A DNA stretch of 63,516 bases, the filler included, from Sphacelaria rigidula (taxonomy: Eukaryota): NCBI GenBank assembly GCA_964200075.2. It is 10 parts of 10 records of this genome, joined end to end, with 100 filler letters (N's around TTAATTAATTAA, not from the genome) between each part and the next. Parts side by side here need not be neighbours in the genome. Positions count along the whole stretch, not along the records: positions 57,256 to 63,516 come from CAXNAA020021167.1; 9 more parts are not named here. The stretch is one strand, 5' to 3'. Numbering within the stretch: the stretch's first letter is position 1; each line of letters starts with the position of its first letter. The notes beneath the pieces are model-generated. The model made no database searches. It saw nothing but the letters and a program-made list of their open reading frames with translations, and was not told where the DNA came from. The position numbers and the translations under genes were made by a program. Positions 1-63,516 of the stretch are shown one piece after another.

Positions 1-662
1 GGGGGGAATTATATACATTCATATATACGAGCTGGGTCAACAGTAAATCCCGCGTTCGCGTTCCACACCAGAAATTCTCAAGTTTTCCAAATCAGCACGA
101 CTTGAGCATATCGCTGTGAAGTGCAGACCAACCTGGTGACACACGGCACCGCCGCTGAATGAAGAAAAACAGTGACAGAAAATGTACTGAAAAATATATA
201 ACCTTCACGACGGACGAGAAAAAAGAGAATCTGTCAGGATTCGAACTCATGACCTCCATAATTGGAGTCTCCTGCATCACTTGAATTCAACGAGCGCAGC
301 CGTGTCACACAAAAAGTGCGACGCAAAGCCCAGTTTGAGGGGTTTTTGGCCGAAACTTTACCAGGATGTCGTTGACGCGAGTGCCCTATGTGTTGGAGCT
401 TTGTCATCGTTTTCATCAGTTGTCAAGGAAGTTACAGCATTCTCCCTGTTTTTGCTGAAACTTCAACTTGCTCCAACTTCCTGTTTTTTTTCCTTCATTT
501 TTTCTCTGCACCACTAATAGGGTTGCGCGGGTTGATTGTTAGAATGTCGTGTCAAAATTTCAGCGATTAACTATTCGAATTACCAATAGCCCTCCACTCT
601 TTTTCGTTAAAAAATCACTGTCAGCCGGCCCAGCTCGTACGATTACCATGTACACTACTCAC

Positions 663-935
663 TTGGTTCCGAAAGCACGCGAACGACTTTCACCCCGCTC
701 GCCTCCCACTCCGCCAACTTGTCCGTCATGGGCATAGTCTCCTCATTGCGGCACCCCCAGTACAGCGTGCAAGTCCGTCCGAACAATCCAGTGTTCTCTT
801 CCTCCGGCAGCTCCAGCTCCCCGGATTCGATCGCCGCCCTCATCGGCGCAATTCCTGTCCCCGTAGCGGTCAAAATCACATTCTGGACCGGCCAGTCGTA
901 CTTGAAGCCCTTCATGTTTTCTTCGATCGGGAACC
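663..935 (-). CDS. Exon 4 of the FNR-like oxidoreductase (NAD(P)-binding domain); later exons not found in this contig
   Basis: cag|GG TTC completes G-F-P with the G left by exon 3. Contains VILTATGTGIAPMRA (GTGIAP motif) and LYWGCR. Ends at donor A|gtgagt. Confidence 0.92.
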
Positions 936-1082
936 CTGGCCGAGCGGGCAGGCGGCGTCGGCGACGCATTGTAGGGTGGGCAGCGGGGTTCGTGGGAGGT
1001 GATATTACTGAACCCAGTGGGGAGCAACAGCTGTCGTTATGTTGTTTGGTGCACGCATGCTAGCGTATTTGTTTACCTTGAT

Positions 1083-1335
1083 GACACTTTCTACGATTAG
1101 CCCTCCCCAAAAAAAGTTCCTGGTTTGGCGGGGCAAAATCTTCCCGTAAATCGAAATAGAAAAAGTCGAGCACAACGTGCAGCTGGGAATTCCCCCGCTG
1201 GGGTTCGTTTTCGCCAATATTGCCCATATGAGGCGCTTCATGCAACCTGAATCCAAACATCAGGCGCTGTATGATCATTTTTTCCGTGACACTTTCGGCC
1301 TGGTTTATTGGCGGGGGGCTATCGTAAAAAGTGTC
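1083..1335. mobile_element. MITE with GAC...GTC termini and 4-bp TSD (TGAT), in an intron of the oxidoreductase gene
   Basis: TIRs GACACTTTCTACGATTAGCCCTCCCC and GGGGGGCTATCGTAAAAAGTGTC. TGAT at 1079-1082 and 1336-1339. Confidence 0.75.
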
Positions 1336-2241
1336 TGATGCTGCTAGGCCTCCGTGGTGACTCGCTGTCCCCCACCCCCGACTAGAGACAGTGGTCCTCG
1401 AATACAGGCATGCTCTTGCTGCCTCATGCAATCGGTAGGCAGGGCAATACGTGTGGTAGCAACAAGCAGACCAGATCCAGCGAAAATCGATTCGGTCTTT
1501 CGGAGCTCCGGCACCCTTTCGTGTTATGATTTTGTAGTTCGCCATGCCATGTTACATCATGCGCATCCACCGGTCATTGTCCATGTACCCTCCAATCACA
1601 TATTTACAAGTTACATGTAGTGAAGTTCTCACCAGTGAAACGGTGCAAAAGCACGAAAATATGCAGCAGGAGGTGAATCCAGGCGCAACAATCAGATGAG
1701 CAACGGCGGCATGTACGCAAATCAACGCTGGCCAAACCTTCTCAATCCTTCGAAGGAAGTGACATACAATCATCGGCGGAAACGAACAGGCTTTCAGGGG
1801 GATTTCAATTCAATGCAACTCAAACCAGGTATGCCCAGCTAGGCGAGGTAGACGTTCGCCCACAACGCACCGAGGGAGGCGTTCTCCCAACAATCGTCGT
1901 CATTTTTGGACCCGTTTATTTTTTTTCCTTCTTTTTTTTCCAGAGAGAAGAAGGAAGGTGGTCTATCTACTCAATCGGAATCATCTCTCCAAGTGTCATT
2001 ATTGACAACGGTCCGTGTATATTCATTTGTTTCGGCATGCTGGTAACCCTACCGCTGCGTACTCGGGACGAGTCCTTTCCTCCCAAGCGACTTACCCAGG
2101 TTCCCCCCGTCAACTGCCTTGCGCTTTAATATTGAGTATCGGAACAGCACCTCCTACAGCCCGTCGACTTTAATTGAACTATTTTCTCCCAAGGAGATCG
2201 CTGCGACACACGCACTGCAGATATTTATCTGCAGCTGTCAC

Positions 2242-2494
2242 CTTTTCCCATGATGGGGCTCATCTGTACGCTAGAGCCGGCTGCGGCGGACACGAGCGGC
2301 ACGGTGCTGTCCACAGCCTTGACCAAAAAGTCCAGCGTGCCGTTCTCGTCCACATCGGTGGGGGCGTTAGCGATGGCGAAGAATCCTGGCTTGCCGTCAT
2401 CGCCGACTTTGATCTGCACGAATTGCCCGGGGACCTTGTACTCCTTGGCGATGTCGCCCGACTGGACCTTCAGGATGTGCTGACCCTTAGCGAC
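2242..2494 (-). CDS. Exon 3 of the FNR-like oxidoreductase (FAD-binding domain)
   Basis: cag|VAKGQHILKVQSGDIAKEYKVPGQFVQIKVGDDGKPGFFAIANAP...LDFLVK...VQMSPIMGK G|gtgac. PGQFV and the following strand pattern are typical of FNR-family FAD domains. 253 nt, phase 0/1. Confidence 0.9.
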
Positions 2495-3874
2495 CTGCTC
2501 GTTCGTGTATGTGTGTGCCCGCGCGTTTCATGAGTCAACTTTCTGTAAGCTCTGGGAAAAGAATGAGAGCACCGATGGAAAGCAAAACATGAAAGCGAAA
2601 CTCTGAGTGAATATTTGAAAGTAGAGATCACCATCTGTACTTCACTGCTGTCCAGCAGGGTTGAAAAAAGTTCGGAGTCACAATGTGCGCTAGTGCACAC
2701 GGGAACACAAGGCGATATGCGCCACCCGCAGAGACCCCGGAGGCGAGAATTACGAGGTTTTCTGGTCAAAATTCGCAAAAAAACGATCAAAATATGGGGG
2801 CTTAAGCGAAAAAAAAAAAAATCCCTGCCGGCCGGCGAGGAGAACACTCGCACATTTTTTGCCACCTACGGCCAAACATGTGCGGGCCGGTTTTTTTGTG
2901 CGGCAAGCCGCAAATGACTCTTCAAACATCGTGCGCTGCGCGCGAAGTAGGTCCATGATGTGCGCTGGCGCACATGCATGCGCACATGCTTAGTTTGACC
3001 GTGCTGTCTAGTCGGCGTCCGGTTAAGCATGCCAAAGAGGCACTTATGATTACAGATGGTAATGGATTTGGTACGTTGTCGCTCATTGGCAGATCCGCTT
3101 CGACTGCAGTCGTGGAAACGACAGGAAAACAAAAACAAAAATGAATTACATGAATGGGGACACTCGCCAAGTAGAACGTAATGGAGGGGGGGGCGGGGGA
3201 CGGAATGATGGGGAAAGGAGACAAACAAGAACAAAACAAACGGAGTAATCGGAAAAATGACCACCACAACGAATAGAAGAAGACAAGAAAAAAAAACGGG
3301 GAAACACGGGCATGTCCAGGTAAAATCTGGTACAGCTCCCAATAAAAAATAAGTCGGCATGCCGATGTCAGGGCTTGAGGTAAGGAGGCCATACAAGAAA
3401 GCAATATCATCCAAGCAGGTGGCGACTCAGCTATCCGGGGATCGCGGTACTTGTGCGGAAATTTTCAGCCGGCAGCTCTGCAGGACAGAGACACAACCTC
3501 TGCTACGGCCAAGAGAGAGAAACAAACATGGAAGAAGAAAAGAAAAGATGATGAAATAAATTAAAAAGAAGAAAAAATGAAAATCAAAGATGAAAAGGAA
3601 AAAAGGGGTGCAGAAAAAAGAGTTAAATGAGAAAATCGTCGACACACAAATAAATGTGTGATTGCCCTTGTTCGAAGTCACAAATGATGATAATTGACTT
3701 TAATCTTACGAGGCTGGTTTCCCCCCGTGTCCGAGGATTCTCGGTCTGCCCTTTCGTTAGCGTTATAAGGTCAGGACGCAAAGCAACCACCAGTAGCATC
3801 GGTTTTCAGGCTAAGAGTCGAGGGGAGAAACAGTTCATCGCAAAAAAAAAAAAACGAGTGTTAGTGATGCCCAC

Positions 3875-3898
3875 CTCACTCGTCTCTGTGATGGTGGC
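3875..3898 (-). CDS. Exon 2 (24-nt microexon, ATITETSE) of the FNR-like oxidoreductase
   Basis: cag|GCC ACC ATC ACA GAG ACG AGT GAG|gtggg, phase 0/0. It gives WSK-ATITETSE-VAKGQHILKV, supplying the first beta-strand region of the FAD-binding barrel. Confidence 0.75.
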
Positions 3899-5911
3899 CT
3901 GTCCGGGAGCAGGACCAAATCAATCCCAAATTCCAGCGGCAGCCCAATCGATCGCATTGATTTCGCAACATGAAACAAACAGAGCGAAGACCGATCGACG
4001 GCGGAGACCCCCCAGGCGGGGGGCGAGCGAGGGAAATGAAGGACATTCAGACGAATCGAAAGGATAGCGTGAAAATGAGGCAACAGGCTAGCTACACTTG
4101 CGCTTCACACCCAGGTGTTACGCGTGTCCGCATCGTGGAATCGTCCGGATTCGTTTCCTTGGCATTTTCGCTAAAGCTGAACTAAAATTAATACGATGGT
4201 GTGCTCGTGTGAAGGTGGTACATAGTAAGGCTGGACTACCAAGGAGGAGGGTCTTTCACGGACACGGGCCAAGAAATGGGCGTTTTTGTTCTGCATATTT
4301 CGTGGCCATCCCCCAAGCTCGCCCTTCGACAGTACAGTACGGTACCATGCAGAAAACCGAAACCCGCACCAAGGCGGGACTACGAATAAGGCGGGTGTTT
4401 ATGGTTTGTCACTATGCCGTCCGTACATGGGTGTACCACAGCATGCACAATTCTGACCCGTAAAATCAAGCGCATCTCAAACTAAGTGGGCAAAAACAAG
4501 GATGGCATGTCACACACAGACACCCACTTCAAAACACGCCTCCAACCCGTTTCGTAACCGTTGCTGCCACTGAAAGCAAAGGCTACAGTAACATACATGG
4601 GATACGCTCTCCGCAAAACCAGCACTTCTGTTGACTTCTTCTCTGGTCAAGTATACGCGCTCAAGATGAACCGCTTCACTGCGCATCGTACACGCAAGTC
4701 CCCAACACTCGTCACAGCAGCCGTCGCAAACGGAGCCATATGCATATCAGGATCCAACTTCGAAGTAGTACACTTTCCGTCAATTGAAGCAAATGATGAC
4801 CACTGGCGAATTAGGACCCCCCTGATCATGGACATGTTCCCACACGTCTGCTCTACTGCCTTGAGGAATAGTCAGCCGGCCTACAGTCTGGTCACCGCAT
4901 TAAACGGGGTCAACCCGCCCTCCTCACCTCAACCTCAAACATTCTACACCAACACCGCATTAATAGAGGCACGATGGCGGCGGCTCATCGGGCGCTTCGA
5001 CTGGAGTACTCTAATGTATAGTAGACGACTGGTGAAGTGCGGATGGTCAATGCATTGGTCATGAACCATGGTGCGAGTAGGCAGTTCCACTGGTGGCGAT
5101 GAACTATTCTTCGATTCCTCCTCCCCCGCCCCCCCGTCATCAAACACCCACTACAGCGACCTGGTCTCTGGAGAAGAAGAATTACGAAGGAACGAAACAT
5201 ACACCAGCTGAGTTTCAGGACGGTTCTACTGTGGGTACCATACGGCACGGTACCACTACCCGTCCTCACAACGCAGCCTCCATACGCATGAAGGCTTCAC
5301 GAAAGCGCCATATTGCACCATCGCCATCACGTGATCGATAATCGGCGCACTTCGTAGTCATTGTTATATGCTCACTCTCGTGAATGCTCTCATGCCTAAC
5401 TCGTACGATGATTTCGCCCTCTCTACTCGTACAGCAGTTGGTGACTGGCTAATACCAACAACCTTTGAGCGAGTGTACGTGGATCGCATGGCCATACGAG
5501 TAGAGTAGGGATGTTCATCACGTATGCCACTACAGGATGAGGTGGCACACCGGGCGATGAGTTCTTCCTGATCGGTTTCCTAGGGAGCGGGTATCTTCCC
5601 GTACCAATGAAGCCCATCGATTGGTTGGTGGAAACAAAATGAATCACGGCGCGAGCTGTGAAACAAGTTTCCGGGACGGTTCTTGATGAAATCGAGCTGA
5701 AGCATTTGATTACTCAGCGGCGGTGGAAGGGGGTGTTATACCCCGTCCTCTATATTTGCGCATGTATGGCGTTGTCTCAGGCCGTCTTTTCCTCTAGTGC
5801 ATGCACAATATTCCATCGCATGAAGGCATGGATCACTTGTACACCTGCAACTCTGGAAAATACATTGATGCTCATCATCTCCCCACGAACATATCATAGA
5901 ATACAGCATAC

Positions 5912-6115
5912 CTTGCTCCACACGACGTCATCTCCCCATGCCATCCTGGGCGCCGCCCCCACTCTTTGCCCGCCTACATGCTGCGGCCTACTGAGAGCGC
6001 TGGAGCGACAGTCATTATACAGTGAGCTCGCGCGTAGCGCAGGAGCATGGATTACGAAGCTATATCCCACAGGAAGCAAGCACAGCAGTAGCGACGACGC
6101 TGCGGTAGCCTTCAT
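5912..6115 (-). CDS. Exon 1 of a plastid-targeted FNR-like FAD/NAD(P)-binding oxidoreductase (signal peptide plus transit peptide)
   Basis: ATG at 6115. Translation MKATAASSLLLCLLPVGYS-FVIHAP...RMAWGDDVVWSK shows a hydrophobic signal peptide, then a Phe at the predicted cleavage site (ASAFAP-like), then an S/R-rich transit peptide. It ends at a phase-0 donor AAG|GTATG. Confidence 0.85.
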
Positions 6116-6262
6116 GATGCTGTGAACCGTTTGACAATGGAAACACATGCACATGAAAATGGGGGAAGGTTGAAAATGGAAAATGACTACGAGCTGTGCC
6201 AGCCCAGAAACGGATTTAACCTGGCAGAGCGATATCTCATCACCGGAAACGAATTGGGCCGT

Positions 6263-6362
6263 NNNNNNNNNNNNNNNNNNNNNNNNNNNNNNNNNNNNNN
6301 NNNNNNTTAATTAATTAANNNNNNNNNNNNNNNNNNNNNNNNNNNNNNNNNNNNNNNNNNNN
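6263..6362. other. Artificial contig spacer (N44-TTAATTAATTAA-N44)
   Basis: Six-frame stop linker, repeated identically every 6361-6362 bp. Confidence 0.97.
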
Positions 6363-6837
6363 AATTCCTCCCCCCCCTTTTGGTCAACCATCCCTCCAAC
6401 ACCCTGGATTTTGTGATTCAACCCAGCAATGATTCGCCCAAACCGTGAGATATTTTACAGAAGTATAAAGTAGTTTTTTTTTTTTCGGTGAATGCTTCCC
6501 CGAACTATATTGGAGTATCCGGAACAAGGCTGAATATCCCGCCGAAATTTACCGGATTGTTCGGCAAGCATCTCGGTATGATTTGGTACGCCAACCAAAA
6601 ATACCCGACTTGTGGGTATACCCTAGAGAACACAACCTTGCAATATTTGACGTCGTGACGTTTCATCCTTCAGTACGTTTTTGCATTCGACGATAGTATT
6701 CATTATCCTGCGAGGGCTTGGTCGGGATGGTGTCCAACATTTTTTCGTCATTTTTGCATAGTAGTCGATAAGCCGCACGAGCTTGATTGCATTCACGCGT
6801 GAATTTCCCCACCCCATCTGCTGGGTCCAACCGCCAG

Positions 6838-6933
6838 GCTGTAAGCTCTTCCGAGGGATTCGCAGCTCGTGTGTCGGAGTTAGAAGGTCTGGTTGAGGAC
6901 CTTCGGAGTGATTCACGGCAGGCGAGGGAAGAG
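6838..6933 (+). CDS. Internal exon of a coiled-coil protein (gene is 5'-truncated)
   Basis: cag|AVSSSEGFAARVSELEGLVEDLRSDSRQAREE|gtacgt. 96 nt, phase 0/0, heptad-like E/L/R pattern. Confidence 0.75.
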
Positions 6934-7522
6934 GTACGTTTTGATGCAAGGCTTCATGGACCTGCGATCATTTTTGTTGTCGGAGGTCACTGACATTTCT
7001 CTGTTTTCGACACCTCTGCTGTCTCATGCCGCATAAGTTGCACATGGCGGTCACATATCTACATTTGATCGCGCCTTTCCTTCCCCTCACCTCCGTTTAT
7101 CCTCCCCGATCCTACATGGGGTTCAACCAGCAGACGGATCGTTGGCCGCGAAGCGTCCTCGCTTGCTTGTAGTGTCGTCAGTGTAATCACATTTCCTCTC
7201 TTGGCCACTGATGTTGCATACGAGCGAGTCCCTAGTTCGTCAAAGGAAGAAGTGAGTCATCTTTGCCCCCCGGTGTATATTTCTTGCACTCAATTGCCGA
7301 GCATTGGATGATAGCCAGCATTACCGCAGTCCGTCGATCTTCATTGAAAGATTTCGGCAGCTCTCTCCAACGATGGAAACCGTCAAAATGTTACTTTCGG
7401 ATGTAACCATGCCGTCTCAGACGCATATCCTCACCGTGGGTCTGAGCGGTTGAACCAATGTGTTGATGAGAATAAAGCCATGCTGCTGCTGTATGGTATC
7501 GAAAACCGTCCAAACTTCACAG

Positions 7523-7668
7523 GCGGACAAGCTTCGCGAGCAGCTCAAGAGCGCGGAGGCATCCGTCGATGGTGCGGGAAAAGAGAGAGAAAGTTTGCAG
7601 TCCCAGCTGCAGGTGGCCACTGCGGCGGCCGCAGATGTCGAAGAAGAGAAAAGCAGGCTACAAAATAG
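7523..7668 (+). CDS. Internal exon of the coiled-coil protein
   Basis: cag|ADKLREQLKSAEASVDGAGKERESLQSQLQVATAAAADVEEEKSRLQN AG|gtggg. Phase 0/2. Confidence 0.78.
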
Positions 7669-8197
7669 GTGGGCGGGTGCATGTGTGTGCGCCACATTCG
7701 AGATGAAGGCATGGGCGAGATTTATACGCGCTAGTTGAGAGTTGAGATGCGGCCGTCAAAAGGACAGAGAAGTACGCTGCAAAATATTTCTTGCGTGTGT
7801 ATGTGCACATTGTCATGTGCCAGGTTTTGTGTCCAGGAATAAACAACGGGGAGCAGGCTGCAACACGAGCTCCCTTTGTGTGGTCGTGCATGTGTACTGT
7901 GAGTAGTGAGGCAGGAGTGGTAGGCGAGTGTCGCCAATGTCCAGCAGTCGTTCGCTCATGTGCGTGCTGTAGAAATGTAGATTGTGTGTAAAAGCGGAGT
8001 GCAATGTAAGCGTCGAGACTCTAGCGTAGGGACGACCAACCACTGCATTTTTGCTTCCCATCATTCCACTCGTCGCTTTCTCACGCCGGCACCACAGTCA
8101 CTTCTCTCTCAGCACCCCTACGGTCTGGGTGCACAGTACCCCATTCTTATCCTCGCTTGCACGTTGCCCGAAAATCTTACGACTCGCCCCCCTGAAG

Positions 8198-8384
8198 CGT
8201 GGCTTCGTTGATGACCGCATTGGAAAAAGCCACGGGGCTGCGGGGCGAATCGGCAACATCGGCGGCGGCAGCGGCGGCAGCAGCGACACCGTCTACGCGA
8301 TCACCGTCACCCAGCTCTCCCTCTGCGGAATCGGGATCGGTAAGTGGTGGTGACGACTCGGAAGCTGCACGTACCACCATCGTG
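8198..8384 (+). CDS. Internal exon of the coiled-coil protein (A/S/P low complexity)
   Basis: aag|C completes the phase-2 codon, then VASLMTALEKATGLRGESATSAAAAAAAATPSTRSPSPSS...TTIV|gtatgt. A second in-frame donor TCG|GTAAGT lies at 8339. Confidence 0.7.
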
Positions 8385-9174
8385 GTATGTGTGCGGGTAA
8401 CCTCGTTTTACGGAAGGCTAACGTTGTTCTACTGGCCACGAGACCCATGAATAGCACGGGCTTTTTGATGCTCCTGGAATGCCTACTACGGTGTTGAAAT
8501 GCTTATCATTGTTCCCTCTGCAAAATAAATGCGACCGAGAACGAATGAATCAGACTCGCCGATCACGTCGAAACCACTCGGCAGTGTACACTTCGCAGGC
8601 TTGGGTTCCGGCGCACAAGGCACCGCAGAAGTGTTGAGGTTCGGGGTAACATTCGGGGGTAGGGTTCGGGTTTGGCGATAGCGACGAAGTCGTTGCAACA
8701 ATTCCCGCCTGCGGGCGACTCGTTGCAGACAGAGTGCTAGAGAGAAGTTGAGTGTGAGGGGGACCTCCGTTGGCGAGACCCGAGGAGTTTTGAACTAATG
8801 TTGCGCATTAGCGGGCGGTGCACGGCTATTTTTCCATTGCTACTTCAATGTAAGGCAACCTACATGGTCTGTATGCCACGAGATGCGCATTTTCTCCTCC
8901 CCCATCATCTTGGGGGTGAGTGAGTGAGTGACCTACGCTGTTCATGCTCTACGGTATTCCTCGTCTTGGCTTCAATATTTTCACGGCTACAATGCGTAAA
9001 TAGCTCTCGATGGTGCGACGTTTCGACCGTGCCTGACCCCTTATCATTTGTGGAAACGTGTTTAACATGCAAAATAATTGCTACCGTATTGCGCGTTCAA
9101 TGTGATTCTGGGCATCACCCCCCCCCCCCCCCCCCCTCCCCCCATCCACCCCGCCAACCTCGTCGGTATTCCAG

Positions 9175-9393
9175 CACCACGGAGCGTTGACCGAAACGGA
9201 ACTTCGTGAAACCAACGAAACGGTCACAGCGATTGACGACTTCCTCGAGCGGGCGCAAGCCGCTGAAGGGCATGAAGACCAGGCCCGCGGTCGACCTAGT
9301 GATGAGGAGCATGGGGATGGAACTGGGGACTCAAAACCGCGAGGCCGCGGTTGGGTGAAATCGGACCGCTGGAGTCGGCAATCGTCTCGGTAG
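9175..9393 (+). CDS. Probable terminal exon of the coiled-coil protein
   Basis: C-rich tract then cag|HHGALTETELRETNETVTAIDDFLERAQAAEGHED...SSR* (TAG 9391-9393). Phase 0, compatible with the previous exon. Confidence 0.6.
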   Translation, partial: HHGALTETELRETNETVTAIDDFLERAQAAEGHEDQARGRPSDEEHGDGTGDSKPRGRGWVKSDRWSRQSSR

Positions 9394-10299
9394 TTACTGT
9401 AATGATGGCAGGCAGCAGCATACTTTGCTAGGAGGACTAGTGGTACCCCGCTTTGATTTTGGGTACTTTTGCTCTCTTTTTTCTCTCAGGGAGAGGGCGA
9501 GGGGAGGCGGTGATCAATACGTATTTTAAAGACACGTTTCTGAAGCATCCCACACGTTTAATTAGAGTAAATGAAGCGCTGGACGCACAATTAGTTACAC
9601 GGCGGTTCTTCTCAGGTGAAGTGGGGGGCGGGTAAGGAAGGTTTTCCCAGCACACCCGATTTGATAGTATACAGCGGGAGGACTCAGCACAGTACGGCTG
9701 ATGAGTGTACTCCTGTTTATTTTTAGTATCGACTGCCTCGAAGTTCCGAGTAGCTAAGGGTACTCAGAAAGTACCGTTACCGAAATACCCGAGTACTCCA
9801 GAGTTTCTGAAATGCGCATGCTCTACTTTTGAACGATCTCGGAAGATGGGAATTTCAACTCTTGGACACCCGAAAGTTCAAACATCATAAGCGCACGAAG
9901 GCACTCCCGTGGCTAGGCCGGCCACTCTTGTCGACATTCCGAATTTGGTACATTCCAACAGCCGCGCTCCGGTAGCCGAATAGTACAAGTGAAGCGATTA
10001 TTAGGTCGGAGGAATGCAGGTTATACTCCCGGAATATGTTTTTTCTCTTTATGGCGAGTAGCTCACTCCTGTCGTTGAATCGTGGGGCGGGACTTCCAAA
10101 GGTATTTCATTTTGACCACAGTCGTCACTGTGTGGAAGTGTTGATCCGCGGTGCCAAATTTCAAGGGTGTTTGGGGGGGGGGGGGGGGGGGGGGGGGGGT
10201 CCCCCGGGACTTGCCCCCCAAACCCCGACGGCCCTTTGCTCCGCCCCCCNNNNNNGGTGGGGGGGGGGGGGGGGGGGGGTGGTGGGGGGGGGGGGGGGT

Positions 10300-10331
<32 letters not shown>

Positions 10332-10334
10332 ACG

Positions 10335-10646
10335 GGGGTGTACTCATGATCATGCCTCCCATAGCCATACGGCCATTGAGCTCGCATCCCTACAAAGCCG
10401 GGACGAAGCACGCCGGTTTTTCGCCGGACCCCGCTCGCACTCTATCTCCAAGCGTGAAGCGCCGTCGTGTGTTTGGCGAGTCGTATGAAGGGTGAGCTGC
10501 GTCCTGTTAAGGTTGTTCGGCCCGAAGCCTACTAATTGTCTTGCATTTGGATGACAGCCTCCAATAAGTTGCTTTATTATCTGGTATCGCTACTTCCAGA
10601 GACGGCCACGGCTTATACACTGCCTCATGGGTGTCTCACCATTTAA
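10335..10646 (-). mobile_element. Short non-coding retroposon, family A, with poly(C) tail (seen as the G tract at ~10173-10330)
   Basis: Homologous to 11401-11570, 37047-37227, 45467-45757, 57406-57465 and 59591-59648. The sense strand ends ...ATCATGAGTACA followed by C runs. Confidence 0.7.
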
Positions 10647-11400
10647 ATACTACGTAGTACGACCATCCCCTTTGCGCGGAGTTGAGGTTCTCCCACGCCG
10701 CACAACATGATCTAGCTTGGCTACCATCCTGGTTACCGCAAAAAAACGCAAGCGCGCAAAAATAAGTCAGTAACCTGGTTTAATTAGCTTCCGCAGTGAG
10801 TGGCGTGTTTTACAGTATCATTGCCAACCGACGCCAACCCCATAGGGGGTCGGCGTGTATGGGGGAGAGATGGGCCGATCTGTTGCGACGACGGATTGGT
10901 CCGGAGGAAGGGGCGGGGTTGAAATTGTGCCATAAAAACGAGCAAAAAATAAGAGCGACGATGATAGCCGCACCCAGGTGGACTGACTAGTACAACTGAA
11001 ACCATTTAGGGTGGAAGAGTGCCGCTTTAAATCCCGCCAGATGTGTATGAGTGTTTTTTTCAGAGGGGTGCCTGATTTCCATTTAAAATGTGAGGATGTG
11101 AGCGTCAATTTCTTTTTTGTCGAGAGTCGACGCAGTAAGGGAGTACTGATACAATCAGCGACAATACCAAATAGTAAGGCATGTGTGTAGGGGGGAGGGT
11201 GAGATGAGTTGATCCGTTGTGCCCACAGATTCATCTCGAGTGTAGGGAAGGGGTCGCAAGTGTAACGGAAAAAAACCCGATCAGTATCGGTCCCACGTTT
11301 GATCAATGACTCGTTGGAGTACAATATGGTAAACGCCGGTTAAGTTGAACTGAAATGCGTTAGGTACATAGCAAACATCGGCCCAGTCGGATCGGGAGGG

Positions 11401-11570
11401 GGGAGTGTACTCATGACGATCTTGCATGCCGTAGTCGTTCGAGCGTTGACCTCATACCCCTACAAAGCCGGAACGGAACACGCCAGGGTTTCGTCGGACC
11501 ACGCTGGCAGTCAATCACCAAGCGCGAAGTGCCGTGATGTGTTCGGCGAGTCGCATAGGGGGTGAGCTCG
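11401..11570 (-). mobile_element. 5'-truncated family A retroposon
   Basis: Aligns by eye with 10335-10500 (tactcatga...tacaaagccgg...gggtgagct). Confidence 0.7.
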
Positions 11571-11582
11571 ATTGGGAAGGTG

Positions 11583-11661
11583 AGGGGGGGAGCGGCGTAC
11601 TCATTTGTTGCTTGCCTTAGTCGTTTGACCATTGACCACGCATCCCTTTCGAGACGGAGCA
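11583..11661 (-). mobile_element. 3' tip of LINE family B
   Basis: tactcatttgttgcttgccttagtcgtttgaccattgaccacgcatcccttt matches the 3' end of the LINE at 58966-59585. Confidence 0.7.
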
Positions 11662-12043
11662 GGGGGGAGCGGCGGGGGCGGGAAATGTAGCCATCCGCGG
11701 GGCGTTTGATGACAAGTCGCACATTGACTCTGGACTGGCCCGCTTCGAATCTATCTGCCGTGTTTCCAAGATAGGGGCATCTACCGTGAATTTTCGGGTC
11801 GTCTCGACTGTCTTGGCCTGTAGCGTACAGGCGGTTAAAACGCTAGCTAGCTATGGTGAGGGTATTTCTGGAGTCTTTGAACTGTAAACAAAGGGGAAAA
11901 TCGAAAAATAGCTGCCCACCAGGACATGAAATCAATGTATCCCCCGCGAACATGCTCACAGTCCCAGGTAGGGGTGTTTCCGCCACGCTGCCCCGTATGG
12001 CCCGTATGGGATGCGTCCCCCACAGCTGAGAGGTATCGCTTGA

Positions 12044-12391
12044 GCGTCTACACACGCGGCCATTTGGCCACCTCCAAACTTCCTCCAGGTGGATAAACTG
12101 TTCGAGCCTCCAAAGGGATTAAACACCTCCGGAGGGGTGCGCGGCCCTCCAGAGGATATGTTTTGGTTTCCTCCAGAGAGATGAAATGCCTCCGGAGGCT
12201 TATTTTTGCCTCTGGAGGGCCGCGCATACCACCGAATTCCTCCGGAGGCGTGCGCGGCCCTCGGGGTCGGTAGAGTTTGGCTTTCCTCCAGAATGATTGA
12301 AGCCCTTCAGAGGCTTGTTTTCCCCCTGGAGAGCCGCGTATCCCTCCGGAGGCATTTTGGCGTGTAGCCAAACGGCCGCATGTGTACACGC
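12044..12391. mobile_element. PIF/Harbinger-like MITE with 3-bp TSD (TGA)
   Basis: TIRs GCGTCTACACACGCGGCCATTTGGC and GCCAAACGGCCGCATGTGTACACGC. TGA at 12041-12043 and 12392-12394. The interior is rich in CCTCCGGAGG-type motifs. Confidence 0.7.
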
Positions 12392-12529
12392 TGAACTCAT
12401 GATCGATGTTCTCGCCTCACCCCCGTCCCGGAGACGAAATCGTTTTATCACCTTCCCAAACACGTCACCATGAGCTACCTGCTGCCTTGATCCGATATAT
12501 GCGGATGGCGATCAAGTCATCCTACGATA

Positions 12530-12624
12530 GGGGGGTGAGGGGTCGGGGGGGTATACTCATTTGTTGCTTGCCTTGGTCGTGTGACCATTGACCACGCATC
12601 CTTTTCGAGACGGAGCATCATTCC
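12530..12624 (-). mobile_element. 3' tip of LINE family B with C-rich tail, cut by the contig end
   Basis: G-rich tract followed by gtatactcatttgttgcttgccttggtcgtgtgaccattgaccacgcatcc. Confidence 0.7.
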
Positions 12625-12724
12625 NNNNNNNNNNNNNNNNNNNNNNNNNNNNNNNNNNNNNNNNNNNNTTAATTAATTAANNNNNNNNNNNNNNNNNNNN
12701 NNNNNNNNNNNNNNNNNNNNNNNN
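12625..12724. other. Artificial contig spacer
   Basis: N44-TTAATTAATTAA-N44. Confidence 0.97.
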
Positions 12725-12807
12725 TTCAATGTTTGTCAAAAGGATTCGAATATCGCCGGATGCGCATTTTTTTGCATCCAACCGTCACCGTGATGAGTGG
12801 TGGCAAG

Positions 12808-12882
12808 CAAAACAAATTTGGAAAGTCTTGAAGAAACTAAGAAATTACGGATTCTGCATACTTCGGACGCTGACTACTGTAG
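12808..12882 (+). repeat. Interspersed repeat fragment, second copy at 25449-25521
   Basis: Both copies share caaaaca(a/g)atttgga...aagaaattacggattctgcatacttc(g/t)gacgctgactactgta. Confidence 0.7.
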
Positions 12883-15273
12883 ATCGCCCACTACTGTACC
12901 AACGAATGAGTACGCGCCCCCCCCGCCGTCTCCATTCCCCCCCAGATCTAGGAGGTGAACAGTCACCACAGACGGCGATTCAGGAAGGGGATGACATGTA
13001 AATTATTTCGTCTACTGTAGGGGAGAACGCAACTAGCGGGCACATGTAAGCTCTTCATTTTCATTGTGCCACCCGTCCGTTATTTTTCTTCGATATGTAG
13101 GCGATTTTTGGATAACTCAACCAATCGAAAACTATCCAAATGGTCACATTGCCCAACCTAAAATTTGCTGGAAATAGTCGATGTTGAGATGAAACCTGCA
13201 CCCCTACCCGCGATCAAAAACATGTAGAAACGAAGGGCCGTTAGCTACCGAAACTGTCGCGGAATCGGGGCCACTCAATATTACCCCCCCTCCCCCTCCC
13301 CCTGACCTCACACACGTCCTGACGACAATGCTAACAGAAGCGTCTTCGGTGGCCTCTACGGAGATGAGGTGGAGCCGCCTTCCAAGTCTGCCGAGGAGTG
13401 CGCTAACGTTTAATCCCCTACAATAAACACGAAAAAATGAGAAATACCACGGATTTGTTTTCCGGTCTCTTCGTTTCTCTTTTTTTTTAGCGGCCTTTTA
13501 CGACGTAGTACGGGGGCCTGGCTCGCGCCACATTTGCTTGTGGTCGTGGTGGCGGTTGCCCTGTCAGGGTTGTACTATAGTTGTAGGTTGGTCAGCCCGC
13601 GCCGGCAGTCGTTGCTCCACCTCTTCCGCTCGCAATGCGGCTGTTGCTACGTCACACTCCCGGATTGAGTTTGGGATGTTTCACGTGGTACATCCGGTCG
13701 GGTCAGTCGTGGCGGGAACTTGTGCGTCACTAGCCGGTTGATTTTTCTTTCTCATTTTTGGGTCTTGGAAAAAGCGGCGCGGATTCGGAGTAGAATCAAT
13801 CCAAGGGCGTGTCGGATAGGGTATGCCCGAAATTTTGGTATTTGGAAAGTCGCACACCACGTCCCTAGATAAGTAGCCACGACGGCTGCTTGTCGGAGCA
13901 TCACTCACCATTTCTGGTCCCCCATTTTCCACAGTGTACGCCAGGTCACAGGGACAATCGACCGTGACGGTTATTTTCCATTTTCGAGAACCGGCGTGTC
14001 GTTGGACACGCGTTGTTACTCTCAGTGCAGCTGGACTTATCCTGCTTGCTTTTCACCAGATGTTTTCGTCGTTATGTGGGTAGGTCGATGTGACCTTCTG
14101 TCTGTCTTCATGGTTGCTACGCTACGCAGCAGGTATTTGGTCCAATTCGGACGTTCAAGTCCCAAGCTTGAGAAGAGACGACTGCTCATTCTTATTGGGT
14201 ATAGCTCACAGCTATTAGTTTACGTGTCGTTTCGTGCCGTCGCGGCGGCGGCGGCGACGAACTTGTTCGCAAGAATTGGTCTGTTGCGGTTTATTTTCCT
14301 CCGAACTAGTCCATGTGGTGTGTTGGTGTTGTCCGTCAAGGAAAGGCTTAACGCGTAGTCGTTGTTGGTTTGGTGATATTTGTTTTTGCATACGCCGAAC
14401 GTTTCATCAGTTTCGACCGGTGACCGATATTCGAGTATAGCGTGTAGATAAGTATGTGTCCCGCCGACTCCAAGCTGGCTCGTAGGTGTTTTTTTCGTGT
14501 AATTTTGCTTGCCACCTAAACAGTTGCATCGTCGGGTCCTACAGCTAGTAGGGTGATTTAGAAGTGCCCCATCTGTGTCATATACGAAAAGGATCCAGCC
14601 TGGTTGCTTCGGTTGTCAACTTCGGTTATATGAAGATCTGTGTTGGATGTTCGGACTTATATATACATGGTTTCACCCACCCGTCATTGCAGTACTGAAA
14701 ACTGAAATCGTTCCTGCCCAGACCGTCATGCTCGGTCGTGGTGGAAAACTCACGTTTCGCCTCATCCTTTGTCGAAGATTATTTTCTTCAAGTTCTGCCA
14801 TGTGTCGTGTGAAGATGGATATTCTGTGCTTTGTTCGGTCTTATGGGTGGTACTGATGGCCATCTTGGTGGTACTTCACGAGTCATCGCTCTTCACCTAC
14901 GTCGGCTTATGCGGGTAGCGTTGCCTGGTTGTGTCTCGAGGCACGATGATCAGAGTTTATTTCATCCAAGCAGCAATCACGGCTGGAGTAGTGGTATATA
15001 CATCGTAGATATTGAACTACGAGGATTGAACCATGGTCTATTCGCAAAACTGTAAACTTCTCGTCATCACTGATTGACTTGCGTACATTTCGCGTGTCCG
15101 AGTCAAAGCCTCTTAGTGTGGTGCATCTCATGATGGCGGAGTCAAAGGCATGGCGATGGGTACTACCTTGACCGACGGCAAAACAATATTATGAAAAGTT
15201 GAAGATCATTTTTTCCTCAGTCGCACCCAGATGCGATATCTTCCCAAGCGTGCCCACAAGTTGAAAAATGACA

Positions 15274-15616
15274 TCGCTCCGGTGGCTGAATTGGTGGTAA
15301 CCTCGAAACCATGTAACGGTTGGGTCGTAGGTTCAATTCTCGAAGTAATCTGCGTTTTTTTCTCACACCATGCCCAACAGTGGAGAGCGACTGTGACGTG
15401 GGTACACAAAATTCGACTCCACGGTCGAAGAGGGAAAGGGACTGCTGAGCCCCTCTCGCGATGAAAAGTATAGGCGACCACCGCAACAGAAAGGTGGAAT
15501 ACCAAAGACAAATGAAGAAAAAAGCTCATCCGATATGACCCCGGCTGATGCGCCCACAACTACCGAAAGGTGTCGACCGGCGTTCACAATGGATGGGAGA
15601 ACACTCACACATACAC
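15274..15616 (+). mobile_element. tRNA-derived SINE (same family as 29728-30084)
   Basis: A-box-like TGGCTGAATTGG and B-box-like GGTTCAATTCT, a shared body (aacagtggagagcgact...gggtacacaaaattcgact...cccctctcgcgatgaaaa), and an (AC)-rich 3' end. Confidence 0.75.
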
Positions 15617-18049
15617 CGAGATCCATGAGATTGACATGTTTCGGAGGGGACGGTATCAACCATCGTGCCAACTTGATCACTTTCAAGTCAAGATGATGCT
15701 GATTCATGATGACCAACACATCAACGGGTTCCAAAACGGTTGCACAGTTCAACGAATGTTGTGCTCCTTCGAGTGCAATCCTCTGACTCATGTTCATCGC
15801 GGTCCGAGCGTCGCAGATTTTAATCCGGTTTCTCGTCCTCCATGAAAAGCTCCATCCTCCTCACTTCAGAAGATTGGCTGTTCGCTCGGCAAATGAGCTT
15901 ACACCCCGATTCAGCGAAGGTCTAGTCATTACTTCAGCCTGCAGCTTCGAAAGGAGCAACGTCCGACCCACACGCACACTTCGCCATGGATATCGTACTC
16001 CCGAGAAAAACAGTGCAGAGCGCGCCCGGCGGTAGTGAGGGCGATTGGGGAAGGCTGGTGCAGCCCACAATATATATCACTTGCTGCAACAGCTGTAGTG
16101 CGGTCAGACCCTATATATATATGATGTTCCCGATGGCACCAGAGTCAAGAAGAACGGCCACTGACGATGCACTCCCTGCTTCCACCCTTGCGCTGGCTAG
16201 GTTCATCCCGCAGACTGCGTTTCCCCTCGGACTCCGCAGTCACGTGTAGCTGTACCTGTGGCCACACCAGGTCCCAGTGTGCTGAACGCTGACATGCAGA
16301 AGGAAACCAGTCACCATGCTGCTGTTGACTCGTGTTGAGGAAGGCAATGAGCGCCGGGTCCGTATGTCACCTCGCTTCAAGCGTGAAATATTTCACTGTC
16401 ATAGCAGAATAGGGTATGTGGGTGACAAGGAGAATGATGAAGATTCGAGATGCTAAGAGGAAAGAAAGGCTAGCCGGTGTCGGTCGATCAGGGTCTGCCT
16501 GCTCGGAGGACTGTCGTAAATCACGCGGAGTGATGAATAATAGTATCTCCAGTATTGCCGCAGATCGGCCTGAACTCGTCGTCAGTAGAAATCGCGCGTG
16601 AAGGTCTGACCATCATCGCCAGAGACATCGGAGATCCTTCATTCGTTGATGTGGCATCCGGGGCTTCTCGAATCTCGGAGTAGATTCCATTCCACAAGAG
16701 AAGGCTGGATTCCGCCTATGAAGGTGCGTCACGCACGACGTTAGAGTGGTGAAGTATAGTTTGCCCCGGCCCGTGGCGTAGACCACGGAACAGCCTTCGC
16801 CGGTGCAAGACCGGCCTATCCGGCATTCCAATATTGCACAACCCGTGAAGAGAGTATACCCGGTAGGCGATGTACTTAGCGTAGCGTGAGAGCTACAGTA
16901 AATCGCATCTTGAACGAGCAACCGACGTATCCTCTCATGCTAGGGCGCGCACACGGCGTGCCGCCGTGTGGCCCACGAACTCGAGGAGAAGATACTGGAT
17001 AATGACTTATGTTATGTAATTATAGATAATGACAGATGTACCGTTTCAAGTGTTGTAAGTATGTTTGTCCATTTGGCTGTGTTGGCAGGTATTCAGGTAT
17101 TGCTATATTGGCTCGGGAAGAGAAGAGGAACACAGGCAGCTGGGCAGTGACACTAGATACACTGAGAGGTAGGTCGTTTTCATTGATTTTGTTTTGCGCG
17201 TTAAGAAGTTCACTTTGTGCGCCTTTTTCTTTGTTTGGCTCCCTTTCGCACACTCGCATCAACAACGGTCCAGGAGGCGCCACCGCCCTCAACCCAGTCA
17301 TGGCCGCCGTCAGTCAAGTGCAGATGCTCTGTGTTTCCTGCGGGAATACAAAGCCCTCATGCAGTATAGTTGCGCTGCGTGGTCCCGAGATCTGGCTCTC
17401 TATTGGGTAACAAGTGGATGCAAAAAATATGGGTGCTGTCATCTCATTCGGCGTTTTGGTCCCGTGTTTTGGAAGCGAGCGCCGAAAACGCCATTTCCGT
17501 AGAGGGCTAACCGCACATCCGATAGCACAGCTGGTAATTTACAGCCGGACAACTTGGAAGACACTGTTGCGAATAGTACAGTCCAGTCCATGCGGCAGTT
17601 ACCTTTGCCTGTGAGAAATGCAACAATATTAACCAGGCGTGCAGAATGTATTGCACGGTGCTGTTTATTCGAAGTGATCCCCTCTGAACGAAAGCCAGCC
17701 GTGCGGAAGGCTTCGTGAATAATCTCGTTTTCTTGTGCAGGCGGTTTTTGCTGTCGGAGAATGACCCTTCTCGGTATCGAGCGAAAGCTCATTCCTTATC
17801 CAGTGAAAAATACCCCATGTCCGATCTTGAACTGCTGACAAAAAACCTTCGATGGGACATCCTGCCGGAATCATGGGGAGATCTTTGGCATGCCGGCCTC
17901 GTCGATTTTTGATACCGGAAATGTGCTGGAGTATGACTCCAGCTCATTTCTCCCTGTCGCGTGCCCACACATACAGTAGTGGGCGGTCAAACTATGCAGG
18001 GGTGTTTTGGGATTCCTCTCGCGTACTACTCTTCGATAGAACTCGAAAG

Positions 18050-18195
18050 TGCTAGCATCGGTAAATTTTGGTACAGTAAACAGATCATCCTCAAAAAACA
18101 GTGCCCAAGTCAGTGTTGGTTGGTATTATCGGGCAATACGCGTAAATATCCCGTTTATCAGGAGGGTGTTATTGACAGTGAAATGCAGTTTTTCG
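18050..18195 (+). repeat. Interspersed repeat fragment related to 50560-50700
   Basis: Shared core cccgtttatcaggag(g/c)gtgttattgac with similar upstream sequence. Confidence 0.5.
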
Positions 18196-18986
18196 GCTCT
18201 GCTGCAATGATCTGGCAGAATTTCAAAAAAACAAAACTGTGCTAGTGTTGCGCCTAAAAAATAAAAACATTTTTCGGAACAGAATCTGACCACTTTTTCC
18301 TTCAATGCGCACTCCTGTAGTGCACAATACCAGATGTAGCGACGTGGAAATGTTGACTGTGGTTTGCACAACATAAGGGCAAAGTTTCAGCGCCTCGCAG
18401 CGGCTACAGCGCGCGTAGGGTCGTGCGTCATGAAGTGCGCAGCTCTACAGACTGTGTGCTGATCGGTACACTACATATGGTCATGATCCAGAGAGGGTTG
18501 TAGTTCAGACCGGTGTCAGTTTGTTACCACATCGGCCGCCAAGCCGCGCTAAATGTTCAAGTTTGTGCATCTGCGCGTGCACATATGCGTTCGCCTGTAG
18601 TACGCAAAGTCTGGGCAGCTGCACAGCCGATTTGAGAGCGCATGGACGGCATTCCCCACAACCGGTTGGGACCATTTTGTACGGTGTTCCCCGGCCCAAT
18701 TGTGCGAATGCTTTGGGCATATGCTGACTGTGTTATGCACACGTAGTGTGCAAAGTTTCATGATGGAACACGCGATCACAGGCAAGACATCCACAGCTCA
18801 AGTTGCACTGAAAAATGGTAGTTTACCGTAGGAAAGGACTCAAATAAACATGAGATGCGGTTACGCCCTGATTACGCTGCATATCATATGCGGTTTCGTA
18901 GTACTTCCTCTGGGGCGAGATATAAGCTCGTTTGGAAAAGCGCAAAATATAAGCTCGATTTACCAACAGGCGTTTAGAGGACCGCT

Positions 18987-19086
18987 NNNNNNNNNNNNNN
19001 NNNNNNNNNNNNNNNNNNNNNNNNNNNNNNTTAATTAATTAANNNNNNNNNNNNNNNNNNNNNNNNNNNNNNNNNNNNNNNNNNNN
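18987..19086. other. Artificial contig spacer
   Basis: N44-TTAATTAATTAA-N44. Confidence 0.97.
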
Positions 19087-22000
19087 TCGGTCCTCCTGGC
19101 CTGACGTCCAACATGGGATTCCCGACACGCCCGAGACCAGCAGTGCACCTTTCTGGCCGGATCAGGGAGCTGCACGTTGACCTGTGGCAAGTGATGACTA
19201 CAAGGTGTGCTTTCGATAGATAGCAAATCTACTGACCAGGGGTCAACTCTCGACCCTCGTGCCCTGACGTCCGAGACCTGATCTCCGACACGAATAACAT
19301 CCAGCAGTGCACCCTTCCGGTCGGGACAGGGGCCAGAATATTGACCCGTGGCCAGTTGTTCCTACCGGGTGTTTGTTAATCAGAAAGCGGAAGTACTTGC
19401 CAGGGCTCACCTTTCGGTCCTCCTGGCCTGACGTCCAACATGGGATTCCCGACACGCCCGAGACCAGCAGTGCACCTTTCTGGCCGGATCAGGGAGCTGC
19501 ACGTTGACCTGTGGCAAGTGATGACTACAAGGTGTGCTTTTGATAGACAGCAAATCTACTGACCAGGGGTCAACTCTCGACCCTCGTGCCCTGACGTCCG
19601 AGACCTGATCTCCGACACGAATGACATCCAGCAGTGCACCCCTTTGGCCGAGACAGCGATCCGAATAACGAGCTGTGGTCAGTTGTTCGTACCGCTTGTA
19701 CCTTGGATAGAGAGCGGAAGTACTTGCCAGGGCTCAACTTTCGGCCCTCGTGCCCTGACGTCCAACATCGGATCCCCGACACGACCGAGACCAGCAGTGC
19801 GCCTTCCTCGCCGAATCAGATAGACACACGTTGACCTGTGGCAAGTGATCACTACGGAGTGTGCTTTCGATACGGAGCAGATCTACCGGCCAGGGGTAAA
19901 CTCTCGACCCTCGTGACCTGACATTCGAGACCTGATCTCCGACACGAATGACATCCAGCAGTGCACCCCTCTGGTCGGGACAGGGGCCAGAATATTGACC
20001 CGTGGCCAGTTGTTCCTACCGCGTGTTCGTTAATCAGAGAGCGGAAGTACTTGCCAGGGCTCACCTTTCGGTCCTCCTGGCCTGACGTCCAACATCGGAT
20101 CCCCGACACGACCGAGACCAGCAGTGCACCTTTCTGGCCGGATCAGGGAGCCGCACGTCGACCTGTGGCAAGTGATGACTACAAAGTGTGCTTTCGATAG
20201 GAAGCAAATCTACTGGCCAGTGTTTACCTCTCGACCCTCGTGCCCTGACGTCCGAGACCTGATCTCCGACACGAATGACATCCAGCAGTGCACCCCTCTG
20301 GCTGAGACAGCGACCCAAAATTTGACCTGAAGCCAGTTGTTCGTACCGGGTGTACGTTGAATAGAGAGCGGCAGTACTCGCCAGGGCTCCCTTTCCGGCC
20401 CTCCTGGCCTGACGTCTCATATCGCTTCCCCGACACGACCAAGGCCAGCGGTGCACCTTTATAGGCGGATCAGGTAGCCGCACGTTGACCTGTGGCAAGT
20501 GTTGACTACATAGTGTGCTTTTGTTAGGAAGAAGATCTACTGGACAAGGGTCAACTCTCGGCCCTCGTCCCCTGACCTCCAAGACCCGATCCCCGACACG
20601 AACGATTCTTGCCTCCCATTCGGCGGGGGACAGACAGACGGTTGTTGACCTGTGGCAAGTGATCATTACCATGTGTACCATTGATAGAAAATACTACTTG
20701 CTACCGGTCAATTCCCGATCCCCGTGCCGTGACGTCCGAGACCTGATCTCCGATACGAATGACATCCAGCAGTGCACCCCTCTGGTCCGGACAGGGGTCC
20801 GAATATCGACCTGTGGGCAGTTGTTCCTACCGGGTGTACCGTGGATAGAGAGCGGAAGTACTTGCCAGGGCTCACTTTTTGGTCCTCCTGCCATGACGTC
20901 CAACATGGGATCCCCGACACGACCGAGACCAGCAGTGCGCCTTCCTCGCCGGATCAGATAGACGCACGTTGACCTGTGGCAAGTGATCACCATGAAGTGT
21001 GCTTCCGATAGGGAGCAGATCTACTGGCCAGGGGTTACCTCTCGACCCTCGTGCCCTGACGTCCGAGACCTGATCTCCGACACGGATGACATCCAGCAGT
21101 GCACCCCTCTGGCTGGGACAGCGACCCAAAAAGTGACCTGTGGTCAGTTATTCCTACCGGGTGTACGTTGAGTACAGAGCAGAAGTACTTGCCAGGGCTC
21201 ACCTTCCGGCCCTCCTGGCCTGACGTTCAACATCGGATCCCCGACACGACCGAGACCAGCAGTGCGCCGCTCTCGCCGGATCAGGAAGCCGCACGTGACC
21301 TGTGGCAAGTGTTGACTACAAAGTGTGCTTTCGATAGGGAGCAGATCTACTGGCCAGGGGTCAACTCTCGACCCTCGTGCCCTGACGTCTGAGACCTGAT
21401 CTCCGACACGGATGACATCTAGCAGTGCACCCTTCCGGTCGGGACAGCGACCCGAATATTGACCTGTGGCCAGTTGTTCCTATTGTGTGTATGGTAAACA
21501 GAGAGCGGAAAGTACTTGCCGGGGCTCACCTTCCGGCCCTTCGCCCTGACGTCCAACATCGAATCCCCGACACGACCGAGACCAGCAGTGCGCCTTCCTC
21601 GCGGAATCAGATAGACGCACGTCAACCTGTGACAAGTGATGACTACAAAGTGCGCTTTCGATGGGAAGCAAATCTACTGGCCAGGGGTTACCTCCCGACC
21701 CTCGTGCCCTGACGTCCGAGACCTGATGTCCGACACGAATGACATCCAGCAGTGCACCCCTCTGGCTGGGACAGCGACCCAAAAGTTGACCTGTGGCCAG
21801 TTGTTCGTACCGGGTGTACGTTGAATAGAGAGCGGAAGTACTTGGCAGGGCTCACCTTCCGGCCCTCCTGGCCTGACGTCCAACATCGGATCACCGACAC
21901 GACCGAGACCAGCAGTGCGCCTCTCTCGCCAGATCAGATAGCCTCACGTTGACCTGTGACCAGTGATGACAACAAAGTGTGCTTCCGATAAAAAGCAAGT

Positions 22001-25000
22001 CTACTGGCCAGGGTTTACCTCTCGACCCTCGTGCCCTGACGTCTGAGACATGATCTCCGACACGGATGACATCTAGCAGTGCACCCCTCTGGCCAGAACA
22101 GCGACCTGAATATTGACCTGTGGCCAGTTGTTCGTACCGGGTGTACGTTGGATAGAGAGCAGAAGTACTTGCCAGGTCTCACCTTCCGGTCCTTCTGCCC
22201 TGACGTCCAACATCGGATCCCCGACACGACCGAGACCAGCAGTGCGCCTTCCTCGCCGGATCAGGAAGCCGCACGTGACCTGTGGCAAGTGTTGACTACA
22301 AAGTGTGCTTTCGATAGGGAGCAGATCTACTGGCCAGGGGTCAACTCTCGACCCTCGTGCCCTGTCGTCTGACACCTGATCTCCGACACGAATGCCATTC
22401 AGCAGTGCCCCGATTTGGTCGGGTCATGGGCCCGAATATGGACGTGTGGTCAGTTGTTCTCACCGGGTGTACGTTGAATAGAGAGCGGAAGTACTTGTCA
22501 GGTCTCACCTTCCGGCCCTCCTGCCCTGACGTCCAACATCGGATCCCCGGCACGACCGTGACCAGCCGTGCGCCTTCCTCGCCGGATCAGATAGACACAC
22601 GTTGACCTGTGGCAAGTGATGACTACGAAGTGTGCTTTCGATAGGAAGTAAATCTACCGGCCAGGGGTTACCTCTCGACCCTCGTGCCCTGACGTCCGAG
22701 ACCTGATGTCCAACGCGAATGGCATCCAGCAGTGCACCCCTCTGGCTGGGACAGCGACCCGAATATTGACCTGTGGTCAGCTGATCCTACCGCGTGTATG
22801 TTAAACAGAGAGCGGCCGTACTCGCCAGGGCTCACCTTTTGGTCCTTCTGGCCTGACGTCCAACATCGGATCCCCGACACGACCGAGACCAGCAGTGCAC
22901 CTTTCTGGCCGGATCGGGAAATCGCACGTCGACCTGTGGCAAGTGATGACTACAAAGTGTGTTCCCGATAGGGAGCAGATGTACTACACAGGGGTCAACT
23001 CTCGGCCCTCGTCCCCTGACCTCCAAGACCCGATCCCCGACACGAACGATTCTTGCCTCCCCTTCGGCGGGGGACAGACAGACGGTTGTTCACCTGTGGC
23101 AAGTGATAACTACCACGTGTACCATTGATAGAAAATACTACTTGCTACCGGTCAATTCCCGATCGTCGTGCCCTGACGTCCGAGACCTGATCTCCGACAC
23201 AAATGACATCCAGCAGTGCACCCCTCTGGCTGGGACAGGGGCCCGAATATCGACCTGTGGTCAGTTGTTTTTACCGAGTGTACAGTGGATAGAGAGCGGA
23301 AGTACTTGCCAGGGCTCACCTTCCGGCCCTCCTGCCCTGACGTCCCATATCGGATCCCTGACACGACCAAGACCAGCAGTGCACCTTTCTGGCCGGATCA
23401 GATAGCCGCACGTTGACCTGTGGCCAGTTGTTTCTACCGCGTGTACGTTGGATAGAGAGCGGAAGTACTTGCCAGGGCGCACCTTTCGGTCCTCCTGCCC
23501 TAATGTCCAACATCGGATCCCCGACACGACCGAGACCAGCAGTGCACCCCTCTGGCCGGGTCAGGGAGCCGCACGTTGACATATGGCAAGTGATTACTAC
23601 CAAGCGTACTTCTGATAGGGAGCAGATCTACTGGCCAGGGGTCAACTCTCGACCCTCGGGCTCTAGCCTCTAAGACCCGATACCTGACAGGAATGAGTCT
23701 TGCCTCCCCTTCGGCGGGGGACAGAAAGACGGTTGTTCACCTGTGGCAAGTGATAACTACCACGTGTACCATTGATAGAAAATACTACTTGCTACCGGTC
23801 AATTCCCGATCCTCGTGCCCTGACGTCCGAGACCTGATCTCCGACACAAATGACATCCAGCAGTGCACCCCTCTGGTCGGGACAGGGGCCCGAATATCGA
23901 CCTGTGGGCAGTTGTTTCTACCGAGTGTACCGTGGATAGAGAGCGGAAGTACTTGCCAGAGCTCACCTTCCGGCCCTCCTGCCATGACGTCCAACATGGG
24001 ATCCCCGACACGACCGAGACCAGCAGTGCGCCTTTCTCGCCGAATCAGAAAGCCGCCCGTTGACCTGTGGCAAGTGATCACTACAAAGTGTGCTTTCGAT
24101 AGGAAGCAAATCTACTGGCCAGGGGTCGACTCTAGACCCTCGTGCCCTGACGTCCGAGACCTGATCTCCGACACGAATGACATCCAACAGTGCACCCCTC
24201 TGGCTGGGATTGCGACCCGAATATTGACCTGTGGCCAGTTGTTCCTACCGCGTGTATGTTAAACAGAAAGCGGAAGTACTTGCCAGGGCTCACCTTCCGG
24301 TCCTCCTGACCTGACGTCCAACATGGGATCCCCGACACGACCGAGACCAGCAGTGCGCCTTCCTCGCCGAATCAGAAAGCCGCACGTTGACCTGTGGCAA
24401 GTGATGACAACAAAGTGTGCTTTTGATAGGATGCAAATCTACTGGCCAGGGTTCACCTCTCGACCCTCGTGCCCTGACGTCCGAGACCTGATCTCTGACA
24501 CCAATGGCATCCAGCGGTGCACCCCCCTGGCCGGAAAAGCGACCCGAATATCGACCTGTGGCCAGTTGTTCCTACCGAGTGTACGTTGGATAGAGAGCGG
24601 AAGTACTTGCCAGAGCTCACCTTTCGGGCCTCCTGCCCTGTCGTCCAACATCGGATCCCCGACACGACCGAGACCAGCAGTGCGCCTTCCTCGCCGGATC
24701 AGATAGACGCACGTTGACCTGTGGCAAGTGATCACTACAAGGTGTGCTTTCGATAGGAAGCAAATCTACTGGCCAGGGGTCAACTCTCGACCCTCTGGCT
24801 CTGACCTCCAAGACCCGATACCTGACAGGAATGATTCTTGTCTCCCCTTCGGCGGGGAACAGAAAGACGGTTGTTCACCTGTGACGAGTGATCACCTTCA
24901 CGTGTACCATTGATAGAAAATACTACTTGCTACCGGTCAATTCCCGACCCACGTGCCCTGACGTCCGAGACCTGATCTTCGACCCGAATGACATCCAGCA

Positions 25001-25348
25001 GTGCACCCCTCTGGTCGGGACAGGGGCCCGAATATCGACCTGTGGGCAGTTGTTCCTGCCGGGTGTACGTTGAATAGAGAGCGGGAAGTACTTGCCAGGG
25101 CTCACCTTTCGGTCCTCCTGCTCGATGTCCAACATGGGATCCCCGACACGACCGAGACCAGCAGTGCGCCTTCCTCGCCGGATCAGATAGACACACGTTG
25201 ACCTGTGGCAAGTGATCACTACGGAGTGTGCTTTCGATAGGGAGCAGATCTACCGGCCAGGGGTCACCTCTGGACCCTCGTGCCCTGACGTCCGAGACCT
25301 GATCTCCGACACGAATGGCATTGAGCAGTGCACCCCTCTGGCTGGGAC
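19087..25348. repeat. Satellite array of 163/164-bp monomers forming 327-bp A-B dimers, with occasional C monomers; fills the whole contig
   Basis: The anchor CTGACGTCC recurs at 19264, 19428, 19591 and onward (164+163 bp). A type gtccgagacctgatctccgacacg, B type gtccaacatcggatccccgacacg, C type cctccaagacccgat at ~20572, 23017, 23663 and 24801. Confidence 0.95.
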
Positions 25349-25448
25349 NNNNNNNNNNNNNNNNNNNNNNNNNNNNNNNNNNNNNNNNNNNNTTAATTAA
25401 TTAANNNNNNNNNNNNNNNNNNNNNNNNNNNNNNNNNNNNNNNNNNNN
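25349..25448. other. Artificial contig spacer
   Basis: N44-TTAATTAATTAA-N44. Confidence 0.97.
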
Positions 25449-25519
25449 CAAAACAGATTTGGACAATCTTTGAGAAACCAAGAAATTACGGATTCTGCAT
25501 ACTTCTGACGCTGACTACT

Positions 25520-26240
25520 GTATCTCTTATTCCTAGTATTTGGGTGCGAGTCTCTGAGGATCACGTCCATCCTGCCTATCTGTGCCTCACCCTTTCCTAT
25601 CACTTCGTTGATGTTTACATCCCAAGAACAGTTTTTTAGATCTCTGCACCAAGGTGTGTATACCGATTTACGATCGGCAATTCCTCTTCTCCCCACTCCC
25701 ATTTGAATTGTGTCACTACACCCTGCCTAGTGTTGACAGAGAGCGCACACAAGAGCAATCTATTACGAAAAATCGCGAGATGGGGATCTGCTGTAGGCAA
25801 CAGTTCCCGGAAGAGCATTATTCTACTACTTGTTTGTGTTTTGAAGGAGACAATCTCGCCAACGTCCATCCGTCCCCGTTCAGTTTTTCGACCATCTGCG
25901 GTGAACTGCTTCGTCTAAAAGCTGCTCTGTCTTTTCTTTTATCCTTTTTTCGCCCTTGATGTAATTACTGTGTGGCCTTCATCTGGAATGTGAATATCCA
26001 CCTAGGAAATCACACCTAAAAATCATTATGTGCGAGGTATAATCGGCACCTGCTGAATTGACAACAACGGCGCATTTATGAAAGGAACGTTCAGGTGGGT
26101 GATTCGAGGTTGATGCCTTTGCCCACACGTTTATTTCTTTTTCGAATTCCGTGTTGAACTTCGTGTTAGCTGTTGGTGTTCCTAGTTTACGGTAGTGTTC
26201 TACTAGCACTTCTTTCTTTCCCTTCGAACTCCTGACCCCT
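25520..26240 (-). mobile_element. Degenerate, rearranged non-LTR retrotransposon (LINE) reverse-transcriptase ORF fragments
   Basis: WEWGEEELPIVNRYTHLGAEI followed by SWDVNINEVIGKGEAQIGRMDVIL resembles the LINE RT C-terminal YxYLG...W region. GVRSSKGKKEVLVEHYRKLG resembles the pre-RT linker. Stops and frameshifts are present. Confidence 0.7.
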
Positions 26241-26309
26241 TTTTTACCGTCCAGTGCCCGTGGTGTGGCTATCCCGGAATTTCCCATCGGAGAAACGATA
26301 AACCATCTC

Positions 26310-26774
26310 GACGTTGCGATTTTCCGAAAAATATGTCTCCAACTTTCCCATGATTGACTCCACCCTCTCACGCATGGTCTTCCCCTTGTGGTTCATGACA
26401 ATAGCCTTCGCCACGGCCGCGGACGCCTGGGCTAGCTCTACCTCAGCGCCCGCCGCACGCCCTGTATGTTATTTGATCGCTGCAGCCAATTGCAGCGGCG
26501 TTATTGTGTGCTTCTCATGGAATCTCCTCGCAAAGACGCGTTGGAGGGGGGTAGGCACGAGTTGCGCCATGGAAACCACCTGATGCCTTACCGCACCCCC
26601 CTCATTCGCATGCTCCACCCGCTTCTTGTATTCCACGTATTTCGTATAAAACGAACGAGAAGCACACTCAGAATACAAATTCCCATAACTGGGCGGCCGC
26701 AACTCTTCTCTCAGAACAACTGGGGTTACAGTCGTCTCCGCTGGTTCTATTGCCGGTACCTCTGTGGTCGACAT
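26310..26774 (-). mobile_element. Degenerate gag-like ORF start of a putative LTR retrotransposon
   Basis: ORF 26469-26774 (...RSFYTKYVEYKKRVEHAN...) continues in frame past a stop as ...AVAKAIVMNHKGKTMRERVESIMGKLETYF. It has no introns and lies downstream of a candidate LTR. Gag identity is pattern-level only. Confidence 0.45.
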
Positions 26775-26826
26775 CTCCGAGCGGACCTAATCGAAGGCTT
26801 CTGAACCTTCTCGAACTCCGCAGTTC

Positions 26827-27348
26827 CGTGACGGTTTAAGAGACAACCAACTAGACTATTGATCAGGTAGCGCTGACTGGTCAGTAGTCTAGTTGGTTGT
26901 CCCTTGGAACGTTACAAAAGTTAGTCGTGGGATTGGTTCCCATCGAACGCACTTTTTTTGAAGAAAAAAGAGGAGAGAAAACCTCTGATGAAAAATTTGC
27001 CCCAAGGAGAGAAAACCTCTGTAAAAAGTTAGCCCAAAAGAAAACGGGTGGGATATAGCCTGGTGGCTATGTTTGGAGTGTACTGCTAAGGACCCCAGTG
27101 TACACACTCTGGAAATGAGTGGGGAAGACGAGTAACTCAAGGTTACGGTGAGAAGTGACAACACTAGATATCCTGATGGCAGTCGATAGAGCGCTGGCAA
27201 GGGGAGTCGTCCTCCTCGGAGCGAAAGTGACGGGGATCGAGCCCCCACGTCTAGCTTTTGTGACGGTTCAAGAGACAACCAACTAGACTACTGATCAGTC
27301 AGCGCTGACTGGTCAGTAGTCTAGTTGGTTGTCTCTTGAACCGTCACA
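26827..27348. mobile_element. 522-bp element bounded by two 90-bp palindromes (26827-26916 and 27259-27348) built from tRNA-like heads
   Basis: 27259-27348 is a 45+45-bp palindrome with one mismatch, centred on TCAGC|GCTGA. 26827-26916 is a more diverged copy. Reading inward each end gives an A-box-like TAGTCTAGTTGG. The B-box-like GGCTCGATCCC is clear on the right end and degenerate on the left. Confidence 0.8.
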
Positions 27349-27650
27349 CTTTACACCTGTCTTCGTCGCCGCTCCACACAGCCGTGGGGTCCTATAAACA
27401 CCCGCTGCACGCAGCTCAAGCAAGTCTCCAGTCTGGATCGACCACGGGCCAGCCGCCTTTGCAGCTACCTCAGCTTGAACCCTTCTCACGCGTCCGTGAA
27501 CCAATACGCCCAAAGCTGTCCAGACTCCTTTCTACCGAATAATTTCCAGCAGTCACTAACGATAGCACAACTAGCACGCCTAGCACTATCACTAATATCG
27601 GTATTGTGGCGCCAGCAGGTTGCTAGTACTGCAGCGTCTAATAATAATGC

Positions 27651-27865
27651 TGTTGAGGGACTCCCCAGTTCCACTGGCCTCAGGTTTCAGTTGTTCGCCT
27701 TCACAACACCTTTTATTATCCTCGAGTGCCACCCAGGCGGCTCCATAAACCACATCAGGGTATCACTCCTGTGTCCATGTCACCATCCATATCATCACTA
27801 CAGATTCCAAATCATCATCCAATCATCACTATATACTCAACGTGACGGCGTCATTTCGTCGCACA
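27651..27865 (-). mobile_element. Candidate LTR (215 bp) upstream of the gag-like ORF
   Basis: On the minus strand it has TGT...ACA termini with TATATA then AATAAA in order. No second copy and no clean PBS are visible. Confidence 0.4.
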
Positions 27866-28650
27866 TCGCACGGTGCAAACGGCCTCGTAGCGGACGAGAA
27901 ACGCGCCTGCTGCACAGTGACAAAAAATACCGCCAACCGGCTGGAGGTGGACATGAGCTACTGTGTCCAAGTCACGACTGGGACGTAGCTTATGTCCACC
28001 TCCAGCGATTGGAATACCTGTCCGCGCTCGTCACATGTGCCTTGCGCCGGCACCACAGCAGCTGCAATACACTCACACAGCCCGTAGCCACCATTCAAGC
28101 CATCGTACGGTGCAAACGGCCTTGTAGCGGACGAGAAACGCGCCTGCTACACAGTGCCAAAAAATACGGCCAGCCGACTGGAGGTGTACATAAGCTACCA
28201 TGTCCAAGTCGCGAGTTGGACATGGCTCATGTCCAACTCCAGCGAGTGGAATACCTGTCCGCGCTCGTCCCATGTGAGTTGTATCGACCCCATGGCAGCT
28301 GCAATACACTCACACGGTTCGTAGCCACCGTTCAAGCTATCGTGCGGTGCAAACGGACGAGAAACGCGCCTGCTACGCACAGTGCCAAAAAATACCGCCG
28401 CTCGACTGGAGTTGGATGTAAGCTATGTCCAAGTCGCGACTTGGCAACTTGGACATAGCTTACGTCCGACTCCAGCGAGTGGAACGCCTGCTCGTGCTCG
28501 TCCCATGTGCCTTTCATCGACACCACAGCAACTGCAATACACTCGCACATTCGGTAGCCACCGTGCAAGCCATCGTGGGGTGCAAACGGCCTCGTAGCGG
28601 ACGAGAAACGCGCCTGCTGCACACAGGACCAAAAACTACATCTGCACCGG
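27866..28650 (+). repeat. Tandem array of a ~237-bp repeat (~3.3 units)
   Basis: ggtgcaaacgg...gcggacgagaaacgcgcctgct recurs at ~27872, 28109, 28346 and 28579. Confidence 0.88.
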
Positions 28651-29096
28651 ACTGAACTTGGACATTGCTCTTGTAAAAAACGTGACGTAGGAAACTTGGA
28701 CACAAGCTATGTTGGCTGGAGGCATGGGAGCACGTAATCATGTGCTTGCGATTGATGGCGGACAAACGCCAATAATAGGCGATTGCCGCTAGTACGTTCT
28801 ATCCACATTGTTCCGCGATGTACTAAGGTTTTTACCAGCGTGATGAGAATGTACCTACAGACAGTGTTTAATGAACTATAAATGTACACGCTGCTCGGCT
28901 GTCTCGCGTCGCGCGTTATCTACGTACGCTGCCCGTGTAACCTGGGGCTGTTGGGTACGAAGTGCAGATAATGCGTACCAGCCGCGAAGATGGCTCCATA
29001 AATCGACCCTTTCTTCGTCGAACCGGTGATGTCCTCGACACACAACCAGTGGGTCGAATTCCCACGGCTGTACGAGCTGCGAGGAGAAGGTCAATC

Positions 29097-29514
29097 ACAT
29101 GGGATTTTACAAATTGGGGATGGATGACTTATTGGGGATATTAAAATCTTCGTATCCACACCAAATGTTCGAAGTATGCTTCCATTTCCTCACTTTCTGG
29201 TAGGTATTGACAACTACTACACGCCATACAAATTTGAATTTCGATAACCGAAATTTCGGGGTCCTGGGTAAAATACCAATTTTGGGGGATTTAAGGTGTC
29301 CGGTCGGACGCCAAAATTAGTTTTTCACCCAGGACCCCGACATTTCGTTTACGGAAAGGCAAATTTGTATGGTGTGTAGTAGTTGTCAATAGTTCCCAGC
29401 AATAGTGAAGAAATGGAATCATACTCCGAAGATTTGGTGTGGATACGAATATTTTAATTCTCCGGGTTTTCGTCCCCAATAAAACATCCATCCCAAATTA
29501 GTAAAATCTCATGT
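29097..29514. mobile_element. Foldback MITE (~420 bp, long inverted arms); second copy at 34713-35158
   Basis: Termini ACATGGGATTTTAC and GTAAAATCTCATGT. The arms pair through tcgtatccacaccaaat, attgacaactactacac and ggggtcctgggt. Confidence 0.85.
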
Positions 29515-29727
29515 TCAATGTTGTAGATCTAGTCCCAAAGACTACAGCATCGTGATACTGCTCCCACGTGCTTTAGCTTGCACCCCACGATGGCTTGAAC
29601 GGTGGCTACGGCATGCGTGAGTATATCGCAGCTGCTGTGGTGTCGATGCAAGGCGCATGGGACAAGCGCGGACAGTTATTCCACTCGCTGCACTTGGACA
29701 TATAGTAGCTTATTATGATGTCCAACT

Positions 29728-30084
29728 ATGGTCGCCCCGGTGGCTCAGCTGGTAACCTCGAATACCTCTGACCGCTGGGTCGTGGATTCATTTCTCGGAG
29801 CGATCTGGATTTTTTCTCGCACCATGCCGAACAGTGGAGAGCGACTATGTTATGGGTACACAAAATTCGACTTCGCGGTTGACGAGGGAAAGGGTGTGCT
29901 GAACCCCTCTCGCGATGAAAAATAAAAGGCAAGCACCGCACAAGGAAGGCGGGGTAACAAAAACAAATAAAAACGAAAAATCTCCTCCAGTGTTGACCTT
30001 CCTCCTGTGTAACCCCGGCTGGTGCGCCCAGACATATCGAAATATGTAGCCCGGCGCCCAGAATAGATGGGACGACAACACACA
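29728..30084 (+). mobile_element. tRNA-derived SINE inserted in the 237-bp repeat
   Basis: A box TGGCTCAGCTGG, degenerate B box GGATTCATTTC, (AC)n tail, and candidate TSD CAACT at 29723-29727 and 30085-30089. Removing it restores the host motif tgtccaactccag. Confidence 0.8.
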
Positions 30085-30231
30085 CAACTCCAGCCGAGCG
30101 GCGGTATTTTTTGGCACTGTGTAGCAGGCGCGTTTCTCGTCCGTTTGCACTGCACGATAATAGCTTGAATGGTGGCTACGAACCGTGTAAATGTATTGCA
30201 GCTGCTATGGTGTCGATACAAATCACATGGG

Positions 30232-30460
30232 GACTAATGCCGAGATAGCCTCCCCACAAAAAGTGCACCGGAGACCGTCCGACAAACCGGCTGCGACCCC
30301 ACTACNNNNNNNNNNAGAGGCGTGTAGCAGTCCGAAATCAGCTATAACGCCCGAACGAGTCGCGTCGTGCAGCACGGAACCAGCTCTAGCGGCATTTTGT
30401 GATCATCGCCTCCGTGCACGTTTTTTGCCGATTCGGGGGAGCGCTATCTCAACAGCAGTC
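30232..30460. mobile_element. MITE with GAC...GTC termini and 4-bp TSD (TGGG)
   Basis: GACTAATGCCGAGATAGC...GCTATCTCAACAGCAGTC with TGGG on both sides. Excision restores host cacatgggacgagc. Homologous to 36278-36526. Contains a 10-N gap. Confidence 0.82.
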
Positions 30461-31710
30461 TGGGACGAGCGCGGACAGGTATTCCACTCGCTGGAGTTGG
30501 ACATAAGCTACGTGCAACTCGCGACTTGGACATGGTAGCTCATGTACACCTCCAGTCGGTTGGCGGTACTTTTTAGCACTGTGCAGCAGGCGCGTTTCTC
30601 GTCCGCTACAAGGCCGTTTACACCGTACGATGGCTTGAATGGTGGCTACGAACCGTGTGAGTGTATTGCAGCTGCTGTGGTGCCGGCGCAAGGCACATGT
30701 GACGAGCGCGGACAGGTATTCCAATCGCTGGAGGTGGACATGAGCTATGTCCAATTCGCGACTTGGACATGATAGCTTATGTCCACCTCCAGTCGGTTGG
30801 CGGTATTTTTTGTCACTGTGCAGCAGGCGCGTTTCTCGTCCGCTACGAGGCCGTTTGCACCGTGCGATAGCTTGAACGATAGCTACGGGCTGTGTGAGTG
30901 TATTCCGGGTGTTGTGGCGCCGATGCAAAGCACATGAGACGAGCGCGGGCGGGTAGTCAAAATCCCAGCTGGAGGTGGACATAACCATTTCCAAGTCGCG
31001 ACTTGGAAATAGCATCACCCTTTATTTTTTTCAAGCCCATTTTCGAGAACCCACTGTTCGTTATTTTACTTATGGTGAGATTATTACACCGTAGCATCAA
31101 AAGGCTGTAACCATTGGCATAATCGGCAAGAGCCTACTGGCCACGCATTTGTGGGATAATCCCATGAGATGTGTGCTGGTGAAGTACTCACCGCACACCG
31201 AAGCTGGTGTGCAGGGCGTATCATACCGCCCGTCTATTATGGGGAGACGGTGGGTGGGATTTCTCATAAAAAAGGGAGAAGATGAAGCCGATGTTATGAC
31301 GATCGAAATGACTGAGTTGAGAAGAAGTGAGAAACGGGGCGCGCCTCCTCCTAACGTCACAAAAACACATGAACTTCTCAACATAGAGGAAAGTGCCCTA
31401 TTAGGCCCAGTGCCCTATTAAGCACACTTCGGAGAAAACATTTACAAAATGACGCTCACTACATGGAACTCCTCTGTATCTCGTTCGCAACGGTGAGTCT
31501 ACATCTCCAGCTCTCGTTTGCGCTCTTCAGCGTGCCGATCGACCTCGTCACTGACGAGCTACGGCAGTCACAATCACTGGGTCTGGCCGTGTAGGCTGAT
31601 GTTGGTTTGGTGTCGATTGTGCTGCTAAGGACGGAGCAAAAGGTGACACGACACAACAACAAATTGTGCGAATTGAGGTTTAACTTCGAGATGAGGCTCA
31701 AGCCTAAAAC

Positions 31711-31810
31711 NNNNNNNNNNNNNNNNNNNNNNNNNNNNNNNNNNNNNNNNNNNNTTAATTAATTAANNNNNNNNNNNNNNNNNNNNNNNNNNNNNNNNNN
31801 NNNNNNNNNN
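31711..31810. other. Artificial contig spacer
   Basis: N44-TTAATTAATTAA-N44. Confidence 0.97.
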
Positions 31811-34280
31811 CATGCACCATCGGTCGTGTACAGCATGTTGCCGACTGCTGCAACAGCTTGCTTGGTTGCCGCTCGCCGCAGCCGCTTTCTCCTCTCAACT
31901 AGCGCCGATGCTACGAAAAAGCCAGCTGATGTCAAGCGTTGTTGTACCTCGTGCAACAGCAGCACACGAGCGATCTGTACTTTTCGTTTCTCGCGACGAA
32001 AGACAATTTGCGCGCACCCACCACTTCATTTTCTCTCACCCAGCGAACGTTTCTCTTTTGCGCCCAGCGATTCCGCACACAACCATGCATAATCGATCGT
32101 GTACAACATGGTGCCCACTGCGACGACACCTTGCTTGGTTATCGCTCGCCGTAGCCGTACAGTAGCTGCTTCTTCTGCTCAGCTAGCGCCGATGCCACGA
32201 ACAAGCCAACTGATGTCAAGCGCTGTTACACTGAGTGGAACAGCATCACACCACGATCTTTATACTCGTCGTTTGTCGCGACGAGAAACGACTCGCGCGC
32301 ACCGATCGCTTTCTTTTTTCTCGCCTTGCGATCGTTTCTCTTTTGCGCCCAGCGATCGTGCACACACCCATGCACCATCGATCGTGTACAGCATTCTGCC
32401 GACTGCGACAACACCCAGCTTGGTTATCGCTCGCCGTAGCCGCTGCTTTTCTCGGCTAGCGCCGTTGCTACCAGCAAGGTAGCTGATGTCAAGCGCTGTT
32501 GCACCGCGTGTAACAGCAGCACACGAGCGATCTGTGCTTGTCACTTCTAGCGACGAAAAACAGTTCGCGCGCACCGGTCGCTTCATTTTTTCTCGCCCGG
32601 CGATCGCTTCTCTTTTGCGCCCGCGAGTGCGCGCACACCCGTGCACCATCGATCGCGTACAGTATGTTGCCGACTGCTGCAACATCCAGCTTGGTTATCG
32701 CTTGCCGTAGCCGCTTCCTCTGCTCAGCTAGCGCTGATCCTATCAACGAGCTAGCTGATGTCAAGCGCTGATACACCGCGTGCAACAGCAGCACACGAGC
32801 GATCTGTACTTTTTGTTTCCAACGACGAGAAACAATTTGCGAGCATCGATCGTTTTGTTTTTTGCTCACCCAGCGATCGCTTCTCTTTCGCGCCCAGCGA
32901 TGGCGCACACACCCATGCACCATCGGTCGTGTACAGCATGTTGCCGACTGCTGCAACAGCTTGCTTGGTTGCCGCTCGCCGCAGCCGCTTTCTCCTCTCA
33001 ACTAGCGCCGATGCTACGAAAAAGCCAGCTGATGTCAAGCATTGTTACACCGAGTGCAACAGCAACACACGGGCGATCTGTATACTTCTCTTTTCTCGCG
33101 ACGGAAAACAAGTCGCGCGATCCCTTATTTTTTTCTCGCCCAGCAATCGCTTCTCTTTTGTGCCCAGCGATTGTGCACACACCCACGCACCATCGATCGT
33201 GTACAGCATGGTGCCGACTGCGACGACACCTTGCTTGGTTATCGCTCGCCGTAGCCGTCGCTGCTTCTTCTGCTCAGCCGGCGCCGATGCAACGAGTAAG
33301 CCAGCTGATGTCAAGCACGTTGCTGAGTGCAACGACAACGACGCGCGATCTGCACTTCTGGCGGAGAAAATTCGAACGCACGAGTCGCTTCTAGTAATAG
33401 TTTTGTCTCATAGTGATCGCTGTTGTTTTGCGCCCCGCGATTGCGCGCACACTCTTGCACAAAATCGATCGTGTACAGCATGGTGCCGACTGTGACAACA
33501 CCTTGTTAGGTAATCGTTCGTCGTAGCCACAATTCCTTTGCTGAGCTAGCGCCGATGCCATAAACAACCTAGCTGATGTCAAGCGCTGTTACCGAGTGCA
33601 ACAGAGCACACGAGCGATCGTCTGTACTTTCCGTTTCTCGCGACGAGATAAACTCCGCGCGCACCGCTCGCTTGAGTTTTTCTCGCCCAGCGATCGCTTC
33701 TATTTTGCGCCCACGGCGCGATTGCGCACACACCCATGCACCATCGATCGTGTACAGCATACTGCCGACTGCTGCCACACCCAGCTTGGTTACCGCTTAC
33801 CCTCGTCGCTTCCTCTGCTCAGCTAGCGCCAATGCCATAAACAAGCTAGCTTATGTCAAGTGCTGTTACACCGAGTGCAACAGGAGCACACGAGCAATCG
33901 TCTGCACTTTCGTTTCTTGCGACGGAAAACAATTTGCGCGCACCGATCGCTCACCACTCATTTTCTCCTCCAGCGATCGCCCGTTTTTTCGCCCAGCGAT
34001 TGCGCTCACACCCATGCATCATCGATCGTGTACAGCATGCTGCCAACTGCGACAAAACGTTGCTTGGTTACCGCTCGCCGTAGCCGCTTCTTTCGCTCGG
34101 CTGGCGCGTATGCAACGAAAAAGCGCGCTGATGTCAATAAGCGCTGCTACACTGAGTGCAACAGCAGCACACGGCTGATCTGTATACTCTTCGTTTATCG
34201 CGACGAAAAACAATTCGTGCGAACCGATCGCTTCGTTTTTGCGCCAAGCGATTGCGCGCACACACCTATGCACCATTGAT
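31811..34280. repeat. Satellite/tandem array of a ~275-bp unit (~9 diverged copies)
   Basis: The anchor CTGATGTCAA (CTTATGTCAA in one copy) occurs at 31926, 32210, 32483, 32755, 33029, 33305, 33573, 33850 and 34128, with spacings of 268-284 bp. Confidence 0.92.
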
Positions 34281-34712
34281 CATTTATAATTTGACAGCCT
34301 CGTACACGAGTGACTCTCGATAGAGATAAAATTGCATTATTTTCTAGTACTAATCTCTCCTATATACTCTTGACTCACCAATCATGTACACACACGACTG
34401 ACGCTCCTCCTCCCGAGTTGCTTATGCAAACGTCTACTCCAAATAAATGTAGAGCACGAAAGCAAGTGATGCGGTGATGAGGATGCCTCGTGACATATGC
34501 AGTACAGATGTCTTGCTGGAACCCCACGTTGCTGGTTGGTCCACAATTTCGCCCTGTATTCTAAATCCATCCAATATACTCAACATCCCCGAGATTGTAT
34601 ACGAACGAGTATGATAAGTACGCACATGTACAAGGATCCAGTCCGGACATATTCGAATAGTCCCGCTGGCGGGAGCTGACCCTTATGTTGTCGCTGATTA
34701 TCACACGAATGG

Positions 34713-35158
34713 AACACGGGATTTTACTCATTGGGGATGGATCTTTTTGTTGAGGATGATCACCTGGAGGATGAAAATCTTCGTATCCACGCCAAACCTC
34801 CGAAATAAAGTTCCACTCCTTCACCTACGGATAGCTTTTGACAACTACTACAGGCCATACAAATTTGGATCCTGATAATCGACATGTTCGGGTCCTAGAT
34901 GATGAAATGTTTTGGGGGATTTTAGATGATCCGATCACATCGCCGAAATTCCCCCAAATTGGTTTTCACCTAGGACCCCAAAACTTCGGTTATCGAAATC
35001 CAAATTTGTATGGCGTTTATTAGTTGTCAATAGTTACCAGCAAGTAAAGAAATTGAGCCATATTTCGAAGATTTGGTGTGGATACAAATATTTTAATTCT
35101 CCGGGTTTGTCATCCTCAATTAAAAATCCATCCCTAATAATTTGTAAAATTCGGTGTT
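34713..35158. mobile_element. Foldback MITE, second copy of the 29097-29514 family
   Basis: AACACGGGATTTTAC...GTAAAATTCGGTGTT, colinear with the 29097 copy. Confidence 0.82.
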
Positions 35159-36277
35159 ATAAACTCACGTCCCCTTACTCAGGCCAAAGTCAAATCATGC
35201 TCATAATAACGTAATCGCTGTAAAACTCAAAAGACTCGGCAATGTAAAAGGCCATATTTGTCTGTAAAATAGTACACCCTAGTACATTATACGCTCCCCT
35301 TATCTAATTTCACTTTTCCATTCGCGGGAGTATAATCCATGTATATCTCAAGCCATGTTTCTTCCGTAATCCGAAACAAACGTGTATTCCAAAATCCAGA
35401 TTATTGAATCAAATCAACCGAAAATAACCCGACATGTGCAATGATCTATTAAAGGGTTCACATTCATCAAATTTCCCCACCACCTGACTCTTTTCGTAAC
35501 CATAGCACTTGGTTGAAAACATTTGCATTTCGCCAAAAACTAGACTCAGACGGAGACTGAATTCAAACAACATTCAACAGCGGATCCTGGAAAATAAGGT
35601 TCATCTAAAAAATGAGGTTCAAGTGGCGAATCTTTTTTGCAGGGACGACGCAAAACAGTAACGCAGAGCGAAACTATCTTTCTCCCCCCAAACTCCGCAA
35701 CTGTGAATCATCAGTTGTGGTTAAATGCACCGAACGACTGCGGTGTACACGCGTGTCGATGACGATATCACCAGAGAGAGAAGCAACGACAGAGAAGAAG
35801 CTCCTCGCCCGTGTCCTTTGTGTGCCCTCGCTGGGCGATTACCACTCGCTCGAGAGACTGGCATCATGCATGCTACCAGCACGTGCCGAATTTCTCATGT
35901 GCCTGTAGGTATCCCCAAAGCACATCGAGCTGCGGAGAGATTTCGTCTCTTTGTCTGTGGAGGTCACCAATGCGAAGATCGATTTCTCTCTGCCTCTCTT
36001 TTTGGACAGTACGCGCTTCTGTGCGCTGAAAAGCTGTGCAATCTTCCCGTCACCGCGACTACTATTTTCTGTCACACACATGCCAGCAAGGACGGTGCGC
36101 TGGGTGGCAAAAATGACAAATGATCCAATTTGAACTTGGGGGGTGTTATTTATCGTTGATTTTACCCGACATGAGCACAAGAGCCTGCCACAGGCCAGTT
36201 GGGGTGTGTGTGTGAGAGAGATAAAAAACGTGTGGAGACCTTCTTGACATGCGGAGTGAAGAAAGATACCTATGGTG

Positions 36278-36526
36278 GGCTAATGCCGAGATAGCCCCCC
36301 CACAAACAAGTGCACGAAACAGTCCGACAAACCGGCTGCGATACCACTATTGGGCTCGTTCGCAGCAATTTCGCCCACATGAGAAGCGTGTAGCAGTCCG
36401 AATTCAGCTATTATGCCCAAATACGTCGCGTCGTGCAGCACAAGCCCAGCTCTAACGGCATTCACGACCATCGCCTCCGTGCACTTTTTTGGCCGGTTCG
36501 GGGGGGGGGCTATCTCGGCAGCAGTC
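36278..36526. mobile_element. MITE with GGC...GTC termini and 4-bp TSD (GGTG)
   Basis: GGCTAATGCCGAGATAGCCCCCC...GGGGGGCTATCTCGGCAGCAGTC. GGTG at 36274-36277 and 36527-36530. Confidence 0.82.
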
Positions 36527-37046
36527 GGTGGTGATCTAAGTGTTGCTAGCGTGGTGCAAAGGGGTGCGTCAGCTGCAATCTGGAGCTTTCGTTGCTCTAC
36601 TCTACTGGCTTCCGTCTGCACAGCTAGTGAGAACATGTTATTACGTACCCAAATTCGGAACAGCTACTGTATAAAAACAAAACAGTTCGGTTTTCGAAAC
36701 TACGTCCAGGTCATTGAAATGGCTTGTTACCCGAGGGAAAGTGTCCGCTTCGGGTCCGTTCAAACGTTCGAAGATAATACTGTTGTTGAATACCACCACC
36801 AAACTTTGCTGTCATTGGCATCCACCGATGAGTGCAGTACGGAGCACAAATCGGCTGTTTAACGTTCTTGCTGGAAAGCAACGGGCATAAAACTGTTTGC
36901 AGGTATGAAAATGGGGATTTTCATACACGAGAAACTTCGCGTTCCGCGGTGGGCGTTACATGCACTTCCAAAAACTCTGTCGTCCTTGTTTAATACCTGA
37001 CGCGGGGACGGGGTAGCCGCAGTTCCTCGATCTCACCACGAAGTAG

Positions 37047-37227
37047 CATGCCCTTCAGGCGGCTCGCCGAACACGTCACGACGCTTCGCGCTTGATGATT
37101 GATTGCGAGCCTGGTCTGGCGATGACCCGGCGTGCTCCGCCCCGGCTTTGTAGGGTTGTGAGGTCAATGGCCTTATAGCTACGGCATGCAAGATCATGAG
37201 TACATCCCCCCGCCGCCCCCCCCCCCC
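37047..37227 (+). mobile_element. 5'-truncated family A retroposon with a visible poly(C) tail
   Basis: ...cccggctttgtagggttgtgaggtcaatggcc...agatcatgagtacatCCCCCCGCCGCCCCCCCCCCCC. Confidence 0.75.
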
Positions 37228-38072
37228 GTACAAGAAAATATAATTGACTACAGCACAAGCGCGAGGAAATGCCTACAAACAGCATATTTGTCATGTCCGT
37301 AAGAAACGGCCCACGGTCGTTTCCTGTGGGTATGATAAGCATCACTCCAAGACTGCCTTTTTTGTCGATTCAGCGCCGATTCTTGCCGAAATAGGAAGCT
37401 TGATGAAATTGTGCTACCGTCGTTGAAAATATATGTTGTAGTCTCTGCCGGGAATTCTAGAGAGTTTCCAAGATTTTTTCTGTGCCCAGCTTTACTTTCG
37501 CCGTACCAGCGGTTGCTTAACAACCTGAAAAAACTGCATTTCTATGAGTTTTGTGTGTATTGCGGGGGAGAATATTTTTAGTTGTACGAGATCGTAGTCC
37601 GACCAGATGACGAACCGTGCGAACTGGGCGGGCGAACATCGGCAAATCGCGTCGGAATCATTCCGGAGAGTGCGAGAAATCCTTCCGAGGCAAGACCAGC
37701 AAATTTTCCAAACCCTGTGTTTCGCGAACGACCGCCGCTGAATCGAAAAAATGCGCTTTCTTGGGGTTCATGATTTTTCTACCCCGATACACCGGCCCAA
37801 GGCCACACCTGCAATGAGGATGTCAAAAGTTTCGTCGAAAAAAGTCATACTGCACCTCGGAAATCCAAGCCGCTCAAATGGCGGTTTCTTATGATTCCGC
37901 GTCGCTGTGCCATATAGCCAACATTCCCGCAGCCCACAACCCCCTCCCCAACGGGTAATACAGTATTGAGAGCAGAGTTGGGAATGTACCCACTTGAAAC
38001 AAACAGAGACATGAGGAAATTGCGATGGCAATATGGCGTAAGGAACATGCAGAGAAAGAGGTTGCCAGCTAT

Positions 38073-38172
38073 NNNNNNNNNNNNNNNNNNNNNNNNNNNN
38101 NNNNNNNNNNNNNNNNTTAATTAATTAANNNNNNNNNNNNNNNNNNNNNNNNNNNNNNNNNNNNNNNNNNNN
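38073..38172. other. Artificial contig spacer
   Basis: N44-TTAATTAATTAA-N44. Confidence 0.97.
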
Positions 38173-38202
38173 GCAGATATCGGAACGGTTTTTAATGTGA
38201 AG

Positions 38203-38242
<40 letters not shown>
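38203..38242 (+). repeat. (CAA)n microsatellite
   Basis: About 13 perfect CAA units. Confidence 0.95.
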
Positions 38243-38244
<2 letters not shown>

Positions 38245-38531
38245 ACAAGTATATATATATATATGCGTCTTTGCAGGCATTGGTATTCGCGAACTCTAGA
38301 TTTCAAGTGGAAATATTAACAAAGAGTAATAATAGTTGTGACAAACTTTCAACTCATTTCCTTCCTCGGGACGAGATCATGGCCTCGAGGGGTCAACCCG
38401 CCTCTCCCCCGGTACATGACTTACAAATGTGGTGTCGCAAATAGGACCAGCACTACCTCACCAAGTCGACTCCCGTCAAATATGGTTTTGTTGCTTCTCG
38501 CGCGACGTCACGTTTTCAACGTCGGGATTGA

Positions 38532-38605
38532 TCACGGTCAGGACGAATCATCACGACTACGAATCACCAAATCCACGATTTCTTCGGCCTGATTGCCCAA
38601 GAGGG
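38532..38605 (+). repeat. Interspersed repeat fragment; inverted copy at 57256-57330
   Basis: cacggtcaggacgaatcatcacgactacgaatcaccaaatccacgatttcttcggcctgattgcccaa matches the reverse complement of the start of contig 10. Confidence 0.65.
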
Positions 38606-38827
38606 AGAAAATAGTTGACCGCTGGTTAAAGGGGTATCCACACAACTTTTGCGCCATTCCACGTGTCTGGGGCTGCGTGCACCTGGGTTGAAACGCTGAA
38701 AACAAAGCCTAGGGTTTGATTCGTACGAGTCGAGTCAATTATGTACTAAAACCAAGTAATTTCATTATTTGCCCGACCCTTGGAATTGATTAGATGTATT
38801 TTGGAGGGGAAAAAAAGACAAATTAAT

Positions 38828-38892
38828 GCATTTGCGGGGAATCGAACCCGTGTGCCGACGTAGTGGCTTCAGCTGTATCAATAGACCACCGG
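38828..38892 (-). mobile_element. tRNA-like head of a probable SINE (not an intact tRNA)
   Basis: Minus strand ccGGTGGTCTATTGa...cacGGGTTCGATTCCCcgc gives A and B boxes and a T-arm, but no acceptor or anticodon stem. Confidence 0.5.
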
Positions 38893-39488
38893 ATCCAGTG
38901 TTTCCGCTTATTTACGTACGTCTACTTCGCGATCACGACTAGATCTGTAGCGGATATTTGAAGTGCGCCAATTACTACTATGGTAAGCGCTTCGTTGCCC
39001 TTCTCACAACACAATCTCGATGACCAAACGTGTTTGCCATATTTGCACGCGTTTGCACTGTGCAATTCCTGCTTATTCGCAGTTCCAAATCCGGTAGGAC
39101 CGACCCTGCCCTTAATCAGTCATCAGGAATAAGTTTGGTGACAAGTCGTTCCAATTCTACACCGGATTTGGCGGTCTCGGAATGGGAGGTTGTTTCGTAT
39201 TTTGTTTCTCGCTCAGAGTTCCCGTCGGTATCAGCTTACTTGTACTGAGTGGAGGTCATCGAGCGGGCTAGCATAGAGCAGACTAGCCGACAACCCAATA
39301 AACCTTCCTTGTGCGTAGAGATTTCCCATGGACAAAAGCAGGAGGTATGGCGGGTTCTGGATAGAACCATAAAGCATCTTGAGTTCGCAGGATTGGGAAC
39401 CACACAATAGGAGTCATGGTCATACTAATAATCCAGTGGCACGCTTGTCATGTGTGTCCGTACCTTCTGTAAACTCTCTTTGTCGTGT

Positions 39489-40235
39489 AACAAAAGGATC
39501 TTGAAAAATGAGGTCGGACACTCAAATGGGGTTCAAGTCGGTTTCCGAAGAGACACGTTTCACGTGAAACAGTTTTGCATAAACAACCAGCTGAGGATTT
39601 TATTTGTCTGTCGAAACTCCCCGTAGCTTGCCTTGTGGCACTCTATTGCTCCGGTCTCTGAAGTCTTACATGTATCTTCTCTCGCACATTCGAAACGGCT
39701 CCCACCAGGTGAGAGGAGAATGCTTTCGTCGGCTTTCTCCGGGTCTAGTGAAAAAATGGCTCAGCCTTTTTTCGAACACTCCCGAAATGGAGACAGATGG
39801 GATACTTTCATGAGAGTTAAAGTGCCTCCGTTGGTGTTTCGGAAAGAAAAATCCGTTCCCGAAGAGATGTTGTACACATTAAAAAATGGGAAATTCCCCA
39901 GGTTGAGAACTCCCTGCTCCTTGCGAATTTTTCTATAACAGGACGCGAAAAAACCTCCGGCACATTTTCTTTCCCAAGACGAGGGAATCCGATCAGAAGC
40001 GCCTTCCCTCACCTGGTGAGAGCCGTTTCGAACGCACGAGAGGAGATATCTATGGCTCTAGACACCGGGGCAACGGCAACAACGCGCGACAAGGCAAGCT
40101 AGGGGAAAATCCGACAAATGAAATCCTCAGTTGGCTGCTTTTGCAACGCCATGTTCCAAGTAAAATGTGACTCTTTCGGAAGGTGACTCCAACCCATTTT
40201 TGAGAGTTCAAACTCATTTTTCCGGATCCTTTGTT
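39489..40235. mobile_element. Foldback element/MITE (~750 bp) with ~290-bp diverged inverted arms
   Basis: AACAAAAGGATC...GATCCTTTGTT termini. Internal pairs include ctgaggattt/aaatcctcag, tagcttgccttgt/acaaggcaagcta, ttcgaaacggctc/gagccgtttcgaa and caccaggtgag/ctcacctggtg. Confidence 0.8.
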
Positions 40236-43200
40236 TTGGGTCTTTGTTGTTAGGTTGCTGTGTATTCCATTCGCTTGTCTCCGGTATACTACAGCGTATT
40301 CGTCCAGGAAGTAGTTACGGTATGGACAGACATCTGCGAAAGATTCTTCGCTTCCAAGTCCAGGACGTCAACCGTCGATTGAACCATCACTGGCGATTAA
40401 AGTGCGTGTTCAAGGGAGACGTAAAGAAGCTCAAGGGTCGCGCGTATTGATTCGCTGGAAATCGACTCATATTGCGAAAACATTATTGCTGAAGGTTCAG
40501 GTTCGATAATGCAAGCGGGCTGCTACTTGCCAACGACAATTCAAGAATGCGAAGACTCCTCAACAGGGGGTCCTGAAAAAAAGGCAGCGGCTTCTTTTAA
40601 TAGGAACGAAAACAAAGCTTTCATCAGAATGTGTGAAGAGATGTATGCTGTATCGAACACTCAAGTAAAACGGGGGAAAAAATCCAACCCGTAACAGCCC
40701 GAAGTTTCCAAGCAAGTGTTCGTGACCCTCGCAACTTGCCGACAAGTCATGCCGGCAACCATTTTCAACCATTACACCAACTGAAACACTTCTCGAACTA
40801 CTCCAAGGAGAAAAGGGCACATGAAGCACATCTAAATGGCCCGAAAAGAGCTGTTGAGTGCTCTGGAATTCCAGAAACACTGTATATTTGACTTCCTGAG
40901 CCAGAGGGAAGAACGATTCTAGACCCGAATATGGAGCGCGTTATTCCCGAGGCAAACGATCCGCATTTCATTCTCAAAACGATACCAAAACCAAGTCGCA
41001 GTCAACGTTGTGTGCAGCAAGAAAAGAGCGCATGAAGGGAGAGTTTCCGCATCTCCCTCTGGGTGTCTCCGCTGCATCGTCAACTTCACGCCGACCGGGT
41101 GATCGCATAAGTGAGCACACATAATCGACGCACGATTTGACGACTGCGAGGAAGTGCAGGAGTCAAGAAAACGAAGGATAGGAGCTTAAAACCTACGAGG
41201 CCGCCCAAGTATTGCACCGCATTCCCGCGTACATCCAGCCAGCACACGCCCAGCTCTACAGTCGAACAGTATAATGTATGTATTGATGCACCCACTGCTC
41301 GAACTTGTCTGCTTTCCGCATTCGTCAGCAAAACCGACGCAATATACGAGGATCCAGTTGCGTACAAACCCCGGCACCCCGCCTAATCATGAGAGCACAT
41401 GATGTATGCGGTCAATTGAACACACAAACCGCATACGATCCTCCGAGCATGAGCGCCGCATGTTCTGTTCTGGCCCTGTTTGCGTGGTGATACTCCGCCG
41501 AATGTGAAAGCGGACCCCGCCGATTCGGACTCCCTCGCAAAGGTAAGCACGGATTCCTCGAACCATTCTCACGCATTATCAACGGAAACACAGGCAGCAA
41601 AATAGGCTGGCGGCTGATCTTTCACTGTCTGGACCTAATCCGATCTTGCCGCGGCGTTCGACCTGAATTCGGTACGCTCTTTCTTTTTTCAGGCTTTGCT
41701 GTGATGCAGAAAAAAACGTCACGATCCATCCATTTCAAACAGTACGGCAACAAATTCACACACACTGCATACCACGGTAGCCATCCACAGGACCGCAGCT
41801 TGATGAAAATGGTACACATCAATATACTCCCGGTATGTATCCTTCTTGTCACACTATTCAAAACTGACCGTGCATGAGACCCCCCCCTCTATGCTCCTCC
41901 CCGCACAAATCATACCATCGACTGTTGTATATACTGTCAGTGCAAGCTCAACAAGATTCTTTCAGCTAGCTACATACACGCCTCTCCACTCGCACCAACG
42001 TACTACCTGACGTAGCCATGTAGCCAGTCTCAACACAAACATCAAGAACCCGTGCGAAGCAGCAGCGATTAGCGGCTACCCGCCACGATAGTCAGCTGCA
42101 TCCCTTGGCATCTCAAGTCTGCTGCATCACATAACATCTACACGATACGCGTTGCTTACGAGCAATTTCGAAAACAAAATACACCAAAGCCGTTTGTTTC
42201 CCCGAGTTTTACTCTACTGTTTTGAATGCTTGTGACGACGCGATACGAGACCAGAAAAGGTGAAGGTATTCAGCCTTCGTACCCCGGTTCAGTGGTTGTT
42301 GTGTGAGTGCAGCAGCAGACGTGAGAAAAAAATCATGATAAAAACGGCATACATTCACTGCAGAAAAAACAATAGCGAGATAATATTATCTGAATCTGTG
42401 CTGGACTGAGTAGTCTGTTTTATAAACGACTACTTGATCAGCATTTTCGATCGGTGATCGTTTCTTTTTTTGCCGTACGAACAGAGTGTGATGTGAGCGC
42501 TGTGTCAAGCAACTCGCTGAAACGAATCTGATCAAACACCAACGGACAGACTGAACACGTCGATGAGTAACATCAAACATACAAAACCGCAAACATGAAA
42601 CAGCTACTTTTCTCTCAATTCATACATGCAAGTATTCCTCACCACTAAATTCCGTAGTAGGAGTATCTTTTTTCACATCGACGGTACACATACAAAACAC
42701 TACCTCGTCCATTCCTTCACTCCCACACCACCGACGATTCTCACCCTGAATAAATGGCGGTGCACACCTGCACATTTCGCTCAAAATGGCGGATGACATC
42801 TTTAATGAACCTAACATTGCTCACCGAGGGTACCTAATGTTGTCACATTGCGCACGATTCGATTTCGGTTCCTCACAAAACTCATCTCCAGCCATGAGCC
42901 CAAACGTACGTCCAAGCACTCGCTGCACAACCATAAAATTTCGACATTGCTCAGTACGCCCCGGGTTGTGCCTCTAAAACATTCCACCTCGACATATGCA
43001 ACCCACCACCACAAGTGGTTGTTTTGATCGCCACTGCCCAAAATACAGAGTACTATCGAAACCCCCTCCCACAGCATGGGTCCTGAACGGGCATAGCAGA
43101 ACCCGCTGCTTTGCGGTGTTGACCGCGATCGAAAATCAAGACACTCACGACGATCCAACCAGAAACAGATCTTGCCGCATACACGTTGTCCATCATGCAC

Positions 43201-44433
43201 CGCGACCCAATCTCGGCCTCATCATCGGAACGAAAGAAAACGACCATAACAGCCATGCAACACACAAAAGAGAAAGACGGTACATCAACTAACAAATAGC
43301 GACTGCCCTCCCCCCCCCACCGCCTTCCTCCCCCAGGCCCCTCCCCATCTATGCCCCTTCGCCCCTTTTTCCTCCCTCCCCCTCACGCACGATCTCCGAA
43401 AAATCCGATGTCCGCCCGCCTGACGCCTTCGTCCTCACAAACGTCGGTGGAAAACGACGCAACAAACACATGTAACTTCCATTCCTCGGATAAGTTGACC
43501 AACCGCGATATGGAGAAAAAGGCACACATATTCGACGTACTCTACACCATCTCTCGCGAGCACTCATCCGTACTCAACGAAGAAAGCAAAAGAGGCGCCG
43601 CCGGGCCCGAGTCACCCCCCCGTCCCCTCCCGTCCCCCCCGCCACCCCCGACCTTTGCAGCCCACCTCGCTGTTGCCTGGCCCCCTCCATTCTGACTCGG
43701 CGCAACCTGAACCCTCATCTGCATACATACCATGACAGCGAACTGCGTAGATCCGACGAGGCGCTGGGGAGCTAGGGCGAGAGTATTTTCGGCACCCAAG
43801 TAGCCGTTTTACCTTGCAGCGAAACGTGCGCAGGCACATCAACACAAGCACGAGTCTTCACAATATCTTACATTCTTCGCACACAGGTAGTCTCTTCTCC
43901 AGGGCCGGAACTCCCCCGCAGAGGACATGTCACGCTGCGACTACTCAAGCAGCAGTCTTCGAGCGGGAGCTGCTTGCCTAATCCTCGTAGCGCAGAGCAC
44001 GGTCATCCTGGTATGAGTGCCACACATTCACCCCCCTGGCCATCCAGTGCACCATTCCTCCGCGTGAGAACACGCACAGCAAACCACCCCGCGGGAGCAT
44101 GGCCACGAGCTGCGTATCCATCTCAGGGTTGGCGCGACCCCACCCTATGAAGACGAGCGAATTCGACAACAACGAAGTACGGCAATAGTATATGTGAAAG
44201 TGCGGGAGTGAGACATGACAACGATCACACAACTCAGGACATCAGTATGACGGCAAGTGCGGGTGCTGGCCTCATCACGGGGTAGTCTGCAAAAGGAGGC
44301 ACTGCGGGGCACACATTGAGGGAGTGGAGCAGGAGTAGCGAGGGAAGGGCGCGCGGAGGGGGGGGGGGGGGGGGGGCCTCTTTTGTTGCTTGCCTTGGGC
44401 GTTTGACCATGGGGGGGGGGGGGGGGGGGGGGG

Positions 44434-44533
44434 NNNNNNNNNNNNNNNNNNNNNNNNNNNNNNNNNNNNNNNNNNNNTTAATTAATTAANNNNNNNNNNN
44501 NNNNNNNNNNNNNNNNNNNNNNNNNNNNNNNNN
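44434..44533. other. Artificial contig spacer
   Basis: N44-TTAATTAATTAA-N44. Confidence 0.97.
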
Positions 44534-45466
44534 CCCCACCCCCCCCCCCCCCCCTTCAAACCACACATGACGTCCCCCCCCCCCCCCCCCCCCCTAAGGA
44601 CCTTTTCGTGCGTTCTTTGGCGAAAAGATGCTTGTCGAGGTAACATTCGCGTCATGCTTCTCTTCTTTTAACCGTTGTCCTTCCTCGGGACGAATCCGCG
44701 GTGTTGGAAGATCAATCCACCTCCCCCCCCGGTACAAAATGCAGTCTAGCTCGGGCACATCATAATATTTTTCGGAACGTTTGTTTTCTTTGTTTTTTCC
44801 CAACCGACGCGGTGCGCACAGAACCGATGTTGTTCAAATTTCTCACCGAAGATGGCAATCACACTCCAGCGGAAGTGGCTCGAAATCACCACCCCAACTT
44901 TGAGTACCCGGTCGAAAGCATTCTCATTTCAATATATGACATGCCTGCTGCTGGGGAGGCCTCCCAGGGGCCAAAGCGCAATGAATCTCAACAGTTTGGA
45001 AAGAGAGGAGGCGATTCGACACCTCCTTGCTGGCACTGTATGAGAAGTGCGAAGTAGAGCAATGCTACGGTAGGGGTTCCACTTTTTCTTTCTGGGTCTT
45101 TTTTTTTTGTAGGAGCCCAAATATATGGGGCTTACCGTGCAACTCAAATCTCCGAGGACCGAACTTCTAGAAACATAGTGTCTGCACGCAGGGGCTCTTT
45201 CGTGAAACATCATCATCTTCAGTCTTTTTCAAGTAAAAATGATGCCCATTCTCAAAATGATCCGTCCAACACCCCGAGCAGCCTCGACAAACGTTTTCGC
45301 TGAAAAAAGTGCAACCCCTGCCGTAGCATTGCAGAGTAGTGAGAAAAAATGCAACGTAATTAGTAGCACGTAGCTACGTCCTTTTTTAAATTTTTATTCT
45401 GAGATCTAACGGTGCACAACGCTGCGGCAATAGAACATGACACTCGCTCCAAAACGCCAAAGTAGG

Positions 45467-45757
45467 AGGGCGCGGGGAGGGGAGGTGCTCATGATTCTGC
45501 GTGCCGTAGTCATAATACGATCGGTCTAGCATTTCAACAAAGTCGATACGGAGCACCCCGGGTTCTCTGCCGGACCAGCCTCTCGCAGTCACCAAGCGCA
45601 AAGCGCCGTCATGTATTTTTCAAGTCGCATGAAGGGTGAGCTACATCCCACTAGATTGTGAGACCCGAAGCGTATTCACTATCCTGCACATGGATAACAG
45701 CCTCTTCCAGCGACAGCCACGGGTTCCACACTGCCTCATAGGTGTCTCACCATTCAG
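45467..45757 (-). mobile_element. Near-full-length family A retroposon, downstream of exon 3 of the DnaJ gene
   Basis: Colinear with 10335-10646, including the far end cactgcctcat(a/g)ggtgtctcaccatt. Confidence 0.72.
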
Positions 45758-45884
45758 AAATTGAGGGCGGGAGCGCGAGGGTAACCAACACCACACCGAG
45801 TCTGCCCCATGAGTTTATGTGGGACGGACGTATCGGGTATCGCCATAGGGAGGTTGATGGATGGGGGCGATTCATACTTCTCAC

Positions 45885-45947
45885 CGGATTTCGCAGGCTG
45901 TCGTCGTAGTCTCCCCTTGTTCGAGGGTCCTTGAGGGTGTTGTAAGC
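45885..45947 (-). CDS. Exon 3 of a DnaJ/J-domain protein (helix IV); later exons not resolved
   Basis: cag|AYNTLKDPRTRGDYDDSLRNP|gtgag matches the AYxxLxDPxxRxxYD J-domain signature. Confidence 0.9.
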
Positions 45948-46629
45948 CTGCCGGAGCACAACAAAAACAGACATGTGGTTTGCAGTGGCACAGTAACACA
46001 GACTACTAACTTCTCAGGCCCGTGATCCGAGAGTGTGCGCGGGTACCATAGAGCGTCTTTAGAATGCTCCGGGGGCGCTTTGCTTTCAACTCTGAGCTCC
46101 ACAAGACGGACTTACTGCCCACGAAAGGGTGTGCCTCGAGAAATTCGCAGACATTGGTGTCCAGTTGCACCTCAAGCGTCGAGATTTTCGCAGCTTATAA
46201 GCAATTACCCCCGGAATGCTCTCAAGACGTTTCAAGGTGATCGGCGCGTTGTACATACGTAGGCGTCGCGCAACAAGGGCATACATACGGAGACAGGGGT
46301 AGACAAGGAGCCAAGCGCGTCCTCCACGACGTCAACCCTTCAACCGCGCAAACTTGCGTTCACCTCTCCGCCGTAACTACACTCGTACATTTAAAATCAA
46401 GCTGAGAGGCAATTGCATTGGCTTCGAAAAGACTCACAAGGGGCATCGTCGGGGTGACAGGGTTAACCTTTCGATTATGATAACAGGGTAGGTCATCATC
46501 TGTTGGATCGGCATCATTTTTACTTGAAAAAAACGAGTGGAGGAACCACATGGCCTACCCTCGCAGTCAAAGGCTTAAAATAGGACTCCTTCCCGGATGG
46601 AAATCTAATTGAAATCCGGAAGCGTGCAC

Positions 46630-46763
46630 CTCCTGAACGTCCTTGAATCTCCTGTTCGCCTCGTCCACTCTGTCCTTATTCTTGTCCGGGTGCCACTTTA
46701 TCGCTTCCTTCCGATAAGCCTTTTTCAGTTCGTCCTGACTCGCCCCCGGTTTTACCCCAAGGA
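46630..46763 (-). CDS. Exon 2 of the DnaJ/J-domain protein (HPD motif)
   Basis: aag|(V)[44 protein letters not shown]|gtgc. Phase 1/0 fits both neighbours. Missed by the ORF track. Confidence 0.93.
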
Positions 46764-47974
46764 CTTGAGCAATTTTTACGAGTATTGGAACAGGGGAAAA
46801 TTAACGAGTTCGGTGGAAGAATGGGAGAAGTGGGAAGAGTGCCGCAGCAGGGAGATTGACGTTATCGTGCCGAATGCTTCATCGTTTGCCGACGGAATGT
46901 CCTTGAATTCAAATGAAACGAAGATAAATCTTGATCCAGTGAATGCTGTGGCTCAACCGCGAAGCCTGTGTGCCGCCTCAATTCAGGAACAACTAACGCC
47001 ACAAGTCAGAAACGACTGGGTTGCTGCTTTCTCGCGACCTCGTGCCGAGAGGACGAGCACGTCACGATACGCGCGCAAACCCATCCGCATACACTATCTA
47101 GCGCTCGTAATCGAGTTGATCCTTTGACCTAGAGACGTTTGGGGATCTCCACCGCTGGAGCAGTATACACGAGTGTAGTGGTGCATCGGTGTACGTGGAC
47201 TCAAGTTAAATGTTTCCCGGTCAACTGACTTCGTAGCTGTATGCGCGCGACTGTCACAAAGAGACGAAAAAACCTGATGGAAGTGTAGGCCACCTTCTAG
47301 ACATGAAAGCGTGTTTATGTACGCGAAATAAAATAAAAAACATTACAGGTGCGAACCACCCCTGAACATGAGAGCATGCTCATGTATGGACCATAACACA
47401 GTGAATTGCGCCGTACGCGCAGGCAGAGAGACAGGAAGAGATGTGGTGTGGCACTACCCTGGGCAATTCGACGATGAAGATACGCTTGTGTCACCTCTGT
47501 ACGGACCAAGGATGCTGTCTGTTTGTTCTCGCTAGCGTTTGCCCCATGACCCAGCGCATCGGAGGCGTCGTATAAACCTACGACGACGCAAGCATCCCAA
47601 GTCATGGGAGAGAGTGGTGATGGAAGATCGCTCGCTGGGTGTTCAAAGCAGAGTGCTAGTTTGCCCGATTGGTTTTTGGTGTTCGTATCATATCTTTATT
47701 CATCTGTGAAAACGTGACATTATATTTCATGTCTGTCAAGTACACTGAATCAGGTGGACATCAGCCACAAAGCGGGCTAATTGGACCAATTCTTATCGCG
47801 GATGAAAACAAATCTACTCAACCGGCATTTTCGGCCGATTCAAGTATCCAAATAGCTCACACATAATATTTCGGATGTCACGAAAGTGGAAAAATTGCAC
47901 AAAACAATTCTTGCAAACAATGCCCACCAACCTTTGAACTTGAGGTAGAGGCGCCGTCCCAATACGGGTAACAC

Positions 47975-48776
47975 TAGAGGTGGGCACTGGCAACAACAAC
48001 AACAACAAAAACGGTTGCCGGATAGGAGGCGTTGATCTCAGAATCAACAAAAATGTTCAACCGTTTTTTCTTTCAGCCGGTTTAACTATTTTGGGACCGG
48101 ACTCCCAGAAACATGATGTTTGCACGCAAGGGCTTTCGTGCGAATCGGCATCATATTCTGCTTGAAAATAATTGAAAATGATATCGAATAACAAAAAGGA
48201 TCCCTGCGTGCAAACACCATGATTCTGGGGATCCGGTCCCGAAAGGGTTAACCGGTTCACCGGAAAACCGGTTGAACCTGATGAGCAAGGGGAAACGCCT
48301 CCAAACCATTGGAGGGCAGGTAATTTGGGTGTTGTTGTCACGTGTTTCGTGTGTGGTGGGTGATTGATACACTCAAACACAGGTGAAACCGATTTGGATG
48401 CTTGATAAGAAACGGTGTTGATGATTACTTGAACAGCTGCTGTTCGAAACTGGAAACTGGCATGGTCATCTGTCAAGGAACCAGCCGCGTTGAGGAGATT
48501 ACCTCTGAAAATGAGTCGACTGTATCCATCAGGGGTAGGGTCAGGTTCTACGCCGGGAGAAGGGTGACGTGTAACGTATCATGTGCCACGCGTTCGCTGT
48601 CGAACCGCCGTAATAACGCCTCTTTTCCCTGGTGAAACCGATATTCCGATGAGATGGTTTCACCTGACAAAAAACACCTCCGGTTTTGTTTTCTCAGAAC
48701 TGAAACCAGTAAACGCCTACTAGGGTTTCCAAGAACCGGCTACACCCAGTTCTTCTTTTCAAGGTGCCCATCACTA
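47975..48776. mobile_element. Non-autonomous hAT-type element (802 bp) with 8-bp TSD, in intron 1 of the DnaJ gene
   Basis: TIRs TAGAGGTGGGCAC and GTGCCCATCACTA. Perfect TSD GGTAACAC at 47967-47974 and 48777-48784. Many AACCG/CGGTT motifs inside. Confidence 0.88.
48086..48247. mobile_element. piggyBac-like MITE nested in the hAT element
   Basis: TTAA|CTATTTTGGGACCGGACTCCCAGA...TCTGGGGATCCGGTCCCGAAAGGG|TTAA, with ~50-bp inverted arms. Confidence 0.8.
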
Positions 48777-50052
48777 GGTAACACACTGCAACAGCGAGCA
48801 AGTAAGATAATATACTATTTATAGAATGGTAAATGAGAGGAAGAGATCCTACTGTCTGTACTACAGTAATCGCGGTGGGAATAGAAAAATGGCTTCGGGT
48901 TCAGTTCAGCCGGAACGGACCAAACACAGTGAGTATCGGACACACCGAATCCCTCAGACCAGGGCGGTAGACCGACCTTTGAGGCCTCGAAGTTGTGTAA
49001 GCCCGTCGCTTGCGTCCAACAATTTCATGGCTAGGGACATAACCAAACTTGCGCAAGCAGGATAAACACAGTATAATTGAATCATGACTGCCACTTACGG
49101 TTTCGAACCCATAAACTTGCAGGGTGGGGCTGCGCGGGCTCTGCCGAATCTTGTTCAGCTGTTGGGCATACTCCAACGTAGCGTAGAACATGACTCGTGC
49201 CATTTTTTGTTCGTGGTCGTTTATGTTCGTATCTTCGGGCGGGCTGCGCTCTCGCACGGAATGAGCGCCAGATTTGAGGAGCAGCACAACTTTGCGGACC
49301 ATCAAGACGCCCAGAACCATGGCGAAAGAGTTGGTCATTGGAAATAACGGCACGACACTTCTGCACTGTCGTTTTCGTGTGACCACTTCCGGGCCCATAA
49401 CAACATCTACTCTCACCCGCACACCACCGAACGGGGGGAATTGACCATAAAGTTCTCCCCGTCCTCACTTTCTCCAAACCTATCGTAGGCCTCGATTCAG
49501 ACGATTGCTCATTTTTCTGAATATCTCGTTCGTTGGACTCGAGTTACCACAAGTCATGATTCGTTGAATGTGTGGAATTTCTGGTTCAGTATGAGGCCCT
49601 TTTAAACACTGGCAGCGTGTCAACTGCGGTCGCCTCAAAAATATGAGACGTGCTGCAGCCGTACAAGCTTTCGACGAAAATCATTACAGTATCTGGTATA
49701 CTGCGCAGTCTGCACTGTACAACAGTTTCGGATACAGCCGCATAGCAGAGCTTTCATGTCTGCTCTCGACTGTACCGTGTAACCGGTGAGCAACCTCCAA
49801 GCTCTTGACAGGGCAACCCATGGCAGGATGTCAACCTGAGTTTCCTCGAACCACGGACCCCACCCCGCGGCTACGCTGCGGAAAGCGCACCGTTGTTTTT
49901 TTGGCAAGTGTCTGACGATTAATGATTTCTCTCGGATAGTGTGAGATCTCCTTCTTGGAGGGAATTGGCGTTGAATAACTTGAATAACTTCATCACCAGG
50001 GTGTTATACTCCGTAATGTACGGTAGAGTTCAAGTGATGAACGCAGCCTCAC

Positions 50053-50308
50053 CAGAGTAGAGTGTCTGCTTGGCAGCGGCCGCGTGTACAATCAGCAACG
50101 GAGATGGACACCCACACAGCATGAACAATAACGTCAGCGAAATTATACAGCAACATCTCCACCTCCAGCCACCAGAGTATCCCGTCCTCCCGCCAGTCCT
50201 AACCCTACTAAGCACGCCCACCCTACGCGCCATCTTCGCGGATCGCCGGCACCTGCTATAGTTACGACATTGACTGCAATACCGCTGCGATGCCGCGGAT
50301 GGTGTCAT
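50053..50308 (-). CDS. Exon 1 of the DnaJ/J-domain protein with a hydrophobic signal/anchor segment (alternative start at 50233)
   Basis: ...CCCIISLTLLFMLCGCPSPLLIVHAAAAKQTLYS G|gtgag joins exon 2 to give KQTLYSVLGV, the J-domain helix I. Confidence 0.82.
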
Positions 50309-50794
50309 ATTTTTCGATTGTGGGCACGGCGTTCAACCGAATACAACCGATGTTGTCGGAATAGGTCCAGTCTCAGCTCCCTGTCCGTGGCGCATGAGTT
50401 GCCTGGATAAGCATTCGCTCACAAGAATACGATCAGGTCCGCGGTATGAGGGGCCAGAATGACAAGCTATAGTAGTCAGCGTCGGAAGTTTTCCGAATTC
50501 GTAATCGTCCATTTTTCTGAGTTTTTCTAAAGTACCGTTCTTCACTACTACTTAAAAATGCTAGCGCCGGTAGAGTCAGGGAGAAAGCGTGGTCCGCGCT
50601 CAAACTGCAGTGCTCGCGTTGGTGTTTTGGGGCGATACAGGTTTGATACCCCGTTTATCAGGAGCGTGTTATTGACCGTTTTTGGTCCAAAAAGCAGTTT
50701 TCCCGCTCTTCAGCGAGGAAACGGTAAATATTCAGATAAATCAGTACGTTCAAAATTCTTCAAGATAACGATCGAGATCGTGTTTCCTTCAGAT

Positions 50795-50894
50795 NNNNNN
50801 NNNNNNNNNNNNNNNNNNNNNNNNNNNNNNNNNNNNNNTTAATTAATTAANNNNNNNNNNNNNNNNNNNNNNNNNNNNNNNNNNNNNNNNNNNN
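50795..50894. other. Artificial contig spacer
   Basis: N44-TTAATTAATTAA-N44. Confidence 0.97.
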
Positions 50895-52004
50895 TGCTAT
50901 TCTGGTCTGTATTATTTGCTTGTTGTCTCCTTGTGTGAAAGCAACACGAGAGCGACTGTGGTCAGCCTGCGCTGCTGAGCTGAGTAAACAAACGACGTAC
51001 GCAGAGATCTGAACCTGGAACAATCTTGGTGAACACCATTACACCCAACCCAAGGCGCCTTCACGTCTATCACATCACAGTTGGAGCTCCCGCACTGCCT
51101 CTGCTGTACTTTTGATTTTAGTTGCGTTGTGTTCAGACTGCCGAGCTGCCGTGTACACTACACCACCACTGTGTGCCTCGCATGCGCGTCTCTTTTGTTT
51201 GTTCATCGTCTAGTCGTCTGTAGTTGTTGCTCTGTCCTCTGTCCCTGGCGCGATGAGTTCAAGAGCCTCTGATACACTTGACGCTCGCACCCTGCGCCGA
51301 CTCCGACGCGAACGTACGCGAGCAATAGCACTTGCCCCCCCACCATCCTCACCTTCTCATCCCAGCTGCCTATCTGTGGCAACTGCCCCAGTAATGATAC
51401 CCATCTACTCTGTAGCGGATGCGAGTCACCAGGTAGAGTCCAATTTATACCGTGACTCTCCTGCCCCATTCCATTTTTTTTCACATGAGCTGCCCGTACA
51501 TCATCAGATACCAACTCTTTTCTACCACCACCGGCACTGTATCAGCGTGCACCCTTTCGCTACACCCCCCCCACCGCATGTACCGCCGGCCCAGTAGCTA
51601 ATGTTGACCGTCTCTTGCTGTCTCAGAATATGCTCACCGTGCAGCACATTGTTTTTGTGCCCAGCCTGGATGTTGATTGTACATGACCCGACCCCACCCT
51701 GTACTATGTATATGAACCCAACATCCGTGATAACACTCCCGTGCCACCCTCTTCCCCAGGTCCTGTGTTCATCCAGTACATTTCGTGGACTCCGGTCTGG
51801 ACAACTCGTCCACACACTCTCTCTCATACCTTTTTAGATCGCCCCTCCCTGTCTTTCACGGGGGCCTGGCCGACCCCCATCACGCCCACAGCCTCCTACA
51901 ATAGATTATTTGCCTCTTCCAATTCCAATGCAACACCCCGGTCACCCATTACCCTCCTTCTTTCTACACTGCCTGTGACGCGCACCCGCGCAGGTACACA
52001 AGCA

Positions 52005-55000
52005 ATGTCTAATTCCCCGGCTTCGCTAGAGCTACGTGCCGATGAAGAAGGCGCATCCTCTCCCGAATCCGGTGAACCACGGCTTGCGTCGGACACAGTG
52101 TTGCATGATCCAGTCATTGAAAGTGTAGAGGATGATGATGATGCCCAATCTCAGTCGGGAGGAATTCCCCTCTCTACGGTGCCCGACGTACAGCCGGGAC
52201 TTGATTTCCCACTGTATGCCGCCACCGCTCAAACTCTTATCAGTGACACTAGACATGTCAACTCTACTGCTAGTGGTGCCCATCCGGTTCGTGATCATTC
52301 CCCGGCTGAGCCCTACGCTTCGGACGTCGTAGCCTCGACGAGTGATCGTGAGTCGGAAAAAAACCCGTCTACGCGCCTACCCAAGAAAGCACGACAAAGC
52401 TAAGACCCAGTTTAAACATAGCCGTCCCGCTGCTATTCTAGCCCACGCGTGGGACAAATTTTCCCGCGAGGAACAAGCCGCGTACTGGGACGACTTGTTG
52501 GCCCAGACCGTACAAGCGCAAGTAGAACGTAAGAACCGTGAAGCTTTCGAGAACGCTCAAGAAATCCAGCGCGTCCGTCGTGAGGTCGAAGCCAAACGCA
52601 AAGCCTTGGCGGAGGGGCAGAAGAAGGAAGCCCGCCTCCTCCGGCAAACCGCCAAGACTTTGCAGGCAGCTAAAGCCCAATATGAACAAGCTTTACAACA
52701 ACACAATACGACGGTAGAACAATCCACCTATCGCATTTCCGTCACTCAATCTTTACTCGACGAGCAGGTGAAACAGTTACGTCTGCTCACCCGCGATCCC
52801 ATCGACATTGAAACCGATTCTGATTACTCATCCACTGATTCACCTGCACTTTCCAACGCCACTCCGAATGTCGCCCCTCTAGCCACGGGACTACCTCCCA
52901 TGCCACCTGAGACGATCGCATCCGGCGTTTCAACCACGTTTGGTGTGCCCCTCCAATTTCACCGCGATAAAACGCCCCCTACATTTGCCCCCACAGCGAA
53001 CCACTCACTCTCCACTGAACCCACTCACCCAACCCTGGCTCCTAAGGCTACTCGTTCCGACGGACTTGATCTTTCTGGTGTAGAAACTTTGGCAGCTGTT
53101 CCCCTCTACGATTTTGTCCACGACCCCGACACCCTCCTTACCTACGCGTGTCAGGCGCAGCGCCTCACTGTTCCAGTCACTGACAATTCAATCACGATCC
53201 TCAATTGGTTTCCAAAACACACCGAGACCGTATCGTTAGCAGGTGTCGTTCAATGCATACGTTCCAACCCACGTTTCGAAATTAGTCTCGCGTTACGGCA
53301 TGAGTGCGTCGGGTCCCTCATCGGTCTATTCACGGAAATTGAGCACGTACGCATGACAGTACGCGGCCCTGCTGATGGTACGGACCGTTCATACCCTACT
53401 ACCACTGGTCACCTTCAGACAGGTCACGTAGGGCACAATTCAATGGACAGTGGCGGTAGTTTTACTGTTCAAGGGAAAGGGAAAAACCGCCTTAACGACA
53501 ATGGTAAATCTCACATTTCGCAGCAGTCACGATCTCGCCGTCATCGTCGCCCTTCATTTTACAGTGAGTCGGACAGCACAAACGGGTCTCATAATGACAC
53601 GAGTGCGGCCGCCTCACGTCCGACGCCCCTCACTTTGAGCGATTTCCTTCCGCTATCATGCACTGTCGCCAAACAGCGTCACTCTCAGATCAAAGTCAAA
53701 CAAGCGAAGGAAGCCACCAAACCTGCTCACAGCCGCGTACAGTTTGCCCCTTCGGCTCCCACCCCTCAACCCAGTGACCCTTCCCCCTCTTCCACGGACC
53801 GACAGGCACACATTCAGGTTGTACGCCACCAATACAAGAACTTGGACCCGAAATTTGTAGGCAAAGTCAATCCTTCACTACCCTTTCCTGCGGGATCTGA
53901 TGTAAGCCTTTCCTGCAGCCAGTTACGACAATCCCTCACTACTGTAGTTACTGATATCCTCTCACACTGCGACGACACATTCGTCGACCTTGAGACCAGT
54001 GATTGGGTAGATGGCTGGCTTCGACCTTTACAAAAGACTTCGGAGGATGCCATCGATTTCAGCTCTCCCAAGGCATCTAAATTGTCCAATATGCTTGACC
54101 ACCACTTCGCACAAGCCGCACATTCCCTCACTCTCGGTAATGGCGGTTACACCGCTTTCACCCTCCTCCTGAGACTCATCAGTTCATCCCTGGACACCAC
54201 CCACGAAGGCAAGTCACTCGAACGCCTACTATCGTTTAAGGTACCCGTCGACACCCCTTTTGACCACTACCTCAAGGAATTTCGCACTTTAATTTCGGTT
54301 ACGGTAAACGGTGGCAGCGGACATGTCCCATCACAAGAAATGGTGATGAGTCTTCTCCGTTCAAATATGGGACGCCAATACCCTAGCCTCATGCCAACCG
54401 CCTTTGTCAGTACCACAGCGACTTCACCGGTCCCGTTTCCAACCTTGGACGCTATGTGGACGAAATTAGATAAACTCCGGTCGAACCGCACTCCGGCATT
54501 AGATGTGACGGATGCAAAACAGAGTGGCTCCTCCGCAATTCACAACGGCCCTTCTGTACGACACAGTCACCATGCTTCCACCACCCTTTTGCCTCACCCG
54601 GTTGCCGCCCCCCCTGCGTCTCACTCCCAACCACCACCTTCTAAACCAAACCAACGCCCATGGATTCCTGCGTCTATGGCCTCCACTGGGGAGGTCATGT
54701 TCGCACACACACCCGACGCATTCAACAGTCGTTTTCCAAGCTGGCCCTTCGCGACGGAAATTTGGCCGGAAGTGTTTCAGGTAAGCACTTCGATGAACAC
54801 TACAGACCCCCCCCCTCTGGGCCAGTACCGAAGACCCTAACCTCCGATCAGATGTAATTCGCCGTTGCAAAGATCACTGCCTGAACTGTGGCATTTGGTT
54901 CAATCCCCAAACGGGGTACTCCGCAGATGGTCAAGTTCCCACGCACTCGATGCGCCACTGCGAAGCCCCGTTCACAAACGCATTTGGCGTCCTCAACCCC

Positions 55001-55423
55001 ATGTTCTCCGAGCCCCAGTTTGCGCACTTTTGGCCAACTTGGCAAGCACGTATGCGGTCTTACCGTCGCCCTCAACCCAGCGGCGCCCGCAATTCATACC
55101 AACGCCCCCGGCGCGGCAATCGCCACTCTATTGCTGACACTCGCGCCCCCCCTCAATACCAACATTCCTATTATCACGCTCAGCCGGCTAACGCGGCCCC
55201 GTCTCACGTAGCCCCCGCCCATTCTGGCGCGTTTCAACCGCCACACCAGACTCAATACTCAAGTACTCCTAGCCCCCCACGAACACATCTACTGCCCCAA
55301 ACACATCCCGTCAGAATGGGACCCACAACTCTACCGATACCAAACGTGCCACCTGACGGTGTTTGGGAAACGCGCAATACCCCGCGTTTCCACATCACCG
55401 ACGAGGTACCTCTACGTGTGTGA
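52005..55423 (+). pseudogene. Gag-like ORF (coiled coil, core, Cys/His knuckle) broken by two single-base homopolymer frameshifts
   Basis: The 832-aa ORF 52342-54840 joins the upstream ORF at A7 (52357-52363) and the downstream frame at C9 (54807-54815), giving DPPLW...CLNC-x18-H-x4-C. Confidence 0.65.
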
Positions 55424-56849
55424 CCGCTTGTAACACTTCGCCGTCACCCTCTTTATATTTTGAAGACACCTCTACTTCAAACCCCGTTGTCGACCATAGG
55501 TCCACGGTCGGGTCCCAGAAAACTTCAACAACAAACCCGCGGCGAAATATTTTCTTCCACTCAGCCAGTACACCCCCACCACTTGACAAAATCCTCGTCG
55601 GCCAGCGTGGGTTCTCGCTTGTGGTGTGGGTACGCTAGCGATGACCGTTCTGTCATGATGGGTTCCATGACAGAACAGTCCCGTGCAACATTGCATGACT
55701 CCCAAATGCGCGATGACCAACCCCAGTGTTTTCATACTGGATCTGATCACCCAGTTGTATTTCCGAGTGGTAGTAATCAATGCCAGATGGATCCGATCGC
55801 CCCGCGGAATCGGCAGTCATGTAGCGTAGCGGCTACCGCCTTAGAAGCAGGAACATCTTCTGATACGGTAGCTGTTACCCCTACGACAGTTTATCGTAGG
55901 ATGAAACGTTTACAGAGACTCCCCAGCCCCGAGAAGGACTCAGGAGTCCAGTCAAACCCGGTAACACATGCGTGCGAAATTCCTCGTGTGCCCGGCCCCC
56001 TTTTATTTGGTGAGCGTAATGTTTCGTGCACTACGCGCGCCAGTGCCGAACCCTTGCTTTCCGTAGCTCAGCGGGTTGGGAAGGAACCCCAAACGCCAGT
56101 GCCGACCGAACGCCACGCGTGTAGCCACGAACGGACTGACCTTGCCAACTTCCCAAAAGCTCCTGGAACAGCCGGCTCTAGAGTGCGCTATACGCGACAC
56201 CAGGAGAAGGCTCTTCCGGATGAAACTGTCAATAAACCTGTAGTTGCCGCTGCATCCGCCAACCAAGAAGGTGCCCGGGTGCCGGGCACAGCGGATGAAG
56301 GCCTTGTCGTAGAACAGGTCAGTGCTTCCGAGATCCCGAACAGATCAGCACCGCTTCCTGCCGACCCCTCGGAATCTATGTTGAAGAATAAAGTAGCGTT
56401 GACAATTGTTGGAACAATAAAACCGCTACGCCCTGCATGTATGTCTCATGGTCCCGGACAAACCCCGGCTGTGCCGTCCAAATTGCAGTCCGATCAGGAC
56501 TGTTTCTCCCCTGTTTCTCATAGCTCCAAACAAATATCGCAAACATCCACATCCACTTCCCTTCCTAGGCGTCGACCATCCCTGACTGTGAACGAAATCC
56601 AACTTTCGTCTACTGCACCACTCGCCATGCAAAACCCCCCGTGCCACGACGGCCCTTCGGAGAACACATTCGCTCCGGAGGACCAATCTCGAGTCTATTT
56701 TAGTACCATTGCTCAGCAACACAAGAACGATGTGGCTGCAGTTCACTTGTCGGAATACGGACCCGACTTGGTAAGTGGAACTGCACTCATGGATGACGCC
56801 CCCTTCACAACCCGAATAGGTATACATAGTGAAGTGCATGCAACACGCC

Positions 56850-57155
56850 CTTTGATGGCCGTTGCCCTGCCCGACACTGGCTCACCACAAACTTTCATCA
56901 CAGCCAGCTGCTAGCAACACATGATGAACGCTGGAGCAGCAGATAAACATTTCCTTTCTACTGTTCCGCCTCGTGTTTTTGGCGGGTTTGGTGCCTCCAC
57001 TCCCCTAACGGTTGATCAATCAGTACGACTCAGTGTGCAATTCTTTGATGACACAGGTCCCACTGCACGACTAGCTGTGTGGGCACTCATTGTGCCCGAT
57101 GGTTCCATGTCGGTTGATGTTCTCTTGGGACGTGATAGCTGGCTACGTTTTTCCA
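56850..57155 (+). pseudogene. Retropepsin-type aspartic protease with an in-frame stop
   Basis: LMAVALPDTGSPQTFITASC*QHM...VFGGFG...VDVLLGRDSW. The TAG at 56912-56914 probably derives from TGG. Confidence 0.85.
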
Positions 57156-57255
57156 NNNNNNNNNNNNNNNNNNNNNNNNNNNNNNNNNNNNNNNNNNNNT
57201 TAATTAATTAANNNNNNNNNNNNNNNNNNNNNNNNNNNNNNNNNNNNNNNNNNNN
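57156..57255. other. Artificial contig spacer
   Basis: N44-TTAATTAATTAA-N44. Confidence 0.97.
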
Positions 57256-58188
57256 CTCTTTTGGGCAATCATGCCGAACAAATCGTGAATTTGGTGATTT
57301 TGAGTCGTGATGATTTGTCCTAACCGTGTGATATTCGTTATTTCAGAAGAAGCAGTGGGGGCTTTCATGTCTTGTAAGAAATAGCAGTGACGGTACTGGA
57401 AAGGCGAGCCTGCGTCTGAAATAGCCATGGCTTACACACTTCCTCATGTGTCACCATTGAAACACCGGAGGGGAGGAGGAGGGGTGGGGCCCGCGACTTC
57501 GCCGCTCGCCGCCGATGTTTTGTGAGTTGATCGGCGAACGTAAGACACCTGGGAATAAACCCCTGAAAAAAACTAGAAACAAAGCTGGCAATGAACCCAG
57601 AAATCGTCGACCCTGCGGCATGGATTCACGTGAAAAGAAAAGACCATGGGAGGAAATTGTGGCTCAGCTGTTGCGGAGCATACTCTTTGGGCACGTGTGG
57701 CGAAGAAAGAGTATATGTATATTCAGCACACGGTTAGCCCCTGCCTGCTTAGCCGGGCCCGTAGCCTGAAGCAATCAAGCGATGTCTTCCCGACATGAAC
57801 AAGTTGGGAGTATATATATATAGACCGATGAGTCGGCAAACAAGCGAAGACGCTATCATCAGCTTCTTCGTCACACGTTTGGGTGGGTGCGTGAGTAGAG
57901 GGAAATGGGGGAGGGGTATCGTAGAATCACTCACGAGTATGTTATATCTTTACCGCACAGAGTACTCCGTTCATTCTTCACTCGAACACCACGTGCTAGA
58001 TCTAGCGAGCATGCCCGTACCTGTTTGCAGCTGGGAAGAATGCCCAAGAATGCCTAGCATTACCGTTAGCCCCCGAAATCCCTCAACTGATATTAGAGCG
58101 GTTGATGGATGAAACAACAATAACAACCTAAGGGCTACTTCCACTTACATCTTACTCACCATTCAAAACAACACGCATGAAAAATCAC

Positions 58189-58380
58189 CTTCTAACGCCC
58201 TCGTCCCTCTTGTCTTGGTCCAGAGGTACCGTTTTACCATTTATTTGGTCGTCTGACACACCGTCTGTCTTTCCTTCCACCGACTGTCCGTCCTCAAACC
58301 GAGATTCCGCCGCCTCCTTCTTGAAAAATGCCTGCAGCTGCGCGAATCCTTTTTTCAAACCCTGGTCTTCGGCCTCTTCT
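58189..58380 (-). CDS. Candidate internal exon of an unknown protein; acceptor uncertain
   Basis: Charged open frame EAEDQGLKKGFAQLQAFFKKEAAESRFEDGQSVEGKTDG...EGVR ending at AG|gtgat, flanked by intron-like sequence. Confidence 0.45.
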
Positions 58381-58965
58381 CCACATTTGTATCGCAATGT
58401 TACACACAAACGATCAACATTCATAAATATACGTGAATGTAAGATATATATCTGCAAAAATATGTGCAAATACGCACACATATATATATATATATCACAG
58501 AATTGCACAAAACAAAGCGAGAAAAGGGTGTGAGCGGTTACTGCACAATCGAATGAAATAGGCAAAAGTCCACATGCCGCGAGGAATAGATGAATGACGC
58601 CACAAACAGATGAAACCCGATGGAGATGCTGCAAACGCATGTAGAGCACCGATCTCAGCATGTTACTACGCACTCGGAGTATGCAGGTATGGACATCTAT
58701 GCCGCCCCGCCCGCCCCGGTGGTGTAAATGAAAATGGTACAAGTGACGCAATTAGGGTGAAAAGAAAGCGGCTTTGTTTCCCGCTGGATACGTTTCGGAT
58801 TCCCTACTCCAAGTGTCGATTTTGGTGGGTCAAAGCGTAAAGGTGAGCAGCAAGGAGCGTTTGTTCGGCTGAGGGTGTTTGACTACAGTCGATGCGATGG
58901 GGGCGTCTCTATTGTCATCATCAATCCGCGACAATCTGAGATACGAATGATGCAAGGCGTATGAC

Positions 58966-59585
58966 CGGGGGAGAAGGGATACTCATTTGCTGCTTGCATT
59001 AGTCGTTTGACCATTGACCACGCATCCCTTTTCAGACCAAGCATCGTTCCTACTGCTAATAGGGACACCTCCAACATTCAGGTGCTCATCACAATTCTTA
59101 CATACACTGCACTAAAACTTTTACATATCTTATCCTCGTCCTGTTTCGCCGTCTCTGGCCACCACCCATGTCCTAGTATAGCCATCGTTTTCTCCCTACT
59201 GTCTAATGCATCAAAGCTTTTCATGTCATCTTCGTTCACGTCCCGCATTCCACCCTCTAGCGCGTCCCGTTCTTCCTTGTATAGTTCACATTTTGCCACT
59301 ATATGACTTCTGCTCTCTACTACTTTGCCACAGAGGCAATTCTGTGCATCTACTTCCTCCTCCTCTCGACTACTGGTATATCTACTTTGTGGCAAGTCCA
59401 GGTCCACCACCCGGAATCGCAGTTTCAAAAATTTCGCCGCGTCCAGTGCGCTATGCATATGTTTTCATTCCGGTACCTTTTCTCAACCCTCCGTTCATCT
59501 CCAAGTGTTCTTCCTCGCCTACCTTGCGTCTGAGCGCTCCTTTCCCCCTTATTATAATAATGCCTCTGCTCTCAAAACTGTACTA
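58966..59585 (-). mobile_element. 5'-truncated LINE (family B): C-terminal Cys/His domain, 3' UTR and C-rich tail
   Basis: ORF 59078-59458 LKLRFRVVDLDLP...CLCGKVVESRSHIVAKCELYKEER fits the C-terminal zinc-binding motif of non-LTR RT proteins. The 3' end ...GCAGCAAATGAGTAT-C-rich is shared with 11583, 12530 and, partially, 44357. Confidence 0.82.
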
Positions 59586-61310
59586 ATCGTTGGGAGGGGG
59601 TGTACCCACGATCATGCATGCCATAGTCATCAGACAATCGACCATTGACCGGGGGGGTCAAAAGTATGACGAAGATAAACAAAGTGCATTAAATATTGAC
59701 CATCGGTGGAGGCCCACATCTCACGACTGTTGCATGCTATAAAAGTTACCCACGATGAAAAGAGAAGGACGCAACATTTCAAGACTGCCGCGCGCTTGGG
59801 CACAAAACAAAATCCCTCTCCGGGATCGCAGTTCTGGCCGTCTGTAGCAATCAGGGAGCGAGGGACCCGAGACCCAGCTCCCGGTGCACCTGCACTGACA
59901 TCTCCTCAAAAAATGAGTAAATATCTTCAAAACTTGCACACAAGTGGCTCACAGAAACTCAAATGATGAATGCGCGACGAGACCGAAACGTGATGATGGC
60001 ATGTGTGTGTGCGCGCGTCACACACACGTCATGCGCCAGCATGTTTCATACTTCAGTATGTGCGTGGACGTGAACTGGGGTGAGACAAATAAGTGAGAAA
60101 AATGAGGCAAGCCGCTTGCTGGCTTGTACCATCCTCGAAGAATGGCGATACTCCGGTAAAATAAATGAAAGATGGCCGTAGGGAACGGAGCATCTGTTCC
60201 TCACCAACATTCCCGGAAACATGCGGGAGGACGGAGGTCTCACCGCATTTGTGTGGGCGTGTTGTAAGACAAGGATCTTCTCTGGTCCTTGACTTGAAGC
60301 TTCAACTTTTTTCTTGCTTCTGCTACATTTTTGGAGGGAGGAGGGATGATAAAACGCTGTCCTAGGGATAGGGTACCCGCCCCAACATAATTCCGTCCCT
60401 AGGTTTCGGTTTGACCGTACGTGTAAAGGCGATCATGAGCTTTTCTCAAGCCTCATAAAAATGTGCACGTACCCCTACCCTTACCGCAACACCGTCCACA
60501 AAATGTATCCGTCTCCTCAGTGCGCGTCAACGCTCAACACGGAGTACACTTTTGACCTCCCTTGCCGGAGCATCACGGGATTCTGTCCGATTGAGCTTTC
60601 GAGTCTCGGGTACGCTTTGAGCTTTCGGGTCTCGGGTACGGTTATTGATGAAGCCACGGGTACGGGTAAATGTAGTCCCGAGTGCGGTCAGAATGTGTTT
60701 GGTGTGGAGGTGTGTCAACCATGAGTTATTGGCGATTATCGCGAAAACACGTACACGTCTCTTTCGTTCATGAGTGTACCGGTAACGATGATACGTCACT
60801 CAGGTTCGGTTGGATGTCCTTTCATGGCTCGAGCCGAACGCGCTCGCCATTGACTAGACCTACGACTAACTGGACTAGTAGAGAATTGGTCCACTCGGAG
60901 GCATCCATCCATTGGTCGATCGCTGAAAAAACAAGTCTCGTATTATGTTAGTATCGTATTACCTGACATACCGATCATACGCCATCCATCCGACAATTGT
61001 GCCTGCCGTCTTTATCGGGATTTTCGGAACAAGGAGAAAAGATAACCTAGGGATGAGACGTGAGGATATGAATACGGTTTTTTTCAGGACCCATATTGTT
61101 GGAGCCCTGACAAACACTACACGGTGAAAAGTAGGTTAAAAGTAGGGGAGAGATGGGCTCATCCCTCGCGACCATTAGACCACGGACTCGTCTCAAGGAA
61201 GGGGAGGGGTTCAAAGTGCGAAAAAAAAAACACACACACACACATGTCGTTTTACCCCTGGTAGCTGTCACATGTCCAAATTCGCCGCCGGATTCAGCCC
61301 ATGACACATA

Positions 61311-61430
61311 CTTCATCATATGGTGCTCGCCCAGGACATCTCGATGCATACCGTACAGTTTCAATACCGAGACATCAATGAAGCTGTCGGCGGGAAAGAA
61401 AATCTTCGCGTGCTCTTCCTCTACTTCCTC
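61311..61430 (-). CDS. Candidate internal exon of an unknown protein (possibly the same gene as 58189-58380)
   Basis: cag|..EVEEEHAKIFFPADSFIDVSVLKLYGMHRDVLGEHHMM AA|gtatgt. Confidence 0.4.
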
Positions 61431-61817
61431 TGTCCCAAACGTCAGCTCAACCGTGACGGATGCAGATCATACGCCCATCAATAGACGTGGTGGCGATGCT
61501 ATGGGTGGGTTCACAACAGAGACATGACGCGAACGATGCTCACCAGAAATAAAATGCATATAAATAAAGCAATTTTTCTACACAAGAAAATAGTTCAAAA
61601 TATACTCCATTTTTGACGCTTTGTAAGGTTCCCTTTTTTGGGAGTTTGAGGGCAGGACGCAGAAGACAACATAGTGAGGTAACAGCGCCACAGAGGGCGG
61701 GGGTGGTGGGAAGAGTGGGTGAAGGACGATAACGAGGGCGGCAAACCGGCTTGAAACTACAACCTATTTTAGTATCAAGCTTAAGTGACCCCGGGGAGGG
61801 CGGAAATATACATACGC

Positions 61818-61957
61818 AACAGCTAGACGGACTTCGGACATCAGGTTTTGCTTAGAAAGCCGATAACCACTGAGTAACTCAGTCAGCGCTAACTGAGTAT
61901 ATCGGTCGTCATCGGCTTTCTCAACAAAACCTGATGTCCGAAGTCCGTCTAGCTGTT
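61818..61957. repeat. 140-bp palindrome (70+70) centred on TCAGC|GCTAA with tRNA-like arms
   Basis: The outer 33 bp (aacagctagacggacttcggacatcaggttttg) pair perfectly and the inner part has mismatches. One arm reads GCTGACTGAGTTACTCAGTGG...GTCCGAAGTCC. Confidence 0.85.
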
Positions 61958-62094
61958 AACCCACGAACTTGGATTCCCCCCCAGGGTTGCGCAACCCCTG
62001 TAATCAACGCTGCTCACGTGCCCGGAACAACATCTATCGGAGTAAACAATCTGAATAACATCCATCACAAGTCCGCATGGAGGATTCTCGGCAT

Positions 62095-62200
62095 TTTCTT
62101 GACCGTGATCAATTCGTCGGGAAAATTGTGTCACGGGTGAGAATCAAACTCCGGACTTGAAATCTCGTTGATAACCACTGGGCTCATTAGTCAGCGCTGA
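62095..62200 (-). mobile_element. tRNA-like SINE head starting at TCAGCGCTGA
   Basis: Minus strand tcagcGCTGACTAATGAGCCCAGTGGTTATC...GGAGTTTGATTCTC gives A-box-like and B-box-like motifs. Confidence 0.5.
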
Positions 62201-63516
62201 TGTCATACGCTTATTTTCGGGTTTATCCAGTTTCTTCCAGCCGCTCGGGAGCATGGTGAAAGCGGATGTGGATCGGAACAACACAGGGGAAAAGAAGAAA
62301 AAACGCTGCAAGAAAAAAACGAGAACAAAAAAAATCCAAACGCGGTTAGGGAAGGGCTTGTGCGAATATGGTAAACCTAGCAAATGGGACAGAGGAAGTA
62401 CACGGTCAAGCAGAAGTCTACCCGTCTGCAAGTGTGAGCTCTTGAAACCAGAACGATGAAGAGTCACACCCGCACGCGACACGTGAGGATATACGGCAAG
62501 AACCACTCGTCACCGCTAGTTTTCTCATCTCAGGGGTGAGCTTGCGAAAATGGAAACGAGATGATGAGCATCCTTGACTGTTTTAATCCTGCTTTAGGGA
62601 ATAGCAGCGTTTGTCATTGGGGCAGGGTCACTATGCTCCGTGGCCACTTCTCTACTGACGGTACGGTACCGTCTGTTCAGACAGTGCCCTACCACCGCTA
62701 CACATCAATTGACTGTACGAATCAAGCTGCCTCATCGAGTGCTCGTAGCGCATAGAATTAGAGCAAGGATACTGAGCTAGCTCGCTGGGGACTCCTGCTG
62801 TCCAACTAGTGACGGTACGATGCTGTCTGTACAGACAGTGCTGGACGCCACTACATCTCATTCGGCTGTGCGAACGCAGCTGCCCCAGGGGGTGCTGACA
62901 GCGCTTCGAGCTGAAACAGGAGCACTAAACTAGCTTGGTGCGGGCTATTGCTGTCCTTCACACTGTACGGTATTGTCTATACAGACCGTGCCGTACGCCA
63001 CTACTGCGATGTTGCCTTGACACCCCTAGCTCCGTTTTTCTTTTTTTCCAAAAGTTCCCAACTAACGGCTTTTCAGGGATGACCTACAATTTCAAAGTGA
63101 GCCTTGGGGCTCAACTTTTCGAATATTTCATTCTTGAGTATCTCCTTTTTACACATCTCAGTATACGATGTTGTTCTGTTCCACCGTTTTCTGTTTCCCC
63201 TTCTCTTTATACAGCGAGTGTTTCAGTTTTGGTTCGTCTCGGGAAGGTACACCATGTGACAACGGTTGAGTCCCTGGGGGGTCGGTTAACCCTTAGACGA
63301 GGAGCGTCGCCTCCGAACAGTTAGTTGTACAGGCTGACAGTTCCGAGACATCCGGGGGTTTCCAGAGCTCGGGGGGGTGGTGTTGAGGGAGGGGGGGGTT
63401 GTACGCAGAGCACCGGAGAAGCTCACGGAGTCGACCATGTGTGTTTGGACGTTTCCCATGGAAAATTATGAGCCGTGCACGAGGCCCGAAAGGTGCGGGA
63501 TAACCATTCTGGCCAA

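Follow-up and report, generated by a model that had tools for sequence, protein, structure and literature searches.

The window analysed here, that is, the whole stretch of DNA under study, comprises 63,516 bases and is made up of ten pieces of ~6.26 kb joined by N44-TTAATTAATTAA-N44 spacers. Its GC content is ~50%, and it looks like repeat-rich, intron-rich eukaryotic DNA. A scan of 12 ORFs and of 117 of the 197 stop-to-stop ORFs of at least 90 aa gave one Pfam match, to an exon of NAD_binding_1; a reverse-transcriptase domain is absent from these same ORFs, and neither a Penelope-type reverse transcriptase nor a GIY-YIG domain was found among the scanned ORFs of the window. ARAGORN reports no tRNA gene in the whole window, no Rfam family reaches its gathering score anywhere in it, and the hammerhead ribozyme likewise has no window match at Rfam gathering scores. 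A spliced-leader motif of dinoflagellates gave 0 matches. The features with which we are concerned lie at 61811-62210 and on piece 5:

61811-61817, unstranded: CATACGC, left copy of a 7-nt direct repeat and candidate target-site duplication (the best repeat between the flanks of the block)
61818-61887, minus strand: left arm of a palindrome, a complete 70-nt tRNA-like head (from repeat finding, the RNA fold and the end of the flank at ~61817)
61885-61890, unstranded: AGC|GCT axis, at 61887|61888, with the shared core CAGTCAGC|GCT(A)ACTG
61888-61957, plus strand: right arm of the palindrome, the head of a plus-strand SINE-like copy (from repeat finding)
61958-62067, plus strand: repeated module forming the body of the plus-strand copy (~21-23x flank depth up to 62051)
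62068-62160, plus strand: imperfect 93-nt hairpin ending the repeated body (self inverted alignment; -18.3 kcal/mol, z -3.7)
62161-62195, minus strand: third head, GCTGACTAATGAGCCCAGTGGTTATC..., antisense to the adjoining body (29 nt at 79% to the left arm)
62191-62200, unstranded: second axis, TCAGCGCTGA, at 62195|62196, with a 5-nt mirror
62204-62210, unstranded: CATACGC, right copy of the 7-nt direct repeat (from flank comparison)
26828-26916, unstranded: related older palindrome with axis 26871|26872, arms identical at 35/45 positions (fold -26.4 kcal/mol, z -8.7)
27259-27348, unstranded: related young palindrome with axis 27303|27304, arms identical at 44/45 positions (fold -50.2 kcal/mol, z -18)

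The palindrome at 61818-61957 has no spacer. Its arms, 61818-61887 and 61888-61957, are 70 nt each and 87% complementary by repeat finding, and the 140 nt, folded as single-stranded DNA, reach -59 kcal/mol (z = -16), a value matched by none of 200 shuffles. A 140-bp palindrome on a separate contig had been predicted at exactly this position, and the palindrome beginning at 27259 does belong to a different piece, because the window consists of ten spacer-joined pieces. An extension of the arms to ~108 nt, with a C-run and a G-run on both sides, was rejected: the likeness is one of low complexity, since the left side is single copy.

The AGC|GCT axis at 61887|61888 also centres both palindromes of piece 5, at 26871|26872 and 27303|27304, and the context common to the three is CAG(T/G)(C/T)AGC|GCT(G/A)ACTG. 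The sequence TCAGCGCTGA occurs twice in the window (27299 and 62191) against 0.03 expected, and none of 100 shuffles contained two copies. Sites of CAGTCAGCGCT lie at 26869(-), 27296(+), 27301(-) and 61880(+); they add the palindrome with axis 26871|26872, which was missing from the original prediction. The proposed enrichment of the motif at palindrome centres holds within the window, where all three spacerless palindromes scoring at least 16 share the axis and each of 20 shuffles gave 0. Away from the centre, the arms of the 61818 and 27259 palindromes are unlike, again as foreseen: BLAST between the two pieces returns the 17-nt centre only, and a search with the region against the window found no further copy. 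A fourth axis, 62195|62196, has a mirror of merely 5 nt and lies 308 nt from 61887|61888. Heads are arranged head to head at three of the four axes, and the axis pairs, 308 and 432 nt apart, confine the four head-bearing axes to 2 of the 10 pieces.

On piece 5, the right side of the older palindrome extends into a full head of ~85 nt ending in T7, and the left side of the younger one into a full head of ~82 nt with the B-box-like motif GGCTCGATCCC. These two full heads face each other and are found by BLAST as 104-nt inverted repeats at 88%. In both palindromes the arms stop at the same 45th base and show the same A/G asymmetry at +/-9, features that look inherited rather than remade at each insertion. 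The outer ends of the short arms have no A or T runs. No direct repeat of at least 5 nt surrounds the piece-5 locus as a whole, and only a chance-level 5-mer was seen at one of its palindromes.

At the 61818 locus, the CATACGC repeat encloses 61818-62203 and hence takes in the third head as well as the head-to-head pair; random flanks reach 7 nt in ~1.9% of cases, a value uncorrected for the seven boundary pairs that were tried. Four of the remaining six boundary pairs had no repeat of at least 5 nt and two had 5-mers at chance level (p ~0.30). Read on the minus strand, the left arm consists in order of GCTGACTGAG, the A-box-like TTACTCAGTGG, the B-box-like GTCCGAAGTCC and GTCTAGC, which pairs back onto the 5' GCTGAC; in the RNA fold of the 72-nt unit at 61887(-), the two ends pair into an acceptor-like stem, GCTGAC with GTC.AGC. 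The right arm has an A-box-like motif with four private changes, at 61901, 61904, 61907 and 61910, where other copies read C, A, G and T in 66-95% of depth. The body beyond it is covered by pieces of other contigs (61914-62050, 61921-62133, 61924-62106 and 61927-62157), with depth falling to ~8x flank over 62052-62098, and the hairpin at 62068-62160 contains a constant 3' module, 62121-62145. Runs of T4 occur within units, for example at 62093-62096; such runs stop Pol III in many organisms. A third head some 300 bp downstream of the palindrome had been predicted and is real, with its axis 308 nt away, but it is a minus-strand head pointing back at the palindrome. The B box assigned to it, GAGTTTGATTCTC (62139-62151), falls within the hairpin module, which other genomic copies carry without a third head; therefore, only 62161-62195 is securely head. 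This region has a depth of ~5x flank over 62146-62192. The lone head at 62195(-) retains an exact TCAGC ahead of its axis, and 62196-62203, between the second axis and the right CATACGC, reads GCTGATGT.

The heads have a common plan. Outward from each axis there is GCTGACT (GCTAACT on one side and GCTACCT on another), followed by an A-box-like motif and often by a B-box-like motif. The Pol III consensus consists of an A box, TRGCNNAGTGG, and a B box, GGTTCGANNCC, ~30-60 nt apart and near the 5' end, and Pol III usually starts 10-14 nt upstream of the A box. The A-box-like motif starts 10-14 nt past the axis in all 10 aligned heads. It differs from the consensus by 0-2 mismatches, being GTAGTCTAGTTGG on piece 5, TTACTCAGTGG at 61887(-) and GAGCCCAGTGG at 62195(-), and a perfect A box, TAGCTCAGTGG, is present in two loci from public assemblies described below, L019 and L052 (L052-R). 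B-box-like motifs are GGCTCGATCCC at 27303(-), GTCCGAAGTCC at 61887(-) and GGGCTCGATCTCC in L052-L. A search of the window with the head pattern gave six places, five of them at the four axes, and 0-1 in each of 30 shuffles. The A- and B-box-like motifs predicted beside the palindrome axis are confirmed at the level of motifs (TTACTCAGTGG and GTCCGAAGTCC in the left arm), and judged by these motifs the heads appear to carry the internal Pol III promoter of a tRNA-derived SINE. The tRNA model RF00005 gave no match at E up to 10 in targeted scans of 621, 801, 96 and 130 nt covering the heads, and ARAGORN reported 0 tRNA genes in L075 and L019. Because tRNA models recognise none of the heads, "tRNA-derived" is used here as a motif-level label; old SINE heads are frequently missed by such models.

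One of the public runs that contain the stretch is labelled 'algae metagenome'. Contigs from public runs were aligned to 61300-62700 at 80% likeness. Three of the runs, X1, X3 and X4, are DNA-like (69 to 76 contigs aligned per run), X1/X3 and X4 representing two studies; a further run, X6, whose type was guessed as possible RNA, covers 61911-62145 and leaves the axis uncovered. The palindrome 61818-61957 is present in the runs of both studies with 0-2 differences, and a 134-nt contig that is the palindrome itself occurs in X1 and in X4. In X1 the flanks are single copy, with depths of 64.6 to the left of 61817 and 69.8 to the right of 62240. Between them, depth is 294 over 61817-61863, 2236.9 over 61864-61910, 1358-1535 over 61911-62051, then 505 and 886 in the two bins that follow, and finally 344 over 62146-62192; the profiles of X3 and X4 have the same shape. 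Depth thus climbs at 61817, reaches its maximum at the axis and drops back at ~62196, ranging from 5 to ~35x flank. This profile over single-copy flanks shows that all of 61818-62195 is repeated, most strongly at the axis, in agreement with the prediction that the sequences beside the axis form repeat families (~5 to 35x flank depth). Contigs continue into unlike sequence (share 0.41-0.49). The block is a dispersed repeat, as a tRNA-derived SINE would be.

The aligned contigs also reveal how the copies are built. Position 61891 is A in the window and G in 86% of the X1 depth in other copies (2625.6/3045.3, 16 contigs), which makes GCTGACT the consensus of the family. Where an alignment crosses the axis, it breaks off 9-11 nt further on, and the contig then enters an A-box head of another subfamily; X1, X3 and X4 each have 8 contigs with such heads, seen as loose ends behind 61896 and 61898. 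It is therefore common for a second head to lie across the axis, and often it is of a different kind from the first. Ahead of 61914, loose ends read ..AGCGC(A)GACTG followed by TAGCTTAGTGG or TAGCCTAGTGG, and copies that match the body from 61914 on are preceded by other heads (..AGCGCAGACTGAG TAGCTTAGTGG..). Bodies vary: six skip joints (9 contig records from three runs) and the opposite-strand joints at 61817/61819 all lead back into 62121-62131. After 62145, four contig records (X1, 1; X3, 2; X6, 1) continue as GAGCTACTTCTC..AAAAAAA, a short stem-loop with A7-A12; the window copy has an antisense head after the 3' module in place of this stem-loop and A-run. Three X4 contigs extend to 62160, and one X4 contig has the same arrangement of a body and then an antisense head, with a different head after 62160. 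X1, X3 and X4 each have one contig in which a 5'-truncated copy lies directly behind a 3' module (joint 62142>61938). These modular heads, bodies and tails are marks of a SINE-like retroposon family.

We searched metagenomes and genome collections with a pattern of TCAGC, GCTGACTG and the A-box core, required on a single side. Among 21 metagenome loci, one (L019) was real and 20 were judged to be chance; in the prokaryote genome collection, one of 18 (L052/L075) was real and the other 17 were likewise attributed to chance. The L019 contig starts 23 nt to the left of the axis and has perfect 23-nt arms and the canonical TAGCTCAGTGG. L052/L075 is a eukaryote-like contig of 3.5 kb that had been binned into a bacterial MAG, and in L052 two different heads, each with an A-box-like motif and sharing TTTCGAAC, meet at the same axis. 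Both real matches are head to head, although the pattern required one side only. Two patterns and one DNA search detected no further head in the genome with L052 (G001), and one of its contigs, C256, has a second match to the motif, without an A box. In the viral collection, 12 loci matched the 16-mer and 11 the head pattern; all lacked a second head and longer arms and were considered chance matches.

The axis motif is the common 5' end of the units, and its palindromic form is produced by the abutment of two such ends; the palindrome is two tRNA-like units joined exactly 5' end to 5' end. This bears on two further claims of the original prediction. The axis motif was proposed to be a conserved cis element for mobilisation: it is common to several subfamilies beyond chance, as the shuffle counts indicate, but a role in recognition by a mobilising enzyme is unsupported. 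Arm lengths of ~5, 45 and 70 nt can be read off the axes as predicted but are not one simple variable, as the 70-nt arms are whole tRNA-like units and other copies pair differing head subfamilies.

Our results suggest, with a probability that we put at roughly 0.45, that the block 61818-62203 is a member of a dispersed superfamily of short, tRNA-derived, Pol III-type SINE-like retroposons in which self-complementarity of the 5' end joins paired cDNAs. The assignment to a SINE-like family is fairly secure: the copies constitute a repeat family with a common 5' end and recurrent head-to-head pairs, and some of them have A-rich ends. Transcription would probably be by Pol III. An RNA start at -5 is proposed because the axis sits at the expected Pol III start and the lone head keeps TCAGC; a SINE RNA starting ~5 nt before the axis would have as its 5' end the self-complementary decamer UCAGCGCUGA (TCAGC|GCTGA). 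cDNA synthesis may then be primed from both strands of the target (twin or dual priming), with one SINE RNA or two different ones as template, and the two cDNA 3' ends (...TCAGCGCTGA) could anneal via the decamer and be filled in. The axis would be fixed to the nucleotide because the cDNA ends anneal through the decamer, and one side, if often primed internally, would become a short arm without a tail. Dual priming and the decamer together would account for the base-exact axis, the pairs of different subfamilies, the short tailless arms and the spread to unique loci.

Several observations are consistent with this SINE reading. The A-run ends and the 5'-truncated copies behind the 3' module are retroposon features, the pairs of different heads and the unique loci fit the creation of a pair at each insertion, and a twin-priming architecture fits at three axes, with the inner joint inside the 10-nt self-complementary motif. 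Other observations sit less well with it. The inward-facing heads at both ends are not predicted by simple dual priming. A target-site duplication is found only around the whole block of the 61818 locus, and the A-run ends rest on 4 contig records. T4 runs inside units would be an obstacle to Pol III in many organisms, tRNA models are silent on the heads, and the common end of the piece-5 arms at the 45th base, with their shared asymmetry, looks inherited. It is a more doubtful proposition that dual target-primed reverse transcription is the normal, perhaps obligatory, mode of integration of the SINE superfamily, with the decamer zipping both cDNAs and being itself a cis element selected because it completes the 5' junction. 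If the decamer does zip dual-primed cDNAs, nearly every insertion would be an exact head-to-head dimer, often of two subfamilies.

The antisense head that follows the 3' module keeps a DNA-level explanation alive. This main rival, which we consider unlikely, holds that the heads are inward-facing TIRs of a MITE, foldback or hairpin-ended element whose true termini lie at the axes, and that the outer arms are palindromic extensions generated by off-centre opening of a hairpin or by terminal resolution at a fixed distance. Both loci are indeed laid out as arm | head> ... <head | arm: on piece 5 there is a 45-nt arm, two facing heads (the 104-nt inverted repeat at 88%) and a second 45-nt arm, and the 61818 locus has a 70-nt arm, a head, a body, an antisense head and 5-8 nt. 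Equal arms of 45 nt in two palindromes would suit a fixed cut site, the 7-nt direct repeat surrounds the entire block 61818-62203, and an X4 contig repeats the order of body and antisense head. However, the outermost ends are neither conserved nor mutually inverted (AACAGCTAG... versus ...GCGCTGATGT), the piece-5 locus as a whole has no flanking direct repeat of at least 5 nt, and pairs of different heads, as in L052 and among the loose ends, cannot arise by unfolding a single hairpin. The A-run ends and the 5'-truncated copy behind the 3' module are also better suited to reverse transcription, and we know of no eukaryotic transposase family that leaves palindromic extensions of 45-70 nt. A rolling-hairpin concatemer was considered and rejected, as the DNA between the facing heads is not palindromic about its midpoint.

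It is also conceivable, if distinctly improbable, that the mobilising retroelement inserts in the opposite orientation at the start sites of Pol III-bound genes, SINE heads among them; new copies would then arrive nose to nose with resident heads, and the decamer would be a by-product of targeted integration. Precedents are given in PMC5911963, where Ty3 integrates at the Pol III start site, TRE5 44-54 bp upstream of tRNA genes and in the opposite orientation, and NLTR-A 2-6 bp upstream. Such targeting is in keeping with an A-box-like motif that starts 10-14 nt from the axis in every head, with the clustering of heads (four axes in 2 of 10 pieces) and with the existence of pairs of different heads. 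It would not seed new loci, yet both loci here have single-copy or unrelated flanks; tailless arms of 45 and 5-8 nt are not whole insertions, and a base-exact junction in every pair would be unusual for target-primed 5' joins. Moreover, the TCAGC kept by the lone head requires that the RNA itself carry TCAGC.

The stability of the hairpins raises the question of whether the loci are functional sources of small RNA, either as divergent Pol III gene pairs with a palindromic start region in common or as long hairpins that are processed. We regard this as a poor prospect. The locus is kept in the runs of two studies with 0-2 differences over the palindrome, and there are miRNA matches below threshold (mir-315 at 27.1 versus a gathering score of 63, MIR2619 at 35.2 versus 113, and mir-3473 at 37.7 versus 71.8 on L019), but these Rfam scores are far below gathering and any long hairpin would score so. 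The right arm has a decayed A-box-like motif, its complementarity to the left arm is only 87%, and the copies are many and diverged, like neutral repeats. An artefact of library or assembly, through a fold-back chimera or ligation at a blunt AGC|GCT cut, is very unlikely: palindromes do break de Bruijn graphs (hence the 134-nt contigs in X1 and X4) and AGCGCT is the site of a blunt cutter, but the palindrome 61818-61957 was recovered in runs of two studies, its arms are diverged (87%) rather than identical, and the same junction is present in two unrelated public assemblies (L019 and L052).

The joining of the 5' ends of target-primed retroposons to the chromosome is still poorly understood, and, if the SINE reading is true, a family with a self-complementary 5' terminus would be a natural system for the study of second-strand priming and template joining. 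Head-to-head dimers seed the genome with stable hairpins of 90-140 nt, which could break replication forks, break assemblies (as in the 134-nt contigs) and feed small-RNA pathways. TCAGC|GCTGACT with an A-box-like motif is also a simple annotation handle for this class of repeats in a poorly known, alga-associated eukaryote. SINE dimers joined exactly head to head, with a 5' terminus that is self-complementary, did not turn up in a search of the literature at the level of listings, which is weak evidence of absence.

Comparison with known systems shows partial likeness to several. The arrangement resembles that of Ty3, TRE5-A and NLTR-A (PMC5911963), which enter a short, constant distance ahead of a gene with A and B boxes, TRE5 also in the opposite orientation. 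Those elements are autonomous and neighbour true tRNA genes; in the present case each partner is a SINE-like head, the junction is base-exact and the loci are away from recognisable tRNA genes.

The 5'-inverted insertions of L1 (PMC2837659; PMC2912911), explained by twin priming, offer a second parallel. As in L1 twin priming, an inverted segment lies upstream of a sense copy, would stem from one event, and has a tailless part that would be primed internally. The difference is that both sides here reach the 5' end, at one fixed axis and possibly from different elements. In L1 twin priming, segments from different parts of the RNA meet at variable points and no palindrome results. Penelope-like insertions form complex tandem or inverted arrays in which the inverted partner is 5'-truncated, leaving no fixed axis. 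The loci described here share with them the inverted partner copies at insertion, which suggest that both target strands can prime, and differ in the fixed axis, in having neither a Penelope reverse transcriptase nor a GIY-YIG domain in the scanned ORFs and in having no hammerhead at gathering scores. MITEs and foldback elements share the small size, the inverted repeats, the strong hairpin potential and the similar, inward-facing ends. In contrast to these elements, the block has no outer terminal inverted repeats: the conserved motif is at the palindrome centres and not at the outer termini, where 61818... and ...62203 are unrelated. No constant target duplication is seen either (7 nt at one locus, no repeat of at least 5 nt around the whole of the other), and some copies have A-run ends.

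The closest resemblance is to tRNA-derived SINEs, such as rodent B2 and salmonid HpaI/SmaI, which have a type 2 internal Pol III promoter and depend on LINEs. Like these, the repeats described here have a short head in which A- and B-box-like motifs lie at ~+10 and ~+50, are built of head, body and tail modules with many subfamilies sharing a head, are dispersed between unique flanks and include some members with A-rich ends and 5'-truncated copies. Unlike them, the heads lack a match to the tRNA covariance model, an antisense head may follow the 3' module, the 5' end is a self-complementary decamer and, as a rule, a copy meets a second head in an exact 5'-to-5' junction.

The paired palindromes of the fifth piece belong to the same family, and tandem repeats lie near these and other heads, the tRNA-like, SINE-like units that meet 5' to 5' at three of the four axes in the window:

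26828-27348: two same-family palindromes, spaced 432 nt, with axes at 26871|2 (absent from the initial note) and 27303|4
27864-28639: 237-nt tandem repeat, 3.3 copies
30464-31007: 237-nt tandem repeat, 2.3 copies, inverted relative to the array at 27864-28639
62658-63004: degenerate ~150-nt repeat, three units, all containing a GTCTGT(A/T)CAGAC mini-palindrome

The full-length heads of the two palindromes point inward at each other and constitute a 104-nt inverted repeat (88%). The 45th base is the last one in each of the short arms, and the A/G asymmetry at +/-9 is common to the two.

The oppositely oriented 237-nt arrays are separated by ~1.8 kb, and a small palindrome, ATGTCCAAGTCG|CGACTTGGACAT, is present inside every repeat unit. 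A 372-aa open frame at 27340-28458 is a by-product of these repeats. The degenerate units at 62658-63004 are located ~460 nt from the third head, and tandem-like repeats also follow the head in L019, a public metagenome contig with a head-to-head junction. Tandem repeats were observed after heads in three of three loci, in a genome that is rich in tandem repeats regardless.

Further repeats, homopolymers and open frames were detected elsewhere in the window:

658-1059 (-): exon-like frame with NAD_binding_1 (Pfam E = 1.2e-7)
10173-10338: G runs of 27 and 72 nt flanking a 6-N gap
19087-25342: satellite filling the whole piece, period 163/327 nt, ~38 or 19 copies, 65-77% matches
31811-34240: satellite, period 272 nt, 8.8 copies
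51687-56914 (+): four successive long open frames of 238, 835, 208 and 496 aa

The NAD_binding_1 domain was the sole Pfam match in the window among the open frames scanned. No Pfam match was found in the four successive frames, and a protein-atlas look-up with the 835-aa frame returned no match of at least 0.85; these frames may represent a rapidly evolving gene or a mobile element that has diverged. The stretch containing the G runs may be a homopolymer that is hard to assemble.

Outside this window, two different heads are joined at the axis in a genome-collection locus (L052/L075), whose junction is borne by a contig of 3474 nt and 48% GC (G001:C175). This contig is eukaryote-like yet was binned in a bacterial MAG. 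No bacterial features were seen along its 3474 nt, and it is probably a contamination of the bacterial bin by host or alga.

The palindrome of L019 (positions 3-44) matched the Rfam family mir-3473 with 37.7 bits, which is below the gathering score of 71.8. Within the model arms aligned in this match is the motif GGCUCAG, which is similar to the A-box region of SINEs; mir-3473 may itself be made of inverted rodent SINE heads.
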